Below, in pieces: positions 1-47,586 of a stretch of DNA of 47,586 nucleotides; positions within the stretch are counted from its first letter, which is position 1, and every line of letters begins with the position of its first letter. The translations under genes and the position numbers were made by a program. This DNA comes from a virus (Duplodnaviria > Caudoviricetes). Where the stretch lies: positions 1-47,586 of the IMG/VR virus record IMGVR_UViG_3300048575_000449; one strand, 5' to 3'. Below the pieces are notes generated by a model, which saw nothing but the letters and a program-made list of their open reading frames with translations, was not told the origin of the DNA and made no database searches.

Positions 1-92
1 GCGATCAAAGTCTGGCACAAGGCAAGGGCGCCGAGAAGAACGGTGACACCAGGTCGCCCGCTAGAGCTTGCTGGTATGGTCGATGCCTCCCG

Positions 93-228
93 CGGAAACC
101 GCCGCCGCAGCCGGTCCAGTTGCAGCCCCGCCTGCTGCTATCCATAGAAAATCGCCTCAACAATCTCCGGTGCGGCCAACGTAGGCCTCATTTATCTTCT
201 CGGTGGCCGCAATCTCGGCAATAGTGGC
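93..228 (-). pseudogene. Degenerate 3' fragment paralogous to the 1307..1732 gene
   Basis: Minus-strand translation ATIAEIAATEKINEAYVGR/PEIVEAIFYG*QQAGLQLDRLRRRFP aligns with ATIREIANAEKINETYVGRVLRLTLLAPDIVEAILNGRQPAGLQLDGLMRRFP. It carries an internal frameshifting deletion and a TAG stop. Confidence 0.85.
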
Positions 229-329
229 GCGATGAGGTGATTGATACAGAAAGCGACCGCGCTTCAATGCGCGATCGCAGTGGTTGCGGTCGACCATTTC
301 TGGCGAGAGCCGGCTAGATAGGTTGCGAA

Positions 330-1310
330 ATGAAAGTCTTCATTGCCAACTTTGGTCGTGAAAACTACGAATGGCCTGAATGTCTGGCCCGCGGCACGAT
401 TGCAACGATGAACGATGTTGCGGTTCAAGGCTTCTGGGAGTCTGGAGACCGCGAAGCCTATATCCAAAACCGCATGAAAGAGACGACCGCGGCTGGAATT
501 GCTCCCACAAAGCCGGTGGCTTCTCGTTGGTTCAATTTGATGAGCATCATCGCTCAATCGAACGGTGACCTCTGGATTCACCGCGAGAAGGATCAGTTTT
601 GGTGGACAACATCCCGCGCCGATCCACCGATATTTGAACCTAAGCGCGAACCGGTCGGCGCCAAGCGCAACGTGATAATCTGTCACAAACCGTGTGACCC
701 GTGGTCGGATAAAAATCGGAAGGGCAACCGTCTTGACTGGAACGGTCTGCATCCAAGGGCACGAGAGTTCCTATTCACAGAGAGCACCCTCCAGCAGCTC
801 GGTGACGACAATGCGGATTATGCGCTTGCTCTAATCGACGGAGCCGACCTGTCTTCCTGGCATTCGCGAGCCGAATGGAAAGCGAAAGCTGAAAAGGCCC
901 GCGGAAAGCGCGGTGTTGTAACTATTTTCAATGCTAAGCAACGCGCCGCTGTGCGAATGGCTATGACCGCCAGAGATACCGTTGCAGCTGCGAACGGCCA
1001 GCAGGTTCTGCGAACGTTGAAGAACAAAGAACTTCGGTTCGCATCGCAACAGGAGCTCGAAAAGTATCTAGTCGATCTCCTTGAACTGCAGGAAGGCCTA
1101 TGCGCAATCACTGGACTAACATTGCAATACGATGGCGAATACGAGGATGCCGAGATACTTTGTTCCCTTGATAGGATCGACAGCGAGGGACACTACGAGG
1201 CGGGGAACTTGCAGATTGTGTGTCGTTTCGTGAACCGATGGAAAGGAAGCAGCGACGATGACGGCTTCCGGCGTCTTATCCGTGTTGTGCGATCGATCGA
1301 GACGATCTAA
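330..1310 (+). CDS. Putative HNH/His-Me-finger endonuclease with an uncharacterised N-terminal domain (accessory, candidate defence)
   Basis: 326-aa ORF with C-terminal CAITG...SLDRIDSEGHYEAGNLQIVCRFVNRWK, a beta-beta-alpha-Me-like motif. More AT-rich than the core phage genes and convergent with the recombinase operon. Confidence 0.7.
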   Translation: MKVFIANFGRENYEWPECLARGTIATMNDVAVQGFWESGDREAYIQNRMKETTAAGIAPTKPVASRWFNLMSIIAQSNGDLWIHREKDQFWWTTSRADPPIFEPKREPVGAKRNVIICHKPCDPWSDKNRKGNRLDWNGLHPRAREFLFTESTLQQLGDDNADYALALIDGADLSSWHSRAEWKAKAEKARGKRGVVTIFNAKQRAAVRMAMTARDTVAAANGQQVLRTLKNKELRFASQQELEKYLVDLLELQEGLCAITGLTLQYDGEYEDAEILCSLDRIDSEGHYEAGNLQIVCRFVNRWKGSSDDDGFRRLIRVVRSIETI

Positions 1311-1732
1311 CGAACGACGACCCGAGCGAAAACATCCGCCCGCTGGTCCCGCCACCCCACCGGAAATCGTCTCATCAGCCCATCCAACTGCAATCCCGCC
1401 GGCTGTCGTCCGTTGAGGATCGCCTCAACAATGTCCGGCGCCAGCAGCGTCAGCCGCAGCACGCGGCCGACATATGTTTCGTTGATCTTTTCGGCGTTGG
1501 CAATCTCGCGAATGGTAGCGTATTCGCCGCTCTCCAACATGTCGCGCCAACGGAACGCCCGGGCGATTGCCTTGACCATGGCGTTGTCGACACGCCGGGT
1601 AACGGGCGCGGCGGTCACTTCGGCACCGTCAGGCGCTAGCACCAGTTTCCGCCCGCCGCGCCTGCGGATCGCGATCGGCACACGCACGGTGAAAGTGCGG
1701 GCGTCGCGAGCAACGCCTGTCCCGCCCATCAC
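1307..1732 (-). CDS. Conserved hypothetical HTH-like protein downstream of the serine recombinase
   Basis: 141-aa ORF whose start overlaps the recombinase stop by 4 nt; HTH-like segment YATIREIANAEKINETYVGRVLRL. Confidence 0.8.
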   Translation of the reverse strand: MMGGTGVARDARTFTVRVPIAIRRRGGRKLVLAPDGAEVTAAPVTRRVDNAMVKAIARAFRWRDMLESGEYATIREIANAEKINETYVGRVLRLTLLAPDIVEAILNGRQPAGLQLDGLMRRFPVGWRDQRADVFARVVVR

Positions 1733-3039
1733 GCCGCCCTCCGCTCTGGTCGCACAGAGCGTAAATCGGCGACCAGGTTCGTCAGCCCCTCGGTTCGCAA
1801 CCGGATATCGGCGCCGTCGGGGCTGACATCGACCCGCTCCACGAGCAATTGCACGATCCGTGCCTGCTCAGCCGGGAATAGTTCGTCCCAGAGCGGATCG
1901 AGCTGTTGCAGCGCCTCCCGCACGTGGGCCTCCGAGATGTCGCCCATCGATTTCGCCGCGCGCCATGTGCGCACGATAATCTCAGGGGCCCGCAGCAAGC
2001 CGCGCAACTGGTCGACGACCGCGCTCTCGATCTCGGCCGCCGGAACGCGCCGCACCGTACAGGAGTCGGCATCACGCTTGAGCACATCGGTGGACACGTA
2101 ATAGCGATAGAGCTTGCCCCCTTTCCTGGTGTGCGAGGGCGTCATTGCTCGGCCGGTCGGCCCAAAAATCAGCCCCTTCAGCAACGCGGGCGTCTGCGCC
2201 CGCGTGCGAGCGGCGCGCTGGCGCGGACTGTCGGCCAGGATGCTGTGGACCTTGTCCCACAGCGCCTGACTGATGACCGCTTCATGCTCGCCGGGATAAG
2301 CCGTGCCCTTGTGCACGGCCAGTCCGATGTAGGTGCGGTTGTTCAGGAGCTTATAGATGTAGCCCTTGTCGACGAGCTTGCCGTATTTGCCCGTGACACC
2401 CTCGGCGCGCAGCGTGCGCACCAGCGTGGTGGCGGAGCCAATCTTGATGAACCGCTCAAAGATCATTCGGACCTTCCGAGCGTCGGCTTGGTTCACGATT
2501 AGCTTGCGGTCCTTGACGTCGTAGCCGAGCGGGACGAACCCGCCCATCCACATGCCCTTCTTGCGGGAAGCTGCGAACTTATCGCGGATGCGTTCGCCGA
2601 TGACCTCGCGCTCGAACTGTGCGAAGGAGAGCAGGATATTGAGCGTCAACCGTCCCATCGAGGTCGTGGTGTTGAATGACTGCGTGACGCTGACGAAGGT
2701 GACACTGTTGCGGTCGAACACCTCGACCAGTTTTGCGAAATCCATCAGGGCGCGGCTGAGCCGATCGATTTTGTAAACGACGACCACGTCAACCCGGTGC
2801 GCCTCGATGTCGGCAAGCAAGCGCTGCAGCGCCGGACGCTCCAGGGTCGCGCCCGAGATGCCGCCGTCATCATAGCGGTCAGGCACCAGCAGCCAGCCTT
2901 CCGTTTTCTGGCTGGCGATGTACGCCTCGCAGGACTCGCGCTGGGCGTCGAGCGAGTTGAACTCCTGCTCCAGGCCCTCTTCGCTGGACTTGCGGGTGTA
3001 GACCGCGCAACGGAGTTTGCGGACGATCGGCTTTTTCAT
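1729..3039 (-). CDS. Large serine recombinase (integrase)
   Basis: N-terminal resolvase motifs YTRKS (catalytic Ser), RPALQRLL, VYKIDRLSR and SFAQFEREVIGER, followed by a recombinase domain (PLGY...LLNNRTYIG...HEAVIS) and LLKGLIF...YRYYVS. Confidence 0.95.
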   Translation of the reverse strand: MKKPIVRKLRCAVYTRKSSEEGLEQEFNSLDAQRESCEAYIASQKTEGWLLVPDRYDDGGISGATLERPALQRLLADIEAHRVDVVVVYKIDRLSRALMDFAKLVEVFDRNSVTFVSVTQSFNTTTSMGRLTLNILLSFAQFEREVIGERIRDKFAASRKKGMWMGGFVPLGYDVKDRKLIVNQADARKVRMIFERFIKIGSATTLVRTLRAEGVTGKYGKLVDKGYIYKLLNNRTYIGLAVHKGTAYPGEHEAVISQALWDKVHSILADSPRQRAARTRAQTPALLKGLIFGPTGRAMTPSHTRKGGKLYRYYVSTDVLKRDADSCTVRRVPAAEIESAVVDQLRGLLRAPEIIVRTWRAAKSMGDISEAHVREALQQLDPLWDELFPAEQARIVQLLVERVDVSPDGADIRLRTEGLTNLVADLRSVRPERRAA

Positions 3040-3482
3040 GACGGTGTCCGCCGATTTTTCAGGCCAAAAAAGAGGAGCCCGTTCCAGCGCGTGCCGGTGA
3101 TCGCGCGCGCAATCGCGGACAGCGATTTGTACGGCCGGCCCTGATATTCGAAATCTTCATCGCGCACCGTCACGCAGTGCTCCACGCCCTCATATTCGCG
3201 AATGAGCCGCGTGCCGGCGATCGGCCGATCCTTCGCCGGCTGCCGGCGCCGCGCCGGATCGCCACCGTCGAGGTCCTCGGCGAGATCGCGGAGCCGCTGC
3301 AGGGTTTCGGGCTTCAGCCCGCCGTACGCCAGCTCCTGGATCCGGTAGGCCAGCCGATGTTCGAGGAAGCGCCGGTTATAGGGCGGCGGTTCGCGCTCGA
3401 ACAGGTCGCGCCACTTCTGCTTGAGGGCCGCGATCGGCGCGGTTTTCAGAGCCGCCACTTGGGCCAGTACGGTATCAGCCAT
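3036..3482 (-). CDS. DUF2924-family protein
   Basis: LAYRIQELAYGGL...GTRLIREYEG...YKSLSAIARAITGTRWNG motif. Start placed at MADTV; ATGA overlap with the recombinase start. Confidence 0.85.
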   Translation of the reverse strand: MADTVLAQVAALKTAPIAALKQKWRDLFEREPPPYNRRFLEHRLAYRIQELAYGGLKPETLQRLRDLAEDLDGGDPARRRQPAKDRPIAGTRLIREYEGVEHCVTVRDEDFEYQGRPYKSLSAIARAITGTRWNGLLFFGLKNRRTPS

Positions 3483-3735
3483 CCGACGTTCTCCAACCCA
3501 CGGAAGTGGTCGGATGACTGCGTTGGTCGGGCGAGAAGTCGACCGAACTTTCTCCACGGTCGGGAGATAAATAACTGGACTTACGGGCCCGGAGGCGGAT
3601 GACGCCGCGAGCAAGAATGTCGGCGAGTTCCGCCAGCCGCTCGTCCGGCGTCATCCGCCCCGGATTAAGCGCGTTGGGGCCGGCACGAATTTCCAAGACC
3701 GCGCTCACTTGGCCGGAGTGGAGAGCGTTGGGCAT
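3475..3735 (-). CDS. Small hypothetical protein, first gene of the recombinase operon
   Basis: 86 aa (MPNALH...PNALNPGRMTPDERLAELADILARGVIRL); overlaps the DUF2924 start; lies just downstream of the promoter-like motif at 3770-3801. Confidence 0.65.
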   Translation of the reverse strand: MPNALHSGQVSAVLEIRAGPNALNPGRMTPDERLAELADILARGVIRLRARKSSYLSPDRGESSVDFSPDQRSHPTTSVGWRTSDG

Positions 3736-3769
3736 CGCGGTTCGGGGGCGTTCGGGTCCATCACCCTCT

Positions 3770-3801
3770 AAAAGCGGGTTTTCCCGGCAAAATGGGACAT
3801 C
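3770..3801 (-). promoter_or_regulatory. Putative phage-sigma promoter GATGTCCC-N18-GCTTTT driving the recombinase operon
   Basis: Same two elements and same 18-nt spacer as the motif at 7683-7714 on the + strand. Confidence 0.65.
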
Positions 3802-3840
3802 CACAGGGTTTTTCCCGTTTGAGGATAATTCCCGATTGAC

Positions 3841-3871
3841 TTGCAACCGGCTCTTTGTTCTCTTTACGTTC
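3841..3871 (+). promoter_or_regulatory. Sigma70-like promoter (TTGCAA-N18-TACGTT) overlapped by an alphaproteobacterial LexA box GTTC-N7-GTTC
   Basis: GTTCTCTTTACGTTC at 3857-3871 matches the known alphaproteobacterial SOS box and covers the putative -10 element. Confidence 0.75.
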
Positions 3872-3995
3872 CAATCGGTCCGGAAAGGCGATGGTGCGTT
3901 GCGGCGCGCACTCCCGGATGCGGCCTGAAGCATCCGGTCTGCTGCGCCGAGCGATGGCGCGTTCCCTCGATTCCGGGGATGGGGGATGACGCGCC

Positions 3996-4295
3996 ATGGC
4001 ATTTCGCCTGAAGAGGTTCTGCGGCCTCGAGTTCCTTCAGTGGATTGACAAGCACGGCCCGCTCGCTCAGCCGCTTGCGCGACATCGAGCGCATTTCACA
4101 GGCATGAGCACGCGCACCGGCAAGCTCGCCAATGACAATGCCATCGCGGGCGCTGCTCGCCTCTTCATCCAGACCCGTGAATCTTGCCCGGCCAACTCTT
4201 CGAGGCGCTCCACCACGTCGATACGCCGAGCGATCGCGATGGCGAGGCGGCGGAACGGTTCGCCAACCAAGCTCGCCGCGCAGTGGAATCAATAG
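3996..4295 (+). pseudogene. Short or frameshifted ORF upstream of the large regulator (remnant, or a frameshifted N-terminus)
   Basis: ATG at 3996 with a GGGGGA SD-like sequence. A one-base shift near 4185-4190 would join it to the open frame that continues into 4322..6529. Confidence 0.45.
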
Positions 4296-4321
4296 AGAAT
4301 GGGTCTTGCACAGGTAATTCA

Positions 4322-6529
4322 ATGGCGCGCATAGCTCTCCAGATCGGCCCTTCCACCCTAAGTTTAATCGAAGATGCGCCCGTCGAACTTGCTCGCGCTG
4401 TACTCCGTCTGCGGGAAAGCGATAACGAGCCGGATTTCGGCCTGCCAGAGTCGACAGACGAACAAATCGACGATGATCCCCGGCAGCAAATCCTCGATGC
4501 GCTCGGCAAATTCGACCAAGAGAATTTGTCCCCTCTCGAACGGCGCTGCCGTGGAATTCGAATGCTGGCGGAGGGCAAGGGTGTCTCATCAATCGATACG
4601 ATTGCCAAACAGCGCCTAGCCGACGATCAGTATACAAATTACCTGACTCAACCCGACCCGCTGTGCAGGAGCATATGGGTCTATCTCAATTTCAGGCACG
4701 TTTTCGAGGATGCAGAAAGTTTCTATTTCGCGCGCCAGTATCGAGACTACGGCAAGATGTACGATGCCTTCGAGGTTGAACTCGAAAAAGCGGTCGCCCT
4801 CGACGCCGCCTCGATCGACGAGACCGCGCTTGCGGCCAGGATCACGAAGGCCCTCGAACTGAAGACGACCTGTACCGTGAAGGCGCTCGATCTGCCCGCT
4901 ACCGGCACACACCCTGCCTCTATTATGCTGATTGTCCGGCACCGCGGACCGCTTTCGAGCGTCTACGATCTCCGCGACGATGGACGCAAGGGCACGATCT
5001 ATTATCGGCCGCCCAACGAAGCGACGCTGATCTACACGCCGTCGATCCGTCAGATCGAAGTCTGCGCGGACAGCCCGTTCGTCCGCCAGAAGGTCGGCGG
5101 CTCCTTCGCAGAGGTCGCGCTGGGCCATGATGTTTCGAAGAAGCCCCTCGCCTGGAAACGCTACAACCTCTCGCGTTTCCGCATGTCGCTCAGTCTGCCG
5201 CTGCCCTCGATCGATGGCTACGCCATTAGCCTTGCGCGAGTTCTCGAGGCCGAAATCCGCCTTGGCAACTGGAAGCGCAAATTGGGGCTCAAGGTCACCA
5301 TCGACGATGATATTGAAGAGATCGCGACCACATATCTGGGGCACGGCAATATTTTCAGGCGTGCGGATGGGTTCAGCCGCATCGGTATTGCCGTGGCCTA
5401 CAGCAGGGCCGGTGACGACAGGGAACGAACGCTCAACATCACTGTATCGGGCAGCAAGAGCTGCAATCTCCAGAGCAACAAGGATCCGGAAGAGCGCAGC
5501 CTCGGCTATGCGCTCCTGACCGCATGGGGAATCCTGAGCGCCTTCCGCCAAATCGAAAATGGCGCCCTGCGGGCGATGTTCCCGCAGCTGGTCGAGCTCT
5601 ATGACCGCGTGGAGAACGAGGTGAGTGGCGCATATCTTCGCGAACTCGGGCTGGACCCCGCCCGCCTGATCGAGGGCGGCCTGCTTGAGCGCCGCGGCCG
5701 GCAGGACGTCGTTCTGATCGAGGCCGACGACATGAATGGCGAGATCACCGTCAAACCATCATCGACAGCGGGCATGGTCCGAACGGTCGGTCCGTTCGGC
5801 GAAGACGGGGGCGAACGGCCAGCGTCGGATCTCGAGCTGTACGAGATCAACCGGCAATGGCTGCACGAAACCGTACTGCGGCTGATGAACCGTTTGTTGG
5901 CCAAGCGCGTCAGCCAGATTCTCGGTCCCGACCTCACGCTTCTCGGTGCGATGCAGATCGATGACGCCGAGGTCCCGGTGTATTTCGCGCGGCGCCTCGA
6001 CGATCTGAACGTTATCGACAAGCTCGATCTGGCGCTCCGCGCCCGCAACAACGTGGGCGCGGGCATCGTCCTGGCCGCGAGCGCAGAAATGCCGGCCTGC
6101 CTCGGGCCGAACATCGTCGTGTCTTTGCTATCGAACGTGTCGACGGAGGGCGACGAGTTCGTTCTTTCGCGCGACGGTCTCGAAATCGCCTTCCGTTCCG
6201 GACGTACCCTCGCCTTGGGCGGATCAACACCTCAGGTCCTCAAATCCGGGAACCAGTCCGCGACCCTGCACATCCCTGGCAGGCCATCGTTGGCCATCCT
6301 CGGGGCAAACCAGATCAAGATCTTCGAACGGCTGGTTGCCGCCTACAAGGCGGGAAGCCCCGATGTGAAAGCCTCGGCGCTTACTGAGGGTTCTGATGTT
6401 CGAAGCCCGCAACAGGCGTTCCGGGCCGAGACTTGGAAAAGTATCGTCGACGTATACATCGGCAAGGGCGCGAAACACGGATTCTGGCGTCTGATCGTTG
6501 ATGCGCTGCCATCAGACCCCGCCGTCTGA
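4322..6529 (+). CDS. Large hypothetical protein with a probable C-terminal winged-HTH (candidate transcriptional activator)
   Basis: Frame open from 4184; ATG at 4322 gives 735 aa. The C-terminus QIKIFERLVAAYKAGSPDVKASALTEGS...GKGAKHGFWRLIV resembles a wHTH with a terminal wing. The function is inference. Confidence 0.7.
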   Translation: MARIALQIGPSTLSLIEDAPVELARAVLRLRESDNEPDFGLPESTDEQIDDDPRQQILDALGKFDQENLSPLERRCRGIRMLAEGKGVSSIDTIAKQRLADDQYTNYLTQPDPLCRSIWVYLNFRHVFEDAESFYFARQYRDYGKMYDAFEVELEKAVALDAASIDETALAARITKALELKTTCTVKALDLPATGTHPASIMLIVRHRGPLSSVYDLRDDGRKGTIYYRPPNEATLIYTPSIRQIEVCADSPFVRQKVGGSFAEVALGHDVSKKPLAWKRYNLSRFRMSLSLPLPSIDGYAISLARVLEAEIRLGNWKRKLGLKVTIDDDIEEIATTYLGHGNIFRRADGFSRIGIAVAYSRAGDDRERTLNITVSGSKSCNLQSNKDPEERSLGYALLTAWGILSAFRQIENGALRAMFPQLVELYDRVENEVSGAYLRELGLDPARLIEGGLLERRGRQDVVLIEADDMNGEITVKPSSTAGMVRTVGPFGEDGGERPASDLELYEINRQWLHETVLRLMNRLLAKRVSQILGPDLTLLGAMQIDDAEVPVYFARRLDDLNVIDKLDLALRARNNVGAGIVLAASAEMPACLGPNIVVSLLSNVSTEGDEFVLSRDGLEIAFRSGRTLALGGSTPQVLKSGNQSATLHIPGRPSLAILGANQIKIFERLVAAYKAGSPDVKASALTEGSDVRSPQQAFRAETWKSIVDVYIGKGAKHGFWRLIVDALPSDPAV

Positions 6530-6565
6530 CATCGGTCTAACATCTCTCGGGGGACGGTCTAACAA
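6522..6565 (+). repeat. Three phased 11-bp direct repeats C(C/G)GTCT(G/A)ACA(T/A)
   Basis: Copies start at 6522, 6533 and 6555 (spacing 11 and 22 bp), upstream of the Com-like gene. Confidence 0.7.
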
Positions 6566-6610
6566 TCCACTGATTACTGGAAGGGCTCCACTCATCAGAG
6601 GAGCACTTCG

Positions 6611-6856
6611 ATGCCGACTCCCTTCCCCTCGCGCCAGGCTGCCCCATCGAGCTGGACCGGCGCCGCGAAGACCAAGGCCACCACCTCGAATGCGGAATGG
6701 CGCTGCACGCGCTGTGACAAGCTGCTCGGCGTCGGCCAGGACGGCCGCATGCACCTGCGCTTTGCGCGGGGGCACGAGTACTTCGTTGGCTTTCCGGTCG
6801 TGGCGACCTGCCGTGGTTGCAAGACGCTGAACCAGGCGACCGCCCCTGTGCGCTGA
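6611..6856 (+). CDS. Mu Com-like zinc-ribbon protein
   Basis: WRCTRCDKLLG...ATCRGCKTLN has two CxxC pairs as in Mu Com; GAGGAG SD upstream. Confidence 0.7.
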   Translation: MPTPFPSRQAAPSSWTGAAKTKATTSNAEWRCTRCDKLLGVGQDGRMHLRFARGHEYFVGFPVVATCRGCKTLNQATAPVR

Positions 6857-6927
6857 GGCGCACCTCCACACCCATCCCCTGAAATCTCAGAGACGCGCGA
6901 CGTCCTGACCTGGCCACGAGAAGGCGC

Positions 6928-6956
6928 CGGACGCCTGGCCGCAAGGCAGGCGTCCG
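6928..6956 (+). promoter_or_regulatory. GC-rich GNRA-capped hairpin abutting the sigma-factor start codon
   Basis: CGGACGCCT-G-GCC-GCAA-GGC-AGGCGTCCG, immediately followed by ATG at 6957. Confidence 0.7.
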
Positions 6957-7679
6957 ATGTCTTTCGCGTGGCACGAGATCCGCGACCACCTCACGCAATC
7001 GTCCTCCACCCTCAGCTTCCAGCGCAGCTTCGCTGCGATCCGAGGTACCGAAAACCTCATCGCGCCGTTTCCCGATCCGGCTGCCGTGCTGGATGCGCTG
7101 CACCGGAAATTCGGCGGCCCTGATCAGAAGAACCTGATCCTAGCGACTCTGGTTATGACCGCGCAGTCTGATGGCCCCGCAGCCGACTGCGCAATGACCC
7201 TGATGCTGCTGGCGCTCTGGCCCGGGCTCGATGCCATCCGCCGGCGGTCGATCTGGCGCAAGCTCGGCGCTCCCGACGAGGTCACCTCCGACATCCTCGC
7301 ACGAACCACCGAGTCCATCCGCGGTCTCGATCTGCGGCGGGTCAACTGGATCGCTGCTACCGTCCTCAGAAATGTCGAACGCGACTTGCTGCGCGCGCAT
7401 CAGCGCGAAGCTGATCGGCAGAGCGTTGTCAGCGACACCGACCCCGATGAAGTCGCGGACGACCATGACGCGCCGGACCCGGTGCTCAGTCACGCGCGGC
7501 TGCACGGCGACATCCGCCAACTGATCGGCACCGATGCGACGCTTGTGATCCGCGTAGCGGTCGAGGGGTTCTCGCAAGCCGAGGTCGCCATTGAAATCGG
7601 CTTGTCCGAGGCCGCGGCCCGCAAGCGCTACCAACGCGCCACGAGAAGACTGCGGGACTTCCTCCACGAACACGTCTGA
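6957..7679 (+). CDS. Sigma-70/ECF-like RNA polymerase sigma factor
   Basis: Region-4-like HTH VAVEGFSQAEVAIEIGLSEAAARKRYQRATRRLR and a region-2-like segment WIAATVLRNVERDL. Confidence 0.75.
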   Translation: MSFAWHEIRDHLTQSSSTLSFQRSFAAIRGTENLIAPFPDPAAVLDALHRKFGGPDQKNLILATLVMTAQSDGPAADCAMTLMLLALWPGLDAIRRRSIWRKLGAPDEVTSDILARTTESIRGLDLRRVNWIAATVLRNVERDLLRAHQREADRQSVVSDTDPDEVADDHDAPDPVLSHARLHGDIRQLIGTDATLVIRVAVEGFSQAEVAIEIGLSEAAARKRYQRATRRLRDFLHEHV

Positions 7680-7682
7680 CCC

Positions 7683-7714
7683 GATGTCCCGATCCGGATG
7701 GCGGGGTGGCTTTT
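7683..7714 (+). promoter_or_regulatory. Putative phage-sigma promoter GATGTCCC-N18-GCTTTT driving the replication operon
   Basis: Directly after the sigma gene and 50 nt before the first replication-operon ATG; twin of the motif at 3770-3801. Confidence 0.65.
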
Positions 7715-7763
7715 CCCGTTCAGACACCGCCGCGCGTCTCAATTCAACCGAAGGCCGACACGC

Positions 7764-8039
7764 ATGAGCAGCACAGCCGAGCTGTCCACCGAAGTTCTCA
7801 GGCGCCTGCCTGGCCTCTACCGGCGCTGGGAGCTGATCGAGTTCTTCGAGCCGAACCGGAACTACCAGATCGAGGACGCCGGCGCCCACGCCGACGGGAC
7901 GCCGCTGCTGGCGATCTACGTCAGCGATCCCGTCTCCGGCGCCTCGGTAGAGATCGAGCATCCGCCTCGTCCTGACGGCCATCGGCATGCCGGCGGCCTG
8001 AGACGGTTCCACCGATCCGCGAGTAGGAGCCAATCATGA
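7764..8039 (+). CDS. Hypothetical phage protein
   Basis: MSSTAEL...RRLPGLYRRWELIEFF; stop overlaps the next ATG (ATGA). Confidence 0.65.
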   Translation: MSSTAELSTEVLRRLPGLYRRWELIEFFEPNRNYQIEDAGAHADGTPLLAIYVSDPVSGASVEIEHPPRPDGHRHAGGLRRFHRSASRSQS

Positions 8040-8377
8040 TCAGCACCATCACCAAGCTACCGAGCGTCCGTCTGCGGATCAACGAAACCGACCTGTGCGG
8101 CTGGATCGGGCAGGCGGCTCCCGGCGATGTCCTTGAATATTACCGCGGCTTTCTCGCACTGGACACGTTTTCGCATGGGACGCGCCTTCCCGAGCGCGAC
8201 CGCGCGGAGCTCACCCGCATGGCGCGCCGCGCCTGGTGGGCCGGCGAGCAGAAGCTGATCCACCTCGTTCAGCGCCGCCACGGTCCCGACGACTACAGCT
8301 ATCTCGCCATCGCGCGCTCGAAGCCGAAGACGGTTCCGGCCTCGCTCTCGTCGCTGCTGTTGGCGGAGGTCGCGTGA
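8036..8377 (+). CDS. Hypothetical phage protein
   Basis: 113 aa; AGGAG SD; translationally coupled. Confidence 0.8.
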   Translation: MISTITKLPSVRLRINETDLCGWIGQAAPGDVLEYYRGFLALDTFSHGTRLPERDRAELTRMARRAWWAGEQKLIHLVQRRHGPDDYSYLAIARSKPKTVPASLSSLLLAEVA

Positions 8378-8435
8378 TGGGCCCGCACCTCGCCAAGCCG
8401 GCGTTTCGCCCCAGCATCAACGAAGAGGTCTCCCG

Positions 8436-8729
8436 ATGACCACATCAGTTGCAGTGACCGCGCTGCGCAAGCGCCATATCTGGCTCGAAGGGCTGCCGGA
8501 CAGCATTGCCATTCCGGCGCTCGAAGCACGGCAGCGGCCGGCCACCGTCAAGGCGATCGAGGACGCCACGCTCGACGACGTCGCATTCGCGATGCTCGGC
8601 GCGGAGGCCGAGTTCAACGCCGTCGGCGACCGGCTGCATGCGTTGCGCAAGCTCTACGGTCTCGCTCGCCAAGCCGGGGCACTCGGCGCCGACCGCGCGG
8701 TCGATGCGATCTCCGATGGAGGCCGCTGA
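8436..8729 (+). CDS. Hypothetical phage protein
   Basis: 97 aa; GAGG SD; TGATG overlap with the next gene. Confidence 0.75.
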   Translation: MTTSVAVTALRKRHIWLEGLPDSIAIPALEARQRPATVKAIEDATLDDVAFAMLGAEAEFNAVGDRLHALRKLYGLARQAGALGADRAVDAISDGGR

Positions 8730-9562
8730 TGGCGCTGCGCATCATCACGGCCGATCAGCGGCTCGCCGAAGCCCACACCAAGACCACCATGGTGATCTTC
8801 GGGCCCTCGGGAGTCGGGAAGACCTCACTGCTCAAGACCCTGCCGCCGGCGGAGACGCTCTGCATCGATCTCGAGGCCGGCATGAAGTCGGTCCAGGACT
8901 GGCCGGGCGACAGCATCCCGGTGCGCAGCTTCGCCGATGCTCTCGACGTCGCCTGCCTCGTCGGCGGCGTCGATCCGGCGGCCGATGAGAAAACCTTCTT
9001 CTGCGAAAGCCACTACCGGCATCTCGGCGACACCTATCCCGATCTCGTCCGCATGATCGCGGGGAAACGCATCATCTTCGTGGACTCCATCACCGACCTG
9101 ACGCGCCTTGCGATGGCTTGGGCGAAGACACGGCCGGAAGCGCAGTCGGAGCGGACCGGGAAACCCGACACTCGTGGCGCGTACGGCCTGCTGGCGCGCG
9201 AAACCATCGGGCTCCTGAAGCACCTGCAACACGTGCCGGGCCGCACCGTGATTTTCGTCGGGATCCTGGACCGCGTCACCGACGAGTTCAACCGCGTCAC
9301 CTGGCAGCCGCAGATGGAGGGCGGCAAGGCCGCCCGCGAGCTCCCCGGCATCGTCGACCAGGTGATCTCCATGAGCCGGTTCACGCCCGACGGGGACACC
9401 TGGCGGCACGAGCCCGATCGCGGCGAGGTGCGCCGCCTCGTCTGCCAGTCGGCCAATCCGTTCGGCCTGCCGGGCAAGGATCGCTCCGGCCGCCTCGACA
9501 TCACCGAGCCGCCCGACCTCGGCGCGCTGCTCCGCAAGATCAACCAGACCAGCAGAGGATGA
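8729..9562 (+). CDS. AAA_24/Sak4-like P-loop ATPase
   Basis: Walker A GPSGVGKT, IDLEAG, Walker B IFVDSIT, C-terminal KDRSGRL. Confidence 0.85.
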   Translation: MALRIITADQRLAEAHTKTTMVIFGPSGVGKTSLLKTLPPAETLCIDLEAGMKSVQDWPGDSIPVRSFADALDVACLVGGVDPAADEKTFFCESHYRHLGDTYPDLVRMIAGKRIIFVDSITDLTRLAMAWAKTRPEAQSERTGKPDTRGAYGLLARETIGLLKHLQHVPGRTVIFVGILDRVTDEFNRVTWQPQMEGGKAARELPGIVDQVISMSRFTPDGDTWRHEPDRGEVRRLVCQSANPFGLPGKDRSGRLDITEPPDLGALLRKINQTSRG

Positions 9563-10305
9563 CCACCATGTTCGACATGAACGACGCCGAGCCGCAGAAG
9601 ACCGGCGAACTCATTCCAGACGGCACCTTCGCCAAGGTGACCATGATCGTCCGCCCGGGCGGGATCGACGGCCAGAGCGAGATCGACCAGGCCCTGCTCA
9701 AGGCGCCGAAGGATCCCACCAGCGACGTGCGGATGCTCGACTGCGAGTTCACCGTGGCGGAGGGACCGCATGCCAAGCGCAAGTTCTGGCAGATGTTCAC
9801 GGTCCAGGGCGGCAAGGTCGACGAGAACGGCGTCTCGATCGCCTGGAAGATTTCGAAGAGCACCTTCCGCGCCATGATCGACAGCGCGCTCGGCCTCGAC
9901 CCGCAGGACATGAGCGAGGCGGCGAAGCAGAAACGCGTCCTGCGCGGACTTGCCGATCTCTCAGGCATCACCTTCGTCGCCAAGGTCAGGATCGAGGCCA
10001 GCGAGGATGCCCGCTACGGCGACCAGAACCGCCTCGACCGCGTGGTGCTGCCGACCGAGAAGGAGTGGAAGCTCGTCATGGACGGCAAGGACGTGCCGGC
10101 GAGCCCGAGCCGCTCGCGCGGGGCCGGCAGCAAGGCTACGGCCGCGCAGCCCGCCTGGAACCAGACCACGGGTCAAGGTGGACAGCCACCCGCCGCGCAA
10201 CCGCGATCTCCGCAGACGTCCGGTGCGCCTGTCTGGTCGCAACCGACATCCGGCGCCGGCGCACCGGCAGCAAAGCCGCCGGGTCCGGCCTGGCTCAATG
10301 GTTGA
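9559..10305 (+). CDS. Putative ssDNA-binding protein
   Basis: Follows the Sak4-like ATPase (ATGA overlap); OB-fold-like core (LIPDGTFAKV...LDCEFTV..GPHAKRKFW) with a low-complexity tail ending PAWLNG. Confidence 0.65.
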   Translation: MTTMFDMNDAEPQKTGELIPDGTFAKVTMIVRPGGIDGQSEIDQALLKAPKDPTSDVRMLDCEFTVAEGPHAKRKFWQMFTVQGGKVDENGVSIAWKISKSTFRAMIDSALGLDPQDMSEAAKQKRVLRGLADLSGITFVAKVRIEASEDARYGDQNRLDRVVLPTEKEWKLVMDGKDVPASPSRSRGAGSKATAAQPAWNQTTGQGGQPPAAQPRSPQTSGAPVWSQPTSGAGAPAAKPPGPAWLNG

Positions 10306-10308
10306 GCC

Positions 10309-10542
10309 ATGACCGACGACGAGTGGCAGGCGCACGTCACGCATGAAGCGGCCAAGGCGATCGGCGAATGGCTCGAAGGAAGAGGACGGCTTCACCAGCC
10401 AATCCGCTCTTTGACCATGCCCGAGATCGAGGCCATGGCGCAGAACGCCATCAGCCGCTTCATCGTGCTGGCGTCGCAGCGGATCGCGCAAGCACCCGAC
10501 GAGCCCGGGTCGCAGAAGCTCTCGATGCTGCTGTTGGGCTGA
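10309..10542 (+). CDS. Hypothetical phage protein
   Basis: 77-aa ORF within the operon, with typical codon usage. Confidence 0.7.
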   Translation: MTDDEWQAHVTHEAAKAIGEWLEGRGRLHQPIRSLTMPEIEAMAQNAISRFIVLASQRIAQAPDEPGSQKLSMLLLG

Positions 10543-10883
10543 GAGCCTGCACCCTCTGCAGCCGGGAATCCCGCGGCTTCTACTACACGCATCAACTGCG
10601 TCCCGACCGCTACCCGACTTATCCCTTCTGTTCGCTGCGCTGCCTCAATGCCGGCGCCGCCATCGCCAAGAGGAACCACGGCGTGATCGACAAGACCGAG
10701 TTGGAGATGCGGGCGATCAAGGCGGCGCGGCGCAATTTTGCGGAGGTGCTGACCGAGCTCGGGCTGATGGCGCCGTTCCACGACCGAACGCCCGAAGAGA
10801 TCGATCGCATCATCGAGGCCTGCATCGACGGCTTCCAGGACGCCATGCGCCGCGAAACGCTCAACGACGATATTCCTTTTTGA
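10539..10883 (+). CDS. DUF6511-like protein with an N-terminal Cys cluster (start uncertain)
   Basis: CTLC...FCSLRC followed by a helical domain ending DDIPF. The only codon coupled to the upstream stop is CTG at 10539; an alternative start is GTG at 10683. Confidence 0.6.
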   Translation: MRACTLCSRESRGFYYTHQLRPDRYPTYPFCSLRCLNAGAAIAKRNHGVIDKTELEMRAIKAARRNFAEVLTELGLMAPFHDRTPEEIDRIIEACIDGFQDAMRRETLNDDIPF

Positions 10884-10891
10884 GGCCGGTG

Positions 10892-11677
10892 ATGGATATC
10901 GTCGACCTCAACCACGGCTCGGGATTCACTTACGGCCGCGCCCCCGCGCCGCCGCCGATCGGCGAGCGCATTGACGCCCTCGTTGACGGCGCGCTCACGG
11001 CAGAGCGTGCCGTGATACCTGCGCGCGATTATCTCGGCGCGTCCCGCATCGGCGAACCGTGCGCACGCCGGCTCTGCTACGAGCTGATGCAGGTCCCGGT
11101 CGATGGTGGCGCCGATTTTTCCGGGCGCATGCTGCGCATTTTCGAAGCCGGCCATCGTTTCGAGGAAATGACCATCCGGTGGCTGCGGCTCGCCGGCTTC
11201 GATCTGAGAACGCACAAGCGCAATGGCGAACAGTTCGGCTTCTCGGTCGCGGGCGGCCGCCTCCGCGGCCACATCGATGGCGTCATCGTCGGCGGGCCCA
11301 ACGTCGGCATCGAGTATCCGGCCCTGTTCGAGCACAAGGCCTTGAAGTCCTCCTCATGGCAGGACGTCGTCAAGCAGGGGGTCAAAGCTTCCAAGCCGAT
11401 CTATTGGGCGCAGGTCCAGGTCTACATGGCCTACCTCGCGGTCGAGAACACGCTGTTCGTTGCGCTCGACAAGGATACGCAGGCGCTCCGCTACGAACTC
11501 GTCTCCTTCGATCCGCCAGCAGCCCAGGCGCTCTCCGACAAGGCCGTCGCCGTGATCCGCGCAGTCGAAGCTCGCGAGCTGCTGCCGCGCATCTCCGACG
11601 ACGCCGGCTTCTTCATCTGCGCGTTCTGTCCATACCGCATCCGCTGTCACGCGCTTACGCCCGGAGGTCACGCATGA
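10892..11677 (+). CDS. PD-(D/E)XK exonuclease (Cas4/RecB-like)
   Basis: YLGASRIGEPC, GHIDG, FEHK, QVQVYM and C-terminal CAFCPYRIRC. Confidence 0.85.
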   Translation: MDIVDLNHGSGFTYGRAPAPPPIGERIDALVDGALTAERAVIPARDYLGASRIGEPCARRLCYELMQVPVDGGADFSGRMLRIFEAGHRFEEMTIRWLRLAGFDLRTHKRNGEQFGFSVAGGRLRGHIDGVIVGGPNVGIEYPALFEHKALKSSSWQDVVKQGVKASKPIYWAQVQVYMAYLAVENTLFVALDKDTQALRYELVSFDPPAAQALSDKAVAVIRAVEARELLPRISDDAGFFICAFCPYRIRCHALTPGGHA

Positions 11678-12978
11678 CCATCACGCTTTCCGAGAGCCAA
11701 CGCGCGGCGATTACCACGGTCAAGGACTGGTTCGAGAACCGCACAAAGGAGCAGCAGGTCTGCCGCGTGTTCGGCTATGCCGGCGCCGGGAAGAGCACGA
11801 TCGTCAAGTATGCGATCGAGGAACTGGGACTCTCGACGCCGGGAGCCGAGTCGAAGATCGGCGACGTGCTCTATGCCGCCTTCACCGGCAAGGCCGCTCT
11901 GGTGATGACGCGCAAGGGCACGCCCGCGTCCACCATCCATTCGCTCATCTATCGTGTGTCGGAGGCGAGCCCGCAGGAGATCGAGAAGCTCAAGGCCGAG
12001 GTCGCCGAGATCCAGGCGAAGCTGCCGTCGCTCGGAGTTGCCGAGCGATTGTTCGAGGAATCCCGCCTCCGGTCGCTCGAGCTGCGATTGAAGGATGTTC
12101 ACAAGCCGCGCTTCGTGCTCAATTCCGAGTCCGTCCTGCGCGATGCCAAGCTGCTGGTGCTCGACGAGGTGTCCATGGTCGGCGCGGAGATGGCGCGCGA
12201 TCTCCTTGCCTTTGGCAAGCCGACTCTCGTCCTGGGCGATCCCGGCCAGTTGCCGCCGGTCAAGGGCGAGGGCGCCTTCGACACCGACAAGCCCGACGTG
12301 CTCTTGACCGAAGTGCACCGGCAGGCCGGCGACAGCGCCGTCATCCGCCTCGCGACCTGGGCCCGCGAGGGAAAGCCGATTCCCTACGGCGAGCACGATG
12401 AATTCGTGTGGAAGATGCGCCGGTCTGACGTGGACGCATCGGGCCTGCTCCGGGCCGGCCAGGTGATCTGCGGGCGCAACGCCACGCGCATGCAGCTCAA
12501 CCTTGCCATGAAGCAGGCCGCGGGCTTCGTTGCTTCCTATCCGACCGGGGCCGGCGAGAAGTTGATCTGCCTGCGCAATCGCAACGACATCGGCCTGGTC
12601 AACGGCATGTTCGTGACCCTCGGCGACATAGAGGAGGATGGCGACGAGATCGCCTTCAAGGCCGCGATCACCACCGAGGATGGGCACAAGGTTGGTGGTG
12701 AGACCAACGGCAGGCGTGAGCGCTTCCGCATCTATCGCGGCCACTTCGACGATCATCTCTCGCCCGATCCCGATCGGGACCGGCGCGACCATCATAAGAA
12801 ACGCACCCTGATCGAGTGCGTCTGGGGCTGGGCCATCACGTGTCACAAGTCGCAGGGCTCCCAGTTCGAGAACGTCGTGGTGTTCGACGACGGGCTCGGG
12901 CGCACGCCGCAGGATCGTGCACGCTGGCTCTACACCGCAATCACCCGCGCCGAGCGCGGCCTCGTGCTGCTCGATTGA
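11674..12978 (+). CDS. RecD/Dda-like SF1B DNA helicase
   Basis: GYAGAGKS, AFTGKAA, LDEVSMV, GDPGQLPPV, LTEVHRQ, AITCHKSQGSQF, LYTAITRA. Confidence 0.9.
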   Translation: MTITLSESQRAAITTVKDWFENRTKEQQVCRVFGYAGAGKSTIVKYAIEELGLSTPGAESKIGDVLYAAFTGKAALVMTRKGTPASTIHSLIYRVSEASPQEIEKLKAEVAEIQAKLPSLGVAERLFEESRLRSLELRLKDVHKPRFVLNSESVLRDAKLLVLDEVSMVGAEMARDLLAFGKPTLVLGDPGQLPPVKGEGAFDTDKPDVLLTEVHRQAGDSAVIRLATWAREGKPIPYGEHDEFVWKMRRSDVDASGLLRAGQVICGRNATRMQLNLAMKQAAGFVASYPTGAGEKLICLRNRNDIGLVNGMFVTLGDIEEDGDEIAFKAAITTEDGHKVGGETNGRRERFRIYRGHFDDHLSPDPDRDRRDHHKKRTLIECVWGWAITCHKSQGSQFENVVVFDDGLGRTPQDRARWLYTAITRAERGLVLLD

Positions 12979-12985
12979 GGCGCCG

Positions 12986-15970
12986 ATGCTCGACCTCAAC
13001 GACGCGCAACCTGTGTGGCCGGTCGAGCGGTTTGACCTCGATGCCATCGTCTCGCGTCTGCGCGATAGCGCCGAGCAATGGGTTCCGCGGCTGTTCCCGA
13101 ATGGCCGGCGGGTGGGCGATGAATGGCGGCTCGCCAATATCCAGGGCGCCGCGCCGCGCAAGAACGGCTCTTGCGTGATCGCGCTTGCCGGCGAGCACGC
13201 TGGCGACTGGATTGACTTCGACGGTGGTGATGGCGGTGGACCGCTCAGCACATTGGAGAATGCAACGGGACTCAGTGGACGCGAGCTGTTCGCCTACTCG
13301 GCCGATCTGGCAAACCCGTCGGCAGGCCCACAGCCGAGACGGTCCGCCGCCAAGCCGTCGTCCAAGCAGGCCGATCAGGCCCGCGAGATCGAACACATCC
13401 TCTCGAAGGCGGTGCCGATCGCGGGCACGTTGGGCGAGCGATATCTCGCTTCGCGCAGCCTACCGGCTCCCGACTGCTCCGACCTTCTGTTCCATCCTGA
13501 CCTGACGCATTGGGAAAGCCGGCGTGGCTTTCCGGGCCTGGCAGCCGTGGTACGGGACGTTGCCGGCAACCGCATCGCGCTCCACCGCACCTATCTCGCC
13601 GACGACGGCACCGCCAAGGCGCCGGTCGATAACCCGCGCAAAATGCTGGCCTCGATCGCAGGCGGCGCCGTGCGGCTTGCCGACCTGACTAAAGATGGCG
13701 TCATCGGTCTCGCCGAGGGCATCGAGACGGCGCTCTCGGTGATGACTGCCTGCGCGCGCCTGCCGGTCTGGGCAACGCTCTCGGCCTCTAACCTGGAACA
13801 GGTGGCTCTGCCCACCGAAATGCGGAAGGTCGTGCTGCTTGCCGACCACGATCCCTCCGGCGCTGGCGCGCGCGCGGCCGAGACGGCTGCCGCCCGTCTG
13901 CACGCCGAGGGCCGGCGGGTCTTCATCGCCATGCCGCCAAAGGAGGGCGACGACTTCAATGACCTGCTGCTGCGCGACGGCGTCGATACCGTGCGCAGAA
14001 TCGTTGAGGCCGCGGTCGAATGGGGCGCCCACGGCAACGACGACCGCGTGATTCTCGCCATCGACAGCGGCACGCACAAGCCGATCGGCTTCGGGCAGTC
14101 GGATCGCCCCCGACCGCAATTGCGCGCCGACAACGGCGATCTGGCGCGCGCGGTGTCGCAGGCGTGGCAGATTCTGCTCGCCGCCAATGATCCGCCCTGG
14201 ATGTTCCGTGCCGCCGGATGCCCGACCTGGGTGGTGCGCGATGACGACGGACTGCCCATGGCGAAGCCGCTCACCGAGGATCGCCTGCGTCCGGTGCTCG
14301 CCCAACTCGCCGATTGGCGAAAGCTCTCCCGCAACGGCGATCTGATCCCGGCCCATCCACCCTTGGCAGTGATCAAGTCGATCCTGGCCACGCCCGATCC
14401 GGCACTTCCCGTGCTGACAGGCATCGTCACCACGCCCGTGTTCGGCCGCGAGGGCGAACTCATCACCGAGCCCGGCTACCATCCGGCTGCGCGCCTGCTC
14501 TACGACCCGCCCAAGGGCTTCATCCTGCCGCCGGTGCCGACGAAGCCTACGCAATCCGACATCGCCGTTGCGCGGGCTCTTCTGCTCGATGACCTATTGG
14601 GAGATTTCCCGTTCATCGGCGAAGCCGAGCGTGCGCATGCGCTTGCGCTCCTTCTCGTCGGCTTCGTGCGCGCCATGATCGATGGGCCGACCCCGCTGCA
14701 TCTGGTCGAGAAACCGACCCAAGGCACCGGCGCGACCCTGATGGTGGACGTGATGTCGGTCGTCGCGATCGGCTGCCGCGCGAGCGTCATGGTCGAAGGC
14801 AGCGACGACGAGGAATGGCGCAAGCGCTTGACCGCCAAGCTGCGCCAGATCCCGTCCGTCGTCCTGATCGACAATCTGCGCCGGCCGCTCGACTCCTCGG
14901 CGCTTGCTGCCGCGCTCACCGCGCCATTCTGGGAAGACCGCATCCTCGGTGTCTCGGAAACGACGCGGCTGCCGATCCGCTGCATCTGGATTGCCACCGG
15001 CAACAATGCCGAGTTCTCGGGCGAGATGGCGCGCCGGCTTGTGCGCATCCGGCTCGACGCCCGCGTCGACCAGCCCTGGCGCCGCAGCGGCTTCCGTCAT
15101 CCCGATCTCGTGGGCTGGGTGCACGCCAACCGGGCAGACCTCGTCGCTGCTTGCCTGACGCTATGCCGCGCCTGGATCGCGGCCGGCAAGCCGCGCGGGG
15201 CAAAGAACATCGGCAGCTTCGAAGCCTGGGCCGCCGTGATGGGCGGCATGCTCGATGCGATCGGCGTGTCCGGATTCCTTGGCAACATCGACGAGATGCT
15301 CGAAGCCTCCGACGGCGAAGGCGCGGTCTGGCGCGTGTTCGTCGGACAATGGTGGGATCGCTTCGGCACCGCCGAGGTCGGCACCAGCGGCCTCTACGAA
15401 CTCGCCGTCAATTGCGAGCCGCCGCTTCCGCTCGGCACCGGCGGCGACCGTTCGCAGCGAATCCGGCTCGGCAAGGCGCTCGCGCGCATGCGCGACCGGG
15501 TATTCGACATCGCCGGACTCAAGGCGCGCATCCGCGCGATTGGCGTCTCGCATCAGGCCCGCCGCTGGCAGCTCGCCATCGAAGGGGAACGTGGGGAACG
15601 TTTTTCCGACTGCAGCCACGAACAAACAGGGGAATGTGGGGAACGTTTGCCGGACTCCTCCGAAGCAGAAAAAGGGGAATGTCAGGCGTCTGTCGACCAA
15701 CACTCCCCCCAACGTTCCCCGGCCTATCCCATTGATCAAGAAGGGCTCGGGGAACGTGGGGAATGTGGGGAATGTTTTTCCGACCTCCGCGCGTGCGCGC
15801 GCGTACACAATAAGAAAGAAGAGCAAACACGTTCCCCACATTCCCCACATTCCCAAAACGCCGACAATTCAGAGGCTTGTGCCGGGGAACATGGCGGGGA
15901 AGGTCGCCAAGCACGTTCCCCACGTTCCCCAGGCGCAGATTCCCCCGATTGGCTGAAGGGGGTGCCGTGA
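12986..15970 (+). CDS. TOPRIM-domain DNA primase fused to a helicase-like/ATPase-like domain
   Basis: AEGIETALS and LLADHD..G TOPRIM motifs, DFNDLL, and later IDN/ATGNN/RRLVRIRL P-loop-like motifs; GAGG SD before ATG 12986. Confidence 0.85.
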   Translation: MLDLNDAQPVWPVERFDLDAIVSRLRDSAEQWVPRLFPNGRRVGDEWRLANIQGAAPRKNGSCVIALAGEHAGDWIDFDGGDGGGPLSTLENATGLSGRELFAYSADLANPSAGPQPRRSAAKPSSKQADQAREIEHILSKAVPIAGTLGERYLASRSLPAPDCSDLLFHPDLTHWESRRGFPGLAAVVRDVAGNRIALHRTYLADDGTAKAPVDNPRKMLASIAGGAVRLADLTKDGVIGLAEGIETALSVMTACARLPVWATLSASNLEQVALPTEMRKVVLLADHDPSGAGARAAETAAARLHAEGRRVFIAMPPKEGDDFNDLLLRDGVDTVRRIVEAAVEWGAHGNDDRVILAIDSGTHKPIGFGQSDRPRPQLRADNGDLARAVSQAWQILLAANDPPWMFRAAGCPTWVVRDDDGLPMAKPLTEDRLRPVLAQLADWRKLSRNGDLIPAHPPLAVIKSILATPDPALPVLTGIVTTPVFGREGELITEPGYHPAARLLYDPPKGFILPPVPTKPTQSDIAVARALLLDDLLGDFPFIGEAERAHALALLLVGFVRAMIDGPTPLHLVEKPTQGTGATLMVDVMSVVAIGCRASVMVEGSDDEEWRKRLTAKLRQIPSVVLIDNLRRPLDSSALAAALTAPFWEDRILGVSETTRLPIRCIWIATGNNAEFSGEMARRLVRIRLDARVDQPWRRSGFRHPDLVGWVHANRADLVAACLTLCRAWIAAGKPRGAKNIGSFEAWAAVMGGMLDAIGVSGFLGNIDEMLEASDGEGAVWRVFVGQWWDRFGTAEVGTSGLYELAVNCEPPLPLGTGGDRSQRIRLGKALARMRDRVFDIAGLKARIRAIGVSHQARRWQLAIEGERGERFSDCSHEQTGECGERLPDSSEAEKGECQASVDQHSPQRSPAYPIDQEGLGERGECGECFSDLRACARVHNKKEEQTRSPHSPHSQNADNSEACAGEHGGEGRQARSPRSPGADSPDWLKGVP
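15584..15930. repeat. Iteron array (about 17 copies of GGGGAA(C/T)GT in both orientations); probable replication origin
   Basis: Forward copies at 15584, 15593, 15629, 15638, 15674, 15749, 15758, 15767, 15884 and 15896; inverted copies at 15700, 15712, 15829, 15838, 15847, 15913 and 15922 (some degenerate). Confidence 0.8.
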
Positions 15971-16013
15971 TGCCGCGCGCGCCCAACATCGGATTGGTCC
16001 ACGGAGGCGCGCC

Positions 16014-16331
16014 ATGAGCCGGCAGCGTCTTCCCAATCGCCGGCCCAGCCTCACGACCAGGCTCGTGCACGACTGCCGGTCCTATTCGGTGACGGTCGGT
16101 TTCGATCCGAACACCGACCGCATCGGCGAAGTATTCACGCACGGCGCCAAGGTCGGCTCCGCCATGGACGGTATCCTCGATGATGCCTGCATCGCGCTTT
16201 CGCTCCTGCTCCAGCACGGCGTCGAGCCCACCGCGCTCGCGGCGAGCATGGGACGGCTTGGCGACGGCAAGACGCCCGCCTCGATCATCGGTGCGCTCGC
16301 CGACCTCATCGCCCACGAGGCGCAGCCATGA
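16014..16331 (+). CDS. Stand-alone TSCPD/NrdJ-C-terminal-like small protein
   Basis: RQRLPNRR...YSVTVG...IGEVF...IALSLLLQHGV...ASIIG pattern; GGAGG SD. Confidence 0.6.
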   Translation: MSRQRLPNRRPSLTTRLVHDCRSYSVTVGFDPNTDRIGEVFTHGAKVGSAMDGILDDACIALSLLLQHGVEPTALAASMGRLGDGKTPASIIGALADLIAHEAQP

Positions 16332-16528
16332 GGTGGACACCCAAAGGATACGGCGGAGAGCGGCGCACGCCCGATCGGGTCAAACGCGATGGCTGGCACG
16401 AGCACGGCATCCTGGTGGTGAGCGTGCATGATCAAACTCTCACCTGGCCGGAGCGCGAACTGATCCGGCAACTCGGGGGAAAACTTTACGGCAAACGCTC
16501 GACGAACAAGGAGGCGTACCATGGCTGA
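16328..16528 (+). CDS. Hypothetical phage protein
   Basis: 66 aa; coupled to the genes on both sides. Confidence 0.7.
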   Translation: MRWTPKGYGGERRTPDRVKRDGWHEHGILVVSVHDQTLTWPERELIRQLGGKLYGKRSTNKEAYHG

Positions 16529-16958
16529 TTGGACGCCGGCTTGCGTGGAAGCGCGGCTTCACGAGGCAGCGGACGTGATGGCGCGTCTGCCCGAAGTGCG
16601 CGTGCAGGGTTACTTCAACCTGTGGCCGAAGGTTCTCCACGAGTTCAGCGACCTCGTCGGGCAAGAACCAGTGCGGTTGAAGCGCCCGCCGCCATTGCCC
16701 GACGCCATCAGCCGCATGGAGGAGACGCTCGGCTGGCTGCGCTGGCTGGAAGCCGAAGACGCAAAGCTCGCCTGGGCGCGTGCCGAACGCACACCATGGA
16801 AGCCGATTTGCTGGCGCTTTGGCATCGCGCCGGCAACGGCAAAGCGCCGCTGGCAATACGCATTGAGCCTCATCGCCTGGAAGCTCAACGGCCGCTTTGT
16901 CGGCACGAAGACATCGCGGCGCGCGTTCATGGAGCGCGCTCGCATCTTGTCAAGATGA
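16521..16958 (+). CDS. DUF6362-like HTH protein, candidate late-gene regulator
   Basis: AGGAGG SD; C-terminal HTH PWKPICWRFGIAPATAKRRWQYAL; last gene before the cos/late region. Confidence 0.7.
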   Translation: MADWTPACVEARLHEAADVMARLPEVRVQGYFNLWPKVLHEFSDLVGQEPVRLKRPPPLPDAISRMEETLGWLRWLEAEDAKLAWARAERTPWKPICWRFGIAPATAKRRWQYALSLIAWKLNGRFVGTKTSRRAFMERARILSR

Positions 16959-16965
16959 AATCGCC

Positions 16966-16995
16966 GTGTGAGCCAATTTTGTGTGAGCCACTTTT
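16966..16995 (+). repeat. Tandem 15-bp repeat GTGTGAGCCA(A/C)TTTT, candidate late-promoter operator
   Basis: Copies at 16966 and 16981, with a degenerate third copy ATGCGAGAC at 16996. Confidence 0.55.
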
Positions 16996-17079
16996 ATGCG
17001 AGACGGAATCGGCCGACGAAGTGTAGTTTCGCGGCAGGCTCGCGAGAGGCGCGCGCGACGATCGGCAGAGCCGAGTCGC

Positions 17080-17268
17080 GGGTCCTCCCTGGCGGAAATG
17101 GTATGCGGGGGGCAATGGCCCGAAATTTCGCCACCGGCAGGGCAAAAATCTGAGTTACCGGTTACCACGCGACGTTGCCGCCCGTGTGCCCTAAAGGGCC
17201 GCAACGGTTGGCGTTTTCGGCCTGCGCCCTGGTAACCGCCGCCTGGTAACAGGCGAGCCCCGGTTACC
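17080..17268 (+). other. Lambda-like cos packaging site (cosQ, cosN and cosB-like repeats)
   Basis: GGGTCCT (identical to lambda cosQ) at 17080, a G-run/CAATGGCC nick-like region and TTTCGC at about 17107-17131, then GGT(T/A)AC(C/A) repeats at 17160, 17231, 17245 and 17262. The terminase is gpA-type. Confidence 0.65.
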
Positions 17269-17303
17269 ATGCCCGTCGCGGTACTGCGCTCACCACGAAC
17301 CAG

Positions 17304-18692
17304 ATGACGCACCGACTGCCCGACACGGTCGAGCACTGGCCGCTCGACCGGCTGATCCCGTATGCGCGCAACGCCCGCACCCACACGGACGATCAGGTCG
17401 CGCAGATCGCGGCATCCATCGTCGAGTTCGGCTGGACCAACCCGATCCTGGTCGACGCCGAGGGCGTGGTGGTCGCCGGCCATGGACGGCTGCTGGCGGC
17501 GCGGCGGCTTGGGATCGAGACCGTGCCGGTGGTGGTGCTCGGCCACCTGACCCCGGCGCAGCGACGCGCCTACGTGATCGCCGACAATAAGCTGGCGCTC
17601 AACGCCGGCTGGAATGAAGAACTGCTCGCGGCCGAACTGCATGCGCTCAACGGCGAGGGCTTCGATCTTGCCCTGACCGGATTCTCGGACGTCGAGCTTG
17701 AAGCGCTGATGGCGCCGCTCGGCGACGAGGGGGATGCCGACGAGGGTGGCGAGGATGTCGCCGACGAGACGCCCGCGCCACCGCGCCAGCCCGTGTCGCG
17801 AGCCGGCGATCTCTGGCTGCTCGGCCGCCACCGTCTTGTCTGCGGCAGCAGCACCGATGCGGAGGTGGTGTCGCGCGTCATGGAGGGGAAATGCGCGTCG
17901 CTCGTCTTCACGTCGCCGCCCTACGGCAATCAGCGCGACTACACGACCGGTGGCGTCGGCGATTGGGACGCGCTGATGCAGGGCGTGTTCAAGGAGTTGC
18001 CGGTCATCAACGAGGCGCAGGTTCTGGTCAACCTCGGCCTGATCCATCGCGACAACGAATGGCAGCCCTACTGGCAGAGCTGGCTCGAACGGATGCGCGA
18101 GCAGGGTTGGCGCCGATTTGGACTCTACGCCTGGGATCAGGGGCCGGGCTTGCCCGGCGACTGGAATGGTCGCTTCGCGCCGGCCTTTGAGCTGCTGTTT
18201 CACTTCAATCGGGTCGCTCGCAAGCCCAACAAGATCGTGCCCTGCAAGTGGGCGGGCCACATCAATGACACCCATGGCGGCATGCGCAGCCGCGACGGTC
18301 ACGTCGGGGAATGGAGTCACGCCGGCCAGGGCGTGCAGGAGACACGCATTCCCGACAGCGTCGTCCGCATCACGCGGCACAAGGCCCGCGGCATCGAAAC
18401 CGAGCACCCGGCCGTGTTTCCGGTGGCGCTGCCTGAATTTGTGATGCGCGCCTATAGCCACGACGGCGATGTCGTTTACGAGCCATTTGCCGGATCGGGC
18501 ACGAGCCTGATTGCGGGCGAGCGCACCGGCCGTGTCGTGAAGGCGGTGGAGCTCGCCCCGGAATACGTCGACGTCGCCATCCTGCGATGGCGCAAGCTGT
18601 TTCCCGATCAACCGGTCGTCCTTGCCGATGACAAGCGCACCTTCGAGGCGACCGCGGCGGCGCGCGGCGTCGAAATCGCCGATGCCGCCTGA
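17304..18692 (+). CDS. ParB/Srx-N-domain DNA methyltransferase (beta class, SPPY, probably m4C)
   Basis: IVEFGWTNPILVD..VAGHGRL ParB-N; FTSPPY motif IV precedes HPAVFP and YEPFAGSGTS motif I. Confidence 0.9.
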   Translation: MTHRLPDTVEHWPLDRLIPYARNARTHTDDQVAQIAASIVEFGWTNPILVDAEGVVVAGHGRLLAARRLGIETVPVVVLGHLTPAQRRAYVIADNKLALNAGWNEELLAAELHALNGEGFDLALTGFSDVELEALMAPLGDEGDADEGGEDVADETPAPPRQPVSRAGDLWLLGRHRLVCGSSTDAEVVSRVMEGKCASLVFTSPPYGNQRDYTTGGVGDWDALMQGVFKELPVINEAQVLVNLGLIHRDNEWQPYWQSWLERMREQGWRRFGLYAWDQGPGLPGDWNGRFAPAFELLFHFNRVARKPNKIVPCKWAGHINDTHGGMRSRDGHVGEWSHAGQGVQETRIPDSVVRITRHKARGIETEHPAVFPVALPEFVMRAYSHDGDVVYEPFAGSGTSLIAGERTGRVVKAVELAPEYVDVAILRWRKLFPDQPVVLADDKRTFEATAAARGVEIADAA

Positions 18693-19926
18693 CGAGCTTT
18701 CGGTCGAGCAGTGGCCGATCGCGCGGCTATTGCCCTATGTCGCGAACGCCAGAACGCACCCGGACGAGCAGGTCGCGCAAATCGCCGGCTCGATCGCGGA
18801 GTTCGGTTTCAACGTTCCCTGTCTCGTCGACGACCGCGGCGTGCTGATCGCAGGCCACGGTCGCATCGTTGCCGCAAAGCGCCTCGGACTAAAGCAGGTT
18901 CCTGTCATTCGGCTCGGGCACCTGACCGACGCCCAGGCGCGCGCCTTTCGGCTCGCCGACAATCGCATCGCGCTCAACGCCGGCTGGGACGAAGCGATGC
19001 TGGCTGCCGAGCTCGACCGTCTCAAGGAAGACGGCGTCGATCTCGATCTACTCGGCTTTGCAGAGGATGAGCTGGACCGCCTGCTCGATGGCCTCGATCA
19101 AGGTGGGGCGTCCGCGGAAGAGGACGAAGTCCCTGAACCGCCCGCCCAGGCGGTGACCCGCCCGGGCGATCTCTGGGTGCTCGGACCGCATCGGCTCTTG
19201 TGTGGCGATGCGACGGTCGCAACAGACGTCCAACGTCTGCTCGACGGCGCGCGCCCGCACCTGATGGTGACCGATCCGCCCTACGGCGTCGACTACGATC
19301 CCAATTGGCGCAACGAGTCCGGAGTTTCGACAACAGCGCGCACAGGCAAGGTCAACAACGATGACCGGGCGGACTGGCGCGATGCCTGGAGTCTGTTCCC
19401 CGGCGAAGTCGCTTACGTTTGGCACTCCGGGATCCACGCGCGGACAGTGGCGGACAGCCTCGACGCATGCGGCTTCGCGACCAGGGCACAGATCGTCTGG
19501 GCGAAGCCACGCCTGGTGCTGGGCCGCGGCGATTATCATTGGCAGCACGAACCGTGCTTCTACGCGGTGCGAAAGGGAGCAACCGGTCATTGGCAGGGCG
19601 CGCGCGATCAAACAACGCTCTGGACCATCGGCACCGGCGAGAACGACGAAGCCACCGAGCACGGGACGCAAAAGCCGGTCGAGTGCATGCGCCGGCCGAT
19701 GGTCAACAACAGCGTCAAAGGCGATCTTGTCTATGAGCCCTTCGCAGGTTCGGGCTCAACTGTCATCGCAGCCGAGACGGTCGATCGCGTTTGCCTCGCG
19801 ATCGAAATCGATCCTCGATACTGCGATGTCGTCATCGAGCGCTGGCAGCAGTACACCGGGTCGAGAGCGATCCTCGATGCCGACGGGCAGAGCTTCACCG
19901 ATAAGCGAGTCCGATCAACCGTTTAG
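18682..19926 (+). CDS. ParB/Srx-N-domain DNA methyltransferase (beta class, DPPY, probably m6A)
   Basis: IAGHGRI ParB-N; TDPPY, HGTQKPV and YEPFAGSGST. Confidence 0.9.
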   Translation: MPPDELSVEQWPIARLLPYVANARTHPDEQVAQIAGSIAEFGFNVPCLVDDRGVLIAGHGRIVAAKRLGLKQVPVIRLGHLTDAQARAFRLADNRIALNAGWDEAMLAAELDRLKEDGVDLDLLGFAEDELDRLLDGLDQGGASAEEDEVPEPPAQAVTRPGDLWVLGPHRLLCGDATVATDVQRLLDGARPHLMVTDPPYGVDYDPNWRNESGVSTTARTGKVNNDDRADWRDAWSLFPGEVAYVWHSGIHARTVADSLDACGFATRAQIVWAKPRLVLGRGDYHWQHEPCFYAVRKGATGHWQGARDQTTLWTIGTGENDEATEHGTQKPVECMRRPMVNNSVKGDLVYEPFAGSGSTVIAAETVDRVCLAIEIDPRYCDVVIERWQQYTGSRAILDADGQSFTDKRVRSTV

Positions 19927-20063
19927 GGCCGTGGAGCGCCGGTCGCACAAATAGCCGCAGCCAAGGATCGCCAGCCAAGTCTCGGAAAGTGCTGTAAATC
20001 GCCCGTTAACGCTGCTAGTCGACAGTGGTGTCATCGTCATCACCAACCGCAAGGAACGAGTGC

Positions 20064-20579
20064 GTGCGCATCAAGAAGCTTTTCACGATTGGGTACGAGG
20101 GAGCCGACTTGGCCGACTTCCTTGCGACGCTCGCCGCGTGCGCTGTGGACCAGGTTATTGATATTCGCGACGTCCCTGTCTCCCGAAAGCGGGGGTTCTC
20201 AAAGAAAGCGCTCGCCGAAGCGTTGGCCGTGAAGGGGATTGCATATGTGCATCTCAAGGAATTGGGCGATCCTAAGCCGGGACGTGACGCGGCGCGCCGC
20301 GGTGACTTCTCCGCTTTTCGGAATATCTACGGTCGCCACCTGAAAGGAAGCGATGCGCAGGCCGCGTTGAGAGTGGCAGCACAAGCCGCAGATGAGAAGG
20401 TGTCTTGTTTGTTGTGCTTCGAGCGCGCGCACGAACATTGCCATCGCACGATCGTTGCAGCTGCACTCGCGAAACAAGATGGCTTCGACATCAAGCATCT
20501 CGGTGTTCGCAAGGACGTGGCACCGCATAGCAAGGTCGCTTATGAGCGCAACGGCGATCGAGCACTCGCGCTCGGGTGA
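20064..20579 (+). CDS. DUF488-family protein
   Basis: LFTIGYEG, IDIRDVPVSRKRGFSK, YVHLKELG and CLLCFERAHEHCHR; AAGGA SD before GTG 20064. Confidence 0.9.
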   Translation: MRIKKLFTIGYEGADLADFLATLAACAVDQVIDIRDVPVSRKRGFSKKALAEALAVKGIAYVHLKELGDPKPGRDAARRGDFSAFRNIYGRHLKGSDAQAALRVAAQAADEKVSCLLCFERAHEHCHRTIVAAALAKQDGFDIKHLGVRKDVAPHSKVAYERNGDRALALG

Positions 20580-21324
20580 AACCGAAGCAATCGTCATCAT
20601 CAAGGCCGCTCCCCAAGTCGGTCAGCGGCATGGCGAAACGGTGTGCTGCGCGGCCATCGATCTCCAAGGGCATTGGCTTCGCCTATATCCGGTTTCATTC
20701 CGGACGCTAGATGACGGCCAGAAGTTTGGCCGTTGGGATCGGATTCGCTTCAAATGGCGGCTACCGAATGACGACCCACGGTCGGAAAGCCGACGCGTCG
20801 ACCAAGACAGCATCGCGATAGTCGGTGAGCTGAAGAAATCCGAGAGACAACGCTTTCTCGGCACCTCCATCGTCACCAGCTTGGATAAGGAGCGAGCGGC
20901 TGATCGGAGCCTCGCGCTACTGAAAGCGAAGATCCTAGAGTTCAAGACCGAAAGGAAGCTAGACGACGATATCGAACGTGAGACAAAGCGGTTCGATGCG
21001 CTGCGCGCCCAGCAGGATTTGTTCAAAACGAAGCCACTCATCCCGTATCAGCCGTGCCCGTATCGCTTCAAATACCGCTATCAAACCGACGACGGCCAGC
21101 GTGAAGGCACATGTCAGGACTGGGAGATCGAGGCAACGTTCTTTAATTGGACTCGGCTTTATGGAGAGGAGCGCGCTCTCGCCGAAGTGCAACGTGTGTT
21201 CGGCAAGGAATATCCCACCAAGGGGATGCTCCTCGCCATGGGCACGCATTCGCTGTACCCGGACACTTGGCTGATCAATGGCGTTATCCGCCTTGATGAA
21301 GTCGAACAGCTGTCCTTGTTCTGA
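20542..21324 (+). CDS. Hypothetical partner of DUF488 (predicted beta-rich/OB-like)
   Basis: 260 aa; overlaps the DUF488 gene; GETVCCAAID..GHWLRLYPVSFR...QDWE...MGT motifs. Confidence 0.8.
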   Translation: MSATAIEHSRSGETEAIVIIKAAPQVGQRHGETVCCAAIDLQGHWLRLYPVSFRTLDDGQKFGRWDRIRFKWRLPNDDPRSESRRVDQDSIAIVGELKKSERQRFLGTSIVTSLDKERAADRSLALLKAKILEFKTERKLDDDIERETKRFDALRAQQDLFKTKPLIPYQPCPYRFKYRYQTDDGQREGTCQDWEIEATFFNWTRLYGEERALAEVQRVFGKEYPTKGMLLAMGTHSLYPDTWLINGVIRLDEVEQLSLF

Positions 21325-21331
21325 TAAGCAC

Positions 21332-21610
21332 TCAAATGATCCGATATACGCGGCCGCGCCCTTCGACCTTCTCCGACTGCACGTCCAGCCCCAGCTTCTT
21401 CTTGAGCGCACCGGCGATGGCGCCGCGCACGGTGTGCGCCTGCCAGTCGAACTTCTTGACGATCTCCTCGATCGTGGCGCCATCCCGGCTCTTGAGCATT
21501 TCGATGAGCTGGGCCTGCTTGCTGTTGGCGCGTGTGCCGGACGTCTTAGCTTTTGTTTGGACCTTCCGCTTCTGAGAGGTTTTGGTCTTTGCCTTGCTCG
21601 TCTTGGCCAT
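21332..21610 (-). CDS. DUF3489-family winged-helix protein
   Basis: SKQAQLIEMLKSRDGATIEEI...WQAHTVRGAIAGALKKKLGL...RVYRI; AAGGAG SD. Confidence 0.85.
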   Translation of the reverse strand: MAKTSKAKTKTSQKRKVQTKAKTSGTRANSKQAQLIEMLKSRDGATIEEIVKKFDWQAHTVRGAIAGALKKKLGLDVQSEKVEGRGRVYRII

Positions 21611-21615
21611 CTTCT

Positions 21616-21690
21616 GGCTCCTTCGTAGTCGGGTGCGACCATCGCGACCCTTCTACGACCCCCAGCCCCGCATCGGAGCGGGGCGGAGCC
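21616..21690 (-). promoter_or_regulatory. Candidate three-way-junction RNA structure masking the DUF3489 ribosome-binding site
   Basis: Outer stem GGCTCC/GGAGCC encloses a GCCCCGC/GCGGGGC hairpin and a long TCGTAG...CTACGA hairpin. Confidence 0.5.
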
Positions 21691-21708
21691 TCGGAGCGCG
21701 AAAGCCAA

Positions 21709-21954
21709 TCAGTTCCGGCGCGACAGCACGCGGTTCATGGATTTCTCGAAGGTCTCGTTCGGCATCGCAGTCTCGGCCGCATGCCGGATCACCCCGAAAA
21801 TGAGCAGCTGCACGCGTCGCACCGCCTGTTCGAGAGTTTCGCCGGGCAGAACCGTGGCGCCGTAGTTGGCGAGGAACTTGCGTAGGGCAGGCTCCCGCGC
21901 CGCGGCGACGCGGGCGCGAATCTCCTTAGGCGTGAGGCCGGTCCAGTCTTCCAT
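21709..21954 (-). CDS. Hypothetical protein
   Basis: 81 aa from MEDWTG; AAGGAG SD upstream. Confidence 0.7.
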   Translation of the reverse strand: MEDWTGLTPKEIRARVAAAREPALRKFLANYGATVLPGETLEQAVRRVQLLIFGVIRHAAETAMPNETFEKSMNRVLSRRN

Positions 21955-21974
21955 GGCGATGCTCCTTTCAATCG

Positions 21975-22343
21975 CTACGCGGCCGCTTCGGCCATGATCT
22001 CGCAGTCGGTGACGAAGCCGACCAAGTAGGGCAGTCCGCGCGGGATGCCGGTCTCGCGCGCGGTGCGTCGGTTGATGGTCCAGGTCATCCACCGCTCGAC
22101 GGCGGCTTCGATTGCCTGCGGCAGGGGTAGTCCCTTGAACAGGCCGTTGGCCACGTCGTCGGCGAAGTGCCGGCCATGGCGGCTGTCGAGGAAATCGCGA
22201 ACACCGGCGTCCGAGCATCCCGTCGCTTCGCCGACTGCCTGCATGGCGATCGGCCAGGCTTCGGCAGGATCGGCATGGTGGCGGATGGTGTCCCAGAAGC
22301 CCCATGCTTCGTTGTTACTGGCCAGTTTGGCGGTCTTGGTCAT
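21975..22343 (-). CDS. Hypothetical protein
   Basis: 122 aa from MTKTAK (NEAWGFWDT...RDFLDSRHGRHFADDV); GGAG SD. Confidence 0.75.
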   Translation of the reverse strand: MTKTAKLASNNEAWGFWDTIRHHADPAEAWPIAMQAVGEATGCSDAGVRDFLDSRHGRHFADDVANGLFKGLPLPQAIEAAVERWMTWTINRRTARETGIPRGLPYLVGFVTDCEIMAEAAA

Positions 22344-22443
22344 GGCGGTCTCCGTTCCGGATGCCGCCATAAACGCGCTGCTTTGGCCCCGAGCCAAGCA
22401 GATAATCGCGCCATTTGATTGCAATCTTGCCGCCAGGACGATC

Positions 22444-23001
22444 ATGGGATTATCAATCCGCGCTTATGCCCGAAGGCGCGGCGTGAGCCATGTTGCGGTG
22501 CTGCGCGCGATCAAGCAGGGCCGTGTGCCTTTGGAGTCGGACGGCACCGTCGATCCGGCGAAGGCTGACGCTTCGTGGGAACGCTCGACCGATCCGGGCC
22601 GGGCGAAATCGAAGTCGAAGGCTATCGCAGAGAAGCTGCGCCCCGTCGGCGAGGCAGCGCTCGGCTCCGTGCGCGAGACGCTGAAGGAGCAGGGTCTGCC
22701 CGCGGGCGGCAGCGTCACCTTCGTGCAGGCGCGCACGGCGCACGAAATCGCCAAGGCTCATCTCGCGCGGCTGCGCTTGCAGCGCATGAAGGGCGAGCTT
22801 GTCGACCGCGCCCGCTCGACGGCGCTCGTGTTCCGGCTTGCGCGCGAAGAAAGGGACTCCTGGCTCAACTGGCCGGCGCGGATCGCCGCCCTGATCGCAG
22901 CCGAGCTCGGCGTGGAGGCCCATGCCGTGCAGAAGGTCGTGGAGGGGCATGTCCGCGCTCACCTTGCCGAGCTCGCCGATATCCGGCCCGAGTTCCGATG
23001 A
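22444..23001 (+). CDS. terS: Terminase small subunit (Nu1-like)
   Basis: N-terminal HTH MGLSIRAYARRRGVSHVAVLRAIK and coiled coil ...LRLQRMKGELVDR; directly upstream of the gpA terminase. Confidence 0.8.
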   Translation: MGLSIRAYARRRGVSHVAVLRAIKQGRVPLESDGTVDPAKADASWERSTDPGRAKSKSKAIAEKLRPVGEAALGSVRETLKEQGLPAGGSVTFVQARTAHEIAKAHLARLRLQRMKGELVDRARSTALVFRLAREERDSWLNWPARIAALIAAELGVEAHAVQKVVEGHVRAHLAELADIRPEFR

Positions 23002-24961
23002 CGTATTCGCCTTCGATGGCGCGGAGGACCTGAGCCAAGCCTGGCGCGATGGGCTCTTGCCCGATCCGTCACTCACCGTCTCGGAATGGGCGGACCGCCA
23101 TCGGGTGTTGAGTCCACGCGCCTCGGCCGAGCCTGGGCGCTACCGCACGGATCGCACGCCCTATATGCGCGCGATCATGGATGCAATGTCACCGGCGCAT
23201 CCGGTACGGCGCGTCGTGTTCATGAAGGCGGCTCAGGTCGGGGCGACCGAGGCCGGCAACAATTGGATCGGCTACGTCATCCATCATGCACCCGGGCCGA
23301 TGCTCGCGGTGCAGCCGACCGTCGAGCTCGCCAAACGGTTCTCGCGTCAGCGCCTCGATCCGCTGATCGAGGAAAGCCCCGCTCTCCGCCAGCGGGTGAA
23401 GCCCGCACGCTCGCGTGATGCCGGCAACACGATGCTGTCGAAGGAGTTCCCGGCGGGACTCCTCGTCATCACCGGCGCCAACAGCGCTGTCGGCCTGCGC
23501 TCTATGCCGGCGCGTTACCTGTTTCTCGACGAGGTCGATGCCTATCCACCCTCGGCCGACGAGGAAGGCGATCCAGTCGCGCTTGCCGAAGCGCGCACGC
23601 GCACGTTCTCCTGGCGCGCCAAGGCGTTCCTTGCCTCGACCCCGACGCTCGCCGGGCTCTCGCGCATCGAGCGTGAATACGAAGCCTCGGACCAGCGCCG
23701 ATACTTCGTGCCGTGCCCGCATTGCGGAGATATGCAGTGGCTCAGGTTCGAGCGGCTCCGCTGGGAAAAAGGGAAACCCGAGACCACACATTATATATGC
23801 GCCTCCTGCGATGGCCGGATCGATGAGCATCACAAGACGGCCATGCTCCAGGCCGGCGAGTGGCGGCCCACCGCGGAGTCGCAGGATCCCGGCACGATCG
23901 GGTTCCATATCTCGGCGCTCTATTCGCCGGTCGGGTGGTTTTCCTGGGAGAACATCGCGCGTCTCTGGGAAGCCGCGACCACCGACGAGGCCAAGCGCAG
24001 CTTCAAGAACAGCGTTTTGGGCGAGACCTGGATCGAGACCGGCGAGGCGCCCGACTGGCAACGCCTCTACGAGCGCCGCGAAACTTGGCAGATCGGCACG
24101 GTGCCGAGGGGCGGCCTGTTTCTGACGGCGGGCGCCGACGTCCAGAAGGATCGCATCGAAGTCGATGTCTGGGCCTGGGGGAGAGGTCTCGAAAGCTGGC
24201 TCGTCGACCACCTCGTGGTCGAAGGCGGACCCGAGCAAGCCGAGGCCTGGGACGAGCTTGGCCGCCTGCTCGATCGCACCTGGTTGCATGCAAACGGTAC
24301 GCGGATCGGAATCGCGAAGCTCGCGATCGACACCGGCTACGAGGCGCCGGCCGTATACGCTTGGGCACGCAAGATGGGTCACGCGCAGGTCGCGCCCATC
24401 AAGGGTGTGGATGGCTTCAACCGGACGGCGCCGGTCGCAGGCCCGACCCACGTCGACGTCACGGAAGGCGGCAAGAAGCTGCGCCGCGGTGCGCGGCTGT
24501 GGACGATCGCGGTTGCGACCTTCAAGAGCGAGACCTACCGCTTTCTGCGCTTGTCTACGCCGACCGACGAGGAGATCGCAGCGGGCGCCAAGTTCCCGGT
24601 GGGCTACGTCCACCTGGCGCGCGGCACCGAAGCGGAGTGGGTCAAGCAGCTCGTCGGCGAACAACTCGTCACGGTGAAGACCAAGCGCGGCTTCAGCCGG
24701 CTCGAATGGCAGAAGCTGCGCGAGCGCAACGAAGCACTCGACTGCCGCGTCTACGCCCGCGCGGCCGCGTGGCTCGCGGGCGCCGACCGTTGGACGGAGG
24801 CCATGTGGCGCGACCTCGAGCAACAGGTCGGCATCTCGGAAGAATCATGTGAGGACCAGCCCGCCGAATCCGGAGCAGCGGCCGGCAGCGTCGCCGGGCT
24901 CATCCGGCGGCGACCGGCGCGCCGCGGCCGGCGTGTGTTCCGATCGAGCTACTTGAGCTAG
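22949..24961 (+). CDS. terL: Terminase large subunit, lambda gpA family (start uncertain)
   Basis: TVSEWADRHR, MKAAQVGATE, LFLDEVDAYP, LASTPT, VPCPHCG, TAGADVQKDRIE, RNEALDCRVYA. Confidence 0.95.
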   Translation: MSALTLPSSPISGPSSDDVFAFDGAEDLSQAWRDGLLPDPSLTVSEWADRHRVLSPRASAEPGRYRTDRTPYMRAIMDAMSPAHPVRRVVFMKAAQVGATEAGNNWIGYVIHHAPGPMLAVQPTVELAKRFSRQRLDPLIEESPALRQRVKPARSRDAGNTMLSKEFPAGLLVITGANSAVGLRSMPARYLFLDEVDAYPPSADEEGDPVALAEARTRTFSWRAKAFLASTPTLAGLSRIEREYEASDQRRYFVPCPHCGDMQWLRFERLRWEKGKPETTHYICASCDGRIDEHHKTAMLQAGEWRPTAESQDPGTIGFHISALYSPVGWFSWENIARLWEAATTDEAKRSFKNSVLGETWIETGEAPDWQRLYERRETWQIGTVPRGGLFLTAGADVQKDRIEVDVWAWGRGLESWLVDHLVVEGGPEQAEAWDELGRLLDRTWLHANGTRIGIAKLAIDTGYEAPAVYAWARKMGHAQVAPIKGVDGFNRTAPVAGPTHVDVTEGGKKLRRGARLWTIAVATFKSETYRFLRLSTPTDEEIAAGAKFPVGYVHLARGTEAEWVKQLVGEQLVTVKTKRGFSRLEWQKLRERNEALDCRVYARAAAWLAGADRWTEAMWRDLEQQVGISEESCEDQPAESGAAAGSVAGLIRRRPARRGRRVFRSSYLS

Positions 24962-24999
24962 CGACGAGTGGAATATCGTGGCTCGGGAACGCTCATCAT

Positions 25000-25992
25000 T
25001 TACCAGACATCTTTAGGTGAGACCGATATCGCTCTCTTCCGATCTAGATCGTCGATAAAATCACTCCACGCACTCTTGCCGACTCTCATCGAGCAAAAAC
25101 CGCCGGCCATGGCCGCGAAGGCCGTCAAGACGACCAACATGTCGTCGACGAAGCCCGATAACTGAGTCGGTACCGAAGTCCCGTAAGCGAGATAGATCGC
25201 GTCACGATAGTTCGCCTTTCCGCGATACCTTGACGCTTGGTGCAAAAAAGCGATGCCGCGCTTGGCATACGCGGTGTCACGCATTTCCCTCGCGGCCTTC
25301 GTCCGGAAATCGGAAACCATGAGCGCCTTGAACGCGGGCGTTTCCCTGACCCTCTCCTCGATGTTCCACCGTTCCCAGCCAGCAGTCCCGGACAGATATT
25401 CCGCACAGCATCCCCACGCTTCCGGCGGTGTTGTTGGCTTGTTGACGAGCGAGTGTTTGCCTTTAGCCCTAACCGGCCCGAGCTCAGCCTCGACCGAGCT
25501 GGGAACGACATTCGAAAGGCAGTCCGCAAAGGGATGCATAGTTAGATTTCTGGCCGGAAAGCGCTCGTGCCACTTCCTTGCAGTCTCGGCATGATTGTCC
25601 TGAAAAGAACCGTCCATCGCGGCCGTCATAGCCGAAGCAGCGCTATAGACGCCGTAGTACCAGGCGACGATCGCCGTTCGCGCGACGTCAGCCTTGTTGG
25701 GCGCCGATGTTAGTGCCTGGAGAGCGGCGATCTGGTTGAGAACGAAGAGAAGCTGCTCGCAGACAGTGTTGAGCTCGGGTTCAGGCACGCTACGGACCTG
25801 AACCTTCGCGTAAAACCCGCGTGCAGCAGCGAAGTCTAACTTCTGATCGACAGTCAGGATCGCCAGCGCCCGCATCCAGTGGACAGTTGACGGCAGGGCG
25901 AAGCGCGCATCGGGCACATCGCGGGGGCTCTCGGTTAACGTCCCATTGGTTCGTATCCGTGAGTAGAGAGACGGCTTCGGTGTCGCTGCCAT
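25000..25992 (-). CDS. Putative HEPN-like protein (antisense moron)
   Basis: 330 aa with WYYGVYSAASAM and LHQASRYRGKANY segments resembling HEPN motifs; more AT-rich; GAGGGGG SD-like sequence. Confidence 0.6.
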   Translation of the reverse strand: MAATPKPSLYSRIRTNGTLTESPRDVPDARFALPSTVHWMRALAILTVDQKLDFAAARGFYAKVQVRSVPEPELNTVCEQLLFVLNQIAALQALTSAPNKADVARTAIVAWYYGVYSAASAMTAAMDGSFQDNHAETARKWHERFPARNLTMHPFADCLSNVVPSSVEAELGPVRAKGKHSLVNKPTTPPEAWGCCAEYLSGTAGWERWNIEERVRETPAFKALMVSDFRTKAAREMRDTAYAKRGIAFLHQASRYRGKANYRDAIYLAYGTSVPTQLSGFVDDMLVVLTAFAAMAGGFCSMRVGKSAWSDFIDDLDRKRAISVSPKDVW

Positions 25993-26193
25993 AGTCTTTG
26001 ATCGCCCCCTCGAATGCCCACGAATTAAAGGCTGTTGATCAACAATCGACATAATGACTGCTGTGGGTCAATCGCTACAGAGGCGGTCAGCGCCATGTTG
26101 CGGCTCGATGACGCTGTCCATCCAAAGCCGGAAATGAATTCAAAGCCTTGGTACGGCCTGTGAGCCTTCGGGTTCCGATCGAGTTCCCCGCGC

Positions 26194-26406
26194 ATGACCC
26201 TAGAAGAGCTGACCGTGCAGCGCGATGCACTGCTCGGCGCACGCTTCCGCGGCGTGCGCACAGTCGAGATTGACGGCCGACGCGTCACGTATGCCACGGA
26301 CGCCGAGATGGCGGCCGCCATCACGGATCTCGAACGCCGGATCGCTGCCGCCGGTGCAGGTGGCCGGCGTCGCCGCATCCTGACGTCCGCTTCGAAGGGA
26401 ATTTGA
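26194..26406 (+). CDS. gpW-like head-tail joining protein
   Basis: 70 aa (GVRTVEIDGRRVTYA...AITDLERRI) between terminase and portal. Confidence 0.85.
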   Translation: MTLEELTVQRDALLGARFRGVRTVEIDGRRVTYATDAEMAAAITDLERRIAAAGAGGRRRRILTSASKGI

Positions 26407-26410
26407 GCTC

Positions 26411-27895
26411 GTGGTCGTTTCGCTGAAAGCTTTCCGGCGCCGGGTCGGGGCGTTCATCGGCGGGTTCGAGGCAGGGCTTGCGAACCGGCGATTGAAAGGC
26501 TTCCAGCCGACCCGGGCGCATCTCAATACGTTGATTGCGGCGGCTGGTCCCGACATCACCGCGCGCGCCCGCTGGCTCATTCGCAACAACGGCTATGCCG
26601 CGAACGCGATCGAGAGCTGGGCCGGCAATGTGGTCGGCGCCGGCATCAAACCGTCGTCCCTGATCAAGGACGCTGGCTTGAAAGCAGCGGTCCAGGAGCT
26701 CTGGCTCGGCTGGACCGACGAAGCCGATGCCGAGGGTTTCACGGACTTCTACGGCCTGCAACGACGTGCCGCGCGCGAGGTGTTTATCGCAGGCGAGGTG
26801 TTCTTCCGGTTCCGGCCGCGCCGGCCGCAGGATGGCCTCACGGTGCCGCTTCAGCTGCAGATGATCCCCTCGGAGATGCTGCCGCTTAATCGAAACGAGA
26901 TCATGCCCGGCGGCAATGTCATCCGCCAAGGCATCGAATTCGATGCGATCGGCCGGCGCGTCGCCTACCACTTCCTGCGGCGGCACCCGGGTGACATCAC
27001 GGATCCCGGGCTCGCTGGCGATATTGTCCGGGTGCCTGCGTTCGAGACCGTGCACGTCATCGATCCGGTCGATGCAGGACAGTTGCGCGGGGTCTCGCGC
27101 TTTGCGTCAGGTATCGTGAAGCTGTTCCTGCTCGACCAGTACGACGACGCCGAGCTCGACCGCAAGAAGGTCGCGGCGATGCACGCGCTCTTCATCACGA
27201 CGCCAGCCCCGGCAGAACCGCTCGATGCCGCGGAGGGACGCGACGAGAACGACGAACGCACGATCGACCTGCAGCCCGGCCAGATCACCATGCTGGAGCC
27301 CGGTGAGGAGGTGCAAACGTCGGCCCCGGCGGACGTGGGCCAGACCTACGAGCCGTTCCAGTACCGCACCCTGCTGCAGGTGTCGGCCGCGCTCGGCGTC
27401 CCCTATGCGTATCTGTCGAACGACATGCTCAAGGCGAATTACTCGAACTCGCGCCTGGCGCTGCTCGAATTCCGCCGCCGCATCGAGGCCTATCAGCATG
27501 CGGTGATCGTCTGGCAGCTCTGCCGCCAGGTGTGGGCGCGGTGGATGGATACTGCGGTGCTGGCGGGCGCGCTGGCATTCCCCGATTATGACCAGCGTCG
27601 GCGGGAGTACTTTGCTTGCGGATGGCTCCCGCCGAAGTGGGACTGGGTTGATCCGCTCAAGGACGCCCGCGCCGAAATCGAGCAGATTGACGCCGGGCTC
27701 AAGAGCCGCACGCAGGCGCTCGCCGAGCGCGGATACGACGCCGAACAGGTCGATGCCGAGATCGCCGCCGACAAGGCGCGGGAGAAATCGCTCGGTCTGA
27801 CCTTCGGATCGGCCGCACCCCTGGATGCGGCGCAAGCGTCAAGCGATCCCGGCACAACAGGCGACGCCGAAGCGCTGCCTGAACCGGCTCAATAG
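26411..27895 (+). CDS. Portal protein, lambda family
   Basis: RARWLIRNNGYA, FYGLQ, GQLRGVS, ANYSNSR, WDWVDPLKD. Confidence 0.95.
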   Translation: MVVSLKAFRRRVGAFIGGFEAGLANRRLKGFQPTRAHLNTLIAAAGPDITARARWLIRNNGYAANAIESWAGNVVGAGIKPSSLIKDAGLKAAVQELWLGWTDEADAEGFTDFYGLQRRAAREVFIAGEVFFRFRPRRPQDGLTVPLQLQMIPSEMLPLNRNEIMPGGNVIRQGIEFDAIGRRVAYHFLRRHPGDITDPGLAGDIVRVPAFETVHVIDPVDAGQLRGVSRFASGIVKLFLLDQYDDAELDRKKVAAMHALFITTPAPAEPLDAAEGRDENDERTIDLQPGQITMLEPGEEVQTSAPADVGQTYEPFQYRTLLQVSAALGVPYAYLSNDMLKANYSNSRLALLEFRRRIEAYQHAVIVWQLCRQVWARWMDTAVLAGALAFPDYDQRRREYFACGWLPPKWDWVDPLKDARAEIEQIDAGLKSRTQALAERGYDAEQVDAEIAADKAREKSLGLTFGSAAPLDAAQASSDPGTTGDAEALPEPAQ

Positions 27896-27908
27896 CGGTA
27901 CGCCCCAT

Positions 27909-29219
27909 ATGATTGACCTGCCCCACGTCGCGTCCCGCGTGTTCGGGGCGCCGCTGATGATCGCGCGAGCGAAGCTCGAGGTGATCCTCGGCGTGCTCGT
28001 ACCGCGCCTCGCCGGCAGCACATCGGAACCAATCGATCCGGAAGCTGATCCGGCGCCGCAAACCTCGATCACCGTCGAGAGAATCGCTGTGGTGTCGGTG
28101 ATCGGCACGCTGGTCAGTCGCTCGGGCTATCTCGCCGCCGCCAGCGGGCTCGTTTCATACTCCGATATCGGCGATGCGATTGCGGCCGCGATGGACGATC
28201 CGTCCGTGCGCGGCGTCATCCTCGACGTCGACTCGCCCGGCGGCGAGGTCGGCGGTCTGTTCGACCTGGTCGAGCAGATACGCGCGATCAAGGCCGGCAA
28301 CGGCAAGCCGCTGTGGGCGGTAGCAAACGAGAGCGCGCTGTCCGCGGGCTATGCGGTGGCGAGTGCCGCGGACCGTATTTACGTGACGCGCACCGGCGAG
28401 GCCGGCTCCATCGGCGTCGTCGCGGTCCACGTCGATGAGAGTGAAGCGGATGCAAAAGCAGGCCTCGCCTGGACGTTCGTGTTCGCAGGCGAGCGCAAGG
28501 TCGACGCCAATGGCCACGAGCCGCTCTCCGAGCGTGCCCGCGCCACGATCCAGGCCGACGTCGATCGTCTTTATGCGGAATTGTGCGGGCTCGTCGCCGG
28601 CAATCGTGGCCTGACCGTCGAGGCCGTGCGCGCGACGGACGCTGCGATCTATCGCGGCGAGCTCGCGATCCGTGCCGGCCTGGCCGACCGCGTGGGGACG
28701 CTCGATCTCTCCATCGCCGAGATGGTTGCCGAACTCGACCGCACGGCATCCACCGCACGCAATATCGTCAACCCGACCCCGAAGAGGAGCCCGTCCATGG
28801 CGACGACCGAGACCGAACGGATTCAACACGATGCGACCGAGCCGCAGCTACCGCTCGCCTCGCAAGCAGCGCCGCAGGCTCCAAACCCCGAACCGACTCC
28901 CCCTCCGACCCAAGTGTCTGCACCGGGGCCTGCAGCCGATCCGGCGCCAGCAGCCGCTTCGGCGGACAAGCTGCGTGCGGAATTCGCCGAGATCGCAGCG
29001 CTCGCGGCTCAAGCCGCCCGGCTCGGCGTGACGGTCGATGCTGCGGACGCCATCGCCAAGGGCATCTCGACTGATGCGCTTCGCCGCTCCGTGCTCGATG
29101 CGCTCGCCGCGCGCGCCGAGGCGACGAGTGTCATTGCGGCAGCCCCATCCACGCCCGTCGCGGGCGACAGCCCGATCGTGCGGCGCGCAAAGGAACGCGC
29201 CGCGGCGGCGCGCGCCTGA
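27909..29219 (+). CDS. S49-family head maturation protease with a C-terminal scaffold region (lambda gpC/Nu3-like)
   Basis: LDVDSPGGEV, ALSAGYAVAS, GSIGVV; Pro/Ala-rich C-terminus with an in-frame ATG at 28797 preceded by GAGGAG. Confidence 0.9.
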   Translation: MIDLPHVASRVFGAPLMIARAKLEVILGVLVPRLAGSTSEPIDPEADPAPQTSITVERIAVVSVIGTLVSRSGYLAAASGLVSYSDIGDAIAAAMDDPSVRGVILDVDSPGGEVGGLFDLVEQIRAIKAGNGKPLWAVANESALSAGYAVASAADRIYVTRTGEAGSIGVVAVHVDESEADAKAGLAWTFVFAGERKVDANGHEPLSERARATIQADVDRLYAELCGLVAGNRGLTVEAVRATDAAIYRGELAIRAGLADRVGTLDLSIAEMVAELDRTASTARNIVNPTPKRSPSMATTETERIQHDATEPQLPLASQAAPQAPNPEPTPPPTQVSAPGPAADPAPAAASADKLRAEFAEIAALAAQAARLGVTVDAADAIAKGISTDALRRSVLDALAARAEATSVIAAAPSTPVAGDSPIVRRAKERAAAARA

Positions 29220-29238
29220 TCATTGAGGAGCACCAGAC

Positions 29239-29628
29239 ATGACCACTCTCACGAAATCGCCAACGCTCGGCGACTTGCTCAAGTACGAGCTCAACGGCAA
29301 CTACAACCGCGAGACCGTGACGCTGAAGTCCGGCACGAACTATCCGCTCGGCTCCGTGCTCGGCAAGATCACCGCCTCCGGCAAGTATCGCCTGTCGCCG
29401 GCAGCCGAAGTTGCCGGCGACGAAGGCGCCGAGGTTGCCGTTGCGGTGCTGATCGAGGCGATAGACGCAACTGCCGCCGACAAGGCCGGGCTCGTGGCCG
29501 CGCGTGGCCCGGCGGTCCTGTCCAAGGCAGCGCTTGTGTTTGATGCATCGGTCGACGACGCGACCAAGACGGCAGCCAAGTACGCTGAGCTGTCTGCAGC
29601 GGGGCTCGTCCCGCGCGACACCGCCTGA
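29239..29628 (+). CDS. Head decoration protein (gpD-like)
   Basis: RETVTLKSG..YPLGSVLGKITASGKY; located between protease and capsid genes; GAGGAG SD. Confidence 0.85.
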   Translation: MTTLTKSPTLGDLLKYELNGNYNRETVTLKSGTNYPLGSVLGKITASGKYRLSPAAEVAGDEGAEVAVAVLIEAIDATAADKAGLVAARGPAVLSKAALVFDASVDDATKTAAKYAELSAAGLVPRDTA

Positions 29629-29680
29629 TCCTGACCCTTCCGGTCACCCACCGCCGCTCTCACCACCACCATCATCACCG

Positions 29681-29707
29681 GGCCTCGACGGCAAAACCGT
29701 CGGGGCC
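29681..29707 (+). other. Intergenic stem-loop between the decoration and capsid genes
   Basis: GGCCTCGACGG-CAAAA-CCGTCGGGGCC. Confidence 0.5.
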
Positions 29708-29731
29708 TTCAGCTTTCAAGGACCTCATTCC

Positions 29732-30754
29732 ATGGCACCCATGATCAATCCGTTCGACGCGGGCGGCTACACGCTCGCCGAGATGACCACAGCCATCAAC
29801 ATCCTGCCCAACATCTACACCCGGCTCGGCGAGATGGGCCTATTCCGCTTCGAGGGCGTGACCCAGCGCAGCGTCATCATCGAGCAGGCCGAGGGCGTGC
29901 TCAACCTGCTGCCGACCGTACCGCTCGGTGGGCCGGCAACGGTCGCCAACCGCGACACGCGTTCGATGCGGTCGTTCACGGTACCGTGGATTCCTCATGA
30001 CGACGTGATCACGCCGCAGGATATCCAGGGCGTACGTGGGTTCGGCGTGGCGGACGCCGCCGATCCGCTCGCCACCGTCATGGAGCGCAAGATCACCCGC
30101 ATGCGGGCCAAGCACGCACAGACCCGGGAATACATGGAGATCAACGCGCTCCGCGGTATCGTCAAGGATGGCGCAGGCGTCGCGCTCTACGACTATTTCG
30201 ACGAGTTCGGTCTCGCCCAGCAGTCGGTCGACTTCGTGCTGGGGACCGCCGGCACCAATATCCAGGCCAAGTGCCGCGAGGTCCTGCGCAACGTCGAGAC
30301 CGAACTCAAGGGCGAGACCATGAACGGCGTCCTCGCGCTGGTCAGCCCGGGCTTCTTCGACAAGCTGATCGGCCACGCCAAGGTCGAGGACGCGTACAAA
30401 TACTTCTCCTCGACCGGCGCCCAACCGCTGCGTGAGGACACCCGCCGGCGCTTTCCCTTCTCCGGCATCGTGTTCGAGGAATACAACGCCACAGTCACGC
30501 TTTCGACGGGTGCCACGGAAACGCTGATCCCGGCGAACGAGGGCATCGCGTTCCCGCTCGGCACGATGGATACCTTCGTGACCTACGGGGCGCCGGCAAA
30601 CCTGATCGAAACCGTCAACACCATGGGGCTGCCGATCTATGCCCGGCAGATTGCACGTCCCGACGGCAGCGCGATCGACGTGAAGACCGAGGCCTCGCCG
30701 CTGCCTGTGAACAAGCGGCCGCGGCTTGCGGTCAAGATTCTTACCAGCAACTGA
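29732..30754 (+). CDS. Major capsid protein, lambda gpE family
   Basis: MTTAINILPN, PWIPHDDVITPQDIQGVR, TREYMEINALRG, EASPLPVNKRP; AAGGA SD. Confidence 0.92.
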   Translation: MAPMINPFDAGGYTLAEMTTAINILPNIYTRLGEMGLFRFEGVTQRSVIIEQAEGVLNLLPTVPLGGPATVANRDTRSMRSFTVPWIPHDDVITPQDIQGVRGFGVADAADPLATVMERKITRMRAKHAQTREYMEINALRGIVKDGAGVALYDYFDEFGLAQQSVDFVLGTAGTNIQAKCREVLRNVETELKGETMNGVLALVSPGFFDKLIGHAKVEDAYKYFSSTGAQPLREDTRRRFPFSGIVFEEYNATVTLSTGATETLIPANEGIAFPLGTMDTFVTYGAPANLIETVNTMGLPIYARQIARPDGSAIDVKTEASPLPVNKRPRLAVKILTSN

Positions 30755-30759
30755 GTCCT

Positions 30760-31080
30760 GTGGTGGACGCATTTGCCGCGGCGACCGAGACGCTGTTCGG
30801 CGACCCGAACATCGCCCGCAGCGCGCTCTGGCGCACGGGTGGTGTGGGGGCGGGCCTCGCAGTGCGTGTCATCGCCAAACGGCCGGATCAGGTGGTCGGC
30901 TTCGGCGACAGCCGGGCGGTCCTGCCGGCAGTGCTGATCGACGTGCGCCGATCAGAAGTTCCGGATCCGGCAATTGGCGACACGGTCGAGATCGACGGTG
31001 ACCTGTTCGAACTCATCGCGACGCCGGTCGCCGACAGCTTGCGCCTGGTCTGGACCTGCGAAGCCGCACTGAGGCCGTGA
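30760..31080 (+). CDS. Head-tail joining/closure protein
   Basis: 106 aa, beta-rich (P..GDTVEIDGDLF); position after the capsid gene. Confidence 0.7.
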   Translation: MVDAFAAATETLFGDPNIARSALWRTGGVGAGLAVRVIAKRPDQVVGFGDSRAVLPAVLIDVRRSEVPDPAIGDTVEIDGDLFELIATPVADSLRLVWTCEAALRP

Positions 31081-31084
31081 GCCC

Positions 31085-31741
31085 ATGCGCTTCACCTTGA
31101 AGACGGATGACATCGCCAAGGGGCTCGCCGGCACCGAGGCGCAGATGGCGCGGTCCGTCACCGGCGCCATGCGCGAGGTGACCGAGGGCCTCAAAGCCGA
31201 TCTGCGCGCCGATGTCGTCGGGGCAAACCTCGGGCAGCGCCTCGCCAATAGCTGGCGCGGCAAGACCTACCCGCAGGCCGGCGTCAGCCTCGAAGCCGCA
31301 GCCTTCGTCTGGTCGAAAGCGCCCAACATCGTCGATGCCTTCGATCGCGGCGTGACGATCCGGTCGAGGAGCGGATTCTGGCTTGCGATCCCAACGCCGG
31401 CTGCGGGTGCGACGGGTCTGAGCGCGACCGGTGCGCGCAAGCGCATCACGCCGGGCGGCTGGGAGCGGCGCACCGGCATGCGGCTGCGCTTTGTCTACCG
31501 CCGCGGACAGCCGTCGCTGCTCGTCGCCGACAATGCGCGGTTGAGCAAGAAGGGCTTGGCCCGCTCGAACATCGGCCGTCGCCGTGGTGGCGGTCCTTAT
31601 ACCCGTCTCGCCGGCCGCTCGACGGTGGTCGTCTTCATCATGGTCCCGCAGATCACGCTCAACAAGCGCCTCGATATCGAGGCCATGGCGCGGCGCTGGG
31701 GCGACCGCGTCGGTGGGATCATCGCACGGCATTGGAGGTGA
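31085..31741 (+). CDS. DUF6441-like neck/tail completion protein
   Basis: Basic 218-aa protein (LGQRLANSWR, GFWLAIPT); synteny. Confidence 0.7.
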   Translation: MRFTLKTDDIAKGLAGTEAQMARSVTGAMREVTEGLKADLRADVVGANLGQRLANSWRGKTYPQAGVSLEAAAFVWSKAPNIVDAFDRGVTIRSRSGFWLAIPTPAAGATGLSATGARKRITPGGWERRTGMRLRFVYRRGQPSLLVADNARLSKKGLARSNIGRRRGGGPYTRLAGRSTVVVFIMVPQITLNKRLDIEAMARRWGDRVGGIIARHWR

Positions 31742-31743
31742 GC

Positions 31744-31827
31744 GTGCATCACGGACGGTTCGCGGTCCTCATGACTCTCCTGTCGTTCGCCTTCATTGCA
31801 GCCGTGCTGGTGGTGACCGCGCCGTGA
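31744..31827 (+). CDS. 27-aa hydrophobic micropeptide (not in the ORF track)
   Basis: GGAGG SD at 31734, GTG start, MHHGRFAVLMTLLSFAFIAAVLVVTAP*, GTGA overlap with the next gene. Confidence 0.55.
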   Translation: MHHGRFAVLMTLLSFAFIAAVLVVTAP

Positions 31828-32255
31828 GCAGCAAGCGCGAACAGGTGCTTGACGCGGTTGTTGCCTTGATCACCGCGGCGGTGCCGGAGGCCAAGGTCGA
31901 GCGTAACTTGGCGAAGCCCGAACGCATCCCATCCGGCGGCCTCGTGATCATTCGCGATGGCGATCCCGGCGAGCCCGAGGTCACGCTGTCGCCCCTGACC
32001 TATGTCTTCAGCCATCGCATCCCGATCGAGGTCGCGGTGCATCAAACGAGCGACCCGCGCGAACAAGAACTCGATGCAGTCCTCGGCCGGATTGGACTGG
32101 AGGTCGCTGCCAATCGCACGCTCTGGGGACTGTGCGATTTCTTGGAGGCGGAAGCGCCGGCCACGGCCGATGTCGAAACGGCCGGCGCGCTCCCCGGCCG
32201 CTGGGCCGATGTCACGATCGTCGCGGTCTACGGCACGCCCGATCCCCTGAACTGA
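31824..32255 (+). CDS. Tail terminator-like protein
   Basis: 143 aa from VSSKREQVL; immediately upstream of the tail tube gene. Confidence 0.7.
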   Translation: MSSKREQVLDAVVALITAAVPEAKVERNLAKPERIPSGGLVIIRDGDPGEPEVTLSPLTYVFSHRIPIEVAVHQTSDPREQELDAVLGRIGLEVAANRTLWGLCDFLEAEAPATADVETAGALPGRWADVTIVAVYGTPDPLN

Positions 32256-32280
32256 ATTCCATCAAACTTGGGAGAGTCCC

Positions 32281-33222
32281 ATGGCACGTGCACGCGGCGC
32301 CAATGCCGTCATGGCTGCGGCGTTCGAGTCCACCTACGGCACCGCACCCGGATCGGGATACAAGAAGCTGCCGTTCGTCTCCTCCGAGCTCGGCGACGAG
32401 CAGAACCTGATCGCCAGCGACCTTCTCGGCTACGGCCGCGAGCCGCTGCCGCCGAGCCGCGACGTGGTCAACAACGAGGGTGATATCGTCGTCCCCGTCG
32501 ATCTGCGCAACTTCGGCTATTGGCTCAAGCTCTTGATGGGCGCGCCGACCTCGGTCGAGGACACCGGCGTCTACACCCACACTTTCGTCTCGGGCGCGTT
32601 GACGCTGCCATCGATGGCGATCGAGGTCGGCATGCCGGAGGTCCCGAGCTACGGCATGAACGTCGGCGTGCGCGCCAACGCCATGAAAATCCAGCTGCAG
32701 CGCTCGGGGCTTCTCAACGCCACCATGAGCCTGATCGCGCAGGGTGAGACCAAGGCAACATCATCGGGTGCCGGCACGCCGAGCGAGGCGGCGATCGAGC
32801 GCTTCTCGCAGTTCATGGGCGAGATCAAGCGCGACGGCACGGCGCTTGGCCATATCGTCTCGGCCGAACTCATGTATTCGAACAACCTCGACAAGGTGGA
32901 GGTGATCCGGCCGGACGGCCGGATCGAGGATGCCGACCCGGCGATGGTCGGCGTCACCGGCAACGTCACCATCCGGTTCGCCGACACCGTGCTGCTCGAC
33001 CAGGCGACCTCGGGCGATCCGTGCGAGCTGTCGTTCGGCTGGCGGATCGACGACGACAGGTTGCTGCTGTTCACCGTGCACAGCGCGTTCCTGCCCAAGC
33101 CGAAGACCCCGATCCAGGGGCCGGGCGGCATTCAGGCGGCGTTCGCCTGGCAGGCCGCCAAGGACTTAAGCCTCGGCAAGACCTGCACCGCCGTGCTGAT
33201 CAACGACGTGGCGGCGTATTGA
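32281..33222 (+). CDS. Tail tube (major tail) protein
   Basis: FESTYGTAP, YTHTFVSG..LPSMAIEVG, PIQGPGGIQAAFAWQA. Confidence 0.85.
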   Translation: MARARGANAVMAAAFESTYGTAPGSGYKKLPFVSSELGDEQNLIASDLLGYGREPLPPSRDVVNNEGDIVVPVDLRNFGYWLKLLMGAPTSVEDTGVYTHTFVSGALTLPSMAIEVGMPEVPSYGMNVGVRANAMKIQLQRSGLLNATMSLIAQGETKATSSGAGTPSEAAIERFSQFMGEIKRDGTALGHIVSAELMYSNNLDKVEVIRPDGRIEDADPAMVGVTGNVTIRFADTVLLDQATSGDPCELSFGWRIDDDRLLLFTVHSAFLPKPKTPIQGPGGIQAAFAWQAAKDLSLGKTCTAVLINDVAAY

Positions 33223-33239
33223 CGACTGGAGTCCCACCC

Positions 33240-33650
33240 ATGACCAAACTGAAATCGAAGCCACCTGCCGGCGGCGCTTCTCGTCCGGAGGCTCCCATGC
33301 TCAAGCTTGCCTTCGACCGCGAGCCGTTCTGGCTCGATTTGCTTTCCGGGGTCCGTGCCCAGTTCCGGCCGGTGACGGTCACGGCGATCCTGCTGGCGCG
33401 CACTGCCGCAGCCGACGTGCTGCGCGCGGGCGGCGAGGATGCTGCGGTCAAGGCCGGCGTTGCCTTCACCCGCTCGCTCGCCCATTCCGGCATTGCCGCC
33501 TGGGAAGGCATCGGGGACAAGGACGGCCATCCGGTCGAGCCGACGCACGACACGATCGATGCCGCGCTCGAACTGTGGCCGCTGTTCGACTCCATCGACC
33601 GGCTCTATGTCGCCCCGGCGCTGCTCCAGGACGTCGAAAAAAACGTCTGA
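33240..33650 (+). CDS. Tail assembly chaperone (gpG-like)
   Basis: Between tube and tape measure; ends GAA AAA AAC GTC TGA; alternative start at 33297. Confidence 0.8.
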   Translation: MTKLKSKPPAGGASRPEAPMLKLAFDREPFWLDLLSGVRAQFRPVTVTAILLARTAAADVLRAGGEDAAVKAGVAFTRSLAHSGIAAWEGIGDKDGHPVEPTHDTIDAALELWPLFDSIDRLYVAPALLQDVEKNV

Positions 33651-33952
33651 TCGCCCTCGCCGAGTGGCACTTCGGCGGGGGCGAGGGTTATTGCGCCGCG
33701 TGTCCTTCGGCCTGTTCCGCCTGCCCGTATCGCGAACACGCTCCGACCACGCCGGACGGCGTTGCCGCCTGGGGCGTGCTCAAGCGCGCCGCAGGCCAGG
33801 TGCGCGCCGCGATGGGCGGCGTTTACGGCCTCGACTTTGGCGCCGTGCTGCTGCTCGCCGACGCCATGGGCGCGCTCAACACGCTGCTGATCGAGGTGCT
33901 CCCCGAGATCGAGCCGATCGTCGTGCGCGCCTATGCACGCGATATCGGCTGA
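33638..33952 (+). CDS. -1 frameshift extension of the tail chaperone (gpT-like)
   Basis: Slippery heptamer A AAA AAC at 33638-33644; the -1 frame is open to 33952 (RLIALAEWHFGGGEGYCAAC...). Confidence 0.75.
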   Translation, partial: KKRLIALAEWHFGGGEGYCAACPSACSACPYREHAPTTPDGVAAWGVLKRAAGQVRAAMGGVYGLDFGAVLLLADAMGALNTLLIEVLPEIEPIVVRAYARDIG

Positions 33953-33986
33953 ATGAGCGCCACCCGAATCTGAGCGGCAGCGAAGA

Positions 33987-36900
33987 ATGGCGACCACCAA
34001 CGTCTCGATCCGCCTCGGCCTCGAGGGCCAGGCGCAGGTCAAGCGCGCCTTCGACGAGGTCGGCAAGGCTGGGCAGGATTCGTTCCGCGGCGTCGGCACT
34101 GCGATGGATGCAGCCGGCGCCGCAACCGATCGCGTAACCCAGCGCCTGCAACGGCTCGCCCAGGCGGCGAAGCAGGCCCAGGCGGCCGAAGCCGCGCAGC
34201 GCAACTTCAATGCAGCGCTGGGCGTCGACCGCCCGGCCGCGGGATCCGCGCGAGAGTCCGCCCGGGTGTTCGAGGATACGGCCCGGGCGGCCGAGGACCT
34301 CGAGGCGCGGACCGCGGCGCTGCGCGCGCAGATCGATCCGCTGGGGGACGCCCAGCGGCGCATGAATGCCGAGGTCGCGGAAGCGGACTCGCTGTTCCAG
34401 GCCGGCGCCATCACCCAGAAGGAGCATGGCGACGCGGTCGCGCTCTCGAAGGACCGCTTTGATCTCGCGGCAGGCGCACTCGGCGAGCTCGGACAGAAGT
34501 CGAACCTGACCGGCGGGCAGATCAGGGCGCTGATTTCGACGTTCCGGCTGGCCTCCAGCGCGGCAACCACGGGCGAGGTGCCGCTCGCCAAGCTGACCAT
34601 CCAGACGCTCAAGCTCGGCAAGGCGTTCGGCGCCGATTCCGGGGGGCTCACCGGCATCGTCGGCGGCGTCGGACGCGTGCTGGCCTCGGTGATCACGCCG
34701 GCCGCCGCCGCAACCGGCGCCGTCATTGCCGTCGGCGGAGCCGCCGTCTTCGCCTACGACCGCTGGTCGCGGGCGCAGATTGAGCTCCAAGTCGCTGCCG
34801 CGGGGCTCGGCCGCACCGCCGGCACGACTGCCGACCAGCTCGATCGGATCGCGCGGAGCACGGCCGCGGCGGGCGGGGTCTCGGTCGCGGTCGCGCGCGA
34901 GATGCAGGTCGCGTTCCTGCAGACCGGCAAGATCGGCACCGAGCATTTCGAGGGACTGATCAAGGTCGCCAAGAACTATGCCGCGACCACCGGCACGGAC
35001 GTCAAGGCCGCGACCAAGGAACTCGCGGACGCCTTCACCGATCCGATCAAGGGCGCCGACGATCTCATCCAGAAGCTCAAATTCCTCGACGACCGGACGC
35101 GGCAGTACATCCGCGTGCTCGCCGACCAGAACGACCGCACCGGTGCGCAGCGAGTCCTGCTCGATGCGCTCAAGGCAAGTGTCATCGATGCCGCCGAGGC
35201 GACCACGGCGCTCGGGCGCGCCTGGGACTTTGTCGCCCGCATGGCGTCGAATGCCTATGACGCGCTCGGCCAGGCGGTGTCGCGCGTCATCGACGGCGCA
35301 CCGCTCGACGAACGGCTCAAGCAACTGCGGGAGGAGCGCCAGCGCCTGCAGGCGCTGATCGAGAGTCCTCCGACGCGCCTCGCCCGCCAGGCGCGCGGCT
35401 TCAATACCCGCCTGCTCACCGAGGTCGAGGCCGAGATCGCCCGGATCGAAGCCCGGCTCGACGCTATCGCGGTACGCGCCAAGGAAGCTAAGGCGAACGA
35501 GCAGTCGGTCCGTGCCGGCAGTCTCGCGCGCGAACTCACCCCCGGGTTCGAAGAGCTGCAGACGCTCAAATCGCGACAGGCGCAGTTGCGGGCCGCGCTC
35601 GACGATCCGCTCATTCGTCAGAAGGTCGCCGACCTCAAGCAGGTCGAGACCGCCTATGACGGCGTCGCGCGCGCGGTGCGCACCTGGCTCGATCCGGCCG
35701 AGAAGGCCCGCCGCCTCGACGAACTGGAAATCCAGGCGCTTGCGGCCAAGACTCCCGCCCAGAAGGCGGCGATTGCCGAGGAGCGCCGACGGATCGAGCT
35801 ATCCGGACAGGCGATCCCGGTTGCGCTTGCCGAGGCCGAGGTTACGCGGGCCGGGACCCGGGCGCGCGCCGAGGCAACCCAGGCGCTGATCGACCAGGCG
35901 CGTGTCCTGGACGTGAACACCAAGGCCACGATCGGTGTCGCCGACGCGTGGCTCAAGGGCGCCGCTGCCGCGCAAGTCGCCGAGGCCCGCCGCCGGGCGC
36001 TGACCGAGGCGATCCAGAACGGCGTCGATGTCGAGACCCGGGCGCGCGATCTCTTGCGCGAGCAGATCGCGGAAACTGCCGCGCAGTCGGCGAAGTCCGT
36101 CAACGACCTCGGCGCCGAGGCCGATGCGCAACGGAAGCTCAATGACGCCGTCTTTGCCGGCCGGCTCTCGGTCGAGCAGGCGCAGCGCCAGATGCAGGTC
36201 GAGCAGGCGCTACGCCCGCTCATCATCGCGCAGGCGCTGACCGAGGGCGAGGCCAGGACCACGCTGGCCCGCATCATCGATCACCTGCGCGGCGCCTATG
36301 CGCGTCTGCATGGCGAACAGGCACGCGCCGCGGCGCTGCAGACACTGGAGGGGCAGAACAACCAGATCGAGGTCCTGCAGAAGCAGATCGAGCTGGTCGC
36401 CCAAGGCGAGTCGCAGCGCGCCATCGTTATTGCGCAATTGCAGGCCGAGCAGCAGCTCCGTCAGAAGGGCATCGATCTTGCCGGCGCCGAGGGTCAGGCC
36501 ATCATTGCCAATGCGGCGGCAATCGAGCGGTTGAACCAGTCGCTCGCCCAATCGCAGTCCGCGATGCAGGCGCTGCAGGGCATGACCGACGCGGCGTTCA
36601 ACAGGTTCTCGACGCTGATCGCCGAAGGCAAGACCGACTGGAAGTCCTGGGCCGACGCCGGCCGCGCGGCCATCGCCGACATCGAGAAGGAGATTCTCAA
36701 GCTCGCCGTCCTCAATCCGCTCAAGAACTTCCTGTTCGGGACCAACCTCGGCACGCTCAACAATGTCGGCGGCCTGTTGGGTGGCCTGTTCGGATTCAAA
36801 TTCCACGGCGGCGGCGTGGTCGGCATGGAGGGTACGCCCACCTGGATGCCGGCGCAGGTCTTCCGCAACGCGCCGCGCTTCCATGACGGCGCTTTCCTCA

Positions 36901-37109
36901 AGCCTGACGAGGTGCCGGCGATCCTGCAGCGCGGCGAGCGGGTGCTGAGCCGCGCCGAGGCCGCGGGATACGAGCGCGGCTCGCGGTCGTCCCCGATCGT
37001 GCTCAACTTCGCCGTCCAGACGCCGGATGCGGCCTCGTTTCGGCGAGCGCAGAGCCAGATCACCGCCGACATGGCGGCGGCGCTCAAGCGTGCGGGGCGC
37101 AACCTGTGA
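33987..37109 (+). CDS. Tape measure protein
   Basis: 1040 aa, Ala/Gln-rich and helical; C-terminal FHGGG...PRFHDG...EVPAILQRGERVL. Confidence 0.92.
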   Translation: MATTNVSIRLGLEGQAQVKRAFDEVGKAGQDSFRGVGTAMDAAGAATDRVTQRLQRLAQAAKQAQAAEAAQRNFNAALGVDRPAAGSARESARVFEDTARAAEDLEARTAALRAQIDPLGDAQRRMNAEVAEADSLFQAGAITQKEHGDAVALSKDRFDLAAGALGELGQKSNLTGGQIRALISTFRLASSAATTGEVPLAKLTIQTLKLGKAFGADSGGLTGIVGGVGRVLASVITPAAAATGAVIAVGGAAVFAYDRWSRAQIELQVAAAGLGRTAGTTADQLDRIARSTAAAGGVSVAVAREMQVAFLQTGKIGTEHFEGLIKVAKNYAATTGTDVKAATKELADAFTDPIKGADDLIQKLKFLDDRTRQYIRVLADQNDRTGAQRVLLDALKASVIDAAEATTALGRAWDFVARMASNAYDALGQAVSRVIDGAPLDERLKQLREERQRLQALIESPPTRLARQARGFNTRLLTEVEAEIARIEARLDAIAVRAKEAKANEQSVRAGSLARELTPGFEELQTLKSRQAQLRAALDDPLIRQKVADLKQVETAYDGVARAVRTWLDPAEKARRLDELEIQALAAKTPAQKAAIAEERRRIELSGQAIPVALAEAEVTRAGTRARAEATQALIDQARVLDVNTKATIGVADAWLKGAAAAQVAEARRRALTEAIQNGVDVETRARDLLREQIAETAAQSAKSVNDLGAEADAQRKLNDAVFAGRLSVEQAQRQMQVEQALRPLIIAQALTEGEARTTLARIIDHLRGAYARLHGEQARAAALQTLEGQNNQIEVLQKQIELVAQGESQRAIVIAQLQAEQQLRQKGIDLAGAEGQAIIANAAAIERLNQSLAQSQSAMQALQGMTDAAFNRFSTLIAEGKTDWKSWADAGRAAIADIEKEILKLAVLNPLKNFLFGTNLGTLNNVGGLLGGLFGFKFHGGGVVGMEGTPTWMPAQVFRNAPRFHDGAFLKPDEVPAILQRGERVLSRAEAAGYERGSRSSPIVLNFAVQTPDAASFRRAQSQITADMAAALKRAGRNL

Positions 37110-37693
37110 CCGGATTCCACGATGTGCGGTTCCCCGATGCGGTGGCGCGCGGCGCCACCGGCGGCCCGGAGTTCTCGACCGACATCATCGCGGTTGCATC
37201 GGGCTTCGAGCAGCGCAACGTGAACTGGTCGGCGGCACGCGCCAAGTACGACATCTCAACCGGCATTCGCACCCGCGAACAGATGGCAGAGGTGATTGCC
37301 TTCTTCCGTGCCCGCAAGGGCCGCGCCTATGGGTTCCGCTTCCGGGACTGGAACGACTTCGAGGCCGCGGGCGAGCCGCTCGCGCCGACCGCGGACCCAC
37401 TGGTCTGGCAGATCACCAAGCAATATGCCTCGGGGCCCTCGGCGGATCAGCGGGCCATCACCAAGCCCGAGGCCGGCACCGTCGTCGTTCGCGTCGACGG
37501 CGAGCCCGTGGCGGTCGATGTGGACCACCTCACCGGTCTCGTGACGTTCGAGGATGAGCCGGCGTCACAGCCTTATGCAGATTTCCGGTTCGACGTGCCG
37601 GTGCGCTTCGACACCGATCATCTGCCGGTGGTCGCGGTCGCCTACCACATCCAGCAGGTCGCCTCGATCGCGCTCGTCGAAATCCGCACCTGA
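37106..37693 (+). CDS. DUF2460/TIGR02217 distal tail protein (RcGTA g12-like)
   Basis: FHDVRFP, GGPEFST, FFRARKGRAYGFRFRDWND, FDVPVRFDTD. Confidence 0.9.
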   Translation: MTGFHDVRFPDAVARGATGGPEFSTDIIAVASGFEQRNVNWSAARAKYDISTGIRTREQMAEVIAFFRARKGRAYGFRFRDWNDFEAAGEPLAPTADPLVWQITKQYASGPSADQRAITKPEAGTVVVRVDGEPVAVDVDHLTGLVTFEDEPASQPYADFRFDVPVRFDTDHLPVVAVAYHIQQVASIALVEIRT

Positions 37694-37695
37694 CC

Positions 37696-38535
37696 ATGAA
37701 GAACGTATCCGCAGCCCTTGCCGAGCATGTTGCCGGCGAGGTGACGACGCTTGCGACCTGTTGGCGGCTCGAACGGATGGACGGCTGGGTGCGCGGCTTC
37801 ACCGATCATGACCGCGCTCTCGTCTTCGATGGGCTGACCTATGTGGCAGCGACGGGGTTCCTGCCGAGCGCCATCAAGTCGGGCTCCGACCTCTCGGTCG
37901 ATAACCTCGACGTGGACGGCTTCCTCGACGACGAGGCGCTCAAGGCCGAGGATTTGACCGCCGGGCTGTTCGACGGTGCGCGCATCGACATTTTCCTCGT
38001 CAACTGGGCCGACCTCTCGCAGGGGCGCCTGCTGCTGCGCCGCGGCTGGCTTGGCGAGGTCAAGCGTGCCGACAACCGCTTCTCGGCCGAAATCCGTGGC
38101 ATCGCCAACCGGCTGCAGCAAACCTCCGGCAAGCTCTATTCGCGCCTGTGCCGCACCGATCTCGGCAGCGCCGAATGCAAGGTCGTGCTCGGGTCGCTCA
38201 CCGACGACCTCGCGGTTACCGCCGTGCCCGGTGGAGACACCTTCACCGTGGCGACGGCACGGCCGACGGGCTTCTACACCTTCGGAATCTGCATGTTCCT
38301 CACCGGCGCCAATGCGGGCGCGGCGACCGAAGTGCTCCAGCACAACGGCAATTCAATCCAGCTGTTCACGCCGATGCCGCGGCCGATCGCGATCGGCGAT
38401 GAGGTCCGCCTCGTTGCCGGTTGCGACAAGACCCCGGAGACCTGTCACGACACGTTCGGCAACATCCTGAACTTCCGTGGCGAGCCGCACATCCCCGGCA
38501 ACGACAAAGTGTTCTCCTATCCGATCAAAGGCTGA
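37696..38535 (+). CDS. DUF2163/BR0599 baseplate hub protein (RcGTA g13-like)
   Basis: TTLATCW, GFTDHDR, CRTDLG..C, GCDKT..TC..F.NILNFRGEPHIPG. Confidence 0.9.
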   Translation: MKNVSAALAEHVAGEVTTLATCWRLERMDGWVRGFTDHDRALVFDGLTYVAATGFLPSAIKSGSDLSVDNLDVDGFLDDEALKAEDLTAGLFDGARIDIFLVNWADLSQGRLLLRRGWLGEVKRADNRFSAEIRGIANRLQQTSGKLYSRLCRTDLGSAECKVVLGSLTDDLAVTAVPGGDTFTVATARPTGFYTFGICMFLTGANAGAATEVLQHNGNSIQLFTPMPRPIAIGDEVRLVAGCDKTPETCHDTFGNILNFRGEPHIPGNDKVFSYPIKG

Positions 38536-38966
38536 TGTTCACGCGGGATGCGCTGATCGCCGAGGCCCGCAGCTGGCTCGGCACGCCCTGGCATCACCAG
38601 GCGGCGCTCAAGGGTGTGGGCTGCGACTGCATCGGCTTCGTGCGCGGCGTCGCCGAGCCATTCGTCGGACCGGTGCCGATCGCTCTCGACTATCCGGCGA
38701 CCTGGCACCTCTATCGTGCCGATCCGCGGCTCTATTCCGGGTTCAAGGCGCGAGCCGAGGAGATCGTACCGGAAGATGCGCGCGCCGGCGACGTGCTGCT
38801 GTTCGGAGCCGGCAAGGGGCCAGCGCACCACTGCGCCTACGTCACGCCGAACGGCGGCCTGATCCATTGCTATCGCGAAGCCGGCGCCGTGGTCGAACAT
38901 GGCCTGTCGCCCTGGTGGCGCGCGAAGCTCCGTCACACTTTCCGGCTGCCGGGCATCGAGGATTGA
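38535..38966 (+). CDS. NlpC/P60 tail peptidase (RcGTA g14-like)
   Basis: EARSWLGTPWHHQA..KGVGCDCIGFVRGV, GDVLLF, HC, IHC. Confidence 0.9.
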   Translation: MFTRDALIAEARSWLGTPWHHQAALKGVGCDCIGFVRGVAEPFVGPVPIALDYPATWHLYRADPRLYSGFKARAEEIVPEDARAGDVLLFGAGKGPAHHCAYVTPNGGLIHCYREAGAVVEHGLSPWWRAKLRHTFRLPGIED

Positions 38967-38968
38967 TC

Positions 38969-39604
38969 GTGGCGAAGATCGTCCTCACCGTCGGCGGCTA
39001 TGTGCTGGGCAACCTGCTGCTGCCAGGCCTCGGCGGCGCGATCGGCGGCCTGGTCGGGGGCTACGTCGGCGGCATCGTCGATCAGCAGCTGTTCGGCGGC
39101 ACGGCGAGCCAGACCGTCTACGGCGCGCGCATGCAGGACCTGCGCGTGCAGTCGTCGAGCTATGGCGCGGTGATCCCGATGCTCTATGGCAAGGGACGGC
39201 TTGCCGCCAACGTCATCTGGATGCGTGGCTTCGACGAGGAGGTCCGCACCGAGACGCAGACTGTCGGCGGCGGTGGCAAGGGTGGCGGGGGCGGCGGCAG
39301 CCAGACCGTCACCAATGTCACCTACCACTATTACGCGGACGTGGCGGTCGGGCTCTGCGCCGGGCCGATCGCCGCAGTGCGCCGCGTGTTTGCAGACGGC
39401 AATGCGTTCGAGGACGACAAGGTCGGCGACATGCGGGTCTATCTCGGCGACGAGTCGCAGTCGCCGGACCCGCTGATCCAGGCCGTGGAGGGCGCCGACC
39501 GCACGCCGGCCTATCGCGGTCTTGCCTATGTGATGATGGAGCGGCTCTACATCACGCCGTTCGGCAATCGCCTGCCCAGCCTCACATTTGAGCTTGAGAC
39601 ATGA
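38969..39604 (+). CDS. Stand-alone paralog of the N-terminal about 210 aa of the tail-tip (megatron-like) protein
   Basis: Gly-rich hydrophobic N-terminus, SSYGAVIP, YHYYADVAVGLC, PDPLIQAVEGADRTPAYRGLAYV; collinear with the protein starting at 40356. Confidence 0.8.
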   Translation: MAKIVLTVGGYVLGNLLLPGLGGAIGGLVGGYVGGIVDQQLFGGTASQTVYGARMQDLRVQSSSYGAVIPMLYGKGRLAANVIWMRGFDEEVRTETQTVGGGGKGGGGGGSQTVTNVTYHYYADVAVGLCAGPIAAVRRVFADGNAFEDDKVGDMRVYLGDESQSPDPLIQAVEGADRTPAYRGLAYVMMERLYITPFGNRLPSLTFELET

Positions 39605-39616
39605 ATGGATGACGCC

Positions 39617-39928
39617 TCATGCGGCGGCCGGGCGCAGCGGCCGGGCCCGCTTGATGCGCTCGCGGCGCTCCGGAGAATGCAAGGCTTCCCAGAGATCGCT
39701 GCGGCGCTGTACGTTCAGCCAGAAATCCGCGCTGTTGCCGAACACCCGCGCCAGCATCAGGGCGGTATCGGCGGTCACCGCGCGCCGGTTGTTGCACAAT
39801 TCGTTGACGTGCTTGCGCGCCACCCCCATGGCCTGCGCAAGGTCGCCTTGCGTCAGGCCGAGCGGCGCCATGAATTCCTCGACCAGGATTTCGCCGACGC
39901 TCGCCGGCTTGCGCTTCGTCATCAGCAT
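39617..39928 (-). CDS. higA: HigA-family antitoxin (HTH-XRE)
   Basis: GEILVEEFMAPLGLTQGDLAQAMGVARKHVNELCNNRRAVTADTAL...FWLNVQ. Confidence 0.92.
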   Translation of the reverse strand: MLMTKRKPASVGEILVEEFMAPLGLTQGDLAQAMGVARKHVNELCNNRRAVTADTALMLARVFGNSADFWLNVQRRSDLWEALHSPERRERIKRARPLRPAAA

Positions 39929-39936
39929 GCTTCACC

Positions 39937-40233
39937 TCATCGATAGCTGTGATTATCGAGATACACGTCGGACGCCTCGCCTTTGCCGCCGTGCCACCGG
40001 AACACCAGCCGCCACTGCTCGTTCACCCGGATCGAATGCCAGCCGGCCAGCGCGCCCCTCAGCTTCTCGAAGTGGTTGCTGGGCGGCACGCGAAGATCGG
40101 CGTCGCCGGTGGCGTCGTCCAGCATTTGCAGCTTTCTGAACAATCGGGTCTCCAGATCCGCCGGAATCCTCTTGGCTCGGACATCGTCCACGAAGAAGTC
40201 GCGCAGCCAGGCATCCCGGAACGAGACGATCAT
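39937..40233 (-). CDS. higB: HigB/RelE-family toxin
   Basis: MIVSFRD, DLRVPPSNHFEKLRG, HSIRVNEQWRLVFRW; toxin gene precedes the antitoxin gene. Confidence 0.92.
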   Translation of the reverse strand: MIVSFRDAWLRDFFVDDVRAKRIPADLETRLFRKLQMLDDATGDADLRVPPSNHFEKLRGALAGWHSIRVNEQWRLVFRWHGGKGEASDVYLDNHSYR

Positions 40234-40271
40234 GATGGCGTCCCAAGATGGCGTCCCAAGCGATCTAAACC

Positions 40272-40300
40272 AATGTACCACTCCATGGGACACATTGCCA
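40272..40300 (-). promoter_or_regulatory. Putative higBA promoter (TGGCAA-N17-TACATT) with an imperfect palindromic operator
   Basis: 17-bp spacer; CAATGT...ACATTG inverted repeat at 40271-40297. Confidence 0.55.
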
Positions 40301-40355
40301 GCCCCTCGCCCGGGAGAGGCTTCGGCATCGTCGCCCACGTCCGCGGCCGTCGCTG

Positions 40356-43300
40356 ATGGCGCAGCTCGTCCTCACGCTCGCCGGCGGCATGCTCGGCGGC
40401 ATCGGTGGTGGCCTCGGCCAGTCGCTCGGCGCGCTGCTTGGCGCTTACGTCGGCGGCATCATCGACCAGGAACTGTTCGGGCCGGAGCAGGACCGCAAAC
40501 CGGTCGAAGGCGCCCGCGTCACCGACGTCAACCTGTCGGGCTCGGCCTACGGGCAGACCGTCCCCGCGATCTGGGGCCGGATGCGGGTGCCGGCGAACAT
40601 CATCTGGGTGCGCGGTATCCGCGAGGTGGTGCGCACCGAGACCGAGACGGTCGGGGGCGGCGGTGGCAAAGGAGGACTCGGCGGGGGTGGGGGCGCCCCC
40701 CAGACCATCACGCGCACGACCTATCACTACTATGCTGACGTGGCGCTCGGCATCTGCGAAGGCCCGGTCACCTCGATCTATCGCCTCTGGCTCGACAAGA
40801 CCCCGCTCGATCCCGAGCACGTCGGTGAGATTCGCTCATACTATGGAGATGAAGATCAGCAGCCCGACCCGCTGATTCAGGCGGTTGAGGGCGCCGACCG
40901 GACACCGGGCCTGCGCGGCGTCGCCTACGTCGTCCTCGAAAACCTCTACCTCACGCCCTACGGCAACCGCTTCCCGAACTTCGAGGTCGAGGCCTATCGC
41001 GGCTCGCGGCCGGAGGCCGGCGACGCGCGGCACCTGGTTCGCAGCGTTTGTCTCATTCCGGCAAGCGGCGAATGGGCTTACGAGCCCGATCTGGTGCGCA
41101 GCCGCGTGCGCAACGCGACGCTCAACAGCCATGCCGGGAGGAAAGCGTCGGATTTCGCGGTCTCGATCGAGAGCCTCGGCCGGGAGGTGCCCAACGTCGA
41201 ATGGGTGAGCGTCGTCTATGCCTGGTTCGGCACCTCGATCGATGTCGCGACCTGCTCGATCCGGCCCGAGGCCGAATACGCCATCCATCCCGACCGCGTG
41301 CCCGACACGGCGCCCTATCTCTGGTCGGTGGCGGGACTCGGTCGCCCGATCTTCGGCTCCGGCGCGCCGGCTTGGCCGCTGGTCTCGTCCTACGTGAAGC
41401 CGGACGGATCGACCGGTCTCTATTACGGCGGCACCATCGGCGACGGTTCCATGGTGCGGGCGATCCAGCACCTGCGCGACCTTGGCTACAAGGTCATGCT
41501 CTACCCCTTCCTGATGATGGATATTCCGCCGCCCGACCCGTCGCCGTTCCCATGGCGCGGCCGGATCGGCGGCGCGGCGGAGGATGTGGCCGGCTTCTTC
41601 GAGCGCAGCGATGGCTACCTGCGCTTCATCCGGCATTGCATGTCGCTCGCGGAGGACGCAGGCGGTGTCGACGGCTTCGTCGTCGGCTCCGAGATGGTCG
41701 CGCTCAACCGCATCCGCGACGGCGCCGGCAATTATCCGGCCGTGCCGTTCTGGAAGGAGATCGCGGACGAGGCAAAGGTACGCCTCGGATCGGAATGCAT
41801 TGTCACCTATGCGGCGGATTGGTCGGAGTATCGCTATCATGATCGCGGCGATGCCAATGTGGACTTCCCGCTCGATGCGCTGTGGGCCGATTCCAACATC
41901 GACGTGGTCGGGATCGATGCGTATTTCCCGCTGACGGACGTGCCGCGTGCCGTCTACGATAAGGACGCGATCAAAACCGGCTGGGCGTCCGGTGAACTCA
42001 TCGATTATTACTACGCGGCTTTAGCCCACCGAGACCTTGCGCGCCGCGGCTTCGACCCGCAGCGCTCCCCGATCGACGACCGCTTCTGGGCGATCAAGGA
42101 TATCCGCACCTGGTGGGAGAACGAGCACGTCCCGCGCGTTAGCGGCGTCCCGACCGGACCGCCGACCGAGTGGTCGCCGCGAGGCAAGCCGATCTGGCTG
42201 ACCGAGTACGGCTTCCCCTCGGTCAACTGCGCGACCAACCAGCCCAACGTCTTCATCGACCCCAAATCGAGCGAAAGCTTCGCGCCCTACTACTCCAACC
42301 GCGCCATCGACCGCGTGGTCCAGCGCGCCGCCATCGAGGCCACCGAGGAATTCTGGCTCGATCCGGCGAACAACCCGACCTCGCCAGTCTACGACGGGCC
42401 GATGGTCGGACGGCGGTTCGTGTGGTGCTGGGACGCAAGGCCATACCCGTACTTTCCGAGCCTCACCAACGTCTGGTCGGACGGCGAGAACTTTCGGCTC
42501 GGCCACTGGATCGAGGGAAAGATCGGCAACATGCTTCTGTCCGAGATCGTGCGTGACCTGTGCCTGCGCGCAGGGCTCGCCGAGACCGAATTCGATGTCT
42601 CGGCGCTCGACGACGAGGTGGTCGGTTACGTGGTGACCGAGCGCAAGGCCATCCGCGACATGATCGGCGTGTTGCAGGCGGCGTATTTCTTCGATGCGGT
42701 CGAGACCGACGGCGTGCTGGTGTTCGTCAAGCGCGGGGCCGGCACCATCGTTGCACTCGATCCCGACGACCTCGGCGCCAACGAGCACGATGGCGACCGC
42801 TCGCGGGTCAAGATCGAGCGCACGCAGGATACCGAGCTGCCGATCGCCGTCGATATCGTGCATATCGACGAAGGCCGGGACTACCAGTCCTCGACCGCCA
42901 CTGTGCGCAAGCAGGTCGGCCGGTCCGAGAGCGTGACCACGATCAGCTTGCCGATCGTGCTCTCGATCGAGCAGGCCCAGGCGATCGGCCAGCGGGCGCT
43001 GCGCGAGATCTGGCAGGGCCGGGAGGCGATCGATCTGCGGCTGCCGACCCGCGCCGTGCGGCTCGACCCGACCGATCTCGCGGACGTGCCGATCGACGGC
43101 GTGATGCGGCGCGTCCGGCTCACCTCCGTGACCTACGGCAAGCCCGGGCTGGTGCTGCTGCGCGGGGTTCCGACCGACGGCGGCGTCCCGGAATTCTACA
43201 CCGCGCCCACGGGGAGCGGCTCGTTGCCGCCGGCCGCCGCCGAGCCGGTCGCGCCGATCCGGGTCGAACTGCTCGACATGCCGATCATGACCGATAATCA

Positions 43301-44189
43301 CGATGCTTCGGCCGCGAGTTTCTATGTGGCGGCCTGTCCGGTCGGCGCCGGCCGCTTCCGCGGCGCGACCCTGTTCCAGCCGACCGCCGACGGGCTCGAT
43401 TACGTCGTCGCCGCATTCGCGGGGCTGCCCTCCATCATGGGCGAAACCGTCACCGAACTGGCCCCCGGACCGGCATGGCGATGGGACGTGGTGAACAGCG
43501 TCGAGGTCCAGCTCGATTTTGGCACGCTGCAGAGCCTCGCCGACGAGCGAGTGCTCGCGGGCGCCAACGCCGCGCTCATCGGCGACGAGGTCGTCCAGTT
43601 CGCCAACGCCGAGCTGATCGGCGAGGGCCGCTATCGGCTCAGCCGCCTGCTGCGCGGCCAACGCGGCACCGAACACGAGATCGCGACGCATCCGGCGGCA
43701 AGCCGCTTCATCCTGCTCGACCCGGCGCGCCAGCCGCGCCCGAGCTTCCCGGTTTCGCGGGTCGGGATCGAGATCGCCTGGCGCACCGCGCCGGTGCCGC
43801 AAGGGCCGAGCGGCGACCTGTCCGACGAGATCGTGTTCGCCAACAGCGGCCGAGGGTTGCGGCCGTTCGCGCCGGTGCATCTTGCGGCCAGCCGCGACCC
43901 GTCTACGGGCGACATACAGCTGTCCTGGACCAGGCGCACGCGCATCGGCGGCGACGCCTGGCTCAACGAGGTGCCGCTCGGCGAGGAGACGGAAGAGTAC
44001 GAAGTGGCGATCCTCGATGGTGCGGAGGTCGTGCGCACGCTGCGCGTGACCAATCCAATCGCGCTCTACACCGCCGCGCAGCAGGCCGCCGACTTCGGCT
44101 CGCCGCCGGACTCGCTTGCCTGGCGCGTCTTCCAAATCTCCCGCGCCTATGGGCGCGGCATCCCCGCCGAGACGCTCTCAACCTTCTGA
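40356..44189 (+). CDS. Tail-tip/host-specificity protein with a GTA TIM-barrel-like domain (RcGTA g15 megatron-like)
   Basis: 1277 aa; CLIPASGEW, LYPFLMMDIP, PWRGRI, VGSEM, TYAADWSEY, IDAYFPLTD, KPIWLTEYG, WDARPYPYFP, LSRLLRGQRGTE, WTRRTRIGGD. Confidence 0.9.
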   Translation: MAQLVLTLAGGMLGGIGGGLGQSLGALLGAYVGGIIDQELFGPEQDRKPVEGARVTDVNLSGSAYGQTVPAIWGRMRVPANIIWVRGIREVVRTETETVGGGGGKGGLGGGGGAPQTITRTTYHYYADVALGICEGPVTSIYRLWLDKTPLDPEHVGEIRSYYGDEDQQPDPLIQAVEGADRTPGLRGVAYVVLENLYLTPYGNRFPNFEVEAYRGSRPEAGDARHLVRSVCLIPASGEWAYEPDLVRSRVRNATLNSHAGRKASDFAVSIESLGREVPNVEWVSVVYAWFGTSIDVATCSIRPEAEYAIHPDRVPDTAPYLWSVAGLGRPIFGSGAPAWPLVSSYVKPDGSTGLYYGGTIGDGSMVRAIQHLRDLGYKVMLYPFLMMDIPPPDPSPFPWRGRIGGAAEDVAGFFERSDGYLRFIRHCMSLAEDAGGVDGFVVGSEMVALNRIRDGAGNYPAVPFWKEIADEAKVRLGSECIVTYAADWSEYRYHDRGDANVDFPLDALWADSNIDVVGIDAYFPLTDVPRAVYDKDAIKTGWASGELIDYYYAALAHRDLARRGFDPQRSPIDDRFWAIKDIRTWWENEHVPRVSGVPTGPPTEWSPRGKPIWLTEYGFPSVNCATNQPNVFIDPKSSESFAPYYSNRAIDRVVQRAAIEATEEFWLDPANNPTSPVYDGPMVGRRFVWCWDARPYPYFPSLTNVWSDGENFRLGHWIEGKIGNMLLSEIVRDLCLRAGLAETEFDVSALDDEVVGYVVTERKAIRDMIGVLQAAYFFDAVETDGVLVFVKRGAGTIVALDPDDLGANEHDGDRSRVKIERTQDTELPIAVDIVHIDEGRDYQSSTATVRKQVGRSESVTTISLPIVLSIEQAQAIGQRALREIWQGREAIDLRLPTRAVRLDPTDLADVPIDGVMRRVRLTSVTYGKPGLVLLRGVPTDGGVPEFYTAPTGSGSLPPAAAEPVAPIRVELLDMPIMTDNHDASAASFYVAACPVGAGRFRGATLFQPTADGLDYVVAAFAGLPSIMGETVTELAPGPAWRWDVVNSVEVQLDFGTLQSLADERVLAGANAALIGDEVVQFANAELIGEGRYRLSRLLRGQRGTEHEIATHPAASRFILLDPARQPRPSFPVSRVGIEIAWRTAPVPQGPSGDLSDEIVFANSGRGLRPFAPVHLAASRDPSTGDIQLSWTRRTRIGGDAWLNEVPLGEETEEYEVAILDGAEVVRTLRVTNPIALYTAAQQAADFGSPPDSLAWRVFQISRAYGRGIPAETLSTF

Positions 44190-44198
44190 ACCAAAGCC

Positions 44199-45530
44199 AT
44201 GCCGACACCGAACTTGGCCCTGCCGCAGCTTGCGGCCGACCAGGCGCAAAAACACGTCACCGTCAACGAGGCCCTCCTGGGCCTCGATGCGCTGGTGCAG
44301 CTCGCCGTCCTCGACCGGGACCTTGCGGCCCCGCCCGGCTCGCCGGCACAAGGTGTGCGCTATCTTGTTGCGGCCGACCCGACCGGCGCCTGGGACGGAC
44401 ACGAGAACCACATCGCGGTCTTCCTCGACGGCGCCTGGCGGTTCTTCGTGCCGAACGTCGGCTGGCTCGCCTGGATCGCGGACGAGGCCGCGCTGCTCGC
44501 CTGGAACGGTTCCGCCTGGGTCGATGCGCTTGCCGCCGTCTCCGCCATCCAGAACCTGCCGCTGCTCGGAATTCTCACCACCGCCGATGCCTCGAACCGT
44601 CTCGCCGTGAAGTCGGACGGCGTGCTGCTCAGCCATGACGACGTGACGCCCGGCAGCGGCGACATGCGAGTGGCGCTCAACAAGAGCGCGACGGCGAAGG
44701 ACGCCGGCTTCACGTTCCAGGATGCGTTCAGCACCCGCGCCTTGTTCGGGCTCCTCGGCGACAACGACTTCGTCATCAAGGTCAGCCCGGATGGCTCGGT
44801 CTTCTACACCGCAATCTCGATCGACAAGGACACCGGCCATGTCGGCCTTGGCGGCGCAATCGCGGATGCCAACAATGCCTTGATCGTCAAGGGCACCGCG
44901 TTCCTGTTCGACCGGGAGACGGACGATGTCCGCTTCACCTTCAACAAGGCGGCGGCCGGCGACGATGTCGCGCTCACCTTCCAGACCAACTATTCCGCCC
45001 GCGCATTGGTCGGGCTACTCGGTGACGACCACTTCACGTTCAAAGTGTCGCCGGACGGCTCGACCTACTTCACCGGCTTCGTGCTCGATAAGGACAGCGG
45101 CCAGTTCAAGATACCGCTGGCGCCGAAGTTCTCCGCCTACACCAACTTCGACAACTACATCGCCGCCAACACCTGGACCAAGATCCAGTTCAACAACGCC
45201 GATAGCAACGACCAGAACGCGTTCAGCGGCGGCAACAACGATTTCACGGCGCCGTTCTCCGGCAATTACGCGCTCGGCTTCTCGCTCCGCTTCAAGGCCA
45301 ACGCGACGGTCCCCACCAAGGTGATCGCCACGTTCTACAAGAACGGCGCCGAACTCGGGCGCGGCCGCGTGGTCTCCGGCGCACCGGTAGACGATGTCAC
45401 CACCTTTAATCTGTCGGCTCTAACGCCGCTCGCGCAGGACGACGTGATCGACGTACGCGTCAATTTCGCGACCAACGACGGCTACATCGAGAGCGACCAG
45501 TCGCACTTCTGGGGCCACTACGTGCCCTGA
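44199..45530 (+). CDS. DUF2793-domain tail fibre/receptor-binding protein with a C1q-like C-terminus
   Basis: TPNLALP..QAQKHVTVNEAL..LDALVQ, GAW.F..P..GW; internal duplication; C-terminal FSAY...WTKIQFN...FTAP..GNY. Confidence 0.85.
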   Translation: MPTPNLALPQLAADQAQKHVTVNEALLGLDALVQLAVLDRDLAAPPGSPAQGVRYLVAADPTGAWDGHENHIAVFLDGAWRFFVPNVGWLAWIADEAALLAWNGSAWVDALAAVSAIQNLPLLGILTTADASNRLAVKSDGVLLSHDDVTPGSGDMRVALNKSATAKDAGFTFQDAFSTRALFGLLGDNDFVIKVSPDGSVFYTAISIDKDTGHVGLGGAIADANNALIVKGTAFLFDRETDDVRFTFNKAAAGDDVALTFQTNYSARALVGLLGDDHFTFKVSPDGSTYFTGFVLDKDSGQFKIPLAPKFSAYTNFDNYIAANTWTKIQFNNADSNDQNAFSGGNNDFTAPFSGNYALGFSLRFKANATVPTKVIATFYKNGAELGRGRVVSGAPVDDVTTFNLSALTPLAQDDVIDVRVNFATNDGYIESDQSHFWGHYVP

Positions 45531-45556
45531 ACGATCATCCGATCGACCACCACCAC

Positions 45557-45583
45557 GGCCGCCGCAAGGCGGCTTTCGTATTT
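45557..45583 (+). terminator. Hairpin plus T-rich tract before the lysis cassette
   Basis: GGCCGCC-GCAA-GGCGGCT followed by TTCGTATTT. Confidence 0.5.
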
Positions 45584-45595
45584 CTGGAGGAGGCA

Positions 45596-46411
45596 ATGGC
45601 GACCTGGACCTACGACGAGGCACTGCGGCGCCTGCTCGCGCACGAGGGCGGCTACACCAACCATCCGTCCGATCCGGGCGGGCCGACCAATTTCGGCATC
45701 ACGATTCACGATTACCGCAAGTACATAAAGCCGAACGCCACGGCCGCCGACGTGCGCGCCATGCGGGTCGACCAGGCGAAGGCAATCTATCGCGCCAAGT
45801 ACTGGAATGCGCAGCGCTGCGATGAGCTTCCCGCAGGCGTCGACTATTCGGTGTTCGATTACGGCGTGAACTCCGGCATCGGACGTTCGGGCAAGGTTCT
45901 GCGTCGCGTCATCGGGCTCCCGGACACCACGCATGTCGTGACCGATGAAGTCCTCCGCGCGGTAGCCAAGCGCGATCCGAAAGCGCTGGTAACCGCAATC
46001 AACGACGAGCGGCTCGCATTTCTCAAGCGCCTAAAGACCTGGCCTGTATTCGGCAAGGGCTGGAGCACGCGCGTCGCTGGCGTCCGATCGGTGAGCCTGC
46101 GCATGGCGACCGAAAGGGTTCCGTCCCCGTCGATCGTACCCGATGCAGCGCCCGTGCCCGGCAAGGGCGAGGTGCCGGCACCCACCGCCGCAAAGAACGT
46201 GATCGTCGGCACCGGTACCGCCGCGCCGGTCGCTGCCGGCGGCGGGTTTTGGGCCTGGGTTGCCGCTCATCCGTGGGAGACCGCCGCGATCGGCTGCGGC
46301 GTCATCGTGATCGTCGGCGGATCGATCTACGCGCTGCACCGCTGGCACCAGCACCGGCAGGAAGCGGCGATCCCCGAGACACCGCTGGTCTCCGAGACCA
46401 CCACACCTTGA
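45596..46411 (+). CDS. Endolysin, glycoside hydrolase family 108, with a C-terminal hydrophobic segment
   Basis: HEGGYTNHPSDPGGPTNFGIT, VFDYGVNSG, FGKGWSTRV; GGAGGAGG SD. Confidence 0.9.
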   Translation: MATWTYDEALRRLLAHEGGYTNHPSDPGGPTNFGITIHDYRKYIKPNATAADVRAMRVDQAKAIYRAKYWNAQRCDELPAGVDYSVFDYGVNSGIGRSGKVLRRVIGLPDTTHVVTDEVLRAVAKRDPKALVTAINDERLAFLKRLKTWPVFGKGWSTRVAGVRSVSLRMATERVPSPSIVPDAAPVPGKGEVPAPTAAKNVIVGTGTAAPVAAGGGFWAWVAAHPWETAAIGCGVIVIVGGSIYALHRWHQHRQEAAIPETPLVSETTTP

Positions 46412-46427
46412 AAAACAGGAGAAATCC

Positions 46428-46817
46428 ATGCTGACGCTGATCTTGATGGCCGCAACGTTCGTTGCGGTCTACTGGTTCTGGATTCGACCCGTGCTGCGGT
46501 CGCGTCCTGCATTTGGCGATCTCTACGAGAAGGAGGAGAGTTTCTTCAGGGCGTTGCGCGAGAAGGTCAAGGGCATCAAGCAGAAGCTCTCATCCGCTCT
46601 CGTGGTCGCCGTGAGCGCCGCGGTGGCCGCTTATGACTTCCTCGCCCCCGCAATCTCAGGTGTGGACGTGAGCTTGCTCGCCGCCCACGTGCCGCCGTGG
46701 GCATGGCCGCTGATTCTCATCTCGGTCACCGCGCTCCTCCAGTTTCTCCGCAACCTCTCCGACAAACGGCACGAGGCAGAACTCGCCGAGGTTTCTGGCT
46801 CTTCCCGTGAGGAGTAG
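46428..46817 (+). CDS. Membrane protein (holin/antiholin candidate)
   Basis: Three hydrophobic segments; AGGAG SD; located in the lysis cassette. Confidence 0.6.
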   Translation: MLTLILMAATFVAVYWFWIRPVLRSRPAFGDLYEKEESFFRALREKVKGIKQKLSSALVVAVSAAVAAYDFLAPAISGVDVSLLAAHVPPWAWPLILISVTALLQFLRNLSDKRHEAELAEVSGSSREE

Positions 46818-46821
46818 CGCC

Positions 46822-47211
46822 ATGTGGAGCTGGCTTGCCACCCTGATCGGCGGGCCCGTCGTCAACGGGCTGATCAACGCCTACAAGGCCAAACTCGCGT
46901 CCGCGAACACGCAGGATCGCATCGCGGCCGATCTCGCTGCCAAGGAAATCGAGGCCGAGATCGAAGCGCGAAAGCAGGCAACTGCAATTCTGATCGCGGA
47001 GCAAGGACGCTGGTACACGGCCATCATCCGGCCGCTGCTCGCTCTGCCGATCATCATCTATTTCTGGAAGGTGATCGTGTGGGACAAGGTGCTTGGACTT
47101 GGCACCACCGACCCGATCACTGGAATGATCGCGGATTGGACCGGAATGATCCTAACCGCCTATGTCGGCGGGCGATCGATCGAGAAGGTCACGCGCATCC
47201 TGCGACGCTAA
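46822..47211 (+). CDS. Holin candidate (3TM GTA-holin-like)
   Basis: IIRPLL...YVGGRSIEK motif; GAGGAG SD. Confidence 0.7.
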   Translation: MWSWLATLIGGPVVNGLINAYKAKLASANTQDRIAADLAAKEIEAEIEARKQATAILIAEQGRWYTAIIRPLLALPIIIYFWKVIVWDKVLGLGTTDPITGMIADWTGMILTAYVGGRSIEKVTRILRR

Positions 47212-47235
47212 CAACGTTCACCCGGACACATCGAG

Positions 47236-47586
47236 ATGCCGAACAGACTGGACGAGATCAGCCGAGTCATCGGCAACATCGAAGCCGAAGTTCGGAATCT
47301 CTCCGCGTCGGTTGCCGACGTGCGCCGCTCTTCTGCGGAGCAGCACCGCGAAAGCCGCGAGAAGCTCGAAAACATCAGCCAGCGTGTCGAGAAGATCGAA
47401 GCGGACATGAAGCCGCTTGGAAAGACGGTTGCAACGATGGAGCCGATCGTGGCGGGCTACGCCATCACGCGGTGGAAGCTCGCCGGCGCGTTCGCCCTCG
47501 GCACTGCGATCATTACCTTGTTTGGATGGCTCGCGTCGCTGTTCACCGGCAAGATTGTATCGTGGCTCGCGTCGCTATTCCGGTGA
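47236..47586 (+). CDS. Coiled-coil protein with a C-terminal TM helix (DUF1515-like, lysis region)
   Basis: 116 aa; heptad-rich N-terminus and hydrophobic C-terminus. Confidence 0.6.
   Translation: MPNRLDEISRVIGNIEAEVRNLSASVADVRRSSAEQHRESREKLENISQRVEKIEADMKPLGKTVATMEPIVAGYAITRWKLAGAFALGTAIITLFGWLASLFTGKIVSWLASLFR

Follow-up and report, generated by a model that had tools for sequence, protein, structure and literature searches.

A predicted LexA-released activator and sigma factor relay in a prophage block without a CI gene

Introduction

The regulatory block of the provirus analysed here holds no CI gene and appears to be built as a relay, in which host LexA releases an activator, the activator turns on a phage sigma factor, and the sigma factor starts excision and replication. 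We put the probability of this reading, which rests on sequence comparison, at roughly 0.6. In the lysogen, host LexA would repress a promoter at 3841-3871. After DNA damage, a 735-residue protein would be made, whose C-terminal winged helix would bind three phased repeats and so activate transcription of com-sigma. Two TGTCCC-N18-GCTTTT promoters would then be read by the sigma factor, so that the recombinase and replication operons start together. An earlier note on this DNA had proposed the chain from LexA through a winged-helix protein, Com and sigma to the operons. Its backbone is well supported by comparison, because it is conserved with free spacers, the repeats change with the activator allele, and the promoter motif changes with the sigma type; by contrast, the role given to Com is weak and LexA control is not universal. 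The circuit bears on how prophages without CI are kept silent and triggered.

Results

Throughout, the window is the whole stretch of DNA analysed (47,586 nucleotides), a provirus record estimated to be 80% complete; about a fifth of the element may be missing. With this estimate, no att repeat found in the window searched, and a right end at the stop codon of a gene after the holin, the description as an otherwise complete prophage is not confirmed. The 68 ORFs were searched against Pfam and PHROGs, and the window was searched in six frames for HTH_3, Peptidase_S24, Peptidase_M78, Phage_CI_repr, YdaS and RHH_1. Neither approach found CI, Cro, S24 or ImmA in these 47.6 kb of a record ~80% complete, and the only match was HigA, the sole HTH_3 protein, an antitoxin that adjoins HigB outside the switch (39617-39928, minus strand). 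The claim that there is no recognisable CI/Cro pair thus stands, and the HMM search for HTH_3/S24 repressors that the earlier note suggested returned HigA alone in the ~80% of the element that the window covers. HigA is the only XRE-type protein, as had been stated, but a DUF3489 protein outside the block (21332-21610), with weak winged-helix matches, is HTH-like as well. A lambdoid switch, with an HTH_3 and S24 repressor divergent from a Cro-like gene, was not found in the 47.6 kb, nor was an ImmR/ImmA pair of XRE repressor and M78 metallopeptidase found in the window. A search of the spans fetched for six related elements gave no match to HigA, and no HTH_3 or S24 genes lie inside these elements, which come from five genomes. 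CI-type immunity might be absent; the term repressor-less suits this cassette type but not the phage family, whose members can hold XRE and ImmA-like genes or a true CI gene in the same slot.

A LexA box, GTTC-TCTTTAC-GTTC (3857-3871, plus strand), lies over the predicted -10 of a putative housekeeping promoter, TTGCAA-18-TACGTT (3841-3870, plus strand; elements at 3841-3846 and 3865-3870), a pair read from the sequence and not called by a consensus promoter scan. Taken alone, the GTTC-N7-GTTC pattern is a modest signal: the window has five sites where 1.46 are expected, and 3 of 100 shuffles reach five. The same box is found at the lexA genes of all five host genomes of relatives. Among 70 dereplicated loci, 48 carry a strict box and nine more a box with one mismatch, compared with 0.6% of random 110-nt stretches; 46 boxes have 30 different spacers, and 40 of them stand exactly 7 nt before (C/G/T)TTG. 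In one relative (L218), both GTTC arms are kept while two of seven spacer bases and the flank are changed, the promoter counterpart being TTGTAA-18-TATGTT. Host LexA very probably binds the box at 3857-3871. A LexA box of the host's type overlying a promoter of the phage is a feature of host-LexA-controlled prophages, and the window has it. That the box overlies the promoter of the rightward block is right insofar as it overlaps the promoter-like pair, but it is not directly before the 735-residue gene: the two are ~450 bp apart, with a frameshifted relic ORF between them. This distance, the relic and the orientation of the window's box, which is opposite to that of the family, count against the relay. 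No box within one mismatch was found in nine of the 66 loci with the large gene (all four L006-type, L025, L032, L040, L045 and L112). An unconditional activator would be lethal there, so the activator of these loci must need a signal, or else be a repressor.

The 735-residue protein (4322-6529, plus strand) is the predicted activator. Structure models (pLDDT 80 and 90) and fold searches suggest an RdgC/CENP-N-like N-terminal half, a winged helix (~410-525), an alpha/beta domain and a C-terminal winged helix (~633-727). The protein belongs to no Pfam family, and Trans_reg_C matches are absent in 57 members; for the beta scaffold plus winged helix of OmpR/PhoB-type activators, the OmpR C-terminal domain (1odd_A) scored Z 5.2 at rmsd 4.3 over 84 aligned residues and PmrA Z 4.9, weak hits tied with other winged helices. 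The family comprises 703 clusters at E 0.001 or better.

Its predicted operator consists of three GTCT(G/A)ACA repeats (6524-6564, plus strand), which begin at 6524, 6535 and 6557 in 11+22 bp phasing and, in agreement with the earlier observation of phased repeats before com-sigma, are the only matches in the window. The gap between the repeats would fall on a predicted -35, GGGGGA (6549-6554), followed by a predicted -10, GATTAC (6572-6577). A repeat score of at least 17 out of 21 is reached by 60 of 65 loci and by 4 of 600 random stretches, and the spacing is 11+22 or 11+23 in 64 of the 65 loci. Repeat similarity follows the large protein (Spearman 0.71-0.77) and not sigma (-0.04), with the pairs being non-independent; since the repeats adjoin the end of the winged-helix coding sequence, linkage alone explains part of this co-variation. 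Seven repeat types correspond to seven allele types of the protein. In two chimeras (L021 and L091), the N-terminal half is window-like (69% and 63%), while the last 37 residues resemble L032 (58% and 56%, versus 33% and 44%) and the repeats are of the L032 type; here, the repeat type goes with the C-terminal winged helix. Different repeat types can occur within one genome (L095/L136, L138/L170), making a host factor an unlikely binder, and the phased repeats are absent at loci that carry a small winged-helix gene instead. We regard binding of the 735-residue protein to the repeats as highly probable.

That binding activates rather than represses is moderately probable. For a gene released by the SOS response, a pro-lytic role is easier to envisage than that of a repressor; the predicted -35 is poor, with repeats on either side; and elements of the same type coexist in one genome (L118/L159, L148/L153). 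A poor -35 flanked by repeats is also the target of lambda CII, and activators of the OmpR/PhoB type bind direct repeats with ~11-bp phasing at their target promoters, a feature that the window shares at its predicted target promoter.

Two copies of TGTCCC-N18-GCTTTT, predicted to be promoters of the phage sigma factor, stand before the recombinase operon (3770-3801, minus strand, with the motif at 3770-3799) and the replication operon (7683-7714, plus strand, with the motif at 7685-7714). The single bipartite motif noted upstream of both operons is thereby confirmed, with no third copy found in the window at up to two mismatches; as the pattern was derived from these two copies, its chance figure is not independent. 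In 65 of the 70 dereplicated loci, the motif is present at each of the two sites and always spans 30 nt, with blocks 97-100% conserved and a spacer free in sequence and fixed in length. Together with the counts for strict LexA boxes and repeats given above, this bears out the conservation of the motif set that was to be checked across relatives. A sister lineage without Com has another sigma-like gene (Sigma70_r2) and LexA boxes in 47 of 49 loci. It shows the TGTCCC-N18-GCTTTT motif in 0 of 24 loci at either site but another motif in 21 and 23 of the 24, which in turn occurs in 0 of the 70 com-sigma loci at the same two sites. ECF factors are expected to have bipartite promoters with spacers of constant length and sequences that differ from one sigma type to another, which is the pattern here. 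The phage sigma factor very likely reads this motif, which was not seen before the sigma gene itself.

The factor (6957-7679, plus strand) is an ECF-like sigma with an N-terminal extension of ~80 residues. Its Sigma70_r4_2 match is above cut-off, and its profile aligns residues 82-238 with residues 13-172 of SigL (E 8.7e-6); from both, sigma2 and sigma4 are the only sigma domains, the sigma2 region being without a Pfam match of its own. No match was found among 50,697 phage records. Upstream lies the gene for an 81-residue CCCC zinc-ribbon protein (6611-6856, plus strand), called weakly Com-like from its four invariant cysteines and from PF10122 in relatives: 15 of 20 family members match weakly (E up to 1, best E 2.6e-4), and for the window's own protein no PF10122 match was found.

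Hairpins over three translation starts, those of DUF2924, com and sigma, are all confirmed. The com hairpin (6580-6609, plus strand), which hides the com ribosome site, is 86% paired with two-sided change in 6 of 11 pairs, a level reached in 0 of 500 shuffles. The sigma leader (6888-6955, plus strand) has two hairpins (6888-6907 and 6929-6955), 96% paired and mostly invariant, with two-sided change in 3 of 18 pairs. As in targets of Mu-type Com, a proximal hairpin here accompanies one that hides the start. Against the suggestion that Com acts as a translational activator like that of Mu are the weak family match, the lack of any match to the Mu Com SELEX motif GAG(N)2CC in the com-sigma leader (6857-6960), and the Com-less sister relay, whose sigma ribosome site also lies under a hairpin. 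Com might open the sigma leader, and the hairpins might set a threshold that keeps leaky transcription from having an effect. A point against the relay is that the interval from the large gene to com yielded no terminator; transcripts begun at the LexA promoter could thus run on into com-sigma with no need of an activator, as in G305 and G393.

The leftward operon (minus strand) starts with a small conserved ORF (3475-3732, ~85 residues, start inferred) that has no family match in Pfam or PHROGs but 38-60% tblastn matches in most relatives. It continues with DUF2924 (3036-3482; PF11149, E 7e-53) and a large serine recombinase (1729-3039; Resolvase, Recombinase, Zn_ribbon_recom), and ends with a small recombinase-associated gene (1307-1732; phrog_14161, E 5.7e-42). 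The DUF2924 hairpin (3476-3520, minus strand), which covers both the ribosome site and the start codon and overlaps the 3' part of the small ORF upstream, has a folding z of -3.8 in the window and a mean z of -3.2 over 60 leaders, with the start codon paired in 51 of these; 84% of alignment cells are paired, with two-sided change in 4 of 12 pairs.

The slot, flanked by the recombinase operon on one side and the replication operon on the other, is likely an exchangeable cassette, and the window a recombinant recipient. In 116 of 123 loci with DUF2924, com and sigma, the large gene occupies the slot, and most leave no room for another gene. In G305 and G393, an XRE and ImmA-like pair (weak M78 match, E 0.0016) fills it, and the repeats were not seen; in G004, a CI gene stands opposite a LexA-boxed gene of the winged-helix type before a sigma gene. 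The relic ORF (3996-4321, plus strand; 110 codons, frameshifted) is probably the 5' end of an earlier, sister-type (two-gene) slot gene: against the profile of the sister family, weak N-terminal matches were obtained (E 0.012 and 0.14), the top two of 66 sequences, and the relic of L218 is broken differently. A sister-lineage sigma motif, GAGACG-N15-GAGTA, is left over before the ORF at 8036 (8000-8025, plus strand), its only match in the window and at the same place in 23 of 24 sister loci.

Discussion

The repeats also invite the reading that the 735-residue protein is a repressor or dual regulator, which from the repeats would block read-through or the promoter of com-sigma, its alleles being immunity types and LexA only tuning its supply or driving com-sigma read-through. 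The third repeat sits inside the predicted promoter, in the interval from -35 to -10, and the alleles are only 30-68% alike, compared with 65-88% for com and sigma, the pattern of immunity regions; the box-less loci and the XRE/ImmA-like and CI genes in the same slot point the same way. We nevertheless consider this reading rather unlikely. In 57 of the 66 loci, a LexA box precedes the gene, and a repressor controlled in this way would be silent in the lysogen; the predicted com-sigma -35 departs widely from the consensus; elements of the same type share a genome; and an activator plus a repressor fits G004 better than two repressors.

Less probable still is that, with the relay in place, lysogeny additionally depends on a brake encoded by the phage and missed by profile searches. 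Candidates are the small ORFs at 3475-3732, 7764 and 8036, DUF3489, the zinc ribbon in partnership with sigma, HigA, and a gene missing from the right end. Several small conserved ORFs without a family, the ~80% completeness of the record and the need of GIL01 for gp7 alongside LexA, as related in part of its description (PMC6182141), would fit such a brake, but the ORFs lie downstream of sigma-type promoters and would be made only after induction, and the six related elements offer neither a HigA match in their fetched spans nor HTH_3 or S24 genes. It is very improbable that a cassette swap crippled the relay in the window, leaving the relic and a displaced promoter, a poorly expressed 735-residue gene and dependence on a co-resident sibling. 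A strong hairpin over the relic ORF start, a weaker ribosome site before 4322 and the sister-type promoter at 8000-8025 suggest such damage, whereas the same arrangement recurs in L001, in L218 (with a 95% identical protein but another sigma and another backbone) and in one block-spanning contig with ~3% differences, whose open large gene is not contradicted among the matches listed, and the LexA box arms are kept while their flanks change.

The conserved motifs suggest that LexA likely releases a type-specific activator that turns on sigma, a design common to many related alphaproteobacterial prophages. More speculatively, a large prophage family may have replaced immunity by specificity: plug-in cassettes would each bring a private pair of activator and operator, of which there are at least seven repeat types, and a private pair of sigma and promoter, of which there are at least two, so that siblings could accumulate in a chromosome and be induced separately without a repressor. 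In alleles that have lost the box, the RdgC/CENP-N-like half would sense an SOS-independent cue. The circuit is small and fully specified, nature has provided swap experiments, and hosts of relatives that can be cultured are known by name (Roseobacter sp. MED193, Paracoccus aminovorans HPD-2, Devosia enhydra). For a protein family so far uncharacterised, the circuit proposes a function and a binding site, both testable. It also predicts that the inducibility type is readable from sequence, and its orthogonal pairs of activator and operator and of sigma and promoter are potential tools for alphaproteobacteria.

Finally, we would like to place the relay into the context of known systems, drawing on parts of the cited papers; a description of the whole circuit was not found in the literature searched. 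As in the window, DUF2924 adjoins a serine recombinase in Acidithiobacillus phage AcaML1 (JX507079.1) and Wolbachia phage WO. AcaML1, for which no CI is annotated, encodes a full-length homologue of the 735-residue protein (gp6, annotated hypothetical; 25.5%, E 8e-53), but gp6 points into the recombinase operon and is not followed by com-sigma. In Mu com-mom, too, a small gene for a CCCC zinc ribbon immediately precedes one with proximal and start-hiding hairpins in its leader (PMC6483171, in part); its target is a DNA-modifying enzyme and not a sigma factor, the family match is weak, and GAG(N)2CC is absent here. The ECF41 promoter, given as TGTCACA-n16-CGTC in the portion used of PMC3426412, resembles TGTCCC/TGTCAC here in its -35 and fixed spacer and differs in its -10 (CGTC, not GCTTTT); the window's sigma has an N-terminal extension and lacks the C-terminal SnoaL-type extension. 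TF-smORF modules of linear plasmid phages, in which an antirepressor acts on CI independently of SOS, are likewise divergent activator modules, through which every co-resident prophage has a trigger to itself (from sections of PMC10432266), whereas the window has no CI and most alleles are LexA-boxed.

The logic of the relay has precedents in GIL01 and SigN. In the betatectivirus GIL01 of Bacillus thuringiensis, host LexA and not a dedicated phage repressor keeps lysogeny, with gp7 as co-repressor, and the activator gp6 acts downstream and is reported to bind over the -35 (PMC6182141). Lysogeny kept by LexA, predicted here, and a phage activator are shared; GIL01 is a linear plasmid phage of Firmicutes with a small LexA-homologue activator and, as far as that partial account goes, no sigma, while the window is an integrated tailed prophage with a 735-residue multi-domain protein, allele-specific repeats and a sigma factor. 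In Bacillus subtilis pBS32, SigN (ZpdN), the element's own sigma, is made from a LexA-repressed promoter and leads to hyper-replication after DNA damage (extracts of PMC6751061). SigN is directly LexA-repressed and autoactivating, whereas in the window, with no sigma motif before the sigma gene, an extra activator tier is predicted to stand between LexA and a sigma factor that would also target the recombinase operon.

The regulatory region and its surroundings

By Pfam and PHROGs, scanned with 68 ORFs picked by codon usage and position from the 426 of at least 40 aa, the window encodes a lambda-like head, a GTA-like tail, two ParB-methylases and a serine recombinase, and its replication operon is of the primase/helicase/Cas4/Sak4 type; its relatives are found for the most part in Rhodobacterales and Hyphomicrobiales. 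The description of the element as an otherwise complete prophage is not borne out, the provirus record (G000) being estimated at 80% complete. A 14-nt repeat common to both ends (E 0.022) was dropped as an att site, as it is in coding DNA. The recombinase operon (1307-3732, minus strand) is followed by intergenic DNA, a frameshifted relic ORF (3996-4321), the gene for a 735-aa, putatively winged-helix protein (4322-6529; hereafter the large protein), the zinc-ribbon gene com (6611-6856), a sigma-like gene (6957-7679) and the replication operon (from 7764). The LexA box, phased repeats, hairpins and bipartite motif that the earlier note had placed in this region were all found there.

Several observations concern the rest of the element. 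A partial second copy of the small recombinase-associated gene lies at 157-297 (minus strand), to the left of the HNH/endonuclease VII-like gene at 330-1310; this end of the window (1-330) is likely what remains of an earlier element that occupied the same site. Tandem related elements also occur in genomes G003, G004 and G005. Between the methylases and DUF3489, low-GC DNA at 20025-21324 (plus strand) holds a DUF488 gene and, after it, a phrog_25907 gene, which look like defence or toxin-antitoxin cargo, DUF488 being presumably DarT-associated. A 350-aa low-GC orphan (25000-26052, minus strand) without family match separates the terminase from the head-tail adaptor. DUF6362 (16521-16958, plus strand), which closes the replication operon, is kept in the mapped relatives and is a candidate late activator; no sigma motif was found before the late genes.

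A conserved block around an exchangeable regulator

The sigma and large-protein scans, of which the best 80 of 96 and the best 80 of 271 matches were used, yielded at least 168 loci with the sigma gene, at least 123 of them spanning DUF2924 to sigma; because of the best-80 selection, this set leans to close relatives. The slot between the recombinase and replication operons holds, among the matches listed, the large gene in 116 of the 123 loci and a 170-aa HTH_36/DnaD-like winged-helix gene in 7. Metagenome loci brought the set to 126 full loci, or 70 after dereplication. A fourth cassette type (L069, L071, L106, L109, L113, L131 and L162) combines the 170-aa gene with a divergent com and has neither LexA box nor repeats. 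At L002-type loci (for example L029, L053 and L072), about 200 bp of the 5' end of a window-type large gene precede the resident gene, another allele-swap scar keeping the old LexA promoter. In genome G393 (C1, 717300-720200) the cassette of regulator, com and sigma lies in reverse orientation between the two sigma motifs, and in genome G305 (C4, about 1434475-1434733) the motif unit is repeated three times in tandem after the sigma gene.

The LexA box is widespread in this family. In the upstream stretch of 110-130 nt, 48 of the 70 loci have a strict box (GAAC-N7-GAAC or GTTC-N7-GTTC) and 9 a one-mismatch version (background rate 0.6%); the 13 loci without a box are 4 with the small wHTH gene and 9 of the 66 with the large gene. 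The boxes in family orientation (n = 46) enclose 30 different spacers, and 40 of them end 7 nt before TTG. The same box is present at the lexA genes of five relatives' hosts, in agreement with PMC6473078, which gives GTTC and GAAC as the consensus. The window's own box has the opposite orientation and overlaps the predicted -10; it is common to locus L218, with arms retained and flanks altered, and is a separate instance from the family-orientation boxes. Four further GTTC-N7-GTTC matches lie at 13082, 16632, 26172 and 45885, the third (26172-26186) being intergenic and directly before the head-tail adaptor gene at 26194. A GAAC-N7-CAAC near 4252 was dropped as a vestigial box, since it falls within relic coding DNA and differs in L218. 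For the relic ORF itself, no source emerged from protein, viral, Atlas or 401-genome searches, the sole remaining match being a weak one to the sister N-half family described below.

Two proposed layers of specificity

The sigma profile matches ECF SigL over sigma2 and sigma4, and a search for this sigma in annotated phages found nothing. Its putative promoter motif, TGTCCC-N18-GCTTTT, is invariably 30 nt long and occupies the left and the right site in 65 of 70 loci each (a pattern devised on the same loci as counted), with blocks near 100% conserved and a free spacer. The bipartite motif and, less widely, the strict LexA box are conserved across homologous prophages, a check that the earlier note had proposed.

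The best control for the pairing of sigma and motif is a sister lineage of 58 loci, to which tandem neighbours in G003 and G004 led. Two genes fill its slot, of which the one placed first is a homologue of the large protein's N-half (probability 83%, E 9e-6); a different sigma-like gene (Sigma70_r2) follows, and com is absent. Of 49 distinct upstream regions, 47 have a strict LexA box, and tblastn with four repressor or peptidase queries gave no match in this lineage. The TGTCCC motif is missing from the sister loci; the two equivalent sites carry G(G/A)GACG-N15-GAGTA instead (21/24 and 23/24, again on the loci from which the pattern was devised). Motif and sigma switch together. The window retains a leftover sister motif at 8000-8025 (plus strand), before ORF 8036, as do 14 of the 70 com-sigma loci about 300 nt after sigma; through it, a sister prophage resident in the same host could perhaps switch on the replication operon. 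Sister locus L286 matches the window with 93% identity over 7959-12376 and 82% over 1335-3643, the stretch between being divergent; together with the retained motif, these blocks mark the window as a recombinant.

The second layer concerns the phased repeats before com-sigma. Unlike com and sigma, the large protein is polymorphic, falling into 8 clusters at 55% identity, and each allele type has its own repeat triplet: GTCTAAC in the window type, and GCTCCGA, GTCGATG, ATCTCC, ATTGATG, ATCTAG or GTCCGAC in the others. Repeat scores of at least 17 of 21 were obtained for 60 of 65 loci, the broken locus L148 being left out, against 4 of 600 random stretches. Repeat similarity tracks the large protein, not sigma, and in two chimeras the repeat type goes with the last 37 aligned residues, not with the N-half. 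Linkage accounts for the joint inheritance of repeat and gene end, but not for the uniformity inside each triplet. The occurrence of different repeat types in one genome argues against a host factor as binder. The sister sigma is likewise preceded by four phased repeats (score at least 23 in 23/24, against 6/200 random). Neither the sister C-half nor a 232-aa protein of G004 significantly matched the large-protein profiles, so their likeness to its C-terminal half is a matter of position and motif inspection only.

In the model of the large protein (pLDDT 80), the N-half bears a weak resemblance to RdgC and CENP-N (Foldseek E 3.4e-3; Z 8.3, rmsd 4.6, 170 aligned); it is followed by a winged helix at about 410-525 (Z 7.6), an alpha/beta domain and, at the C-terminus, a second winged helix. 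These predicted fold matches are hints only. Pfam and PDB sequence searches with the family gave nothing significant, Foldseek against PDB nothing at E 0.001 or better, and the Atlas search hypothetical clusters only.

Leader hairpins and the role of Com

The three leader hairpins are conserved with some compensatory change, most strongly in the com leader. Pairs in the DUF2924 leaders were counted on a hand-drawn structure, and RNAalifold returned no consensus structure for these leaders; Rfam over 3300-8100 gave nothing credible. That Com is a Mu-like translational activator is weakly supported. The sigma leader, with two hairpins, resembles the mom leader described in PMC6483171; however, the family match is weak, the GAG(N)2CC motif is absent, and in the Com-less sister lineage the ribosome site of sigma seems to be hidden as well. 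The opening of the sigma leader by Com is the weakest step of the proposed relay.

Repressors and rival readings

Repressor-type profiles of six families, searched in six frames over the 47.6-kb window, matched HigA alone, as did the 68-ORF scan; the search for HTH_3/S24 repressors thus bears out the absence of a CI/Cro pair from the window. HigA is not conserved and was rejected as master repressor. The HigBA pair lies between two matches to phrog_4271, a copy of the tail-protein N-terminus (38477-39604) and the complete gene of that tail protein (40356-44189), and the region 38477-40356 is an insertion with partial duplication. No HTH_3 or S24 was found inside the mapped spans of six elements from five named genomes, these spans being fetched stretches rather than delimited element ends. 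As a general rule, the term repressor-less fails, although it fits the window-type cassette: G305 and G393 carry an XRE gene and a HEXXH protein after the LexA box, ahead of com-sigma, and in a second element of G004 a true HTH_3+S24 repressor stands opposite, and divergent from, a LexA-boxed gene and a sigma-like gene. When viral sequences were scanned for the XRE/ImmA-type sigma, 0 and 1 loci were obtained, and 2 of 7 sigma matches in the 401-genome sample are of this type. The absence of a repressor is a property of the cassette, and the repressor-type cassettes reduce the constant core to LexA box, regulator slot, sigma and two outward promoters, with the repressor optional.

We favour, at a probability of about 60%, an activator relay in which host LexA would silence the large protein, which would activate com-sigma, and sigma in turn the recombinase and replication operons. 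The missing fourth repeat coincides with a would-be -35, 17 nt before a GATTA(T/C)/CAATAG-type -10; lambda CII is an activator that flanks the -35, and OmpR/PhoB helices bind 11-bp repeats. That the large protein, bound there, is instead a repressor or a dual-role regulator seems unlikely. Less probable still is a hidden phage-encoded brake besides the relay. The LexA box lies over the predicted promoter of the regulatory block, as the earlier note had it, but 450 bp from the large gene, with the frameshifted relic between them. That the window carries a crippled copy of the relay is very doubtful. On comparative grounds, the circuit itself appears real and well conserved.

Relation to known systems

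Searches of the open-access literature, in which most matches were judged by listing, gave no account of this circuit. What would be new is a directly testable form of repressor-free lysogeny under LexA control, its specificity encoded by sequence in two layers. A homologue of the large protein, annotated as hypothetical, is carried by AcaML1 (L228, JX507079.1); in the region 5562-6660 it is preceded by paired HTH_17 and PIN genes with short upstream direct repeats. Of the precedents, GIL01 lets host LexA take the part of a phage repressor, and an activator acts downstream (PMC6182141), SigN places LexA over an element-encoded sigma (PMC6751061), and several independent LexA-controlled phages are noted in PMC9437464.
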